From Macrostomum lignano (lineage: Eukaryota), in assembly GCA_002269645.1 (NCBI GenBank), contig NIVC01001979.1, positions 152,678 through 216,677 on the forward strand: 64,000 nt of DNA, given 5' to 3'. Of this stretch, positions 1 through 64,000 are shown in pieces; the first letter of the stretch is position 1, and each line of letters begins with the position of its first letter. The notes under the pieces were generated by a model. The model saw nothing but the letters and a program-made list of their open reading frames with translations. It was not told the DNA's origin and made no database searches. Made by a program: the position numbers and the translations under genes.

Positions 1-532
1 CCGAGGTGCCGCCCATGTCCATGGCCGGCAGGTCCGCGGCTTGGATGACGCCCACGGACAGCTCGCCCTTCTGGAAGTCGTAGTCCAGCGAGTACTGCAG
101 CTTGCCCAGCTTTTCCGCCTCCTTCTCCTCGGCTCCTTCGTTGTCCTCCATCGCGTCGGCCAGCTCCTCCATGTCCGGCTGCACTTTCTCTTTGCCGAGC
201 TCGCCGCCAAGCAGCTGCACATTCTTCATGTCCACCGCGCCTTTGCCCTTCTTGCCGTCTTTGCCGCCCTTCTTCTTGCCTTTGCAGATGCAGCGGCGGC
301 AAATGCAGAACAGAATGAGCAGCACAAGCAGCGCCGCGCCCACCAGGATGGCCACCACGGCCGCCTTCGACATGTGCATCTTCTCCGATAGGAAGTCCAG
401 CGCTACATTCGCCTGCTTCAGCGCCTTCTCACTGTTGCTCTTCTCTGTGGAGCCCGGCGTGCCTTCGCCGCCTCCGCTGGGAGTCGTGCCGTCATCGCCG
501 TCTGCCGGCTTGCCCGCCGTCTCCTTGGTCAT
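1..532 (-). CDS. SYT1: Synaptotagmin-1-like, N-terminal part (lumenal tail, TM helix, basic linker, start of C2A); continues beyond the left edge
   Basis: Manual minus-strand translation from ATG at 532: MTKETAGK...[54 protein letters not shown]...[40 protein letters not shown] helix, Cys cluster, Lys-rich linker and C2A start are typical of SYT1. Missing from the ORF track because there is no stop in the window. Confidence 0.95.
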
Positions 533-1660
533 CGCCTTATGGTTCGGGTATGCGGAATCGCTCGCTGGCAGGGGGTTTTTGCTCCGCTGAGATCTGGGAT
601 CGGGGCTGAGCTGGGGGGGATGCGGCAGTTGGGCCAATATTTAACGTAAAAGCCCGGCCGAGCTGCGGACTCCGGTGGTCACCGCGCGCGGCCCAAGCAA
701 ATCGATTGCCGATTCCCCCGCCGCCCCACCCTCCACCCCCGCCAGCGCCATCTGCCCCTCTCCGCTGCCGCATCCCCTCGCCACCCCACCCTTCGGTCCC
801 GACCACCAGCAGCAGCGCCAACCTCAATTCCGCTGCTCAGTTGCCCCCGGCAACCCGCGGGATCCAGCAGGAGCGGATCGATACTGAAGGGGCCTCCGCT
901 CCCCACCACCTCCAGTCTGCCAACCCCGCGAGCCTGTAGGAGGGTCGGAGGGGATGAGGGAAACAAGCTTGGCTCTTCCCATTCCTGGCCCTCCCCCCAC
1001 CAGCGCCTGCAGCTCTGGGAGCTGAGTTGGAAACGGTTGGCTGGGAGGAAGAGAACTCTCTTTCTAGTTTTTTTCACTAGGGGGGATTTGGGAGGATTTA
1101 GGAGAATAGGAAATGCGGCTGGCAGTCCGCTGGGGGGGATGAGTGCAGCGGAGGGGAGGGCGGCTCTGCAGGCCGGCGGGGTCGATGTGTCCGGAGGCCA
1201 GAGGCGGACCAAGAAACACAAGGAGCTATTGAGGCCTCTAATTTTAGACTTTTGGCTTAGCCCTGGAGCTGCTCCATTCTCCCCACTTCTCCCACCAACC
1301 CTCCTTCGCTCTGGGCTCTCTCTCACACACTAGCAGCTAAGCCTCAGAGGCATCTGCGCTCTCCCTCTCTCCTCCCCTCTCTCACTCTGCCGTGCTGCCC
1401 TATTAAGCAATAGGGCTACGCAGGGCTGCAGTGCGCACACAATTGACAGAGCAGATTGGAACTGGCCAACTGTGTAGAGGCTATGGAAGTGGGACTGAGT
1501 CTGAGAGATCACAGTGTGTCTCTTCTGCCTGTCATACAGATCAAACAGACGTATTTTAGCAACTAATAATTCAATGGTTCTGGATGCTAGTGAACAAATT
1601 GTGGCAAGTGATGGATCGAAAATATTGCCACTTATAAGCGTCCAGCCAGGAAAGTGGGGG

Positions 1661-2171
1661 TCAGAGAGTGGATAGTGGCGGATCAGAGAGTGGATAGTGG
1701 CGGATCAGAGAGTGGATAGTGGTGGATCAGAGAGTGGATAGTGGCGGATCAGAGAGTGGATAGTGGCGGATCAGAGAGTGAATAGTGGCGGATCAGAGAG
1801 TGGATAGTGGCGGATCAGAGAGTGGATAGTGGCGGATCAGAGAGTGGATAGTGGCGGATCAGAGAGTGGATAGTGGCGGATCAGAGAGTGGATAGTGGCG
1901 GATCAGAGAGTGGATAGTGGCGGATCAGAGAGTGGATAGTGGCGGATCAGAGTGGATAGTGGCGGATCAGAGAGTGGATAGTGGCGGATCAGAGTGGATA
2001 GTGGCGATCAGAGAGTGGATAGTGGCGGATCAGAGAGTGGATAGTGGCGGATCAGAGTGGATAGTGGCGATCAGAGAGTGGATAGTGGCGGATCAGAGAG
2101 TGAATAGTGGCGGATCAGAGTGGATAGTGGCGGATCAGAGAGTGGATAGTGGCGGATCAGAGAGTGGATAG
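1661..2171. repeat. 22-bp minisatellite (GATCAGAGAGTGGATAGTGGCG) with 20-bp variants
   Basis: Direct tandem periodicity, about 23 units. Confidence 0.95.
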
Positions 2172-2988
2172 CAGCAGCAGACCAAGGAGGTGACAGTCAG
2201 CCATAAGATCCAACAAGCCAATGCCCAATCCCATTATCCAGTAAGCAAGCAAAGTACACGCCAGACTTTCATCTCGGTGCAACTCAAGCTCTCCATCAGA
2301 CAGAAGTGGCAAACCAAATCAGCCTGGGAAGAAACTGGTCCCCCCGCCAGGGCCTGCAAATCCAAGATAAGCAGGTCCCGCAGCAGCAGCAGCCATGAAT
2401 ATCGCCATCAATTTGCTGCTTGTATCGGCTCCCTGAAATTCTCTTCCCAAAAACTGGCAATTTTATATACTGACGAATTTCCGCAGTTCCGAAAAAATGG
2501 GAAACATGTTTGATGCAGGGACCGCGTGCTGCAGAAGAGAGAAACCAGCATGATTGCTTAGACGACAGGGAGTTCACGGACAGACAGACAGTCAGCTGGT
2601 ATGGAACTGGTATTAGCCAAGCAGAAAACTCTGCACTTGGCTGGATTTCCCCTGGGAGACTGTCGTAGGGGATGGGATTGAGTTAGCGGTGCCTACTGCC
2701 GGCCAGGAGGGTCTCCCAGGAGACGAGATGGATGGCGACAGGTTTGGCCATGGATGCACGGACTCTAACGAGATGACAGTGCAAGCTGTTTAGTGCAACC
2801 GAGTCTGCCGAGCCATCAATTATGGCATAAATCAATTACGAGAGATGAATAAATAGAACGTTTCGATTCTATTATAATACTTCAATTTGCAAGAAATTTC
2901 GGTTTATTTTCACATGTATTCACAACATTGAGTTATCGATATTTTTCCGCGATTCGAATGTTTACAATAATAAGCACGTATATTAAAC

Positions 2989-3346
2989 AGAAAGCAGGTG
3001 ATAGCAGCACAATTAAGGACCAGAAGCAGGTGGTAGAGGCACAATTAAGGACCAGAAGCAGGTGATAGCAGCACAATTAAGGACCAGAAGCAGGTGGTAG
3101 AGGCACAATTAAGGACCAGAAGCAGGTGGTAGAGGCACAATTCAGGACCAGAAGCAGGTGGTAGAGGCACAATTAAGGACCAGAAGCAGGTGGTAGAGGC
3201 ACAATTAAGGACCAGAAGCAGGTGGTAGAGGCACAATTCAGGACCAGAAGCAGGTGGTAGAGGCACAATTCAGGACCAGAAGCAGGTGGTAGAGGCACAA
3301 TTAAGGACCAGAAGCAGGTGGTAGAGGCACAATTCAGGACCAGAAG
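2989..3346. repeat. 32-bp minisatellite (AGGCACAATTAAGGACCAGAAGCAGGTGGTAG)
   Basis: Units start at 3101, 3133 etc.; about 11 copies. Confidence 0.95.
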
Positions 3347-3398
3347 TACTCGATAATCATCAGCAGCCCGGGCAGTGCAGCTCGCAAGCCCAATCAAA

Positions 3399-3634
3399 TC
3401 AGCAGCCGCATTCCCTCAGCAGCAGGCCCGACCGTGTCAAGCCGGACGGCCGGTGGCCGCGAGCCCGGACAGCGTGACAGGCCAGACAGGCCAGGCAGAT
3501 CATGGCCGGGTACAGCAGCGGCAGGCTGGCCAGCCCGGAGCCAGGCGGGGTGTCGGCCAGCCACACAGCCGCAAAGCAGAACAGGAAGATGAGCAGCTTG
3601 TCGGAGTTGCGCATTAAGCTAGCCGGCAAGCGCC
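3399..3634 (-). CDS. Possible small two-TM membrane protein or terminal exon, unknown function
   Basis: Acceptor-like TTTTTTAATATAG immediately upstream; GC-rich open frame (RLPASL)MRNSDKLLIFLFCFAAVWLADTPPGSGLASLPLLYPAMICLACLACHAVR...ECGC* with two hydrophobic segments; no family recognised. Confidence 0.35.
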
Positions 3635-3930
3635 TATATTAAAAAACAGTATAGCTGTTGACTCAAGGCCGGAAAGGAGCAGAAAATCTGCATTTTCTGC
3701 CGCCGGTAACGCTGCCGTTAAATTAATAATGCAACACACAAGCTGGGTTTAGAGGGTCTCCGTGCCCCAGCAACTATTAGTGCTAGTGCAACATGGGTCT
3801 CCTGCTCTCGCAGTGAATTGGCTGCTTTCTCTGCGCTGCCAGCAGAGAAATCCGATGCCTCGGGGGGAGACCGGCTGCGAGCGAGAAATTTCTGCCAGGT
3901 AAAGAAACCCGACGACTCAGGTGGCAGACA

Positions 3931-4377
3931 CACCCGAAGGCTTAAATACTCTCACAGAATGGCAGCTGCCCCACCCGAAGGCTTAAATACTCTCACAGAA
4001 TGGCAACTGCCTCACCTGAAGGCTTAAATACCCTCACAGAATGGCAACTGCCTCACCTGAAGGCTTAAATACCCTCACAGAATGGCAGCTGCCTCACCTG
4101 AAGGCTTAAATACCCTCACAGAATGGCAACTGCCTCACCTGAAGGCTTAAATACTCTCACAGAATGGCAGCTGCCTCACCTGAAGGCTTAAATACCCTCA
4201 CAGAATGGCAACTGCCTCACCTGAAGGCTTAAATACCCTCACAGAATGGCAACTGCCTCACCTGAAGGCTTAAATACTCTCACAGAATGGCAACTGCCTC
4301 ACCTGAAGGCTTAAATACCCTCACAGAATGGCAACTGCCTCACCTGAAGGCTTAAATACAGAATGGCAGCTGCCACA
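3931..4377. repeat. 41-bp minisatellite (CACCTGAAGGCTTAAATACCCTCACAGAATGGCAACTGCCT)
   Basis: GAAGGCTTAAA recurs every 41 nt, about 11 copies. Confidence 0.95.
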
Positions 4378-4798
4378 TCTGGACAAGAATATAAAAAAGA
4401 AACTTCGACAAAAATTAATGTTAAATTTGTTGCAAGAGAAAATCTTTACCCGAAAAATATTTCTTGTCGATTCGTTCGTTCAAGCTTAAACATTTATTAT
4501 TTTCAATTTATGTTGTTAAATAATAAGCTGAACACCGGATTGCTACTTATAGTAGCTAATTAGAATTTGCAAACTGCCGACAGTCAAATGCATATATATG
4601 AACTGCAATATAGCAAGTGGACAGGTAAGCAGGCATATTTAATCTCATAATTGCAGAAAAAAGTTTAATAAAGTTCATTTAACCAAGCAAGTTTAATTAA
4701 AGTAGGCAAAAAACGCTAGATTTAAGCTACCAATTCGGTTAATTATTGCTTTTAGTAGACTACTGACAATTTCTTGCCTACTGAAGAGATTCGAGTTT

Positions 4799-5352
4799 TG
4801 CTCCTAGAAGAAGAAATTCAACAGTTGTGCTCCTAGAAGAAGACATTCAATAGTTGTGCTCCTAGAAGAAGACATTCAACAGTTGTGCTCCTAGAAGAAG
4901 ACACTTAACAGTTGCGCTCCTAGAAGAAGACACTCAACAGTTGTGCTCCTAGAAGAAGACACTTAACAGTTGCGCTCCTAGAAGAAGACACTCAACAGTT
5001 GTGCTCCTAGAAGAAGACACTTAACAGTTGCGCTCCTAGAAGAAGACACTCAACAGTTGTGCTCCTAGAAGAAGACACTTAACAGTTGCGCTCCTAGAAG
5101 AAGACATTCAACAGTATTGCTCCTAGAAGACATTCACCAGTTGCGCTCCTAGAAGAAGACATTCAACAGTTGTGCTCCTAGAAGACACTCAACAGTTGTG
5201 CTCCTAGAAGAAGACACTTAACAGTTGTGCTCCTAGAAGAAGACACTTAACAGTTGTGCTCCTAGAAGAAGACATTCAACAGTATTGCTCCTAGAAGACA
5301 TTCACCAGTTGCGCTCCTAGAAGAAGACATTCAACAGTTGTGCTCCTAGAGG
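4799..5352. repeat. 29-bp minisatellite (GCTCCTAGAAGAAGACATTCAACAGTTGT) with 26-bp variants
   Basis: Direct tandem periodicity, about 19 copies, just 3' of the MGME1 stop. Confidence 0.95.
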
Positions 5353-5426
5353 AGATTCGACAGTCCTGCTACTAAAAGAACCCCGGCAGAAAGCGCAGTG
5401 AAACACACGAGAGCCGCAGCAACCAA

Positions 5427-5876
5427 TCACCGAGTCAGCTTGGCAGCCGCCCGATCCTGAGCCAGCTGGAAGGCACGCAGCCGGTGCAGCCAGGCTGACC
5501 AGGCCGGCAGCAGCTGGTCGACGCCCAGCCGAAGGCAGGCGGCCGGCGAGCCGTCCGGATAGGCATAGACCAGAATAGCCGAATCAACTGGCGGCAAGCT
5601 ATCCTCGTTGCCATGACAACAGCGCCGCATTTGATTAAGCGCGCCCAGATACGAGGCCAACTGCAGCGGCGCATCGTAGGCATCTTTCAGGCCAGCAATT
5701 TTGCGTTCGTGCGCCGTTTTCCATTCGATCAGCAGCTCCGGCCGCTGCCTTCCGCTGTTGACGTCGCCTTCGTCTGGGCGCAGTCGAGCCAGGCAATCAA
5801 GTCGGCCTTTGTAGCCCAGCTGCTGGTGGACCACCAGCGCCTCCTGCGACTGCACGGATTCAACTGTACGCAGAAT
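5427..5876 (-). CDS. MGME1: Mitochondrial genome maintenance exonuclease 1 (PD-(D/E)XK nuclease), exon 2
   Basis: Acceptor CCCTACAG|ATT at 5877/5876, phase 0. ILRTVESVQSQEALVVHQQLGYKGRLDCLA...LLIEWKT...DAPLQLASYLGALN matches MGME1 motifs (GxxDC, IDWKT, PLQxxAYxGA). Stop TGA at 5427. Confidence 0.92.
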   Translation of the reverse strand: MLRTVESVQSQEALVVHQQLGYKGRLDCLARLRPDEGDVNSGRQRPELLIEWKTAHERKIAGLKDAYDAPLQLASYLGALNQMRRCCHGNEDSLPPVDSAILVYAYPDGSPAACLRLGVDQLLPAWSAWLHRLRAFQLAQDRAAAKLTR

Positions 5877-5999
5877 CTGTAGGGTTTGCAGATATATGGG
5901 GTACAATTTTGCAGAAAGAATTGCGAGCAGAATATGTGCTATAACATGAGGGGTCTTTGTTTAGTGCAGAAGATTCACATCCCTGAGTCTTTGTACATT

Positions 6000-6460
6000 T
6001 AGGAGATTCCCATCATATAGTCTTTGTCCGGTGGAGATTCCTGCTATATAGTCTTTGTCCAGTGGAGATTCCTGTCATATAGTCTTTGTCCAGTGGAGAT
6101 TCCTGTCATATAGTCTTTGTCCAGTGGAGATTCCTGTCATATAGTCTTTGTCCAGTGGAGATTCCTGTCATATATTCTCTGTCCAGTGGAGATTCTTGTC
6201 ATATAGTCTCTGTCCAGTGGAGATTCCTGTCATATATTCTCTGTCCAGTGGAGATTCCTGTCATATAGTCTTTGTCCAGTGGAGATTCCTGTCATATAGT
6301 CTTTGTCCAGTGGAGATTCCTGTCATATAGTCTTTGTCCAGTGGAGATTCCTGTCATATATTCTCTGTCCAGTGGAGATTCTTGTCATATAGTCTCTGTC
6401 CAGTGGAGATTCTTGTCATATAGTCTTTGTCCGGACTATTCATATAGTCTTTGTCCAGTT
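6000..6460. repeat. 31-bp intronic minisatellite (GTCTTTGTCCAGTGGAGATTCCTGTCATATA)
   Basis: Period 31, about 14 copies, inside the MGME1 intron. Confidence 0.95.
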
Positions 6461-6760
6461 AAGGATATTCGCGTCATTTAGTCTTTATTCCAGTTGACTA
6501 TATTGACTAGATTAGGGGTCTTTTTCAAATAAAAGAGAAACGCTAGGCGTCGTAGTCATTTTTGAGTGACGGTAGGTCTCGATGTTAGCGATGCGGTGTG
6601 TATCTAAGTGATAATTATGACTCGATAGTCTATTGAAGGTGCTAAAGAATATTTGATTTGGTGAATGTCTCATGAGGTCCTTAGTTGATGGGTGTCACCG
6701 AGTCCTCGTATTTCACAGCAGCGATTAAAGGCTCTAGTTAAACGAAAAAATAATCAGCCC

Positions 6761-7046
6761 CATACATGCGCAACCTCCAAATTTCGGTCGGCCGTGCGAC
6801 TTAGTTTTAACAAAAATGCGACGTAGTTTTTGGCCAAAAATGCGACTTACATGTAAAAAACCCGAAAGCAAAATTAACGCAACTTTGGGTAAACGGCAGG
6901 AGTAACTATGACTGTCTTATAAAGCCTCGTCAGCTACTTAGTACTACTACTCTGTTTTTTCGGGTCGGCATTTTTGCGACTTCCTTGGTTGGCCGCCAAA
7001 TCGGTCGGCCGGATCGGCCAACTCGGCCGACTGTTGCGCATGTATG
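6761..7046. mobile_element. hAT-type MITE, 286 bp
   Basis: Perfect 14-bp TIR CATACATGCGCAAC (6761-6774) / GTTGCGCATGTATG (7033-7046); 8-bp TSD ATCAGCCC at 6753-6760 and 7047-7054; subterminal CGGCCG and TGCGACTT motifs. Confidence 0.9.
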
Positions 7047-7068
7047 ATCAGCCCCCAGCCAGACTCAC

Positions 7069-7440
7069 TGGCAGCACAGATTGAAAGAAGCCGGCCACTT
7101 CAGCCTCTGGCTGGGCGTCGCCAGACTCCAGATAGCTCCAGATGCTGCGGTGCAGCTGCGTGCCAGCCGACAGCAACCCGGCCCTGTAACGGGCGAATCC
7201 TTCGGGCCCGAGAGCCTCCTGCTTCTTGCGCAACCACCGAGCGAGAGCGATGGCGCTTTCTGGCGGCCGGGTCCTGTCCAGCACGGTGGTGACGCTGGGC
7301 AGACTGGCCGACTGTCCGTCAGTGTCCGACTGCGGTGGCACCGCTGCGCCTAGAAATGGATAGTCCTCGGTGCCAGTTGAGCACAGCGACCGTCGGCTGC
7401 TGCTCAAGCAAACGGCGCGGATTAACCGAGAGAGAATCAT
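7069..7440 (-). CDS. MGME1: MGME1 exon 1 (mitochondrial-targeting-like N-terminus, LPSVTTVLDRT motif)
   Basis: ATG at 7440; MILSRLIRAVCLSSSRRSLCS...LPSVTTVLDRT...LARWLRKKQEALGPEGF...GTQLH; donor CCA|GTGAGT, phase 0, joins exon 2 in frame (about 273 aa total). Confidence 0.92.
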
Positions 7441-8652
7441 GAATTAGAAAGCAATCTAGAAGAGGTAAAAGCAGTCAAAGACTTCCAGGAAAGAATACAA
7501 CTTGCATCACTTGCAACGCCAACTTATATAAACAAAAAAGCTATTAATTTTTTATACAACTGGAGCTCTCCTGCTCCACCTAACAAAAAATTGCTCCATG
7601 GCACATTTGCATATAAGCAAAATTTAGTACAAAATAGTTTTAGTAGAGACATTATAATATAATTTAAGAGTTTATTCTCTAACTGGGCCTCTTACCTATT
7701 AATTCATATCTTTACACCAAATCACTACCCATCCAACATCCAATTTTATTGCCTTATTTGGTGCTATAGACTTTTGTCGCCTACTGCTGCCATGTAAATT
7801 TTCAGTGGCATTTGAACTGATATTTACAAGCCAGTCAAAATACCTTCATAAGCTCCTCCTACTAATAGTAATCAGCTAAGCAAATCAACATACCTAATTA
7901 TGGGTGTCAAAACTTTGGTGTCTACCACTTGAACGACTGTGCTGCTAAATGACTGCTTGACTACGATTACGACTACCCTCCCCCAGACTTGAGACCCCAG
8001 CAGCCAGAGTAAAACAGGAGAAATTCATTGTGGTTTGTTTACACGATTTTTCTAAATTATTTGTGCAAACACAACGCCGGCAGAAATTCAAAGTTAAAAC
8101 TGCCCCACTTCATTGGTGTCAGCAAATCATCTAATCTACCAACCTACTTCTCTACCCCACCTCACTGGTAGACAGCTAAGTGGGATAACGAAATGCCGAG
8201 ACCCCTTCAACAAGTCATTCAAATGTTACGTTATGGCTTCTACTATTTCTATGGCTGCGAACGCAACAGCCAATGCTGCAGGTCCCAGCAATTTAATAAC
8301 AAGACAAACATATGATGAGATGATTTGCATGGTGACCAAAGAGGTATGACGGCGACTGGAGCAGACCAGCCTGGGCCAGCCGCAACACCATCATCATATA
8401 TCACTACAACCTATCCTGCAGTTGTCAGGATGGAGCTGCCAGATAATCTAATGTGTGATGAGTTTAAACAACAATTGTCTGAATGCTTTATGCATATGGC
8501 TGACATGCTAGAGTACTGGGAGCAGTTCCAATACTGCCAGCAAAACAAGAACACTAGCCTGGTTCAGCAAGTAGCACCGCCACCAGCGAGACATGTCCGG
8601 GTTCTTGAGGATGATGACAGTCAGATGCCCACTGGGATGCAACATGACAGTA

Positions 8653-9946
8653 CGAGGGGCACTACAGAAGTTTTTAGCTACACCTCAACTGTTTGTCCTA
8701 TCAGATTAATTTTCATAGGCTTACCTAGGACAATATATATGACCATGATGAATAAAATTTCACACAAATATCTTGCAGCATTTAGCCGCTAGAGCCAGAT
8801 AACTTCAGCACCTCTGCCCACTTTCCAGTGGAGCTCATGGAACTGAATCGCGAGCACTTTGTGCCATGCTCTTCTATGATTATTGCAGCAGCCTTGATTA
8901 CCGCCAGTGCCACGAAAGGCTGTCAGCGGCTTTCCCAGAAGCTGCTCTATCACTTGCGACCATCAGCAACTGGTTCTGTGAGTTTTGTTGTGGCCGAGAC
9001 TCATTGGAAGATGAGGAGCGTACAGGCCGACCTTCAACCGCCACAACACCAGTAACAGTGGCTTGTGTTTGCCAGCTGGTAGAAGCTGACCAGCGGATAA
9101 CCTACAAAGAGATCGAGGCATCTCTGGGCATCCATTTGCCGGCCATTGCCAAAATCCTCCACGACCATATCGGCTTGCGCAAGCTGACCAGTCGTTGGGT
9201 GCCCCACCTGCTAAAGCCTGAGCAGAAGAGGGTCGACTGGTGCCACCAGATGCTGCAGAAGTACAGCGATGGAGCGTCTAAGGTGGTCGCCAACATCATA
9301 ACATGCGACGAGACTTGGGTTTATTGCTACGAGCCAGAGCACAAGTGCCAGTCGCAGGTGTGGGCGTTTCCAGACGAGGTGCCGCCAACGAAGGTTGTGC
9401 GAGGCAGGAGCACCGGCAAGCAAATGGTCGCAACTTTTTTCTGTTGCTCAGGTCATGTGGCGACTGTGCGGCTGCTGGACCAGTGCAGGGTGACTGCGGC
9501 CCGGTATACCGGCATCTGCTTGCCACAGGTCATTCACAGCCTGAGCAGGACGCGTCCGAAGTCAGGTGTCCGAGGCCTGATGCTGCATTAGGACAACCCG
9601 AGCGCTCACACGGCTCAGGCAACACAGCAGTTCCTGCAGACTCAGGGACTGCAGCTGACCAGTCATCCACCATACTCGCCTGATCTGGCACTGTGACTTT
9701 TTTGTTCACTAAAGTTAAGGACTCGCTGCGTGGTTGCCGATTTTCGACTGCAGAGGAGGCTGCTGATGCATTTGACAAGATGGTGGAAGGGGTGTTGACT
9801 TCTGAGTGGCACCACTGCTTCGTCAACTGGTTTGAGAGGATGAGGCGCTGCATCCAGACTGGTGGAGAATTTGAGAAGCTGTGAAAATTTCAGCTTCATA
9901 GCTGCTTCCGTTTAGACGTAGCTAAAAACTTTTGTAGTGCCCCTCG
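8653..9946 (+). mobile_element. Full-length mariner (DD34D) transposon, inactive
   Basis: TA duplication (8651-8652 / 9947-9948). About 29-bp TIRs CGAGGGGCACTACA(G/A)AAGTTTTTAGCTAC with one mismatch; 1294 bp. Transposase 8837-9884 has WVPHLL, TCDETW, H*DN and YSPDLA motifs, frameshifts near 8861 and 9690, and a stop at 9589. Confidence 0.95.
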
Positions 9947-11995
9947 TAAGTCATCTTGGCTGAGAAAAACTGGTTGCATGAAGTGATGGATCAATAAGCC
10001 AAGACTCTACAAAAGCAGCGGCGAATCCTGGAGACTTTGAGTAATGAGATGTGAGAGTTCTACTCATAGGGATCACGCGACAATGACAACCCGGAGCCAT
10101 GGGAACCTGTTTGCCACCAGCCACGGGACTCCTGGAGCAGCGCAAGCGATGTCTGGTGCCCTCAACTCCTTGCTACAGTGCCAATGGAAGCGCCCAATTC
10201 ACAATACCCAGCACACGAATGGTGTCGCATCAACAGTTCTATCAACTTCAGCAACCACAAACAGTAGCAATCCACCACCAATAGGAGGTCAACATCAACA
10301 GTAGCAGCAGCAGCAGCAGCAGTCAAGTTGGGGATAGGGGGGCACCATTCACGTGTCGAACATTGGGTCCCTGTATGCCGACATGCAGCCACCATACCTA
10401 ATGACTGCAATGGCTACTAATTGCCCCCCATATAGGCAGAGCATAACAGAGACAGAGGCAGAGTCAGAGTCACAGGCACAGAAGCAGAAGCCGACTTGAA
10501 TAGCCTAGAGCTTAGGAGCATACTGTGGCTTTGCAGAGGTGCGGACAAAGCCAACACCTGATGCGGCCAGCGACGCCGATGCCGCGCCCATACCACAGTA
10601 GACAAACCCAGGAAAGAGCCTGGACAAGTACTCCGTATCCTGCAGATCAACTGCAATGGTCTCAGAGCCCGTCACATAGAGTTGTCCACGTGGCTCTACC
10701 AGGAGAAGCCTGTCGCGGTACTGGTGCAGGAATTGAAGCTCATGCCAGACCAGAGCTACAACCCGCCGACCAGGTACTGTGTTGCCACCCAATGCGATGG
10801 CGTCACCAAAACGACACAGAAACAAGCCGACCAACCCACAAGCAGCTCCCCACAAGAGCCGAGACAGACGATGCGGATGGATCGAAACCAAGGCCGGTTC
10901 CTAGGCCAGGGGGCCGACATGTGACGTGTCCAAAATGCCAACTGCGGTGGCCCGCCAACAAAACCGAGTGGTGCGGCGGCTGCCGAAGCGGCCACGCATG
11001 CTCCCGCTGCAACGAACCACAGACGAATGACAGGGGCGGCCAGCGTGACAACAGGGATAGCCCACACAACCAAGCCCACGGAGGAACACTTATCTTGGTC
11101 CACTGCGATGTCCCATGCGAGACGATCCCGCCACCCTGATTGCAGCGCATGGGCATTTTGAGCCTACAGTCAAGTTTCTGTTAGAGAAGGGATCACATGA
11201 CAACATCCTAGGCTTTGAGTTCCTGGAAAAGTATAGCAACTCACTGGACCTTGCAGCTGGGATGTTGTTCTTCAAGGACAGCAATGCCACACCACTTTGC
11301 TACATGCGAACTGAAGCTACCACGTGCAGAATTTATACGGCTGAGAGCACAACCATGCCGCCACTATTGTCAGCCTGAATAAAAATCAAATTAGCAAAAG
11401 GATGAGAAGAAAATCAAGGGACACCTGCCGTGATTGAGCTGCTAAAGCGGGCCCAACGCAAAGATGATGTGCAGCACCTACATGCTGGCCCTGCCTTAAT
11501 ATCTATGGTGAACAGAGAAGGCGCTATTGAAATGATTAACCAAGGTACAACATTGATTAAAGTGCAAGCAAATCCACTTGTCGGGATAGCAAGACCACTT
11601 TGACTGCCCAAATTAAAATGATTCCCACTGCTGAAGCCAGAAGCTTTAGTCAATCAGGTCCAAGATGAAGACCCTGACACTTGGATCAAGGAGATTGACA
11701 TTGGCAAAGACCTGTTTAGTGACTAGCATGCTCAAGTCATTGAGCTATTGAAGAAGTACAAGACCATCTTCTCCCAAGGTCACCTACAACATTGTGCTAA
11801 AGGACAGAGATCCTGTACATTTGCTGACACGAAGGATTCAGCCCAAGGTGTATCAGCTGCTTGACGATCTACTTGCCAAGGAAGTGATTCAACCAAGCTT
11901 CTCTAGCTACAACACCCCGCTGGTGATCATCCCAAAGAAGGATGGCAGCCTGAGAATTGTACAAGACTTCAGGAGTCTGAATCAGAAACAGGTAT

Positions 11996-12531
11996 AATAA
12001 ATTTTATGGTTAGACAAGCATTATATAGTTTTTATATGAACAAATATGGATTATAAACAATCTTTTAACCAAGATCTTATCTAAAAATAGAGAATCCTGA
12101 TACATTTTTTAAAACTGACGGTCGTTTTTTGAAACAAACGACTGTCAGTCAACGACCGTCATTTAAGAAAAAACGTGCAACACAGTTAAAGTTATCTAGT
12201 AAAATGTAATAATTGTTTGTAACCGTTTATCTAGCTATTGTTTACTACAATTAATGAGTAATTGAGACAAAAACTTGCCTGATTCGCAGGAATCTTAAAC
12301 TTAAGTTAAAAAGTTGGACACATAAACTTTCACCAAAAACGACCGTCATTGAAAGTTTCTCTCTACTAGATCAACACAGTAAGACAAATGACTTTAGAAT
12401 GTATCTCATCTCAATCTAGAGGTCACGCCCATTAATATAGAACTCACAAAGTCTCAATTTAGTTTGTCTTTTGTATGATTATTGATTATTATTTGCTCCA
12501 ACCCAACGACCGTCATCTCGTGGAATTACCC
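11996..12531. mobile_element. Truncated non-coding DNA-element fragment splitting the Gypsy RT
   Basis: AT-rich block between DFRSLN and YPIPNI; repeated GACCGTCA motifs in both orientations; ends in TIR-like GACCGTCATCTCGTGGAATTACCC; matching left end absent. Confidence 0.55.
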
Positions 12532-15500
12532 GAGTACTTTCTATACCCAATACCAAATATCCAAGAAGCATTCCCCAGCCTCAAAGGAAGCTAGCTATTT
12601 AGCACATTCAATTTAAATAGCAGCTACTATCAGATTCCTCTGCATCTAGAAGACCAAGACCTGACTGCTTTCGCCATATGCTACACTGCAAACAATTCGC
12701 CTACAATGTTATGCCTATAGAATTAAGCTCAGCACTAGCCAGTTTCATGTGACTCATGAATGCTATGCTCAATGGGATTGCTTACAAAAGTGCAATGGCC
12801 TATCTGGATGATGTCATTTATTCTGAGAAATTCACTGACTATCTACAATATATGTAAGAAGTTTTCGAATGAATACAGGAAGCTAATCTAAAGTTCAAAG
12901 GCAAGAAGTGCCACCTATTTTGGGCAAGTCTAAATTATCTGGGACATATAATAACTTAGGATGAATCAAGACTGACCTAGCAAAGATTGAGGCAATTCAA
13001 ACCTGGCCGAAACCAAGAATGGCCCATCAACTTAAAAGCTTTGTCTGCACATGCACTTATTTATTATGCTAAATTTGTACCTGGCTATGCAGAACTTGCA
13101 GCTCTGCTCCACAATCTAATTAAAAAGAAAATCTGCAACTTCAATTGTTTATGGGGAAAAGCCTAACAAGATGCATTTAACCAGCTTAAGGCAGCTATAA
13201 CTTAGATATCAGTGCTCACATATCTGCAGTTCACTGAGGAATGAGGATCCTGGGGTAATATTTGTCTTATACATGGATGCTTTTGCAACCAAAATCAGAG
13301 CCTACCTGAGCCAATGCTAAGCTAACAAAGAAGAGTGCCCAATTGGCTATTCTTCCCAGCAACTCAAACTGGCCGAGGCCCAATATCCAATTATCAGATA
13401 TCCTGTTATCTAATATCCGAGGCCCAACACTCCAAGGATTCAAGGATGAATGCATGGAGGAGGCTCAACATGAGGTAACTGATGAGGACCAAAGTAAACA
13501 GCCAGCCATGATATCTGGCACAGTGGTGCTAAAGGTCCACAATAGCAGCCACCCTAGCCCTCCACTGAGCAAGAAACTATCAACCTGCCAGAATCAACTT
13601 ATTAGTGTTTAGGCCTATCACATCTATAGGTTTTTTGTCTTTTTGATAGCTTTTGATATGCAACTAGGCCTATGGGTTTTTTGAAAAGTATTCCAATAGG
13701 GCTAATCAATAAATTATATAATAATCAATTAGATAGCTTTATTAGGAAATAATGATTGACAAATATTTTTTATAATATTGCCATGGCCATATAGGATGGC
13801 ATTTTTATAATTTTAAAGGCCAAGGATATAAATTAAATATGTAAAATATTGTTAAAATTTAATACAATAGGTGAAAAGGGCCTAGCAATAGGATTTCTAG
13901 TTTTAGCATATGGCCATGGCCCATAAGGAGTCTATATAGAATCAAAGCTTATTTGCCTTTTAATTATGAATATGACAATAGATCTATAATTATATATGCT
14001 TATGATTTAATTTTATGTTATGTTCTATCCTGAAATTAGCATTAGATTAAAGACCAGTGGGCCACATATTTAACTTAGCTTGAAGTGGTAAGGTCAAAAC
14101 TATAACATAAGCAATTGTCAACTCAACCATGCAATATCAGCTTTGTCAACTGTTAGTTTCAATGGGTGCCAGTCAATTCGTCTTGCGCATTTTTTCCAGA
14201 ATTATTTATGTAAACGCAGACGAATGGCGGCAGACCAATCAACTGGAAACCGTTTTAATTAGGTTAAGATGTCTAGGTTTATGTTTTAATAATGGATTAC
14301 TTGAGACTTATTTACAGATGAATCTAATAAATTTGCTTTGGATCATTGGCTAAAATGAAGTTGAAATTATATAAAATAGAATATTTCGAATGCGATTTAA
14401 ACAAAATATATTATTTATGAATGAAATTATGAGCTAAGCTGTTCAAGCGAGCTCCAAGGATCAAGGTTGAGGCGCGGCCAGCGGCCCGTGCGCGAGCCGT
14501 TTGCACGTTTTTATTAATTTTGAATTTGCGCAAACCTTCTGGGAAAATGCAAATAACAAGAAAATAATTGCAAAACGCTTGCATTTTAAATATACTCAAA
14601 AACATTGAAAAGTCGCCACCTTTGAGAGTTCACAGTAAATTCTAGCTAAGAAATCACTTTTGAATGACGCAACTTGCGCACGCGACACAGAGTTGGGCTG
14701 GATGAGGCACCCGTGTCAGCAGTTTATACGCGAATTCAGCACAATTTTAGGTACGATAAACATGCATATCCTGCATGCTGGTTGCCTTTACTGCATGCTG
14801 GATACTCGTACATATTGCCTGCACAATGACAAACAAACTAGTACCGTCTAAATTCAATATTGTAGCCTAATCACAACTGAATAGTATTGCTTTCTATTCG
14901 TTAATAAAAAACGGGAGTTAAATACATTTCACTGTACAGAGTTAGTTATTCCTAAAGCAACTTTCGATACATCATCAATTTTGAATATGCTTAATTTTGA
15001 GTACAAGTGCCAGCAGCAGGCTTGTTTGAGCTGACTGCGATCCCTAAAATACAGATATGGATATTAGATATGACTTAGGGGCCTAGCCTAGATAGATGGA
15101 TCGTCAGAATATCATTAAAATAGATCATATCATCATCGTTAGGCCTACTACCTGGTTCTGCCACACTGACTAGACTTAGACTAGACTAGAGTCTAGACCT
15201 ATTCTATTGGTATAGAAAAATTAAAATCAAACTTGATGGGGTTGGGAAGCACATTGATCATTAAATATAGGCCTACCAAATAAATCAAGTTTTAATGCAT
15301 GGGGATAATAATAAGCTTTTAATATCAAAGCATTTTATTTTTAAAACCAAACAAAAAGTAAATGGTTAATTTCTAGCATAAAAAGTTCATTAGGCTAGGC
15401 CTACATTTATAAAACAAGAATGTTTTGACTAAATTCTCATTTTTGTTATTTAAATTTTGTTTTTGCCCCTAAATTATTGTGGCCATAATCATAGATATTT

Positions 15501-15914
15501 TGTATCTAGACTTTTCTTTCCTGCAAACATTTATTTTATCAAAGGTTATATTATTATAATTATGATATATCTATATTTATATAGCATTAGGTAAGATTAT
15601 GTTATTTAACCATTTTCATATTATAGTTCTAAAAAATTATAAAATTTAATGGTTACTTATAATATAAATCTATGTTTATATGCTAGTTTTGTTAATTAAT
15701 ATTTGTTGCCTTGGATAGGTAATTAACATGGTTAAATAATCTATGACCAAATTGGCTTAGGGGTAAAATAGTCTACAGGTGAAATTGTTTTAAATGCGAA
15801 ATTTCCATAGCTAACATAGCTTAAGGGAATAATGACCAGTTATTTTTTAATATGTTTGCTAATTTGCTTTGTTTTTTTTACCCAAGAAACAAATTTTTTA
15901 GATGCAGAATTATA

Positions 15915-17215
15915 TACCCTTTATACCCTCCCTATATTCTCCCTGTACCTTCCATACCCTTCATATACCCATCTTTATCTCTCTACATCCTCCATACCCC
16001 TTCCCTATACCCTAATGCTCTCTATATACCCTCTGTACACTCCATACCTTCCTATACTCTCTATACTCTCCCTATATCTATCTATACCCTCCATACTCTC
16101 TATACTTTCCCTATACCCATTTATACCCTCCCTATATACCTTCTCTGTACCTCCATACCCTCGCTATACCCTCCATACCCTTCCTATACCCTCCATACCC
16201 TTCCTATACCTTCCATACCCTCCATACTTTTTCTATACCCACCCATGGCCTCCCTGTACCCTCTATGCCCTCCATATACCCTCAATACTCTCCCTATACC
16301 CTCCATACCCTTCTATACCCATTCATACCCTCCATATACCCTCCATACCATCCCTATACCCTCCATACCATTCCTATACCCTCCATACCATCCCTATACC
16401 CTCCATACCATCCCTATACTCTCCTTATAACCTCTCCATACCCTCCATACCCTCCATACTTTTTCTATACCCACCCATGGCCTCCCTGTACCCTCTATGC
16501 CCTCCATATACCCTCAATACTCTCCCTATACCCTCCATACCCTTCTATACCCATTCATACCCTCCATATACCCTCCATACCATCCCTATACCCTCCATGC
16601 CCTCCCTATACTCTCCATACAATCCTGCTTTTCCTATACTTCTCCTTCCCGCGTTATACTTTTCCCTATCCAGCCTCTACTATCCCCTCTTTCCACCTCC
16701 AGCGCCTCCCCCTCTCTAGCCCCTACCCTCTCTTCCTTTACTTTCCAGCCCCCATCCTCTACTCCCCTCCAGCGCCCACCCTCTTCTCCCATCAGCCCCC
16801 ACCCTCTCCTCCACTCCAGCGCCCTCCCTCTCCTCCACTCCAGCGCCCTCCCTCTCCTCCACTCCAGCGCCCTCTCTCTCCTCCACTCCAGCGCCCTCCC
16901 TCTCCTCCACTCCAGCGCCCTCCCTCTCCTCCACTCCAGCGCCCTCCCTCTCCTCCAGTCCAGCGCCCTCCCTCTCCTCCACTCCAGCGCCCTCCCTCTC
17001 CTCCACTCCAGCGCCCTCCCTCTCCTCCACTCCAGCGCCCTCCCTCTCCTCCACTCCAGCGCCCTCCCTCTCCTCCAGTCCAGCGCCCTCCCTCTCCTCC
17101 AGTCCAGCGCCCTCCCTCTCCTCCACTCCAGCGCCCTCCCTCTCCTCCAGTCCAGCGCCCTCCCTCTCCTCCACTCCAGGGCCCTCCCTCTCCTCCACTT
17201 CAGCGCCCACCCTCT
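15915..17215. repeat. Left-arm pyrimidine-rich domain: degenerate ATACCCTCC repeats plus a 24-bp array (CTCCACTCCAGCGCCCTCCCTCTC)
   Basis: Direct periodicity; internal duplication of about 230 bp (near 16220 and 16450); mirrored at about 23020-24320. Confidence 0.9.
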
Positions 17216-18289
17216 ACTCTCCTTGGTTATGCCTTTGTTACGCTCTTCCCTCCTCTCTGTTTTACTTACTGTGTCATGCATAACCCGTCTGCTACAGTGT
17301 TTTTAAATAGCCTTTTATACCCTCCTCTTTCCCTAGCCCCTCCTCCCCGGCGGCTCCCCTTCTCGTAGCTCTGCTAATAAAATCGTAATTCTTCTTCTCT
17401 TCAGAATAATTTGCCCAGCTGCGAACTGTGATGGTGCATACCGGGTACTCGCAATTTAAAAAGCGTATGCTTCTTACTGATTTAATTCCGACGCAACCAA
17501 GCAAATCGTTTACTTTCAAGTCCGTGCATTTTTCTTGTGTTTAACTTTTCACCGTTCGGCGTTAATGCCGTGTGGCGTTGGTGTAATACTATCGCGAAAT
17601 TCAATTTCCAATGTCATTATATAACTATTGTCGCTTTTCTGTATTACAACTATATACTATACTTCTGCATTTATTGACGTAACATTGTGCCAATAATGTC
17701 ACATTGTGTGGCCCCAATATGAATCTGTTGCTGAATGCAACTTATAGCGCAATGACCATTTTAATCGCTTGAAATACATTGTAATGTAATACTGTATCGC
17801 TTTTGGCAATCGAAACGAGACTTTAGCCAGACTCCTCACTGATCCAAATGCTCCTCAAGCAAAGGTACGAGTATATGGAAAGCAGACTGAGCTCCGCAGA
17901 CTTAGTATATTTGATCTTCGGATCGCGGATAGAACCAAGGAAATCTTGGTACGTAAATAAAATTGGAGTCACTTTTCCTACTTCCACTTTCCCTGCTCTT
18001 TCCCTGACCACAGTCTGTGCCCCAGGCTTAAGTTAGACCAACGCAAAATACTAACCTGAATAGGAAGCAAGCAACTCACTTCCCACTCTAGTCTTTTTCT
18101 GCCACTGTTGTCTCTGTTGATCTCGTATGGCGTCCTATTTGAATTGGCGCAAGTCTCGTTTACATAGTCGAAAGCAATACTGGCGCCAATTATTTATGTC
18201 GATCAAGTTTCCTAGAGAATGATTTGTTGATAACTGTATATTCGCTGTCTTAGAGCTGCACGCTGTGTTTAACCATTAATTTGTCGTAG

Positions 18290-19222
18290 AGGAGCTGATG
18301 AAGGGAGGCGTTGGGGCGGACCTTTTGGAGGGGCGGAGCTGATGGGGGCGGTAGCGGTGGAGCTTTTGGAGGGGCGGAGCTGATGGGGGCGGTAGGGGCG
18401 GAGCTGATGGGGGGCGGTAGGGGCGGAGCTGATGGGGGCGGTAGGGGTGGAGCTGATGGGGGGCGGTAGGGGCGGAGCTGATGGGGGGCGGTAGGGGTGG
18501 AGCTGATGGGGGGCGGTAGGGGCGGAGCTGATGGGGGCGGTAGGGGCGGAGCTGATGGGGGCGGTAGGGGCGGAGCTGATGGGGGGCGGTAGGGGTGGAG
18601 CTGATGGGGGGGCGGTAGGGGCGGAGCTGATGGGGGGCGGTAGGGGCGGAGCTGATGGGGGGCGGTAGGGGCGGAGCTGATGGGGGGCGGTAGGGGCGGA
18701 GCTGATGGGGGCGGTAGGGGCGGAGCTGATGGGGGGCGGTAGGGGCGGAGCTGATGGGGGCGGTAGGGGCGGAGCTGATGGGGGCGGTAGGGGTGGAGCT
18801 GATTGGGGGCGGTAGGGGTGGAGCTGATGGGGGGCGGTAGGGGTGGAGCTGATGGGGGCGGTAGCGGCGGAGCTGATGGGGGGCGGTAGCGGCGGAGCTG
18901 ATGAGGGGCGGTAGGGGCGGAGCTGATGGGGGGCGGTAGGGGCGGAGCTGATGGGGGGCGGTAGCGGCGGAGCTGATGGGGGGCGGTAGGGGCGGAGCTG
19001 ATGGGGGGCGGTAGCGGCGGAGCTGATGGGGGGCGGTATTGGTGGAGCTGATGGGGGGCGGTAGGGGCGGAGCTGATGGGGGGCGGTAGGGGCGGCGCTG
19101 ATGGGGGCGGTAGTGGTGGAGCTGATGGGGGGCGGTAGGGGTGGAGCTGATGGGGGGCGGTAGCGGCGGAGCTGATGGGGGGCGGTAGCGGCGGAGCTGA
19201 TGGGGGGCGGTAGGGGCGGAGC
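18290..19222. repeat. Left-arm G-rich 22-25-bp array (GGGGGCGGTAGGGGCGGAGCTGAT)
   Basis: About 38 units with variable G-runs; G-quadruplex-compatible; GGGGCGG boxes. Confidence 0.92.
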
Positions 19223-20435
19223 CCTACGTGTGCGTGTATTCGAGCTACGCTGGTAGTGTAGTTGTTTGTCTAGTATAGTTTATACATGCGTATACTGTAT
19301 GTACATGTAGTCTCACAATCCCAGCAAAAGCTAGACATTTTATTTCTTTGGTTAGTAATCGTGGGGATAATAGATCCACATGCAGCTATATCGTCATTCA
19401 GTCAAGTTTTGAACCCAGATATACAAAATACTCGTATCTTGTCAGTCAAGTTGAGAATCCCCACTGACAAAGCAACATTGAAAAAAGTCGCCACTCTATG
19501 CGCCAGTGAGCTAGCTTCTAGCTTGGACTAATCTGAAATAAAAGATACGAGAAAACTGAGGCGTAGCTTTAATCCGTCCAACTCTCGCACACCGCGATCC
19601 CCTTCCCCCACTTCATTCCTCAACCCAAGTCGTCTTGTGGCGTAATGCTATAAGTTGCGTCACTCGCAAGATTGAGAGACAGTGCAGAGACAGTCGAAGC
19701 TTCTAGGGACGGAACTTACGGAGGGGGAGGCCGGTAGAGGCGGACTTGTGGGAGGGAGGAGTTTGAGGGAGGGAGGACTTCTCACTCACAATTCAACCCT
19801 CGAGTTACGCAAATAAGTCGCCGCGAGTGAATCAATATAAACGTCAGTCGAGCAAAATCAACACAATTATTTTTTTGCAATATGCAGTTAGAATCACAAA
19901 TGCTTAAGAACGATCCCTCGCATGCTGAAGTGCGGCGACTTTGCGGGGCATCCCCAGGATGAGGCGGCGCAGAAAATTCTCAGGCTTTATTTTTAGTGTG
20001 TTTTAGCCATATTTAGACGGCCACTCCGACATGGTACATGTAATTGGATTGAGCCTTGAAAGTACTCAGCAACATTATACATAAAGTGGCGCACAATGAA
20101 TTAAGACCACCTAACACAAATTCGAACTTTTAGTTTCATAACCTTCACAGATTGCGGAAGCATTTAATCTAATCAGTTATAGATAACCGTGGTATCAATC
20201 AGTAAAATTATAGTTATGTGTTGTGTAATTACTCACAATTGAGTCTGTTTAATTGAAGTCCTTATCTCACAATCGAATTTGATAAGTCACACAGTAATGA
20301 GACCACTTAATTAATTGGGCTAAAAGGTGCTACAACAGTGGCCCTGCTGATTCCAAAGTCCAAAACATCCAAGTCCAAGTCCAAAACATCAAATTCAATA
20401 CAACCCAAGCAAAAATGATCTCGAACTCTCCTAGA

Positions 20436-21020
20436 ATGGGAAAGGCAAAGCTCTATCGCCTGAATCGTGTAGGAAAATCAGGGCCCTGTTCGACCAAGGA
20501 GTTTCCCAGCGTGCCAAAGTCACGTACGCGCATCCAGCAGCAAGCATTCAGGCGCCTCAGCAGCACTGGCAGCACAGGCTGTGCCTCAAGACCTGGCGGG
20601 CACCGAAAACTGACCACCGACTGGATCGACGAATTGTGCGAATGCCCGAGTCCAACCGTCGGCTAACCGCTGTGGACATCAGCCGTGAACTTCAGGTGTC
20701 CAGCTGCACCCCATGACTGTCCGCCGCCGTCTGGTAGCTGCCGGACTGCATGGCCGCATTGCTAGGAAGAAGCCATTCATCTCCGACAAAAACCGGAAGC
20801 GGCGCTTGAACTGGGCGAAGCAACATGCAAGCTCTACACCCCAGGACTGGGGCCAAGGTCATCTGAAGTGATGAGAGCAAATTTTCCCGCACTGGTTCTG
20901 ATGGTCGCCGGTATGTGCTGCCAGTTTCAGCAGGACAACGATCCGAAGCTTGCTGAGAACAACATCCGCACCATGGACTGGCAATCCAATTGAGAATCTG
21001 TGCAACTGGGTCGAGCGGGA
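20436..21020 (+). pseudogene. Degenerate, internally deleted Tc1-like transposase in the foldback spacer
   Basis: Across frameshifts: KIRALFDQGVSQR, DRRIVRM..NRRLTAVDISREL, TVRRRLVAAGLHGRIARKKPFISDKNRKRRLNWAKQH, WAKVI*SDESKF, FQQDNDPK, PIENL; cut off at the start of the right arm. Confidence 0.88.
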
Positions 21021-21216
21021 CTGGGTTCATAACTTGACCGAATGACGATATAGCTGCATGTGGATCTAATATCCCCACGATTACTAACCAAAGAAATAAA
21101 ATGTCTAGCTTTTGCTGGGATTGTGAGACTACATGTACATACAGTATACGCATGTATAAACTATACTAGACAAACAACTACACTACCAGCGTAGCTCGAA
21201 TACACGCACACGTAGG

Positions 21217-21935
21217 GCTCCGCCCCTACCGCCCCCCATCAGCTCCGCCGCTACCGCCCCCCATCAGCTCCACCCCTACCGCCCCCCATCAGCTCCACCA
21301 CTACCGCCCCCATCAGCGCCGCCCCTACCGCCCCCATCAGCTCCGCCCCTACCGCCCCCCATCAGCTCCACCAATACCGCCCCCATCAGCTCCGCCGCTA
21401 CCGCCCCCCATCAGCTCCGCCCCTACCGCCCCCCATCAGCTCCGCCGCTACCGCCCCCATCAGCTCCGCCCCTACCGCCCCCATCAGCTCCGCCCCTACC
21501 GCCCCTCATCAGCTCCGCCGCTACCGCCCCCATCAGCTCCGCCGCTACCGCCCCCATCAGCTCCACCCCTACCGCCCCCAATCAGCTCCGCCCCTACCGC
21601 CCCCATCAGCTCCGCCCCTACCGCCCCCATCAGCTCCGCCCCTACCGCCCCCCATCAGCTCCGCCCCTACCGCCCCCCATCAGCTCCGCCCCTACCGCCC
21701 CCCATCAGCTCCGCCCCTACCGCCCCCCATCAGCTCCGCCCCTACCGCCCCCCATCAGCTCCGCCCCTACCGCCCCCATCAGCTCCACCCCTACCGCCCC
21801 CATCAGCTCCGCCCCTACCGCCCCCATCAGCTCCGCCCCTACCGCCCCCATCAGCTCCGCCCCTCCAAAAGCTCCACCGCTACCGCCCCATCAGCTCCGC
21901 CCCTCCAAAAGGTCCGCCCCAACGCCTCCCTTCAT
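21217..21935. repeat. Right-arm C-rich array (mirror of 18290-19222, about 200 bp shorter)
   Basis: CCGCCCCTACCGCCCCCCATCAGCT units; the copy-number difference explains nearly all of the arm length difference. Confidence 0.92.
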
Positions 21936-23019
21936 CAGCTCCTCTACGACAAAGTAATGGTTAAACACAGCGTGCAGCTCTAAGACAGCGAATATACAGT
22001 TATCAACAAATCATTCTCTAGGAAACTTGATCGACATAAATAATTGGCGCCAGTATTGCTTTCGACTATGTAAACGAGACTTGCGCCAATTCAAATAGGA
22101 CGCCATACGAGATCAACAGAGACAACAGTGGCAGAAAAAGACTAGAGTGGGAAGTGAGTTGCTTGCTTCCTATTCAGGTTAGTATTTTGCGTTGGTCTAA
22201 CTTAAGCCTGGGGCACAGACTGTGGTCAGGGAAAGAGCAGGGAAAGTGGAAGTAGGAAAAGTGACTCCAATTTTATTTACGTACCAAGATTTCCTTGGTT
22301 CTATCCGCGATCCGAAGATCAAATATACTAAGTCTGCGGAGCTCAGTCTGCTTTCCATATACTCGTACCTTTGCTTGAGGAGCATTTGGATCAGTGAGGA
22401 GTCTGGCTAAAGTCTCGTTTCGATTGCCAAAAGCGATACAGTATTACATTACAATGTATTTCAAGCGATTAAAATGGTCATTGCGCTATAAGTTGCATTC
22501 AGCAACAGATTCATATTGGGGCCACACAATGTGACATTATTGGCACAATGTTACGTCAATAAATGCAGAAGTATAGTATATAGTTGTAATACAGAAAAGC
22601 GACAATAGTTATATAATGACATTGGAAATTGAATTTCGCGATAGTATTACACCAACGCCACACGGCATTAACGCCGAACGGTGAAAAGTTAAACACAAGA
22701 AAAATGCACGGACTTGAAAGTAAACGATTTGCTTGGTTGCGTCGGAATTAAATCAGTAAGAAGCATACGCTTTTTAAATTGCGAGTACCCGGTATGCACC
22801 ATCACAGTTCGCAGCTGGGCAAATTATTCTGAAGAGAAGAAGAATTACGATTTTATTAGCAGAGCTACGAGAAGGGGAGCCGCCGGGGGGGAGGGGCTAG
22901 GGAAAGAGGAGGGTATAAAAGGCTATTTAAAAACACTGTAGCAGACGGGTTATGCATGACACAGTAAGTAAAACAGAGAGGAGGGAAGAGCGTAACAAAG
23001 GCATAACCAAGGAGAGTAG

Positions 23020-24320
23020 AGGGTGGGCGCTGAAGTGGAGGAGAGGGAGGGCCCTGGAGTGGAGGAGAGGGAGGGCGCTGGACTGGAGGAGAGGGAGGGC
23101 GCTGGAGTGGAGGAGAGGGAGGGCGCTGGACTGGAGGAGAGGGAGGGCGCTGGAGTGGAGGAGAGGGAGGGCGCTGGAGTGGAGGAGAGGGAGGGCGCTG
23201 GAGTGGAGGAGAGGGAGGGCGCTGGAGTGGAGGAGAGGGAGGGCGCTGGAGTGGAGGAGAGGGAGGGCGCTGGACTGGAGGAGAGGGAGGGCGCTGGAGT
23301 GGAGGAGAGGGAGGGCGCTGGAGTGGAGGAGAGGGAGGGCGCTGGAGTGGAGGAGAGAGAGGGCGCTGGAGTGGAGGAGAGGGAGGGCGCTGGAGTGGAG
23401 GAGAGGGAGGGCGCTGGAGTGGAGGAGAGGGTGGGGGCTGATGGGAGAAGAGGGTGGGCGCTGGAGGGAGTAGAGGATGGGGGCTGGAAAGTAAAGGAAG
23501 AGAGGGTAGGGGCTAGAGAGGGGGAGGCGCTGGAGGTGGAAAGAGGGGATAGTAGAGGCTGGATAGGGAAAAGTATAACGCGGGAAGGAGAAGTATAGGA
23601 AAAGCAGGATTGTATGGAGAGTATAGGGAGGGCATGGAGGGTATAGGGATGGTATGGAGGGTATATGGAGGGTATGAATGGGTATAGAAGGGTATGGAGG
23701 GTATAGGGAGAGTATTGAGGGTATATGGAGGGCATAGAGGGTACAGGGAGGCCATGGGTGGGTATAGAAAAAGTATGGAGGGTATGGAGGGTATGGAGAG
23801 GTTATAAGGAGAGTATAGGGATGGTATGGAGGGTATAGGGATGGTATGGAGGGTATAGGAATGGTATGGAGGGTATAGGGATGGTATGGAGGGTATATGG
23901 AGGGTATGAATGGGTATAGAAGGGTATGGAGGGTATAGGGAGAGTATTGAGGGTATATGGAGGGCATAGAGGGTACAGGGAGGCCATGGGTGGGTATAGA
24001 AAAAGTATGGAGGGTATGGAAGGTATAGGAAGGGTATGGAGGGTATAGGAAGGGTATGGAGGGTATAGCGAGGGTATGGAGGTACAGAGAAGGTATATAG
24101 GGAGGGTATAAATGGGTATAGGGAAAGTATAGAGAGTATGGAGGGTATAGATAGATATAGGGAGAGTATAGAGAGTATAGGAAGGTATGGAGTGTACAGA
24201 GGGTATATAGAGAGCATTAGGGTATAGGGAAGGGGTATGGAGGATGTAGAGAGATAAAGATGGGTATATGAAGGGTATGGAAGGTACAGGGAGAATATAG
24301 GGAGGGTATAAAGGGTATAT
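23020..24320. repeat. Right-arm purine-rich domain (mirror of 15915-17215)
   Basis: GAGAGGGAGGGCGCTGGAGTGGAG units and GGAGGGTAT degenerate repeats. Confidence 0.9.
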
Positions 24321-26815
24321 AATTCTGCATCTAAAAAATTTGTTTCTTGGGTAAAAAAAACAAAGCAAATTAGCAAACATATTAAAAAATAACTGGTCAT
24401 TATTCCCTTAAGCTATGTTAGCTATGGAAATTTCGCATTTAAAACAATTTCACCTGTAGACTATTTTACCCCTAAGCCAATTTGGTCATAGATTATTTAA
24501 CCATGTTAATTACCTATCCAAGGCAACAAATATTAATTAACAAAACTAGCATATAAACATAGATTTATATTATAAGTAACCATTAAATTTTATAATTTTT
24601 TAGAACTATAATATGAAAATGGTTAAATAACATAATCTTACCTAATGCTATATAAATATAGATATATCATAATTATAATAATATAACCTTTGATAAAATA
24701 AATGTTTGCAGGAAAGAAAAGTCTAGATACAAAATATCTATGATTATGGCCACAATAATTTAGGGGCAAAAACAAAATTTAAATAACAAAAATGAGAATT
24801 TAGTCAAAACATTCTTGTTTTATAAATGTAGGCCTAGCCTAATGAACTTTTTATGCTAGAAATTAACCATTTACTTTTTGTTTGGTTTTAAAAATAAAAT
24901 GCTTTGATATTAAAAGCTTATTATTATCCCCATGCATTAAAACTTGATTTATTTGGTAGGCCTATATTTAATGATCAATGTGCTTCCCAACCCCATCAAG
25001 TTTGATTTTAATTTTTCTATACCAATAGAATAGGTCTAGACTCTAGTCTAGTCTAAGTCTAGTCAGTGTGGCAGAACCAGGTAGTAGGCCTAACGATGAT
25101 GATATGATCTATTTTAATGATATTCTGACGATCCATCTATCTAGGCTAGGCCCCTAAGTCATATCTAATATCCATATCTGTATTTTAGGGATCGCAGTCA
25201 GCTCAAACAAGCCTGCTGCTGGCACTTGTACTCAAAATTAAGCATATTCAAAATTGATGATGTATCGAAAGTTGCTTTAGGAATAACTAACTCTGTACAG
25301 TGAAATGTATTTAACTCCCGTTTTTTATTAACGAATAGAAAGCAATACTATTCAGTTGTGATTAGGCTACAATATTGAATTTAGACGGTACTAGTTTGTT
25401 TGTCATTGTGCAGGCAATATGTACGAGTATCCAGCATGCAGTAAAGGCAACCAGCATGCAGGATATGCATGTTTATCGTACCTAAAATTGTGCTGAATTC
25501 GCGTATAAACTGCTGACACGGGTGGATGAGGAGAGGTTGGGAAGAGCGGAGGGCGAAGATTGGATGGATAGAAGCTTTCGCCGGGTTTTCATTGTTTTTA
25601 AGCATTTTTAAATATCAAAATGGTTAGCCAGGTGATGACGCTGGTCGAAAGACACTGCTCACTGGGACAAAGGGTGGCAAATTTTGAATGTTGCTGAGTA
25701 TATGCACACGTGCACAGTATATGTCTTATTTAAGAAGTTATAGATCTAATGTTTTAATTCATAACATTTCGCTATAGCTTGCAGCATCTTCAGGCTAGAA
25801 GTAAAAACGGTGAGTGCTTAAAAGTTTAAAATATTAATTGGATTCAGCTTCACCACAAAGTTGTAAGTACACTCCTGCAGCCCCTTCTTCCGCCGACTCG
25901 ATCATGTATGAATGTACATGTACCTTAACCTCACGTACACCAACCGCCTTACTCCCTCGCTACCAAAGTTTTAACCAATCACAGCGCGACTAGCCGACTA
26001 GCTACAGTAGGCATGTTCAGTCTCGTCACTTTTTAAAGCGATGCCGGTCATGCAGTCCAAGGCGGGTCAATGTCTATCTGTTCATACGTTACGTGCATGT
26101 GTGCTGCGTGACTTCAGCCAGTGCAGTTGGATTTAGGGGAGGTGCACAGCTGGGCCGCCCTCCCCCCGTTGAGTTAGAATTTTTTAATTTTTTTATATGG
26201 AAAATACACATTATCGCTCGTGTACATGTACATATACATGTACCTTAGTAATCTGCGCCCCCCATACAAAATTTTCTGGATTCGCACCTGACTTTAGCTC
26301 TAAATATAAGCAAATCTCAATTATACCTCGATCCCTTGCTTACGAGGGAAATTACATCAGCTTCATTGACATATCGATTCGTATTACTCTAACGATATTT
26401 TTATTGAACTTGTACTCATAATTTTTTAAATTTTGTCCTATGCTTCAATTGCAATATCAGCAATAACATTAACTACAGTACATGTTATACAGTGTACGCC
26501 AAGCTTATTTACATTTAGCTAGTCAATATATTATATAATTATGAATTAAATTATGAATGAAAAGTAGGGTATTTTTATTTTTTACAACACAAATATATCT
26601 CAACTCGTCTTTGTTAGAGAACACAAAAAATTAATTTTTACACGTATATAAATACAACAGTACACAGTGTACTTCAGTTATACCACTGATGTACATTTAC
26701 GAAGTATGTGCAACAAAATGTTTAAAGTGAATTTTTCTATACATTTAGTTAATCTTTTTTACAAATTAGTTAGTGACGTTCATGCCATGGATAATTGTGC
26801 ATCCGTTTCACCAGA

Positions 26816-26915
26816 TCACTGCTGACCACCAAGATGATTAACCATGACTGACAGGCCAACAATAAGACCAACGACGATAATAAACGGCAGCCAGGTAAGG
26901 ACGAGGCGAGGCCAG
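26816..26915 (-). CDS. TMEM222: TMEM222 last coding exon
   Basis: Acceptor TTGCAG|C; (S)WPRLVLTWLPFIIVVGLIVGLSVMVNHLGGQQ*; phase consistent with the upstream exon. Confidence 0.9.
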
Positions 26916-26987
26916 CTGCAATTTTTGTTTCGAAAAAATAATAAGTTTCTTTATTGGAATTGAATAAACAATCAATAACTCACTCAC

Positions 26988-27118
26988 CTAACGTAGCGAC
27001 AGTGCAGTGTAAAGAGAAAAAAGATGCGGACCATGTTCCACGTCTTGCAGCCGGAGTACTCCATCTTGTTAAGCGCCATGGCCACATGACTGTGACAGTT
27101 GTCGCAGAATAAATTGTG
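26988..27118 (-). CDS. TMEM222: TMEM222 coding exon 3
   Basis: CTGCAG|HNLFCDNCHSHVAMALNKMEYSGCKTWNMVRIFFLFTLHCRYV|GTGAGT; contains the family HNLxCDNCHSHVA motif. Confidence 0.95.
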
Positions 27119-27184
27119 CTGCAGATGGTTTGCGTAAGAATTTCACTGTGAAATTTGATGCTGGGTGAAATTCTCTGCCCAGAT

Positions 27185-27795
27185 CATAGTCTGCTCTCCC
27201 GCACTGCACCCAGGTCATAGAGTCTGCTCTCCCGCACTGCACCCAGGTCATGGAGTCTGCTCTCCTGCACTGCACCCAGGTCATAGAGTCTGCTCTCCTG
27301 CACTGCACGCAGGTCATAGAGTCTGCTCTCCTGCACTGCACCCAGGTCATAGAGTCTGCTCTCCTGCACTGCACCCAGGTCATGGAGTCTGCTCTCCTGC
27401 ACTGCACCCAGGTCATAGAGTCTGCTCTCCCGCACTGCACCCAGGTCATGGAGTCTGCTCTCCTGCACTGCACCCAGGTCATGGAGTCTGCTCTCCTGCA
27501 CTGCACCCAGGTCATAGAGTCTGCTCTCCTGCACTGCACCCAGGTCATGGAGTCTGCTCTCCCGCACTGCACCCAGGTCATAGAGTCTGCTCTCCCGCAC
27601 TGCACCCAGGTCATGGAGTCTGCTCTCCTGCACTGCACCCAGGTCATAGAGTCTGCTCTCCTGCACTGCACCCAGGTCATAGAGTCTGCTCTCCTGCACT
27701 GCACCCAGGTCATAGAGTCTGCTCTCCCGCACTGCACCCAGGTCATAGAGTCTGCTCTCCTGCACTGCACCCAGGTCACAGAGTCTGCTCTCCCC
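27185..27795. repeat. 33-bp intronic minisatellite (AGAGTCTGCTCTCCTGCACTGCACCCAGGTCAT)
   Basis: About 18 copies in the TMEM222 intron; source of the repetitive ORFs. Confidence 0.95.
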
Positions 27796-27931
27796 CGCTG
27801 ATATTCTGCTTTCTGCTCTGCTCTGCTATTGCTCCCAGTTCACCAGAGTCTGCCTACCCGTAACTAAATTCAAAATAGACTACTTAAAAAGCACTCAGAT
27901 AAAGCAATAAACACATATAGCTAATCCATAC

Positions 27932-28136
27932 CATGCGACCCTTGTAGACCTCGCTAGCATCATAGACAGCCCTGTCATAGACATCCCGTCCAACAGAGTC
28001 GATGTCCAGCTGCCAGTACTTGTAGGGCCAGCCAAAAGCCATCTGGTCCTCGCTTACTTCATATGGGCCAGCAAAATCGCGAACAACTCCAGCACTGGTG
28101 CAAATGCCCAGGTGGCCAATGAGGGGAATCAGCCAG
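27932..28136 (-). CDS. TMEM222: TMEM222 coding exon 2
   Basis: CCACAG|(S)WLIPLIGHLGICTSAGVVRDFAGPYEVSEDQMAFGWPYKYWQLD...ASEVYKGRM|GTATGG; matches the IGHMGIC...IRDFAGPY.VSED.MAFG motif. Confidence 0.95.
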
Positions 28137-29599
28137 CTGTGGCAGTGGTGGAGAGGAGTTCATTCATGAATGCATTTCTTCCTTGCACTAATATATCTAT
28201 CCCACTAATCCCATATTAGTTTTTAGCTTTGTTAATTTAAACCTATTGTTGGAATTTCTTCATTTCAAATTTTTATAGCTGTAGTAACTACTTATTATAG
28301 TAATTCAACAATCAATATAGGCAGGTTACTTATTGCTGTTTATTTTTGGGATCTCCCCATCAAATGTACCTACCCAAATGTATAACTATTTTAGGATCTT
28401 GGTTGGCAATGGATTTCTACATATTGACTGTATTTGGAGACTTTTATTGGCATAAAGTTACTTTTGAAGGAAGCTATAAGACTTCTGCTAATAAATAGTA
28501 GTCATAATATTATTATAAAACTGAATTATTTTTTAGAAAAAAGTGCTTATTTTCACTTCGATTTTTGGAAGTATAAATAACTCTTAAGTCATTTTATACA
28601 GAATTTTAACACATATACCATGCAAAAAGAATTAGAAAAAATTATCAAGCAGTTTTTCTATAATATGCATTCAAAGTCAGGCAACTTTATACATGTAAGG
28701 ACTCTAGTAAGATGTTTAAAAAAAGAAATTTCTAACTTTATTATCTAATCTATTGTTAGAACCTAATGAAATAAGTGTTTTGATACTTCATTTATGAAAT
28801 TTGGTCAAATAATCTGAAGTCATAGCATTTTAGGGCCTTATAGCCAGGATGGAATCTTTGCATGACAATTTTAGAACAAAAAGTTACATGCAATTTTTGC
28901 ACAAGTTTTTTAGCCTAAACTGCATAATTTTTTTGCACTTGAATTTTTGAGCAACTTTTTTACAATGTTTCATTTAAGTTTAAATAAAACTTGAAAAATA
29001 AATTTTATAATTCTATTTTTAAGTTTCATAGTTCTTAGTGGCTTTGTTTTTAATATGCAATAACTTTGTTTTACTGTAACAAGTGCAATATTCAACATTT
29101 TCAAATAAAATTATGCAAGATTTCTTAGAACAATAAGCTGTAAGATGTAAACCTTTTAAAGTTGCGCAAGTTTGCCAGAAATGTGCACACAACTGCGCAA
29201 GTTTTTGTCAGCATGCACGGAATGTGTCTAGGATTTTGTACAAAAATTCCATTCTGGCCTTATAGGAAAAATATAATTATTGTACATTATTGTCCTGAAC
29301 GAACCAAAATAAAAAATGAGACTAAAAATGCTAAAAAAATTTATTACTTAACCAAATTTCACAAATGAGGTATCAAAATACATGTCACTATGACTAAGTT
29401 TTAACAGACAAAAAATTGGTAAAAAATCAAATTTTAAATTTTAATTCTTTCAATATTTTGCTGGAGTGGAGTTGCTACCATTATAAAAATTGTCATTGAC
29501 ATTAGTAACAGCAGTAGAACTGAAGAAAACCCCTAGTAATACTTAGTAGCAGCATACGTTGTCAGCATTCTGCTAAAACTAAAGTCATGCGTAGCATAC

Positions 29600-29715
29600 C
29601 TAATACAAGGGAGTGGAGTCCAAACAACACAATGAGGATAGCGATGTTTCGAAGGATTTATTCTTTTTTCCATTTGGTCTTTCTTCGTTTCGGCTGGTTC
29701 TGATTCTGATTTCTG
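29600..29715 (-). CDS. TMEM222: TMEM222 first coding exon
   Basis: Acceptor TTTATGCAG|CAG; QKSESEPAETKKDQMEKRINPSKHRYPHCVVWTPLPCI|GTATGC; first in-exon ATG at 29673; matches the R(Y/F)PxCVVWTP motif. Confidence 0.9.
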
Positions 29716-30369
29716 CTGCATAAAGTACAATCAGATCAAAGACAACTGTTTAAGTAACCACAGTTTATAATTTGTAAATTTGTCAACGTTACGGATTGTA
29801 AAGAAAAATTGTATTCTTGAACCCTAAGGCCGCTTGCTTGTTTACATTACAGTTTTGTTCACAATTGAAAAATATTGAAATCTATTAATTTTCAACAATT
29901 ATGATTGAAAAAATAAACCGGAATTATATTCAGAGGTTAAAAAATAAACTCTTTTTGTTTAAATGTTTTACAGTCTTGACTCGGCACAATGGCCCCTTTT
30001 TCATGACGCTATCTTCCAAGAAGAAAAGCAGTATAGCTATTTAACTTTGTTGAATGTTTGACTGCTTAACAGCTTCACTTTGCACAATGTTTCACTTTTC
30101 TACTTGGCTATTGCCATTAAATATTAAATTTTTTTCGCACGCATATCCCGATCTAGTTTAGGAGAAAAAAGTTATACTTTACAAATTGGATCTGGTTCTA
30201 GAACCAGAACAAGCAAACATGAAAAGACCCATATCGTGAGACTTAAGTGTCGGCAATTGAGGTTTCTTATCGTGCTAGTCGCAGCGTCATTTTATTTAGC
30301 GGAATATCTTACGTTAAATAAAAAGGCAGAGTGATTTAGGCTATCAAAATGCAACAATGATGAAAAATA

Positions 30370-30600
30370 CAGTGGCAAATCATGGGGGTCAAGCGGCTGA
30401 CCCGGAGAAAACTGGGGGTCATGATCGAGCCCTGAAAAAAAAACAGAAAAAGTGTTCGTTTGCCCTATAATTCTTAATTATAGTTATATTGCTTGAAAAG
30501 TGAACTCGCGATCACTGGCGAATCCAATTATGAGGGGGCCGTGTTAAGGGTGTCGGGTGAACCCCCCCCCCCAGAAAAAAACCTGGTAGATCCACCACTG
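30370..30600. mobile_element. Degenerate MITE remnant (CAGTGGCGGAT-type ends)
   Basis: CAGTGGCAAATC at 30370 vs GATCCACCACTG at 30589-30600 (9/12 inverted match); TSD not clean. Confidence 0.4.
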
Positions 30601-33026
30601 AACAAATAATCAAAAATCATTATATTTACTGTATGCAAAGTGATGAGGACGCACTTTTTCGCAAATTCCACGCTAGCACATGGGCTCTAAACTTGCTAGC
30701 CTACTAACAGCAGCTGCTATGGGCATTTTTCTCCATTTTCTCTAAATTTTCATAGAATTCATACTAATTATATGATCTTGCCATACTAATAGTTATAATA
30801 ACATAGGCGCGGCTTTTGGGTCATAAATCATCGCGTTTGAAGCTGGTCTGACAGCCACCTGCGCCTCACTCAGTGCTGAGACTGGCGCCAGACGGTCTGA
30901 GGGGATGCGGGCGGTAGCTTTTTTCTCATCATTTTGACAGGCCATCAAGATTTGTGAGGTGCTTTAACAGCTATGCGTTTTACCCATAAAAGTACGTTGG
31001 GATTAGCGATTAGCGATTTCTCTTTATTATCTTCACTTTCTACTTAATAAGAGCTAATTTCTAATGTTTCTAATTTTTTCATTAATTTTTGTCATTCCTA
31101 CGCGACAGGTCATAAATCAATATGTAGCGATTTTGATTGATTTATGACCGCACCTGTCGTATTTTTATGGCCCCGAGGGAACTGATAGGATCTCTTGGTC
31201 ACGTGAGTTTGGGTGGCAACAGAAAATTCGACGTGCGTTATAACAAATAGGCTCAGCCAATCAGAATCGAGGTGTTCCATTATAACAAATTGCGGTCCAG
31301 TTGGCGGCTATTTAAACCGGTGTTTTTGGCCCACTTGGACTCCAACCGTTGCACTCTCGGGACACTCTCTGGACCATTGCGCTCCACCCGGTTCCACTTC
31401 TGGTTCCCGGAGCTCTTGATCCCCGGATCGCGGCTCCCCCCGTCACCATCAAGGACGAATTCCCCCGGTCGTCAGCAGCGAACATCAAAGTAAAGATCAT
31501 CACCTGCTAGCTATCTGCGAAGATTGTGACATCAGCACCATCCCGGGTCTACAGCTGCGAAGCACTAAGCCGATTCGGTCACTGTGGATTACCTGCATGG
31601 TCTCCGGCTGTTGAGTTTCTGATTGGTTGGGTGAGAGGCTACCTAGACTTGCTTGATTGGGTGATTCCTTATCTGTCCCCTATTTCAGCAGCTGGATTAG
31701 GCGCACACTTTTGTTCATTTTGTTCAACAGGCAGAAATCACTAATTAATAATACTGTTCGTAGTCTGAAACTCCAATTCAATCTGAGGTGTGAAGTGAAT
31801 CAGTGAGAAGGTTAAATCTGAGAGTTATTTTTATCGGTTTTATTTCTTTGTTCGCCGATGGCTCAGATGAGTAGCTAAGCTAGTAGGCGCCGGTCACAGT
31901 GGACCAATGGCAAGGCGGTTCTCAGTCGGTCAATCTATCAAATCAGTGAGCAAAATTGCCAATAGTGCAAAATCGGCGCTAGAGATGTACTCTGTGCACT
32001 CTAGGTTTGTCAAGTGGCTCGGGTAATGAATCATGCGGTCTCTGAGGTTCGAGTTAGTCTATCATCAGCGCTACGAGAGGCTAGTTGGCGCGTTGAAGGC
32101 CAAAAGTACAATTCCTCGTATTTAGCAATGTAATAGTATATGTAGCTACCCCATAATCTCGAGTCTCGCCACTGCAAGAATCCCCTGCACAAGTCTCCTC
32201 TGTGTCTGCATTGCCAATGCGATCTTAGTCCCAGCAGTGTCCCTTAACATCGGCTATGACTTCGAGATTGACAGCAAAAAGACACTAGTTGGCAGGTAAG
32301 TGCTAAGCCCCCTCTAGTCGGAAGCCCGATTTCGAAAGTTCCGGTTTGGTGAGCCAGAACGCACGGGCTGGTGGCAGCGGGTTAGCTAATCTGCGGATTG
32401 GGTAATCTCTACCTTCAAAACTCTCCCTGCTTGTCTCTCGCTGTCCCTCTCTTAGCTATAGGACCTAAACTGCTCGCCACAGATCAAGCTTCTTGGGGCT
32501 GACCATCTGACAGGAGTGGGGGGCCAGGACTCTAACTGATTTATTTCTGAGACCTGAGGCCCGAAGGCTTCCCCACAAGGGGGCCGAAAGGTCGAAACCA
32601 TCAAAAGGTACTAATATTACTTGTATTCCTCATCAATACTTATTGACAAAATTGCGATTCCTGTTTTTTCACTGATTATTTAACATAGCAATATTTTAAC
32701 CAATGAACATGTAGTAGCGCGCTACATGTATACCATCTTTATTTCTCTCATCCAAAGCTCCTTACTCCCTAGAGTCTTAAGGCTCTCCTGCCTGCTGTTC
32801 TTGGAGCATGAAGACAATGATATGATGCAAAACAGTGTTACATTAATACACACGAAAGTAATTAATACGGAACGTATGATGGATCGAATTAATGCTAAAA
32901 TGCAAAGATATTGGAATAGTTTATAGGATAAGGCCTACCACTGTTAGGTTCTGAGTTATATACACGTACATACGGGCGTACTCGCGTGCATTTTTCAAAC
33001 ATACAGTTAAGTTCAGTACTTTAGCA

Positions 33027-33240
33027 GGGGCCCATCACAAGCTCGAAAAATCACATCGTCGAAAAGGTTAACAACCACCATCACAAGCTCGAATAGGGTT
33101 AGGGTTAGAGCTTGTGCTTAGGGGTAGGGTTTAGGGTTAGGTTAGGGTTGGGGTTAGGGTTAGAGCTTGTGATTTTTTGAGCTTGTGATGGTGGTTGCTA
33201 GACTTTTCGACGATGTGATTTTTCGAGCTTGTGATGGTGG
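33027..33240. mobile_element. Small insertion with about 59-bp inverted repeats around a telomere-like (TTAGGG)n core
   Basis: IRs 33032-33090 / 33179-33237 nearly perfect; flanked by 8-bp direct repeat CTTTAGCA (33019-33026, 33241-33248). Confidence 0.75.
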
Positions 33241-33804
33241 CTTTAGCACGTAAAATCCTAGAAAAATGCATGGGTTACAATTTCTACACAAAGTACATGT
33301 ATTAGACTTCTTGCGTATCTTACAGTATGCGCGTTTTTGCAATGCCTCAGTGCGGATCAGATATCGGAGCTTGCATATGTTTACGTGTACGTGACGAAAT
33401 GATGTCGTTCTGAATTCAACTCTAATTGCTAAATATCCATAAGCTAGTGTTGAGATAGTCAGATAGCAGTTAGATTCCCTTACATCAGGGGTTGACAAAC
33501 TTATTTACCTCAAGGGTCAGCTAAATAATCAGCTCACGGCTGCGGGCCAGATAGATGCGAGAGAAGAGGAGAAGGAATAGTAGATGGAAGAGGAAAGAGA
33601 AGATGAGAGATAACAGAAAGTGAGAAGGGAGAGGCGAGAGAGGTGTTTTCGTAGAAATCTATCCGCAGCTTGTTTTTTCACATTTCTCTAATAACAATTG
33701 ACCCGTATACAACTGCCTGAACAAGTAATTTTTAAGTATGAACAATCGCATTCTGTTAAGGTAATGATAATTGTTAATGATAACAATTGGACTTCCTTGA
33801 GCCA

Positions 33805-34620
33805 TCCTCCGGGGTGCTTCAGGGAGATACGCTTGCGCCGTTCCTGTTGGTCCTGGTGCTTGACTGGATGCTGCGGACCGCTCTCCCTTCTACCGACGAC
33901 GGCTTTCTGCTGCAGCGACGCGTGGGTCGACGCCAACCGGAGAGGCGGCTCAGCGTGCTTGCCTGCTCCGACGGTCTCGTCATGTTGTCGTCGACCGTCG
34001 AGGGCGCCCAGCACCAGCTGGACCGGCTGGTGAGCGTTTCAGCGAGTGTTGGCCTGGTGGTCAACACTCAGAAGACCGCGTGCTCTGCATGCCTGCCGGA
34101 CGACATCAAAGCAACTATTTTGTGCGGACAGGTGACGAGGCTTCCCCGCTGTCAACAGTTTGTCTACCTCGGCGGTCTGGTGCCTGGCGTTTGCGAGGAC
34201 CTGCGACGCCGCCGTGGACTTGCCTGGGCTGCCTTCCGTTCCGTGAGGGTCGTCCTGCAGTCTGAGACCCTGCCTGATCGCTAGAGGGCGGCGCTGTTTC
34301 AGGCGGTGATCGAGACCGTCCTGTTGTACAACGCCGAGACCTGGACGCTGACGGATTCGCTCGAACAACTGGTCGATGCGGCGCACGCTGGCCTGCTGCG
34401 CGCCGCCTTCAAGATCGGCTACGAGCGAGTCACCAATGCGGCACTCTATCGCTGCACCGGCCCAGCGAACTGTTGCGCCATCGGCGACTCCAGCTGGTAG
34501 GCCTTATTATCCAAGCTGAGTCGTAGTGCCCGCTGCCGGTGCAGGAGGTGCTGTTGCTCACGCTGCAGGCACCCTACCGGCGGGTGATGCCGGCGCCCCG
34601 GACACTGCCGGCGGTGCGCC
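33805..34620 (+). mobile_element. 5'-truncated non-LTR retrotransposon (RTE/RTEX-like) RT and thumb fragment
   Basis: SSGVLQGDTLAPFLLVLVLDW, decayed YADD (LACSDG), GLVVNTQKT, FVYLGG, RRRRGLAWAAF, LFQAVIETVLLYNAETWTLT; stops and frameshifts. Confidence 0.88.
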
Positions 34621-35070
34621 CTATACTGTATAATTTCTGCTAATCACGGTAGCTACGAATATTTGCAATAATTGGTGCAATTGGCATTTTAAAAAATTAC
34701 AATTTAATTCATCGTTAGTCTGCTCGCGTGTGAACGAATAAATGAAAGTACGAGCTACATCATAGCTTTAAAAAAACAACTCAAACCAGGCAGTCAGTTG
34801 CCAGTCAGCTGAGAGAGGAGTGTGTTAATTTTATTCCTCGCTTGCTCACCCGTAGGTATGGTGGGAAGGCGCTCCCACCCGCGGGATCGGGGGGGGGCAC
34901 TCCTTGTCGCGTGCCCAATCCCCGCTCGCCTCCCGAACCATAAGGCTTCCTCTAACGGAAGGGGGGTTGGCCAAAGCCTCTCACTTTTCCCTGAATTTGT
35001 TTTGCTTCATCATTTCAGTCCCGGCTGCTCAGCTCGGCCTGTCCCTACCTGCCCGCCTTCAGCCAGAGCC

Positions 35071-35670
35071 ATGGCCAAGCTGCCGGAGTCTCCTCAGCGC
35101 CTGCAAGCCCAGCCAAGAAGCCGGTCGTTCAGCGCCTCCCGGGCCTCCTCCCTGCTGGACATGCTCGGCCGGCGCCGATCGAGGATGTTTTCTAAGAAAC
35201 GCCGGGCTTCGCCCAGGCCAGCGGATCAGGAAAAGGGTCAGCAGCGGCACAAGCTGACCATCCCACTGCAGATAGTCATCAGCGAGCTGTGCACTGATCG
35301 AACTGGTGCCGAGTTCGAAGTTCGATGGACCGCCTTCGACTCCTCCTGGCCGGACGATGCCACCGACGACAATCAGTGGCATGGCCGACCTGGCCAGCAG
35401 GGTCAGAAGCAGCAGCAGCGGAGGCCCCGATCGCACAGCAGTCCGGAGATGCAGCTGAGCCAGTCTGCCCAGGACAGCCTGCAGGAGGCGTCGTCGGCTG
35501 CTCAGCGGCAGCTGTTGGAGGCCGATCTCAAAGCTTTCCTCCGCTCAGAGCGCGGCAGCCAAAGGCGCAACGGACTGTGCCTGGAGCTGGACAGGCGACT
35601 GCACGACTCGGCTCTGTCCAGATTCTGCGAGCACGCGGCCATTGTTGACGCGATGAAGCAGTGCTTCTGA
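35071..35670 (+). CDS. Orphan protein of about 199 aa, unknown function
   Basis: Pyrimidine tract and AG (CCCGCCTTCAG) 8 nt before GCCATGG; GC3-rich codons like the neighbouring genes; basic Ser/Arg N-terminus, Gln-rich middle, helical C-terminus; no family recognised. Confidence 0.55.
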   Translation: MAKLPESPQRLQAQPRSRSFSASRASSLLDMLGRRRSRMFSKKRRASPRPADQEKGQQRHKLTIPLQIVISELCTDRTGAEFEVRWTAFDSSWPDDATDDNQWHGRPGQQGQKQQQRRPRSHSSPEMQLSQSAQDSLQEASSAAQRQLLEADLKAFLRSERGSQRRNGLCLELDRRLHDSALSRFCEHAAIVDAMKQCF

Positions 35671-35764
35671 CTCTGTGATTCGCCTCTAGCAGCTTACCGA
35701 GCTGGGCCAGTTGGGCTTGGGGTGCGCGTTTGGACTCGCCATTTCATTTTTGAGGAAGTGCCAA

Positions 35765-37050
35765 GGATGCTGCAAAGCTGCTAGTAAAGGTGGGCGAAGC
35801 TGCTAGTAAGGGGGGCACAGCTGCTAGTAAGGGAGGGCAAAGCTGCTAGTAAGGGGGGGCAAAGCTGCTAGTAAGGGAGGGCAAAGCTGCTAGTAAGGGG
35901 GGCACAGCTGCTAGTAAGGGGGCAAAGCTGCTAGTAGGGGGGGGCACAGCTGCTAGTAAGGGGGGCAAAGCTGCTAGTAAGGGAGGGCAAAGCTGCTAGT
36001 AAGGGGGGGCAAAGCTGCTAGTAAGGGGGCAAAGCTGCTAGTAAGGGGGGCGAAGCTACTAGTAGGGGGGCAAAGCTGCTAGTAAGGGAGGGCAAAGCTG
36101 CTAGTAAGGGGGGGGCAAAGCTGCTAGTAAGGGGGGCAAAGCTGCTAGTAAGGGGGGCGAAGCTGCTAGTAGGGGGGGCACAGCTGCTAGTTAGGGGGGC
36201 AAAGCTGCTAGTAAGGGAGGGCAAAGCTGCTAGTAAGGGGGGGGGCAAAGCTGCTAGTAAGGGGGGGCAAAGCTGCTAGTAAGGGGGGGCGAAGCTACTA
36301 GTAGGGGGGGGCAAAGCTGCTAGTAAGGGGGGCACAGCTGCTAGTAAGGGGGGGGCAAAGCTGCTAGTAAGGGGGCAAAGCTACTAGTAGGGGGGGGGCG
36401 AAGCTACTAGTAGGGGGGCACAGCTGCTAGTAAGGGGGGCAAAGCTGCTAGTAAGGGGGGGCAAAGCTGCTAGTAAGGGGGGGGGGCGAAGCTACTAGTA
36501 GGGGGGGGCACAGCTGCTAGTAAGGGGGCAAAGCTGCTAGTAAGGGGGGCAAAGCTGCTAGTAAGGGGGGCGAAGCTACTAGTAGGGGGGCAAAGCTACT
36601 AGTAGGGGGGCAAAGCTGCTAGTAAGGGAGGGCAAAGCTGCTAGTAAGGGGGGCAAAGCTGCTAGTAAGGGGGGCAAAGCTGCTAGTAGGGGGGCACAGC
36701 TGCTAGTTAGGGGGGCAAAGCTGCTAGTAAGGGGGGCAAAGCTGCTAGTAAGGGGGGCAAAGCTGCTAGTAAGGGGGGGGCAAAGCTGCTAGTAAGGGGG
36801 GGCAAAGCTGCTAGTAAGGGGGGCGAAGCTACTAGTAGGGGGGGGGCAAAGCTGCTAGTAAGGGGGGCACAGCTGCTAGTAAGGGGGGGGCAAAGCTGCT
36901 AGTAAGGGGGGCAAAGCTACTAGTAGGGGGGGGGGCGAAGCTACTAGTAGGGGGGCACAGCTGCTAGTAAGGGGGGCAAAGCTGCTAGTAAGGGGGGGGC
37001 AAAGCTGCTAGTAAGGGGGGGGGCGAAGCTACTAGTAGGGGGGGGGGCGC
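35765..37050. repeat. About 21-bp G-run minisatellite (GCTGCTAGTAAGGGGGGCAAA)
   Basis: About 60 units with variable G-tract length. Confidence 0.95.
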
Positions 37051-37994
37051 CCTCTTGTCTGGCTACCCCCAACCTAAGAGAGACACGAAGGGAGATGGAG
37101 ACGCGAGGAATCGAGAGAAATCCTCAGTAGGCGAAACCAATGGGGAAAATGTGATTTACGCTCTTACACAACCAGCTGATTTAAGGATTTCGACGCTAGC
37201 GGGCCTCTAAATCAGACTTAGACTGGATTGTTGTTCTTTCAGTTTTGTCTGCCGAGCAGAGCTGAGTCCTTGCGTGTCTTCTCCGCAGCCTGCTAGCGGA
37301 TGTCGTATCGGATGAAATCTACGAGCTCTTGTGTATGCCAAATATTTCTAAGAAATCAGATTCAGAAGCTCCATCTGTTCACCAACTCTGCTTCGTGATC
37401 GATAATTGATTTCTGAGCAGCGTCCAATGCCAAATGATTGTATAGGAAAATAATTCGTAACTAGTAGAGAGACCGCTTGTATATTATTTGTTATATTACT
37501 GTGGCATCAAAATCAAATAAATTGGCGAATAAAATCTGCATCATCACGCGCCTTTGCCTACTGTACTCTCTGAACGGGCCAGTCTCGAGGATGAGTGAGA
37601 TGCAGGCCTTCTCTGCTCCCCTCTAGCTCTCTCTTTCCAGATGAAAGCGGGCACGAATTTCTGTTTCAATCTGCAAAATGACGTTGATAAAAGGCTTTGT
37701 TTGTGTCAGGAAACTGACGGACGCGCTGCATCAAGGCTGCTGCGGCTAAATAAATATAGCTCGGTTGACCTAATCGGATGGAGGGGAGAGTGCCGGTCCC
37801 CAGGCCGAGTAGCCGGGGCTGCCGTAGCTTATGGACTAACGTTCTAGGCTACGAGACGGGATCAGCTGACTGATGAGTTATAGCCCAGCCAGGGACGCTT
37901 GCTTGCATGCAACTTTTGCCAGTTTTCCGTAATCGTGTCTTCTGCTGCGAAAGAGTCGGTCGGGAGATTTTTGTAACTCCCTGCAATTGATAGG

Positions 37995-39375
37995 TGATAG
38001 TGTGGGTTTTTCTGAGTGATAGTGTGGTTTCTCTGAGTGATGGTGTGGGTTTCTCTGAGTGATAGTGTGGTTTTCTCTTAGTGATAGTGTGGTTTTCTCT
38101 GAGTGATGGTGTGGGTTTCTCTGAGTGATAGTGTGGGTTTCTCTGAGTGATAGTGTGGGTTTCTCTGAGTGATAGTGTGGGTTTCTCTGAGTGATAGTGT
38201 GGGTTTCTCTGAGTGATAGTGTGGTTTTCTCTGAGTGATGGTGTGGGTTTCTCTGAGTGATAGTGTGGGTTTCTCTGAGTGATAGTGTGGGTTTCTCTGA
38301 GTGATGGTGTGGGTTTCTCTGAGTGATAGTGTGGTTTTCTCTTAGTGATGGTGTGGGTTTCTCTTAGTGATGGTGTGGGTTTCTCTGAGTGATAGTGTGG
38401 TTTTCTCTGAGTGATAGTGTGGGTTTCTCTGAGTGATAGTGTGGGTTTCTCTGAGTGATAGTGTGGGTTTCTCTGAGTGATAGTGTGGTTTTCTCTGAGT
38501 GATGGTGTGGGTTTCTCTGAGTGATAGTGTGGGTTTCTCTGAGTGATAGTGTGGGTTTCTCTGAGTGATGGTGTGGGTTTCTCTGAGTGATAGTGTGGTT
38601 TTCTCTTAGTGATGGTGTGGGTTTCTCTGAGTGATAGTGTGGTTTTCTCTGAGTGATAGTGTGGGTTTCTCTGAGTGATAGTGTGGGTTTCTCTGAGTGA
38701 TAGTGTGGGTTTCTCTGAGTGATAGTGTGGTTTTCTCTGAGTGATGGTGTGGGTTTCTCTGAGTGATAGTGTGGGTTTCTCTGAGTGATAGTGTGGGTTT
38801 CTCTGAGTGATGGTGTGGGTTTCTCTGAGTGATAGTGTGGTTTTCTCTGAGTGATGGTGTGGTTTTCTCTGAGTGATAGTGTGGTTTTCTCTGAGTGATA
38901 GTGTGGGTTTCTCTGAGTGATGGTGTGGGTTTCTATGAGTGATAGTGTGAGTTTTTCTGAGTGATAGTGTGGGTTTATTGGCACGATAGTGTGGGTTTTT
39001 CGAGGTGATGGTGTGGGTTTCTTGAGGTGATTAGTGTTGGTTTCTCGAGGTGATTGGTGTTGGTTTCTCGAGGTGATTGGTGTTGGTTTCTCGAGGTGAT
39101 GGTGTAGGTTTCTCGAGGTGATGGTGTGGGTTTTTTGGTGATAGTGTGGGTTTATTGGCACGATAGTGTGGGTTTTTTGAGGTGATGATGTGGGTTTCTC
39201 GAGGTGATTGGATGGGTTTCTCGAGGTGATCGGGTGGGTTTCTCGAGGTGATGGTGTGGGTTTCTCGAGGTGATGGTGTGGGTTTCTCGAGGTGATAGTG
39301 TGGGCTTCTCGAGGTGATTGTGTGGGCTTCTCGAGGTGATGGTGTGGGCTTCTCGAGGTGATTGGGTGGGTCTCT
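37995..39375. repeat. 22-bp minisatellite (CTGAGTGATAGTGTGGGTTTCT) grading into degenerate CGAGGTGAT variants
   Basis: Period 22 at 38101/38123/38145; homogeneous on the left, diverged on the right. Confidence 0.95.
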
Positions 39376-40120
39376 CGAGGTTTCAAATTTGATACTGCAT
39401 GCGAATCCAGCAGATTTCGTGCAGTTGTTGTTGTGTGGTTCTTGCTGCATATTGCTAAATGCCCAGCGCTCTTTGACATGCAAATAAAGAAAGATGACGC
39501 CAGTGATGCTGGACAAAGAGACGCGGGTTTTTCCTGCAGCACGATTCGAGAGGGGAAGAGGTTAAGAAGAACTCAAAGCGCAAAGTCTTGACAAAGAATT
39601 ACGACATTCAGAGGCAACAAAAGCAGAGTCTGAAAGCTGAAACTCCGGGAACAACATTTCCTCTTGCCTGCCGTCTTTTAGTTATTTTCTCCTAGCAGCA
39701 AACTCGCTAGTATCGCGCTTCGCTGAGCTTCATCAACGCGTTTCATTCTCCTTTTCTCCTGCCGCCACGCAATTTCCCGAGCAGGTGCGAGTCCACCTGC
39801 TACCTGGACTCCTGGTCTACCTGGTTGGGCACAGAGCTGGTTAAATGAAAGTCGATCAAGACAGCGGCTGTCACCGCCTCTCTGGGGAGAAAAGATTGAA
39901 GAGGGGGGGGCGTCACGAAAATTGAAGAAACAATCCTTAATTGCTTATTTGGACTGTCTTTGGCGACACGAAAACAGTTGATATTCTAGTTCCACTATTC
40001 TAGTGAAGTAGGCGTAAGTAGATCTCCAAGTCGAATATTGTTTTTTGCATCGGATTTGCAGCTAATAAATATGAAGCTTCTATTAAACAACCATTTAGTT
40101 AATAAACTTCCAAAAGGCAA

Positions 40121-40590
40121 GCTTCCGGTTGACAACTTTCTCTTTAAATCAACTTCCGGTTGGCAACTTTCTCTTTAAATCAACTTCCGGTTGGCAACCT
40201 TCCCTTTTAATCAACTTCCGGTTGGCAACTTTCTCTTTAAATCAACTTCCGGTTGGCAACTTTCTCTTTAAATCAACTTCCGGTTGGCAACTTTCTCTTT
40301 AAATCAACTTCCGGTTGGCAAATTTCTCTTTAAATCAACTTCCAGTTGGCAACTTTCTCTTTAAATCAACTTCCGGTTGGCAACTTTCTCTTTAAATCAA
40401 CTTCCGGTTGGCAAATTTCTCTTTAAATCAACTTCCAGTTGGCAACCTTCATTTAAATACTTCCATCCCAGTTAGCAACGTTTCAGGTTAAAATACTTCC
40501 GGTTGATAACCTGGAAATCTTCTAGTAAAAATACTTCCGGTTTATCAACCTTCCAATTAAAGTACATGTACTTCCGGTTAGCAACCTCCA
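40121..40590. repeat. 31-bp minisatellite (AAATCAACTTCCGGTTGGCAACTTTCTCTTT)
   Basis: About 10 good copies, then decaying ACTTCCGGTT units. Confidence 0.9.
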
Positions 40591-41039
40591 ATAGAAAACA
40601 GATTTTAAAAAAATATTTTTATCGTCTCAGTAATCGGTATAATCAACCAGATATTTTCATTACTCCCATCGAGCCACTCCTCAGCAGCTGAATGTTCGCA
40701 TCGCTAAACAAACAAAAGTACACTGAAAGCGAAGTTATATGAGCTCCTATTTCTTCGAATTTATCAACCAGCTCAAGTGACGCGGGCCCATATAGCGACT
40801 GCTATTCCCCCCAGCTTTCTGGTCGCTCGAGTTGGGAAAATCCTCATCCCATTTGGGGAAGAAGGAAAATGAGCTAAGGACTCAGGGAGTTCTATAATTA
40901 TGCAGAATCTTCAGGGGGTAGCGATTTCGGGTTGGGCCTGTTTCTTAAGTTCTTCATCCAGCGGTGATTAGGGATGCAGCCTCCGCGAATTCTTTTGTGC
41001 TCGTCTCAGCCTGTGGGTGCCAGTCTGAAGAATTCGAGT

Positions 41040-41345
41040 GAAACCGAGTGAATCTCATGGTGCTTGAGTCTCACGAGTGTGAATACCATGGATTGTGAAT
41101 CTCATGAGTGTGAATACCATGGATTGTGAATCTCATGAGTGTGAATCTCTTGAGTGTGAATCTCTTGAGTGTGAATCTCATGGTGCGTAAATCTCATGCT
41201 GTGTCAAACCGACAGTGTGTGAATCCCATGGTGGGTGATCTCATTGTGTGAATCCCATGGTGGGCGATCTCATTGTGTGAATCCCATGGTGGGTGATCTC
41301 ATTGTGTGAATCCCATGGTGGGTGATCTCATTGTGTGAATCCCAT
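41040..41345. repeat. GTGTGAAT-core compound minisatellite (15- and 29-bp units)
   Basis: GAGTGTGAATCTC and TGTGTGAATCCCATGGTGGGTGATCTCAT repeats. Confidence 0.85.
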
Positions 41346-41859
41346 CGCCAAGTGCTCGCTGGCTCAGCAGTTTCCGAGGAGGGCTAAAGAAAATTTCAAA
41401 GCCACTAGCAGGAAGAGTTCATCAGCGCTAGAAAGCTGATATTTCACTTCCCTGCCGCAGGCAAGAAATTCCCAACTGGTAATTGCATCTCCCGAAACAG
41501 ATTCCTCCCGTCAACCGCCTCCAATTTCCCTTTGATCTCCCGGCCTCTCCCCCCTCAGACGAGCGCCCCCCAGCAACTAAAAAGTGTCCCTGCGCCTGGA
41601 CGAGTTTCTTTGACTTAAAGCAGAAAATTCTGATTCCATTTTTTATATAATAGAATTTAGATCTATCTCTCCTGGCCTTGGGATTAAAGCCAACAATACA
41701 GGTGATGCAGCAAATTACTTCAGTTCGAAATTAGCTGTGTAAATTTATCAATCTTTTATTTTGAGGTGTCAGTGTGCGTATATTCAGCACCACTGAGATG
41801 CCCGTGATCTGACCTGGTAAACTAGAACACGGAATCAGTCTGAACACCCTAACTGAACA

Positions 41860-42200
41860 CCCCTCTAACACCCCACTCTAACACCCCACTCTAACACCCC
41901 ACTCTAACACCCCACTCTAAAACCACACTCTAACACCCCACTCTAACACCCCACTCTAAAACCACACTCTAACACCCCACTCTAACACCCCACTCTAACA
42001 CCCCAACCAGGTTTGATTTCCTTCTCTGAGAGAGCACTATAATGATTGTTGTCTAAAAAAGCAAAAAAAAATTAAGAGAAACTCGCTTAGCGTTAGACTT
42101 GGAGCTCTCTGTGTACGCTCTCTGTGTACGCTCTCTGTGTACGCTGTCTGTGTACGCTCTCTGTGTACGCTCTCTGTGTACGCTCTCTGTCTACTCTCTC
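41860..42200. repeat. Two 13-bp arrays (CTCTAACACCCCA; CTCTCTGTGTACG)
   Basis: 41860-42005 and 42105-42200, direct periodicity. Confidence 0.85.
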
Positions 42201-42600
42201 TGTACCTTGTGGGCGGTTTTGCCTTGAACGTAGCCTTGAACGCGGTATCGAATCCTTCTAAATGGGGAATCCGCTTAGCTAAATTGATGGGATTCCGATT
42301 CCAAATAAATAATTAATTAGCTGATATCAGATAATTTTGACCGCTTCCACGCGTAAGTCGAATATTATGAATAATTTTATATTTATCCTAAGTAAATATA
42401 TAACAAAACATAAGTCAGTAATGTTTTATTACGAGGACTTCAGACATCTAATAATAATAAAACTGAGTTACATTTTCCTTGCAAAACATTTTATTTAAAA
42501 AATTTTCCGCTGCACTACTTTTAGTAGCGATGGTGCTTAGGTTAGTAGTCACTTAAATTTATCCTCGCTGCTTGAAATTCCCAGTACTATTCGATGATAG

Positions 42601-43015
42601 CAGGGTTTGTGTGAAGCTTTTGGTTTGTGTGAAGCTTTGGCTTTGTGTGAAGCTTCTAGGATTTGTGTGAAGCTTATAGGATTTGTGTGAAGCTTTAGCT
42701 TTGTGTGAAGCTTAGGGTTTGTGTGAAGCTTAGGATCTGTGTGAAGCTTCTAGGGTTTGTGTGAAGCTTAGGGTTTGTGTGAAGCTTAGGGTTTGTGTGA
42801 AGCTTCTAGGGTTTGCGTGAAGCTTCTAGGTTTTGTGTGAAGCTTTTAGGGTTTGTGTGAAGCTTCTAGGATCTGTGTGAAGCTTCTAGGGTTTGTGTGA
42901 AGCTTAGGGTTTGTGTGAAGCTTAGGGTTTGTGTGAAGCTTCTAGGGTTTGCGTGAAGCTTCTAGGGTTTGTGTGAAGCTTTTAGAGTTTGTGTTCCCCT
43001 AAGGGGTTTGTGTGA
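42601..43015. repeat. 17-20-bp minisatellite (GGGTTTGTGTGAAGCTT(CT)A)
   Basis: About 21 units. Confidence 0.9.
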
Positions 43016-43814
43016 ATAGGGGTCCCACTTTCAGCTGCAGCACTGAGATTCAGCAATTCTTATAGCGTGAATAAGTCAGAAGTTTGCCATGCTCCCCAGC
43101 TCATTCAACTCTTGAAAGCATCCCTTCCCGCCAGACCCTCCCGTATCCCCTGCGTGTTTGTACCGTCTACTTAGCTGCATTGTACCTTGCTCAACCTCAT
43201 CTGCGCATCAGCTCGTAAAATGCGCAGGATCTTTGCTCACACCTCTTCCTATTCCTTCTCGACTTCTCCCAGAGACCGGCTGTAGCTTCGCCCCCCCCTT
43301 CCCGGGTCTCTGGGGGATAATGGCAGGGCGCTGGGGAAGTGAGAGCTAACAGAGGAAGCGGCCCCGCTGCAGGACTGACACACACACAATGTCCCTCAGC
43401 GCCACAAAGGCCGGCGCTTCTGAGCTGTATGAAGCTGAGCCTGCATGGTCGCTCAGGCGTGGCGAATGAGTTTTTTCCTTACACGGGGATTTGGCCTGAT
43501 GTCGTATAATTTAAAATAGCTTGCCCTGCCTCCTCGTCCCTGTGTATTTTTTTCTTCATTTTTTGTAATTTTCTCTTATTGAGTGCTGTCGGGAGACCCT
43601 GAGTGCCGCGTGGCTGGTTGTATAGAACTCAAGTAGCTAAATGAAGTCTCGGCTCAGTACCTGAATTGAAAGGAAGCTCAGTCTGACTCTTGATTCGTTT
43701 CCTTCTGGGTGTGGTTTTCTCGGATTGAAGAAAAGGAAATGTTGTCCCGCAATAATCATCTTTCACTAATGTCAACGGCTTTGGGAGTTGAATAATTAGG
43801 GGCTGCAGCAGCAG

Positions 43815-44151
<337 letters not shown>

Positions 44152-45654
44152 CTCTATTTATTATTAAAAAGGCCTCCCAGGTTCCGGCCAGACAGACCAA
44201 AAACTGCCAGTCTACTGAAGAAGTCGGGAAGGTCACATCAGGGGCAGACAGATATGGATTGGAAAGTCAAGCAGAGGCCCCAGAGAGCTGGGAGGGATTT
44301 CGGACCCGCCCTCAGAAGGCAGAGAGAAAAAGCAATTTCGCCACTCCAACTTGGCGCTCCTGGCCCACTTCTTTTGCATTATCCCTCAGCCCCACAGGAG
44401 CCGCACCGAGGCCCCCATGGGAAAGAAATCAGTGGAAAAAGGAGCGGCAAAGGCACGAGAGAGGAGATGAAGCGGGAGGCTGGTCAAAAGGGCCTAGGGA
44501 GGGGGGGAGGTGGCTCTGTCAATCAGCGGGCAGAGAGAGGGAGAGATGCGGAGCAGAGGCTGGGTGCTGCTGCTTTGCGTCAACACTTACTATAGCGGCA
44601 TATAGTGTCGGGCGGCAGTCTCTCTCCGCCATCTCCCCTATATCTGCCTTCCCCTGGCCCTAGGCTGATTTTGCCCTGGAATTCGTTAGACAAAACGAAG
44701 GACTAAGGGGATATATGTGGGATAGCGATAGAAAGTCCAAGCCAGCCAGTGAATGGGCAGCTGATGGGCAGAAGATGAAGGGGCGCAGATTTCTGACTGA
44801 GAAAAAATTGCCTGCCGATGTCAGCCGGCCTTCACTGCCGATGAGAGCAGCAGCCTCAGTGCGGCACTCGGGAATGAGTAGAATATGGAGAGCCTGGGCA
44901 GTCTGTGCCGGGCAGTAACTCCGCATCAAACGAGCGCAGCTCTTGCTCATTTTCTATTTCTATCGTTCGGAGCACAGGCGGGGCGAAGATGAGCTCCGAT
45001 ATAAGGACCCGGGCAATACGGGGGCCCTGTGAGCAGCGGATAATCCCCCGGATTAAGACAGAGAAAAGCAGAAGCAGAGGGGGGAGCATCCAAAACCCTG
45101 AAGAAGTCTGTCACTGCGCGCTTCCATCATACTTTCTGCTCAGCAAGCTTCTTCTCATCCACCCAAAGGACCGAGAGGCTTCGATGACGTCACGCATTGA
45201 GCTCGTCGAAAGTGAAGCCACCTGCTAATGAGGGGGTCTCACACCCAGTCGGATGGAGACACAGAGTGAGATCTCACAGTTTGCGAAAGAGGCTGCTGAT
45301 TAGAGATTTGAGGCACGAAGACCGGCCGAGGGGCCTTTGTCTGCTTTCTCCATCTCCTGCGTCCCGCCTCTGAACGGCTCCGTGTCTTAGCAAAACTCGC
45401 CTGTCTAATTATTTTCAACTCGAAGCTGCAAAGAGCCTGTGGCTCCTTTGAAAGCGACTAAGTCGCGTCCAAAGCATCTTGTTAGCCATGGCAGGCAGAA
45501 GATTATTAGTGAGCTAGCCTGCTTCTCTGGTGCCGCCAAGGCAGGCACTTCAAGCCAGACAGGAAAATTTCTAAGATTATAAACAAATAAGTGACATTGC
45601 TTGACATTTGAAACAAATATTTGAGAGGCGGGTGACAAGGGACATACGCACATT

Positions 45655-46858
45655 AACTGAGATCAGTGACAGCAGGCAGACACACACAGAGGTCAGTGAC
45701 AGAGGGCAGACACACACAGAGGTCAGTGACAGAGGGCAGACACACACAGAGGTCAGTGACAGAGGGCCAGACACACAAAGACGTCACTGACAGGGGGCAG
45801 ACACACACAGAGACCAGTGACAGCAGGCAGACACACAAAGAGGTCAGTGACAGGAAGGAGACACACGCAGAGGTCAGTGACAGCAGGCAGACACACACAC
45901 AGAGGTCAGTGACAGCAGGCAGACACACGCAGAGGTCAGTGACAAGGGGCAGACACACGCAGAGGCCAGTGACAGCAGGCAGACACACACACAGAGGTTA
46001 GTGACAGCAGGCAGACACACGCAGAGGCCAGTGACAGCAGGCAGACACACGCAGAGGCCAGTGACAGGGGGCAGACACACGCAGAGGCCAGTGACAGCAG
46101 GCAGACACACACAGAGGTCAGTGACAGCAGGCAGATACACACAGAGGTCAGTGACAGGGGGCAGACACACACAGAGGCCAGTGACAGCAGGCAGACACAC
46201 ACAGAGGTCAGTGACAGCAGGCAGACACACGCAAAGGCCAGTGACAGCAGGCAGACACACAGACAGAGGCCAGTGACAGCAGGCAGACACACACACAGAG
46301 GTCAGTGACAGCAGGCAGACACACGCAGAGGCCAGTGACAGCAGGCAGACACACGCAGAGGCCAGTGACAGCAGGCAGACACACACACAGAGGCCAGTGA
46401 CAGCAGGCAGACACACAAAGAGGTCAGTGACAGGAAGGAGACACACGCAGAGGTCAGTGACAGCAGGCAGACACACACACAGAGATCAGTGACAGCAGGC
46501 AGACACACGCAGAGGTCAGTGACAGCAGGCAGACACACGCAGAGGCCAGTGACAGCAGGCAGACACACACACAGAGGCCAGTGACAGCAGGCAGACACAC
46601 ACACAGAGGTCAGTGACAGCAGGCAGACACACGCAGAGGCCAGTGACAGGGGGCAGACACACGCAGAGGCCAGTGACAGCAGGCAGACACACACAGAGGT
46701 CAGTGACAGCAGGCAGATACACACAGAGGTCAGTGACAGGGGGCAGACACACACAGAGGCCAGTGACAGCAGGCAGACACACACAGAGGTCAGTGACAGC
46801 AGGCAGACACACACAGAGGTCAGTGACAGTGGGCAGACACACGCAAAGGCCAGTGACA
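45655..46858. repeat. 30-34-bp minisatellite (GAGGTCAGTGACAGCAGGCAGACACACACA)
   Basis: About 38 units, variable CA tract, recurring blocks of variant units. Confidence 0.95.
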
Positions 46859-47398
46859 AAAAATAGTTTTGCCACAAACCCAGGCTTACGCGCAGGCAAT
46901 AAGTAGAATTAATCTCTGTATGCTTTTTAAACTGGGGAAATTAATTGGGCAAAAACTCGACCTTGTCAGCCGCCACCCCGTGTCCCAAAACGTGCCGTTT
47001 TATCGCCAGATTTTTCGCAAGTCCAGCCCGCACTGTTTTTGCCCTTCACACGCGCCGGCCCCGCCGGCTGCGCATTCCTCTACCGCAGTTGAATCTTCGC
47101 TTCTATCCTCGTCTTCCCAAAGCCCCGGTTACGGACTGCACTTCAAACTGGTTGGGGAGCCGCTATACCCCACAGCCAGCTTTTGCTTGCGACAACTGCG
47201 ATGCTTCTTCTGCTTGCAAAAGAAAATCTGACAGCGCAAACCGTGTCGCTGTCTGAAACCAAAAACAAAAAGCTTATCGGCATAATAAGGCTTAAGCGAG
47301 TGCTGTCAATACTGCTAATTTTGTTCCCTGGGTAGCTTTTCAGTGACTCGGAAGTTATCGCTCTTGAAGAAGCCTGCTTCGAAAAGTTTTGTCAACTA

Positions 47399-47633
<235 letters not shown>

Positions 47634-50554
47634 TCAAGAGGAGACACGCGCAGCTCAGCAAAGCCTGTAGGGAGGCCGTTAATCGCCCAGGCTCATTTCC
47701 CAGGGATTTCAAATTAGTTCTCAGTCTCTCCCTCCGGCGTTCTCTCTCCCAGTCTCTAGATGGCGGATTTGTCGAGGATTTGTCGAGAGGGACTCGAAGG
47801 AGCCGCGGCTCGTGGGCCCTCGAACCCGGGGGATTCGGAGCTTTGGCCGGGAATCCGCATTCGCCGGGGCATAAACAGCACTCGGTTTCGATGACAAGCC
47901 GCCAGTCCCGCCCAGTCCCCCATCTGTCTCTCCGCTGTTGGGGAGCTCCTCTTGACTTCCCAATTCCCTCCGATTTCAGTGCCGAAGCAGGGGGGTGCAT
48001 TGTGACTGCTGGTAAACTCGGACGGTCAGTTCCCCCGCCGCAGTTGTTCCTGCTGCTGCTGCTGCTGCTGCTGTTAGTGTTGCTAAAAGTTTTGAATTCC
48101 AAGGCAGGCAGCAAGCAAGCAAAAGGCCGTGCAAACAGCAGTTGCCGTCCGCAGCCCTAGCTGTTTGCCGTCCTTTTTATTCCATCCAACAAAAATAGAC
48201 GCAACAAAAAAATTTGCGACGGTCTTCTTCTATGGCTGTGCGGCACTCGCACTGGGCTGGATCCTTCCAAAACTCAACACCAGAGGAAGCTATTGAAAGA
48301 ATACTGTTTTAGCCGAAAAGTGGCTATTTGTTTTAAAGCGATACATCTAAACAGATTTTTCCTTGTCTGAAGATTTTCATGAAGTGTTTGAAATTTTAAC
48401 ACCTTGATACCAAGCCCTTCACGACTTCAGCAAGTCAGTTGGCCAAAGAATTTCGCTATCGATCGAGAGCTTCCTCATATGAACGGTGGCTGCAGTGGTG
48501 AAGTCAGACTCAATCCAGTTAGCTTGAGTGTGAGTTGTGTGTATTTAGCCAGTTCAATAATAGCATCACAATCGATGCGCAGCTTAAGTACGCGGCTTAT
48601 GTAGCAAAACTGTATTTTGTGTTTTTTTGTTTCAGAAATCGCGCCAAGTGTTAAAAAGAGGAAATGAAAACAAAAATTCCAACAAACAGCAGAGCAGTGA
48701 AGCTGGCGGGTTGGGGGTCGAGCAGTTGATGATGATGATGGCCAGTTTTGTTAAGCTCAGATTGGACCGTGTCGCAGGGTCGAGCCGCATTCAAGCCCGA
48801 GTTGTGTAAATAAATATTCGCAACGAACCGTGTAAAACAAAACAGAAGAGCATCAGCAAAATTTAGAGGCAAAATCAAATTTGCAGTTCGCAAAAACAGA
48901 CAATGGGTAAGAGAGAGAGAGGGAAGCTTGCGCTAGGGGTGGGCAGACAGGTTCATGATTCTGAAGTTTTTGAGCAGATTCGCTTTGCCTTATGTTTAGT
49001 AATTGTTCAACATTCTGACAAGGTGCGATAGAGACCATTGCTTGAGGTCCAATAATAACATAAATAGGTATTTTAATCATAATTAGCATAATTAGTTAAA
49101 CGAAAGCGACTGTGCTGCAGCCAGTGCAATAAAAATGCAGAGTACATAATCTGGTAATTAATAAAACAAATTCTGCAAACAAGAAGTGCTTAGGAAGATA
49201 ATTTTCATTAGAATATGTTTGCTGCACAGATATTGCTTGAAAAAAAACTCAAAAATGAGGATGGAGGGATGGAGAAGCTCGGGGAAGGCTTACTGTGTAG
49301 CAATGAGTCACTGATCTGTGTGGCTTGAGCTGCTTGATGGTTGATACGCGAGTAGCTGCTCGCTCTGCAAACCCTACAGTTTTGTCAGTAGCCCTGTAAT
49401 CAGTGCTGCAGGTACAGCTGCTGCTACCGAAGCCTTGCTCATGAGCCAGTGTAGCCACTGTTTCAAGAATTGAGCACAGTGCTTGGGTTTCAGAGAGATG
49501 AAGGTTGGGGGGGGGGGTGAGTCGGGTGGCCGGCAGATCAGGGATTAGTCCTTGATCTTCCCCAGACTAGTCGCCACCCGCCCCAGGCCAGAGAAAGCAG
49601 GACGCTTCTGCATATGGCGCTTGAGGCTTAGGGATCACGCAACAGCGAGCAAATCTTTTTTTGAGCACACTTGAGCTGGGGGCAGTGCGCGTGAGAATCC
49701 GCCGGTTTAAGGATAGGAGAGACAGAAGACAGCAAAGTTCGGGGGAACAGCTGCAGAAACGGGGGGGGGGGGTTCAAACGCGGCTAGAGCTGTGGGCGAG
49801 TTCGCTTTCTGTGTAATCAAAACTGCAAGTGTCTCACGATTATTGATGCCTAGCGTGCTCAGCGTGCTCAATGAAAAATTAGCACAGATATAAAGACACA
49901 GAAATGATTAGTAAACAGTAATAATATTAATAATAATCGAATAGCAGTAATCATTAGAACGGAACACTGACAAACATCACGCGTATTAATAGAAATTTCG
50001 ATGCAAAACACTCGATAGCATGAGCAAAATATCAGGTGCAAAGCCTGGGGCACTGTTTAACACACAAAAGCCTTCGGTATTGGGGCAAAGCGCGGTAGGA
50101 GAGTCAGTAGGATTATCAATTTGAAAATAGGGAGATAATCGCATAAAAATAGTGGCTTGAAGTGCGGGGGCGGGACAAAGGGGAAGGGAAATAAAAGGTT
50201 GAATGGCGCGTATGTACAGGCGACGACGTCACACGCTGTGGAACAAGCACTAACACGCGGGCACACTGGCGCGCCGAAACTCCGCGGTCAAATAAAACTT
50301 TTATAATAAAATTTAACGTAGACATTATGATTATATATAATATAAAAGTAAAGTTTTTTTAATAACTCAGAAATTGCAACTTTCCAGGCTTTCTCTGAAT
50401 TTGTTTTGTAATTTTTTATCTTCCGAGTGGTTGAACTGGGCCGCCCGGCCTGTTACAGTCTGCGGATTTCAATGCAAAGGGGAATCAGTTCACTGCGCTC
50501 AAGTTCGCCCTTCTCCGCATCGAATGTCTGACGCGTCATGTCTCGTCACTCTTT

Positions 50555-51975
50555 CCAGACAGCCACCTCACTCCTCCAGACAGCCACCTCACTCCTTCTC
50601 CAGACAGCCACCTCACTCCTTCTCCAGACAGCCACCTCCCTCCTTCTCCAGACAGCCACCTCACTCCTTCTCCAGACAGCCACCTCACTCCTTCTCCAGA
50701 CAGCCACCTCCCTCCTTCTCCAGACAGCCACCTCACTTCGTCTCCAGACAGCCACCTCACTTCGTCTCCAGACAGCCACCTCACTCCTTCTCCAGACAGC
50801 CACCTCCCTCCTTCTCCAGACAGCCACCTCCCTCCTTCTCCAGACAGCCACCTCACTCCTTCTCCAGACAGCCACCTCACTCCTTCTCCAGACAGCCACC
50901 TCCCTCCTTCTCCAGACAGCCACCTCCCTCCTTCTCCAGACAGCCACCTCACTCCTTCTCCAGACAGCCACCTCACTCCTTCTCCAGACAGCCACCTCCC
51001 TCCTTCTCCAGACAGCCACCTCACTTCGTCTCCAGACAGCCACCTCACTTCGTCTCCAGACAGCCACCTCACTCCTTCTCCAGACAGCCACCTCCCTCCT
51101 TCTCCAGACAGCCACCTCCCTCCTTCTCCAGACAGCCACCTCACTCCTTCTCCAGACAGCCACCTCACTCCTTCTCCAGACAGCCACCTCCCTCCTTCTC
51201 CAGACAGCCACCTCCCTCCTTCTCCAGACAGCCACCTCACTCCTTCTCCAGACAGCCACCTCACTCCTTCTCCAGACAGCCACCTCCCTCCTTCTCCAGA
51301 CAGCCACCTCACTTCGTCTCCAGACAGCCACCTCACTTCGTCTCCAGACAGCCACCTCACTCCTTCTCCAGACAGCCACCTCCCTCCTTCTCCAGACAGC
51401 CACCTCCCTCCTTCTCCAGACAGCCACCTCACTCCTTCTCCAGACAGCCACCTCACTCCTTCTCCAGACAGCCACCTCACTTCGTCTCCAGACAGCCACC
51501 TCACTTCGTCTCCAGACAGCCACCTCACTCCTTCTCCAGACAGCCACCTCCCTCCTTCTCCAGACAGCCACCTCCCTCCTTCTCCAGACAGCCACCTCCC
51601 TCCTTCTCCAGACAGCCACCTCACTTCGTCTCCAGACAGCCACCTCACTTCGTCTCCAGACAGCCACCTCACTCCTTCTCCAGACAGCCACCTCCCTCCT
51701 TCTCCAGACAGCCACCTCCCTCCTTCTCCAGACAGCCACCTCACTCCTTCTCCAGACAGCCACCTCACTCCTTCTCCAGACAGCCACCTCACTTCGTCTC
51801 CAGACAGCCACCTCACTTCGTCTCCAGACAGCCACCTCACTCCTTCTCCAGACAGCCACCTCCCTCCTTCTCCAGACAGCCACCTCACTTCGTCTCCAGA
51901 CAGCCACCTCACTCCTTCTCCAGACAGCCACCTCACTCCTTCTCCAGACAGCCATCTCACTCCCTTTCCAGACAC
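50555..51975. repeat. 24-bp minisatellite (CTCCAGACAGCCACCTCACTCCTT) with higher-order structure
   Basis: About 59 units of three variants; explains four 480-550-aa repeat ORFs. Confidence 0.97.
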
Positions 51976-52166
51976 GCACCCCATGACCTAGCCCCTGTCT
52001 TTCTAGGCAATAGGCACTAGCAGGCAATTGACTTACCAAAAAGCTGTTAATCGCAGAAAATCGTCGGAACGACGCCAGGAAACTCGGGTTTCGCATGTCA
52101 GTGGAAGCCATTTTGGTAGTGCGGAATAAGTGTACCCTGGGAATGGGAACAAAATGAACAGTTTTA

Positions 52167-53028
<862 letters not shown>

Positions 53029-54065
53029 GTCTTCAGTACAGCCTATAATATCTTTAATGCAGCGCCATAAAATTGGGTGTCCGTTTTTTCTCGTTCAAAT
53101 ATTAATACGCACAGCACAAATTTGTTCACTAAGGTACAGATCGATTTTGCCGGACCCCACGACCTTCCAGCCAATTTCGATTGCCCTCGCAGGCAGTCTC
53201 TCACTCGCTGGTCCTTGTACCTCATTTGACATTCTATTTATTTTCGCTTCCCACTGAAAGACTCACTCTGGACAGACAGGAACCCCCCAGCTTAGCTTGC
53301 CAGGCCACGGGGCTGCAAGATAATCTTCAGCGATGCGTCCCTTGCTTCACTTACGCTTGGCTGGCCAAGCTAGATAAGATAGATACCAAGGCACCGAGGT
53401 TGCGGTGAGCGGGGCCTGTATAGTGCTGGCTGTTGCTAGGACTGAATGCGTATAGAGTTGCCAACTAGGTGAGAAAAATGCAGCAAGTCAGGGTGAAGTG
53501 AGAGAGAGAGAGAGAGAGAAGAGAAGTTGCAGGCTGCACGGGTTTTTCTTCCGGACGTCACACATCGGCGGGCGGGGAAGGGGGAAATGAGACGGAGGCT
53601 GGCCCGGCGCAAGAAGGCAAAGAAGAAGGCAGAAGACCAGCAGGGGTGCAGCAGGCCGGCAGGAAGGCTGAGTCTCTGCCATCAGGTGTAGCTATGCAGG
53701 TGCGCAGGAAGGCATTTTTTTGCTTGGCCAGCGAGAGAAAGGCTTGGCAAAGGATCTGCGGCTTTGCGGCTGACCCGCGGCTGTTCCGCACGTGCGCTTC
53801 GGGGTGCCTCATCGGTGTGGGATTTTCACGGCCGCCCAGCCTCCCCCCCCAACTAGCTCCTCCATCACCTCGGGCTGGCCTGACTGACGGGCCTGATTGA
53901 AGGCAGGGAGTTTTTGCGAGCGCGTGTTTCATTAGGAGATTGGCCAATGCCAAAGTGACTGGGAATCCGGCTGCTGGCTTCATCCCAATCAGATTATCCT
54001 AACCCGGGCTTAGATCCCACTCCTAGTTCAGATCACAGTATCAACCCGAAATCCGAGTCCCAATC

Positions 54066-55220
<1,155 letters not shown>

Positions 55221-55225
55221 CTTAC

Positions 55226-55445
55226 TCAGAGGTCTGAGCAGCGCTCCGCCGCGGCCCTTGATGCTTGTATAGGGCATCATGACCTCCTTCGGCAGTGCCT
55301 TCTTGCACTCAACCATTTTGCTGTTGAGCTCGTGGAAATGAATTTCGCACACTTTATCGGCCGATTCCTCCATCTCGAATGTCACGAAGCCGAATCCCCT
55401 GTGCCGATTGGTCGTCTTGTCCATCATCAGCTCGCAGCTCTCGAT
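55226..55445 (-). CDS. MSI: Musashi-family gene, RRM2 second half
   Basis: CGCTTCAG|[56 protein letters not shown]...|GTAAGC; near-identical to MSI RRM2 ([15 protein letters not shown]...[22 protein letters not shown]). Confidence 0.97.
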
Positions 55446-55554
55446 CTGAAGCGTTTGGTTGCAGAAATACTTTGGCTTGAACTGTGACAGTCCGTTGGTC
55501 ATTCGCTCAAACTCTAGAGTTCAACCAGAAAATCTGCTTTCAACTCAATAATTT

Positions 55555-56520
55555 AATCACTCGTGAACTCACTCACAAACTCACTCATGAACTCACTTAC
55601 AAACTCACTCATGAACTCACTCACAAACTCACTCGTGAAATCACTCACAAACTCACTCATGAACTCACTCACAAACTCACTCATGAACTCACTTACAAAC
55701 TCACTCATGAACTCACTCACAAACTCACTCATGAACTCACTCATGAACTCACTCACAAACTCACTCATGAACTCACTCATGAACTCACTCACAAACTCAC
55801 TCATGAACTCACTCACAAACTCACTCATGAACTCACTCACAAACTCACTCATGAACTCACTCACAAACTCACTCACAAACTCACTCATAAACTCACTCAC
55901 AGACTCACTCATGAACTCACTCACAAACTCACTCACAAACTCACTCATAAACTCACTCACAGACTCACTCATGAACTCACTCACAAACTCACTCATGAAC
56001 TCACTCATGAACTCACTCATTAAAATCATTTATAAACTCACTCATGAACTCACTCATAAACTCACTCATAACCTCATTCATAAACTCACTCATAAACTTA
56101 CTCATAAACTCACTCATGAACTCACTCACAAACTCACTCATAAACTCACTCATAACCTCATTCATAAACTCACTCATAAACTCACTCATAAACTCACTCA
56201 TAAACTCACTCATGAACTCACTCATAACCTCATTCATAAACTCACTCATAAACTTACTCATAAACTCACTCATGAACTCACTCATAAACTCACTCATAAA
56301 CTCACTCATAACCTCATTCATAAACTCACTCATGAACTCACTCATAAACTCACTCATAACCTCATTCATAAACTCACTCATAAACTCACTCATAAACTCA
56401 CTCATGAACTCACTCACAAACTCACTCATAAACTCACTCATAACCTCATTCATAAACTCACTCATAACCTCATTCATAAACTCACTCATGAACTCATGAA
56501 TCCAGTCACGAACTCATTCT
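55555..56520. repeat. 12-bp minisatellite (AACTCACTCAYR)
   Basis: About 80 units; reads GTGAGTGAGTT / ATGAGTGAGTT on the Musashi sense strand. Confidence 0.97.
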
Positions 56521-57449
56521 ACAACTCATTATAAGGCCTAGTAACAGCGCCATCTTTCGCCATTTCCAGTCTTTAGTCACTCCCGCCGCGGGCGGAGCAG
56601 CGGGGAACAAAGCTAATCAGTATGAAGCCGGAATATGGGAAGTGAAAATCCAATTATCCCCAAGTTGGACAGCACATTTAGGCGCAAGACAAGTTCAGGG
56701 GCGACTTGGAGGCAAGAGGTGCCGAGGCTCGGGGGGAGGGACACAAATTTGCATAACTGCCCTCACTGAAAGACCGCTGCTTCAAACTAGATTTGCAAAG
56801 CATTCTGCTTTTAACCATCCGCCCCAGCTGCCTCAACTAAGATATTTTCTGGCTGGCCCCCCTTACCCCAAGCATCCCCAGTGTGTACCTGAGGTAGTTT
56901 CGCGTTTCTCGGACCTCCAATTTCTCTACGGAGTTGCTGAGGGGATCGAAGGCCAGCCACCCCAATCCTGCCTCACCCTTTTAGTAAAACTAGCGAAGCT
57001 GTTTCCCCAATCAGCCCTCCTTGCTAGAGCGCTCGGGAAAAGCTTTTCCCTAACACCCGGGAGGTTCCACTCTAGTATACACATCGCCTTCCGCTAAGCC
57101 TACACAGCCTTGGCAGCTAGCCTACAGTTTTACTCATTTTTTGGCGTAAGGCGTCAGTGAATCAAGAATGAATAATACGAGCGTATGAATGAAGTCAAGG
57201 AAGAGATACACTCAGCATTATAGTAAACTTATCAAGGTTTGCGACGGCTGATGCCGTTTGCAGAGTTCTGTCTGGCCGGAGACTGAGGGGCATATCGGCG
57301 ATATCGTCCGACAACTAGCGCTGATTCCTGAGCACATGCAAGTGCTCCAATACTGTACGCAGGCACAGGCTCACACAGGGTGCACAGCGGCCCTGACTTT
57401 CTAATCGTCAGGCATGTACACTCTGTGTGTCTTGGGGGTTGGCCCTCAG

Positions 57450-57960
57450 GGGTGTGAATCCTCATGTGTGTGAATCCTCATGGATGTGAATCCTCATGGG
57501 TGTGAATGCTCGTGTGTGTGAATCCTCATGGATGTGAATCCTCATGGGTGTGAATGCTCGTGTGTGAATCCTCATGGATGTGAATCCTCATGGGTGTGAA
57601 TTCTCGTGCGTGTGAATCCTTGTGCGTGTGAATCCTCGTGCGTGTGAATCCTTGTGTGTGTGAATCCTCATGGGTGTGAATCCTCATGGGTGTGAATCCT
57701 CGTGGGTGTGAATCCTCATGGGTGTGAATCCTCGTGTGTGTGAATCCTCATGGATGTGAATCCTCATGGGTGTGAATTCTCGTGGGTGTGAATCCTTGTG
57801 CGTGTGAATCCTCATGGGTGTGAATCCTCATGGGTGTGAGTCGTCAAGGGTGTGAGTCCTCAAGGGTGTGAGTCCTCAAGGGTGTGAGTCCTCAAGGGTG
57901 TGAGTCCTCAAGGGTGTGAGTCCTCAAGGGTGTGAATCCTCATGGGTGTGAATCCTCGTG
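57450..57960. repeat. 16-bp minisatellite (GTGTGAATCCTCATGG)
   Basis: About 31 units. Confidence 0.93.
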
Positions 57961-59039
57961 GCAAAGGAGACTGAGAGAGACTTAGAGATCTCATAGCCAG
58001 AGAAGATGAACCGCTTTGCAGAAGTTTCCCGGACTGACATATGAAGATTGCTTCTAGGAGAGGGGAGATTATAGAAATGCTGGCTCTGTGGGGGGTCGCA
58101 ACTCCCACCCCTGTTATTTCTACCGCAGCTCGAAGCCGCTATCCCAACACAGCAGTGTGAGCTTATTGGAGATGCATACTAACCGCTACCAAGTCTGCTT
58201 AACTTTAGACTTTTCTACCGGATCGCATAACTGCCAATGAGAATGACAGGCCAAACTCATGACTAAGAGAGTTTGAGATAGAACTTGAACAAGCGGGCTT
58301 TAAACTGCATGGAGCAAATTATAGTAAATTCTGAGAAATCTACTGACTGAGTAGAGAGAGGAGGGGAGGAGAGCTGCCAATTTCACATCAGACCGGCCAC
58401 TTCACGGCTTCAATTCAATTAGCCATGCGGTTCTATAGGGACAGACAGACGGACAGGCAAAAAAGAAAGATAGACAGGAGGAGGGCATCAGACTGACAGT
58501 GGGTGAGCTGGATGGAGAGAAGCAGCAAAAGAAGCTGCAGCAGCAATCATTGTTCACTCTTGAATAGAGAGGCACCTTGGCCTCTCAGCCAGCCAGCCAG
58601 GCCAAGTGGCAGGGAAAGGTCGGGGCAAACACGCGCGCTCGCCAGGGGAGGTGGGAGAGCTTTCATCTGGGCCCGGTAGGCAAGCGGTGGCTATTCGGAT
58701 TCATCACATCTCTAACCACAGGTGGTCTGCTGGAGTTCTGCAGTTTTCGAGGCGCGCCTGGCATGGCTGCTGTCTGTCTGCCAGCCCCTCCCTCCCCGCA
58801 CCGCTTTCCAGCCTCTTTTTCTCTGCGTGTGTGAAGAGCAAATGACGCATTTTATTTGAATAGAGGCGAGGGAGGCTGGACGCGAGATGATGAAGGGCCG
58901 ATTAATGAAGGCTCAGAGACGGACAGGTGCGATGGGCTTGACTGACAATTTTTTGGGGCTTAAGAGATGGAGGTCAGTCTCATACTCGTATAACTTTCAG
59001 TGAATAATTCTCAACTGATATTTATTGCATCGAGCTAAT

Positions 59040-59109
59040 CTGTCTATAGATAGATCGATAAATAGATAGATAGATCGATAGATAGATAGATAGATAGATC
59101 GATAAATAC

Positions 59110-59147
<38 letters not shown>

Positions 59148-59157
59148 CGATAAATAC

Positions 59158-59223
<66 letters not shown>

Positions 59224-59263
59224 CGATAAATACATAGATAGATAGATAGATAGATAGATAGAT
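59040..59263. repeat. (GATA)n microsatellite, resuming at 59974-60022
   Basis: GATA run with recurring GATCGATAAATACATA interruptions, split by a MITE. Confidence 0.95.
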
Positions 59264-59973
59264 GGGTCCATGAGAATTGCCCGCAGACGAATTGCCCGCC
59301 GAGATTTGCCCGCAGGAGATTTGCCCGTGGAGATTTGCCCGCCGAGCTTTTCCCGCGGAGATTTGCCCGCAGTGCATTTTGCCCGCAGGAGATTTGCCCG
59401 TGGAGATTTGCCCGCCGAGCTTTTCCCGCGGAGATTTGCCCGCAGTGCAATTTTCCCGCGAGTGAATTGCCCGCGAGCGAATTGCCCGCCGAGTTTTTTC
59501 CCGCCGAGATTTTCCCGCAATCCTTTTTCCTGCAGCGCATTTAGCGACGCGGCAGATTTTGTCTGCATTGCCTTCCCAATGCTTAGTACGTGTTAATCTT
59601 AATAAAGAGATTTACACGATCAAAACGTTTTGATAGTAACTGCATATCAAATGCATATTTTGGGGGGAGCAATGTATGGACAGAATCTAGCTGCCAAATG
59701 CGCTGCAAAAAAAGGATTGCGGGCAAACCTCGGCGGGAAAAAACTCGGCGGGCAATTCGCTCGCGGGCAATTCACTCGCGGGAAAATTGCACTGCGGGCA
59801 AATCTCGGCGGGCAATTCTCGGCGGGCAAATCTCCACGGGCAATTCGCTCACGGGCAAAATGCACTGCGGGCAAATCTCCGCGGGAAAAGCTCGGCGGGC
59901 AAATCTCCACGGGCAAATCTCCTGCGGGCAAATCTCGGCGGGCAATTCGTCTGCGGGCATTTCTCGTGCTCCC
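59264..59973. mobile_element. 710-bp non-autonomous TIR element with about 250-bp internally repetitive TIRs, inserted in (GATA)n
   Basis: Ends GGGTCCATGAGAATTGCCCGCAGACGAATTGCCCG... / ...CGGGCAATTCGTCTGCGGGCATTTCTCGTGCTCCC; many ATTTGCCCG units inverted between the halves; TSD ambiguous because of the microsatellite. Confidence 0.88.
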
Positions 59974-60012
<39 letters not shown>

Positions 60013-60055
60013 CAGATAGATAGCAACAGAGCTGTACAAGGAATTGTGCGCTCAC

Positions 60056-60238
60056 CTTGCCGTACTTGCAGAAGTACTCCTTGAGCTCCTCAGCTGTGGT
60101 GTTGTTGCTGATGCCACCAACGAACACCTTCTTGGTCTTCTGCAGCTGCTGCTGTTGAGACGGAGAGAGCGAATTGGTGATGAGGGAGGCTGAGCTAGTC
60201 ATGCTGGGTGCTACTGTGGTGTACATTTGTGCCGCGGT
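60056..60238 (-). CDS. MSI: Musashi-family gene, linker and RRM2 first half
   Basis: [61 protein letters not shown]|GTGAGC; RNP2 (VFVGGI); phase 0 joins 55445. The acceptor (GCTGACAG) is weak, so the 5' boundary is less certain. Confidence 0.9.
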
Positions 60239-62474
60239 CTGTCAGCTGCTCAACCAACTATTTATGCAGGCTAAATAAGCTACTTATATGATGCTTTAGC
60301 CAGCGCAGGAATTCCCTTGGCCTTGAGTTGAAACTAATCGAAATTCGGACTTGGCAATAAAAAGTCTCAGCGGTGACAATGCCAGGGCCGGGAGTGGCTA
60401 AAAATCTTCTTTCGAAGCAGCAGAGGCAATCGCTGGCGCTATGTATAGATGAGTCAACTGGTCTGGCGGGGGTTGAGGCGGCTGGCGGCTCTCTGGCTGC
60501 TCGGTGGAGTGTTCCGCTGCGATCTCGAATCTGCTACGGAGCTTGGGGCCCGCTTCTTTTCTGTCTTCTCTTTCTTATCTAATATTCTTAATTCTGTTCT
60601 CCTCTGCTTGCAGCGCGCCACTCAAAGCTGGGCCTCGGTGCGCGGGGTGAGAAGAGGCGAGTGGAGAGAACCGGGGCCGCTATTAGGAGGGGCTCTATAG
60701 TAGTAGTAGAGTTAAGGTGACTTGGTCCCTGCGGTGTTGTTGTGCTGGCTGACTGGCGGCCTGGGTGCCTGTTCGTGAGTTATTTGCCTAAAAGCAGAGC
60801 TGCTGTTGTAAGCCGTCGATATATAGATAAAAGCCTCTGTGTGCTTGAGCTGATAATTCTTGGCTCTGACTTTTGAATGCTCCCTCTTTTTAACTCTCGT
60901 GTTGGCTCCGGCGCAGGAAGGTGGCGCATGGAATGCACAGGGCAGGGCTGATTTCTATATAGAGAGACAGAAGAGGAGGAGAAGGAACTCAGGGCCTCAA
61001 GGGCGGGAGCACAGCGGGCCCGGGCTCCAATTGTTGTTGAGGCCGGGGCAAAGCCTTGAGCAGGGATCCGGAGACGGCTTTGGGAGAAAGAATGAGTAGG
61101 AGAAGAAGACTTGGGAGAGACGGACGGAAGGTGCTGAGAGGAGGAGGCCGTGAGCGGTTGGCTGGTTGGGGGTTTTGTTGGACTTGGAGACCCCGCTTGC
61201 TGTAGTTCTTCAACTTCTTCATTTTGAAGGCTAAAAAGAGGCAAGTTGGAGTTCCAGCAGACGATAGAAAAGCATCAATCAGGGACAAGCAGCAGCGGCC
61301 AGCTCAGGGCCTCCAGCGGCCGCGAAATACAATCACTTAGGTCAATAAGAAGGATGCTGATTGAATTATGGGGTGGCTGGGCGCAGTGCCATACAATCAT
61401 AGCGGAAGCCGGCCTCTGAACCAGGAGTTGAGCTCTCTTTTTTAAAGGGTAAGAAAGGCTCAGGGCTTGCAGATTCTCTGCCTCCGCGTAGGCAGGAAAT
61501 TCCTTTACAAACTCGCCTTTAGCTCACTGGCAGGGCAGCTCAACCAGGCCCGGGCAGTCTGCAGTCAGATCTGACAGAGCTTGGCACTACAGCTCCATTC
61601 AAGGGCTGAAACTGCTCGCAATTTCCTTTCCCAAAAAACTTTTCTACAGATCGAGAGAGACTTCAAAACTGAGCTGGTCCGGACTTATTTCCCAACGAAT
61701 TCAACTATATTTAGAGTGGCAAATTCAAACTGCTCTACTGCTAGTAAACAAATGAAAACATTTAACAGATAGTCACGCAGTCCAAAGTGGCCTATTGTGT
61801 GCTGAGTGTGCGTCTCTCTGTCCACTGGCAGCCTCGGACAGCTGGCCGCGGAGAGCAAAATGCAAATGGCATTAGTTGGCACTAAACATGAGAAGCAGGC
61901 AAAATAATACCCCACTGGCTACTGGGGGGGGGGCGGGGTCTGACCGCTTCTTGCCCCTGTCATACTGGCTGGCCTAATGTTGTTTGCTTGAAGAACTGTA
62001 GTCCTAGACAAGATAGACAGGGCTGAGCCGGTCTTTGCAGTAGGACAGGAAAAAATATTAACGGGCTGTAGACAGCAGGGCATTCTAGGCTTGCCAGGGG
62101 GGCTCAGTGACGTCAACTGCCACCTGCGAAAGTTGAGCCCAGTTTTTCTTGTCAAGAAATTTAGCAACAGAAAGTCGGAAGTCCGCTCTGCTGGCGAAAT
62201 TAAACCGAAATCGAATGAAGGGGGGCACAGGACAGCAGGTCCTTGTCGCCATGGTGACAGTGTCTGGATTGTGTCTTATTTATTATGTGCAAGTTTCTAC
62301 AGGCAGAGCAGAGTGAACTGTTTGAACTAGGCGAACCACCTGTACTATTCTGCGAGGCAGATAAGGACGTGCTGGTCTTCCCACAACAATTTAACAATAT
62401 CTGAACTAAACTATAATCTAATATCATTAAGTCTAAACTTCTCAAAACCTTAAAAGAGCCAACAAAATCACAAA

Positions 62475-63310
62475 TCTACAAGCACATCACAAACTTACTA
62501 GCACATCACAAACCTACAAGCACATCACAAACCTACAAGCATATCACAAACCTACAAGCATATCACAAACCTACAAGCATATCACAAACCTACAAGCATA
62601 TCACAAACCTACAAGCATATCACAAACCTACAAGCACATCACAAACCTACAAGCATATCACAAACCTACAAGCATATCACAAACCTACAAGCATATCACA
62701 AACCTACAAGCACATCACAAACCTACAAGCACATCACAAACTTACAAGTGCATCACAAACCTACAAGCATATCACAAACCTACAAGCATATCACAAACCT
62801 ACAAGCACATCACAAACCTACAAGCATATCACAAACCTACAAGCATATCACAAACCTACAAGCACATCACAAACCTACAAGCATATCACAAACCTACAAG
62901 CATATCACAAACCTACAAGCATATCACAAACCTACAAGCACATCACAAACCTACAAGCACATCACAAACTTACAAGTGCATCACAAACCTACAAGCAATA
63001 TCACAAACCTACAAGCATATCACAAACCTACAAGCACATCACGAACTTACTAGCACATCACAAACCTACAAGCACATCACAAACCTACAAGCACATCACA
63101 AACCTACAAGCAATCACGAACCTACAAGCACATCACAAAACCTACAAGCACATCACAAACCTACAAGCACATCACGAACCTACAGCATATCACAAACCTA
63201 CAAGCATATCACAAACCTACAAGCACATCACGAACCTACAAGCACATCACAAACCTACAAGCACATCACAAACCTACAAGCACATCACGAACCTACAAGC
63301 ATATCACAAA
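62475..63310. repeat. 19-bp minisatellite (AAACCTACAAGCAYATCAC)
   Basis: About 44 units. Confidence 0.96.
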
Positions 63311-64000
63311 TATTTAACCGACATCCACTTTCTTTAACTTTGATGAACTTAATTAATTATTATACTGCTTGCAACCACATTGCCTAGTATTAAATTTAAT
63401 GAAATTTAATGGAAATTTTGAGATTACGGTTTGTCACCTCCAAACTCTCAAGCCTTTGGGTGAGATCTCCAACATGACTCTGATAAGGCCTGGCTCGCAG
63501 AAACCGAGCCGATACCTTCTATTTGAATCTCTCTGACAGCAAATGTCAACACGGGCTGCGAGACAGTTCATCATTTCTCCTTGCTTTGCCCAGCCTCTGC
63601 ATATGATGAGGCTTGGGGTGGAGCTGAGATGTTTTTCCCTTGAGCTCTCGGCTTCCTCCAAGCAGATCATGCGCGCGACCGTTCAGAAACACGGGACACT
63701 GACCAGCCTCAAGCATTCAATCTGTGCCTGTGTCTCTGCCTCTCTTCCCTTTGGCGATTCAGGAAATCAATACTCTTTGATCCTTTGCGCCGCCATAGGC
63801 CTGTAGGCTATAAATAAACACCGGCCTACAATACTGTAGGGTGCGCAAAATCAGAGATGCAGAATTGGGCATAAAAGTTGCCGTTGCTTTTGTTCAACAA
63901 AGCAACGTTCCGGCATTCGAAAATTTGTCTAACGCTTTAGAAATATTCTCAGCGGCGAAAGATAGAAAGGAATATTTCCATGAAGTATTTCCATGCATAT

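Follow-up and report, generated by a model that had tools for sequence, protein, structure and literature searches.

Introduction

P-superfamily transposons create target site duplications of 7-8 bp, hAT elements have ends of the YARNG type, and the TU foldback elements of sea urchins carry arms of less than 1 kb and duplicate 8 bp. Copies of Galileo and FB generate natural inversions in Drosophila, and Macrostomum genomes are noted for karyotype instability. Foldback elements are organised into a flanking domain, a repeat-bearing outer domain, an inner domain and a short middle domain (PMC4079207). The TIRs of Galileo, the longest of which is reported at 1.26 kb, grow through the expansion of arrays and the recruitment of internal sequence, and the array numbers are unequal between the two TIRs (PMC3573991). 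The FB4 copies of Drosophila measure 0.6-2.3 kb in total (PMC2955051). Our literature search returned nothing relevant on foldback elements in flatworms or Macrostomum, nor on the terminal sequence of the element described here.

Herein, we describe a large palindromic element at positions 14708-25524 of a 64-kb stretch of DNA (the window, to which all coordinates refer). The element has the classical layout of foldback elements and is probably a non-autonomous class II (cut-and-paste) transposon, present here as a single integrated copy.

Results

Structure of the inverted arms

The element is 10,817 bp long, and 85% of it is made up of two inverted arms, the left one of 4711 bp (14708-19418, forward strand, with the terminus CACCCGTGTCAGCAG) and the right one of 4504 bp (21021-25524, reverse strand), which enclose a spacer of 1602 bp. 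A search for inverted blocks and a global alignment, in which the left arm (4711 nt) was compared with the right arm (4504 nt) after reverse complementation, bore out the first-pass annotation, in which the two arms had been described as reverse complements differing just in array number and a few substitutions or indels. The inverted blocks 14708-16766/23466-25524 (2059 nt) and 16765-18347/21886-23468 (1583 nt) are 100% identical, and the block 19128-19418/21021-21311 is 98% identical. In the global alignment, the arms are set apart by three larger indels (100, 74, and 25 bp), each of which falls within a 25-bp G-rich array, together with approximately 10 substitutions and 9 indels of a single base, mostly in runs of G.

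The modular composition proposed earlier (AT-rich outer domain, C-rich arrays, CpG block, G-rich array, and inner tip) was recovered module by module. On the forward strand, the left arm begins with an outer (flanking) domain of unique AT-rich sequence (14708-15911; 30% GC) that is 100% identical between the arms. Close to the terminus, a subterminal direct repeat, CTGCATGCTGG, is found at 14771-14781 and 14791-14801, and it is mirrored at 25451-25461 and 25431-25441. Further inward lie a degenerate C-rich array of 10/20-bp units (TACCCTCCA...; 15912-16625) with a 232-bp higher-order repeat and a GC skew of -0.91, an array of 20 units of 24 bp (TCCAGCGCCCTCCCTCTCCTCCAC; 16744-17219), a unique non-coding block without protein relatives (17220-18369; 43% GC, CpG o/e 0.94), the 25-bp G-rich array (AGGGGCGGAGCTGATGGGGGGCGGT; 18370-19222), which has 34 units in the left arm and 26 in the right arm (21217-21864), and the inner unique arm tip (19223-19418). 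The terminal motif was also considered as a repeated secondary binding site in the arrays, but just two CACCCATG were found per arm, so that the arrays do not repeat the terminal motif.

The label of a foldback-type non-autonomous DNA transposon is supported for 14708-25524: long inverted repeats form the bulk of the element around a short spacer, the arms are modular with three tandem arrays each, and a 7-bp target site duplication, GATGAGG, flanks the whole. This layout agrees with the domain scheme for foldback elements (PMC4079207), which supports reading the locus as a foldback transposon.

The identity of the arms is uneven. The outer 2 kb is without differences, and divergence reaches 0.2-1.5% further in. 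Outside the arrays, the number of substitutions rises from 0 in 2036 bp through 2 in 1150 bp to 3 in 196 bp from the outer to the inner part of the arm (p=0.0035), the inner tip thus holding three of the five. This inward-rising divergence fits arm-to-arm conversion beginning at the ends. The element had previously been taken to be recently mobilised; the perfect duplication and an arm divergence of just 0-0.2% fit that proposal, but arm-to-arm conversion could yield equal identity.

The arms represent two separately assembled sequences, as they carry unequal numbers of array units and about 10 substitutions. It is accordingly very improbable that the structure is an assembly artefact, whether from a mis-join or from a long read that is a palindromic chimera, even though long inverted duplications are known from long-read data and many of the 1-nt differences sit in G homopolymers. 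The arms are separated by a unique 1.6-kb spacer that consists of transposon debris and not of an adapter, the outer ends are sharp and bear a 7-bp duplication, and the flanks rebuild a MITE that is backed by a paralogue. In addition, the contig extends beyond the element on both sides, and the window is free of Ns.

Insertion site and target site duplication

The element ends in CACCCGTG.../...CACGGGTG, the left-hand end reading CACCCGTGTCAGCAG... and the right-hand end ...CTGCTGACACGGGTG. The 7-mer GATGAGG adjoins it on both sides, at 14701-14707 and 25525-25531 (neither copy being assigned a strand). The probability that two flanking 7-mers match by chance is 6e-5 in theory and 2e-4 when determined empirically in this window.

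When both flanks are joined, they form a 284-bp Stowaway-like (Tc1/mariner-type) MITE, here called R, with TIRs of approximately 45 bp and a TA on either side, as is expected of Tc1/mariner elements. The left half of R (14593-14700, forward strand) begins with TACTCAAAAACATTGAAAAGTCGCCACC just after a TA, the right half (25532-25700, forward strand) ends in ...GGTGGCAAATTTTGAATGTTGCTGAGTA followed by TA, and an inverted match of about 45 nt connects the left half with 25700-25656. The TIR motif of R occurs three times in the window and no more. An uninterrupted older paralogue, R', is situated in the element's own spacer (19471-19673, forward-strand coordinates) in an orientation opposite to that of the flanks. 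R' and R share 85% identity in the aligned columns, with a local alignment score of 132, as compared with 53 +/- 7.6 (maximum 76) for shuffled sequences. R' runs unbroken across the insertion point with one CCTCA(A/T)C, the single copy reading CCTCAAC on the other strand. Since R' is unbroken and holds the 7-mer only once, it serves as an exact-boundary control for the empty site and shows that the element was truly inserted, with 7 bp of the target duplicated. The first-pass annotation had placed GATGAGG and the same termini at these positions, and both the reading of the flanks and the uninterrupted paralogue agree with it. The whole 10.8-kb palindromic unit entered MITE R in one piece, duplicating 7 bp of the target. 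That a 4.6-kb element inserted twice independently is excluded, since the inner arm ends have neither a TIR nor a duplication.

These boundaries also bear on a palindromic segmental duplication of non-transposon origin, in which the 7-bp identity of the flanks would be fortuitous. Fold-back priming at breaks yields large palindromes with spacers, but it would copy local sequence, leaving one arm continuous with its surroundings, whereas here both arms stop at the same nucleotide inside an otherwise intact MITE. With a chance of about 2e-4 for the 7-mer, such an origin is scarcely credible.

The length of the duplication was considered further. An 8-bp duplication, GGATGAGG, which had been offered as a second reading, was rejected, as it makes the element's last G count twice and leaves the termini unequal. 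A 9-bp duplication was likewise rejected, because the left TGGATGAGG and the right GATGAGGAG differ. The element has the layout of foldback elements, most of which are placed in Mutator (PMC4079207, PMC3169594), and GGATGAGG would give 8 bp if the terminus contributes one base to it, so that a Mutator/Phantom foldback (cf. Drosophila FB, Tetris, and Tm1) or, with 8 bp duplicated, a hAT element comes into consideration. Either assignment is improbable. FB and Mutator-Phantom elements duplicate 8-10 bp (usually 9 bp), as against 7 bp here, which speaks against the FB-like option put forward at first. For hAT, the 8-bp reading shortens one terminus by 1 nt, and the terminus, CACCC, is unlike YARNG ends.

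Spacer and coding content

The spacer, or middle domain (19419-21020, forward strand), is a mosaic of Tc1-family debris. It includes a 3'-truncated and frameshifted copy of a Tc1-like transposon (20063-21020, forward strand), which begins with TACTCAGCAACATT, a 14-mer common to the start of this copy and the TIR of MITE R. Past the common 14-mer, the similarity of the two sequences was not significant by shuffling, and the link between them is tentative. The transposase remnant of the Tc1-like copy extends from about 20400 to 21020, where it meets the inner end of the right arm, and its frame-corrected translation matched Pfam HTH_Tnp_Tc3_2 (E=7.6e-21). The initial claim that no intact transposase is present therefore holds, with the addition of this degenerate remnant at 20400-21020, which had been overlooked. 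As the remnant is truncated spacer debris, it is not the element's own transposase. Tc1 was also rejected as the mobilising enzyme, because Tc1 needs a TA duplication and the element has 7 bp; the bases flanking the termini are a G before CACCC on the left and a G after GGGTG on the right, not TA. No inverted repeat was found to reach into the spacer (score 39, as compared with 36 +/- 5 for shuffles), and the inner arm-spacer junctions showed no clear case of microhomology, which speaks against the fold-back repair model proposed below.

The element encodes no transposase of its own. The unique arm parts contain no ORF longer than 85 aa, and when all 35 ORFs of 38 aa or more in these parts, in the spacer, and at the left junction were joined into a 1783-aa query, no relative was found for it among 5.8 billion proteins. 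Exact look-ups of four ORFs, one of them a mariner ORF, found none on record. The window gave no match to Rfam and no tRNA, and Pfam searches of the flank and arm ORFs returned nothing bearing on the element. There was no transposase of the 7-bp-duplicating kind in the window, nor any THAP/P-type transposase or remnant in the element or window.

Other copies were sought by nucleotide comparison. BLASTN with the whole element detected no second copy of any part of it in the 64-kb window, and a search with the 17-nt terminus that tolerated as many as 3 mismatches found no further copy there. In the JGI metagenomes, the 22-nt terminus had 0 matches. The paired subterminal motif was found at 17 metagenome loci, none of which had wider similarity, and these are therefore chance matches.

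With a single copy seen in the window and in the protein and metagenome searches, it is conceivable, if not what we would expect, that the locus is a one-off product, in which fold-back repair converted a conventional element with short TIRs to a giant palindrome at or just before this insertion. The near-identical arms would fit such an event, and so would the broken Tc1 reading frame adjoining the right arm, which marks the inner boundary as a rearrangement breakpoint rather than an element end. However, it is the finished palindrome that the duplication encloses, which means that the complete structure integrated at least once, and the uneven divergence of the arms speaks against a very recent single-step origin. 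Moreover, 64 kb without further copies tells little for a genome of hundreds of Mb.

Tandem arrays, host context, and superfamily membership

The element lies approximately 14 kb upstream of the first coding exon of synaptotagmin-1. The synaptotagmin exon of the window has 74% protein identity and 79% nucleotide identity with a Macrostomum lignano sequence. When an orthologous empty site was sought in M. lignano, only this exon aligned; the non-coding DNA in that comparison is too diverged. Outside the element, 26 unrelated minisatellite arrays occupy 27% of the window, as compared with 43% of an arm, and a M. lignano contig is likewise rich in minisatellites. Since arrays are widespread outside the element, array-bearing arms are not diagnostic and carry no family information.

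This finding bears on whether the element belongs to the P superfamily as a Galileo-like member mobilised by a THAP/P-type transposase, as had been suggested from the duplication, the ends, and the arrays. The 7-bp duplication lies within the 7-8-bp range of the superfamily and the termini start with CA, and these two points stand. The arrays, ubiquitous in this genome, are uninformative, and a THAP-domain P-type transposase was found neither within the element nor in the window. A duplication of 7 bp is also attained by Dada (6-7 bp) and some MULEs. Long TIRs with arrays of unequal copy number do recall non-autonomous Galileo (PMC3573991), but Galileo is described in Drosophilidae only (PMC10990002). 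Taken with these reservations, membership in the P superfamily is a possibility that we put forward tentatively.

Discussion

We propose that a transposase making 7-bp staggered cuts in its target mobilised 14708-25524 in trans. Such an enzyme may have recognised the termini (CACCCGTG...), which are perfectly inverted, and perhaps also the paired subterminal CTGCATGCTGG. By duplication length, the P superfamily would be the leading candidate, a call that stops short of assignment. The most likely source of the giant arms would be a one-sided progenitor (terminus, arm, and spacer) that had lost its other end, and fold-back or template-switch repair may have rebuilt the lost end by copying the progenitor's own arm to the terminal nucleotide. 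The identity of the arms would since then have been maintained by arm-to-arm conversion from the ends. The tandem arrays would represent a by-product of a lineage-wide minisatellite tendency and not a family signature. The proposal includes no benefit to the host, for which the element would be a large potential hairpin and a recombination substrate.

The locus may further belong to a family of giant foldback elements in macrostomids that has so far gone undescribed and is still mobile. The family would be served by a P-like transposase that cuts with a 7-bp stagger, and it might prefer Tc1-type MITEs like the one in the element's own spacer, although we regard this as a conjecture that may well fail. 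If it were true, the 4.5-4.7-kb arms would be the longest TIRs of any cut-and-paste element known to us, and the family would be the first foldback family described in the phylum of flatworms. If other copies exist, foldback transposons would be extended to Platyhelminthes, and the known ceiling of TIR length for cut-and-paste elements would be raised about fourfold. Arms of this size raise the question of how a transposase brings the ends into synapsis across a 4.6-kb potential hairpin, and how such a structure withstands replication. Inverted arms of several kb are strong substrates for chromosome breakage and inversions and for the production of hairpin or small RNAs, and such a family would be a candidate driver of karyotype instability in Macrostomum. 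For annotation, the locus illustrates that homology-based TE libraries miss structured elements in repeat-rich flatworm assemblies. For now, as a single copy that encodes no transposase of its own, the locus is a well-documented curiosity and not a discovery.

Among known systems, the TU elements of sea urchins are likewise foldback elements of a marine invertebrate, and they too have a middle domain between inverted arms that are long and modular. Close structural parallels are found in Galileo of Drosophila (P superfamily), whose termini start with CA and which duplicates 7 bp. In its non-autonomous '2T' copies, the TIRs make up nearly the whole copy and contain arrays that are unequal between them (PMC3573991). 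Compared by structure only, the present element differs from Galileo in having three unrelated arrays per arm, in holding no THAP/P transposase or remnant, and in its host, a flatworm instead of a drosophilid. It also differs in arm length (4.5-4.7 kb, as compared with at most 1.26 kb): the arms were originally noted as far exceeding the described TIRs, and they are indeed about 3.6 times as long as the longest Galileo TIRs (PMC3573991). FB/FB4, Tetris of D. virilis, and Tm1 of Meloidogyne, which are linked to Mutator/Phantom, have the same domain layout, are non-coding, and carry minisatellite-like arrays in their arms (PMC4079207, PMC3169594, PMC2955051), but their duplications are 8-10 bp (PMC4079207, PMC3169594) and not 7 bp. 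In FB and Tm1, the arrays start a few bases from the ends, whereas here they follow 1.2 kb of unique sequence, and each arm exceeds entire Drosophila FB4 copies (PMC2955051). Finally, spacer-containing palindromes that arise by fold-back repair or inverted duplication resemble the element in their multi-kb near-identical arms, their unique spacer, and conversion as the likely homogeniser; unlike it, they are without defined inverted termini, a target duplication, or the precise interruption of an older repeat.

Arms, termini and target site duplication

The arms of the foldback element (14708-25524, 10.8 kb) were compared first by an inverted-repeat search, which found three collinear blocks: 14708-16766/23466-25524 (2059 nt, 100%), 16765-18347/21886-23468 (1583 nt, 100%) and 19128-19418/21021-21311 (98%). 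The numerous further inverted pairs from this search were register shifts within arrays. In a global alignment of the left arm (14708-19418, 4711 nt) with the reverse complement of the right arm (21021-25524, 4504 nt), indels of 100, 74 and 25 bp all lay within the 25-bp G-rich array, and there were approximately 10 substitutions and nine 1-nt indels, the latter mostly in G runs. The arms are thus near-identical reverse complements, as the first-pass annotation had described.

The left end of the element reads ...GGGCTG GATGAGG|CACCCGTGTCAGCAG... and the right end ...CTGCTGACACGGGTG|GATGAGG AGAGG..., so the inverted repeat reaches the last base and an identical 7-mer stands on either side (14701-14707 and 25525-25531). 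Chance identity of two flanking 7-mers has a theoretical probability of 6e-5; the empirical value for this repeat-rich window is 2e-4. The 7-bp duplication proposed earlier therefore stands. The alternative 8-bp duplication, GGATGAGG, with a right end 1 nt short, was rejected because it would count the last G of the element twice, and no 9-bp reading exists at the element ends. The pre-insertion site is reconstructed as ...GAGTTGGGCTG-GATGAGG-AGAGGTTGGGAAG.... Paired CTGCATGCTGG motifs are located 64 and 84 nt from each element end.

Every module previously noted in the arms was recovered, from the AT-rich outer part to the inner tip. In the left arm, the outer unique domain (14708-15911, 30% GC) is followed by a degenerate C-rich 10/20-bp array (15912-16625, GC skew -0.91), a 24-bp array of 20 copies (16744-17219), a unique CpG-bearing block (17220-18369, CpG o/e 0.94), the 25-bp G-rich array (18370-19222; 34 copies, against 26 in the right arm) and a unique inner tip (19223-19418).

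The element interrupts a resident MITE

The 19-nt motif AACATTGAAAAGTCGCCAC occurs only three times in the window: in the left flank at 14601 (+), in the right flank at 25674 (-, 3 mismatches) and, as a variant with one additional A, in the spacer at 19476 (+), where the AAGTCGCCAC core is exact at 19485. When the element and one 7-mer are taken out, the flanks join into a 284-bp unit, R (14593-14707 and 25532-25700), with TIRs of about 45 nt (TACTCA(A/G)(A/C)AACATT(G/C)AAAA..GCCACC..TTTG) and TA bordering both ends. R is a Stowaway-like, Tc1/mariner-type MITE.

An uninterrupted paralogue of this MITE, R', lies in the spacer at 19471-19673, in the orientation opposite to the flanks. Along R', the alignment runs through the right flank from 25695 down to 25532, a single CCTCA(A/T)C, and the left flank from 14700 down to 14652. 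The local score was 132 (shuffles, 53 +/- 7.6; maximum, 76), and R' is 85% identical to R in aligned columns. Since R' is continuous through a single 7-mer, the two flanks were formerly contiguous, the insertion point is the exact end of the inverted repeat, and 7 bp were duplicated. A complete palindromic unit integrated as one piece at a 7-bp staggered target cut. With arms inverted to the last base, the 7-bp duplication and R' as an empty-site control, the reading as a foldback transposon is upheld.

Two separate insertions would be another way to place two arms here, and this was rejected because the individual arms have neither an inverted inner terminus nor a duplication of their own. 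Neither an artefactual palindrome from assembly nor a local inverted duplication would split an existing MITE so cleanly; against an artefact, moreover, array number differs between the arms, the spacer is unique, and there are 0 Ns in the window.

Only two copies of R are present in the 64-kb window, one hosting the foldback element and the other in its spacer. That both are tied to the element is possibly a coincidence with an abundant family, a target preference or a nesting history.

The spacer is a mosaic with a broken Tc1-like remnant

The spacer (19419-21020) consists of four pieces, and the inverted repeat stops at its edges. In the first piece (52 bp), the innermost 30 bp of the left arm recur in direct orientation and degenerate form: the arm end at 19388-19418 is repeated at 19427-19463, after a gap of 8 bp. 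The repeat is possibly a scar left when the inner boundary was made. R' is the second piece, and the third is approximately 390 bp of unassigned sequence. The fourth, from 20063, is a Tc1-like copy that starts with TACTCAGCAACATT, a 14-mer identical to the R terminus; the Tc1-like element is tentatively regarded as the probable parent of R.

The Tc1-like transposase frame (~20400-21020) is frameshifted and carries an internal deletion; its frame-corrected translation matched Pfam HTH_Tnp_Tc3_2 with E=7.6e-21. It stops near an NPIENLW motif, at the exact inner edge of the right arm. Because the frame is broken there, the boundary on the inner side of the arm is a breakpoint of rearrangement rather than a genuine end of an element. 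As the remnant belongs to a TA-duplicating family, it cannot be the source of the 7-bp duplication. The earlier statement that no intact transposase is present holds.

The unique parts of the arms contain no reading frame of more than 85 codons, and neither Rfam families nor tRNAs were found in the window. All 35 ORFs of 38 aa or more in the arms, junction and spacer were joined into one query, for which the protein collection had no relative, and exact-ORF look-ups gave no matches. No other copy of the foldback element was found within the 64-kb window. In metagenome scans, the element terminus had 0 matches and the subterminal motif chance matches only. The new giant family, the active transposase elsewhere and the recent mobilisation suggested earlier are therefore candidate readings.

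Arm divergence and a proposed origin

Divergence between the arms is not uniform (Fisher tests, p=0.0035 and p=0.011). The outer 2036 bp have 0 substitutions, whereas the 1150-bp unique block has 2 and the 196-bp inner tip has 3. This gradient argues against a single recent duplication, which predicts uniform divergence. It is consistent with conversion between the arms, or with repair tracts, proceeding from the ends, as might follow the abortive cleavage of a single end; fraying beside the loop could also be its cause.

We infer that the element is a non-autonomous cut-and-paste transposon moved in trans. The perfectly inverted termini would be what the trans-acting transposase recognises, possibly together with the paired subterminal motifs. 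The probable starting point for the arms is a one-sided progenitor, comprising terminus, arm and spacer, that lost its other end. Fold-back or template-switch repair would then have restored this end by copying the progenitor's own arm to the terminal nucleotide, which would account for a repeat that is perfect to the last base. Equivalents on a smaller scale are reported for Galileo, in which internal sequence is recruited into the TIR and arrays expand independently in each TIR (PMC3573991). No convincing microhomology was found at the inner junctions; the fold-back repair step thus stays a model.

Genomic surroundings

The foldback element is intergenic, about 14 kb upstream of a synaptotagmin-1 exon (1-~530, minus strand) that encodes the N-terminus, the TM segment and the start of C2A; the window begins inside this exon. 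In a search of 5.8 billion proteins, M. lignano BOX15_Mlig032421g1 ranked first (74% identity). L002, a 14-kb M. lignano contig, shares 79% nucleotide identity with the window over the exon, and the alignment at this locus is confined to it. These identities point to a flatworm source, most likely a species of Macrostomum distinct from the sequenced M. lignano strain, or to a paralogous locus that has diverged. A Musashi-like RNA-binding protein is represented by two RRM exons on the minus strand (55218-55520 and ~60045-60160).

A further 111-bp stretch, 57350-57460, is 82% identical to L002 9495-9604, part of a called 506-aa gene. The synaptotagmin exon lies ~5 kb from this stretch in L002 and ~57 kb from it in the window, and the relative orientation differs. 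The match could be a repeat shared by the two, or could reflect rearrangement with repeat-driven expansion of the interval.

Several other elements were noted in the window. A second foldback-like MITE (59264-59973, 710 bp) has 266-nt arms (94% complementary) of ~14-bp units (GAGATTTGCCCGC), a 180-nt loop and the termini GGGTCCATGAGAATTGCCCGC and GGGAGCACGAGAAATGCCCGC. It sits in an intron of the Musashi-like gene, adjoining an exon, within an (ATAG)n microsatellite, and its duplication is therefore ambiguous (4, 8 or 12 bp). Its arrays begin almost at the ends, as do those of FB/Tm1-type (Mutator-linked) elements. At 33032-33237, a 62-nt inverted repeat (94%) encloses an 82-nt loop of degenerate TTAGGG-like telomere-type repeats and may be a small hairpin element or an interstitial telomeric remnant. 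A mariner-like element (8651-9948; 39-nt TIRs, 90%) carries a truncated transposase ORF (8866-9591, 241 aa) with HTH_32 and HTH_Tnp_Tc3_2 matches, both below Pfam gathering cut-offs; the proteins most similar to it, at 76% identity, come from sequencing-run assemblies. Retroelement debris comprises endonuclease-like, retropepsin-like and Ty3-type RT-like ORFs at 10562-11994 (recognised by eye; 0 Pfam matches) and a reverse-transcriptase fragment at 33784-34281 (RVT_1, E=6e-4, below the Pfam cut-off).

Comparison with known families

The first-pass annotation had taken array-bearing arms as a hallmark of Galileo or FB. Outside the element, however, 26 unrelated minisatellite arrays (12-41-bp units, 0.1-1.4 kb each) occupy ~27% of the sequence, against 43% of an arm. 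Examples are the regions 1649-6432, 27188-27793, 35772-39376, 45659-46858, 50546-53027, 54056-57961 and 62467-63310; some arrays sit in introns of the Musashi-like gene, and L002 has three similar ones. Minisatellite generation looks like a lineage-wide tendency, and arrays being common outside the element, they weigh little for its assignment.

To our knowledge, no cut-and-paste element has longer TIRs. The order of domains agrees with the standard foldback scheme of flanking, repeat-bearing outer, inner and middle domains (PMC4079207). Foldback is a structural class rather than a clade; the majority of its members have been linked to Mutator/Phantom, with duplications of 8-10 bp (PMC4079207, PMC3169594). 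The exception is Galileo, which belongs to the P superfamily and has 7-bp duplications and TIRs of 0.3-1.26 kb (PMC3573991). At 7 bp, the duplication falls outside the FB/Mutator range, and the element does not fit hAT; it does fall within the 7-8 bp of the P superfamily. The suggested Galileo/P membership is thus compatible with the duplication, whereas no THAP/P-type transposase or remnant was found in the element or the window. The element is best described as a non-autonomous DNA transposon of foldback type with a P-compatible duplication. Its arms are ~3.6 times as long as the longest reported Galileo TIR, and a single arm is longer than an entire FB4 copy (0.6-2.3 kb; PMC2955051). The element is an unusually large, well-delimited foldback insertion in a flatworm, of a structural kind that is already known.
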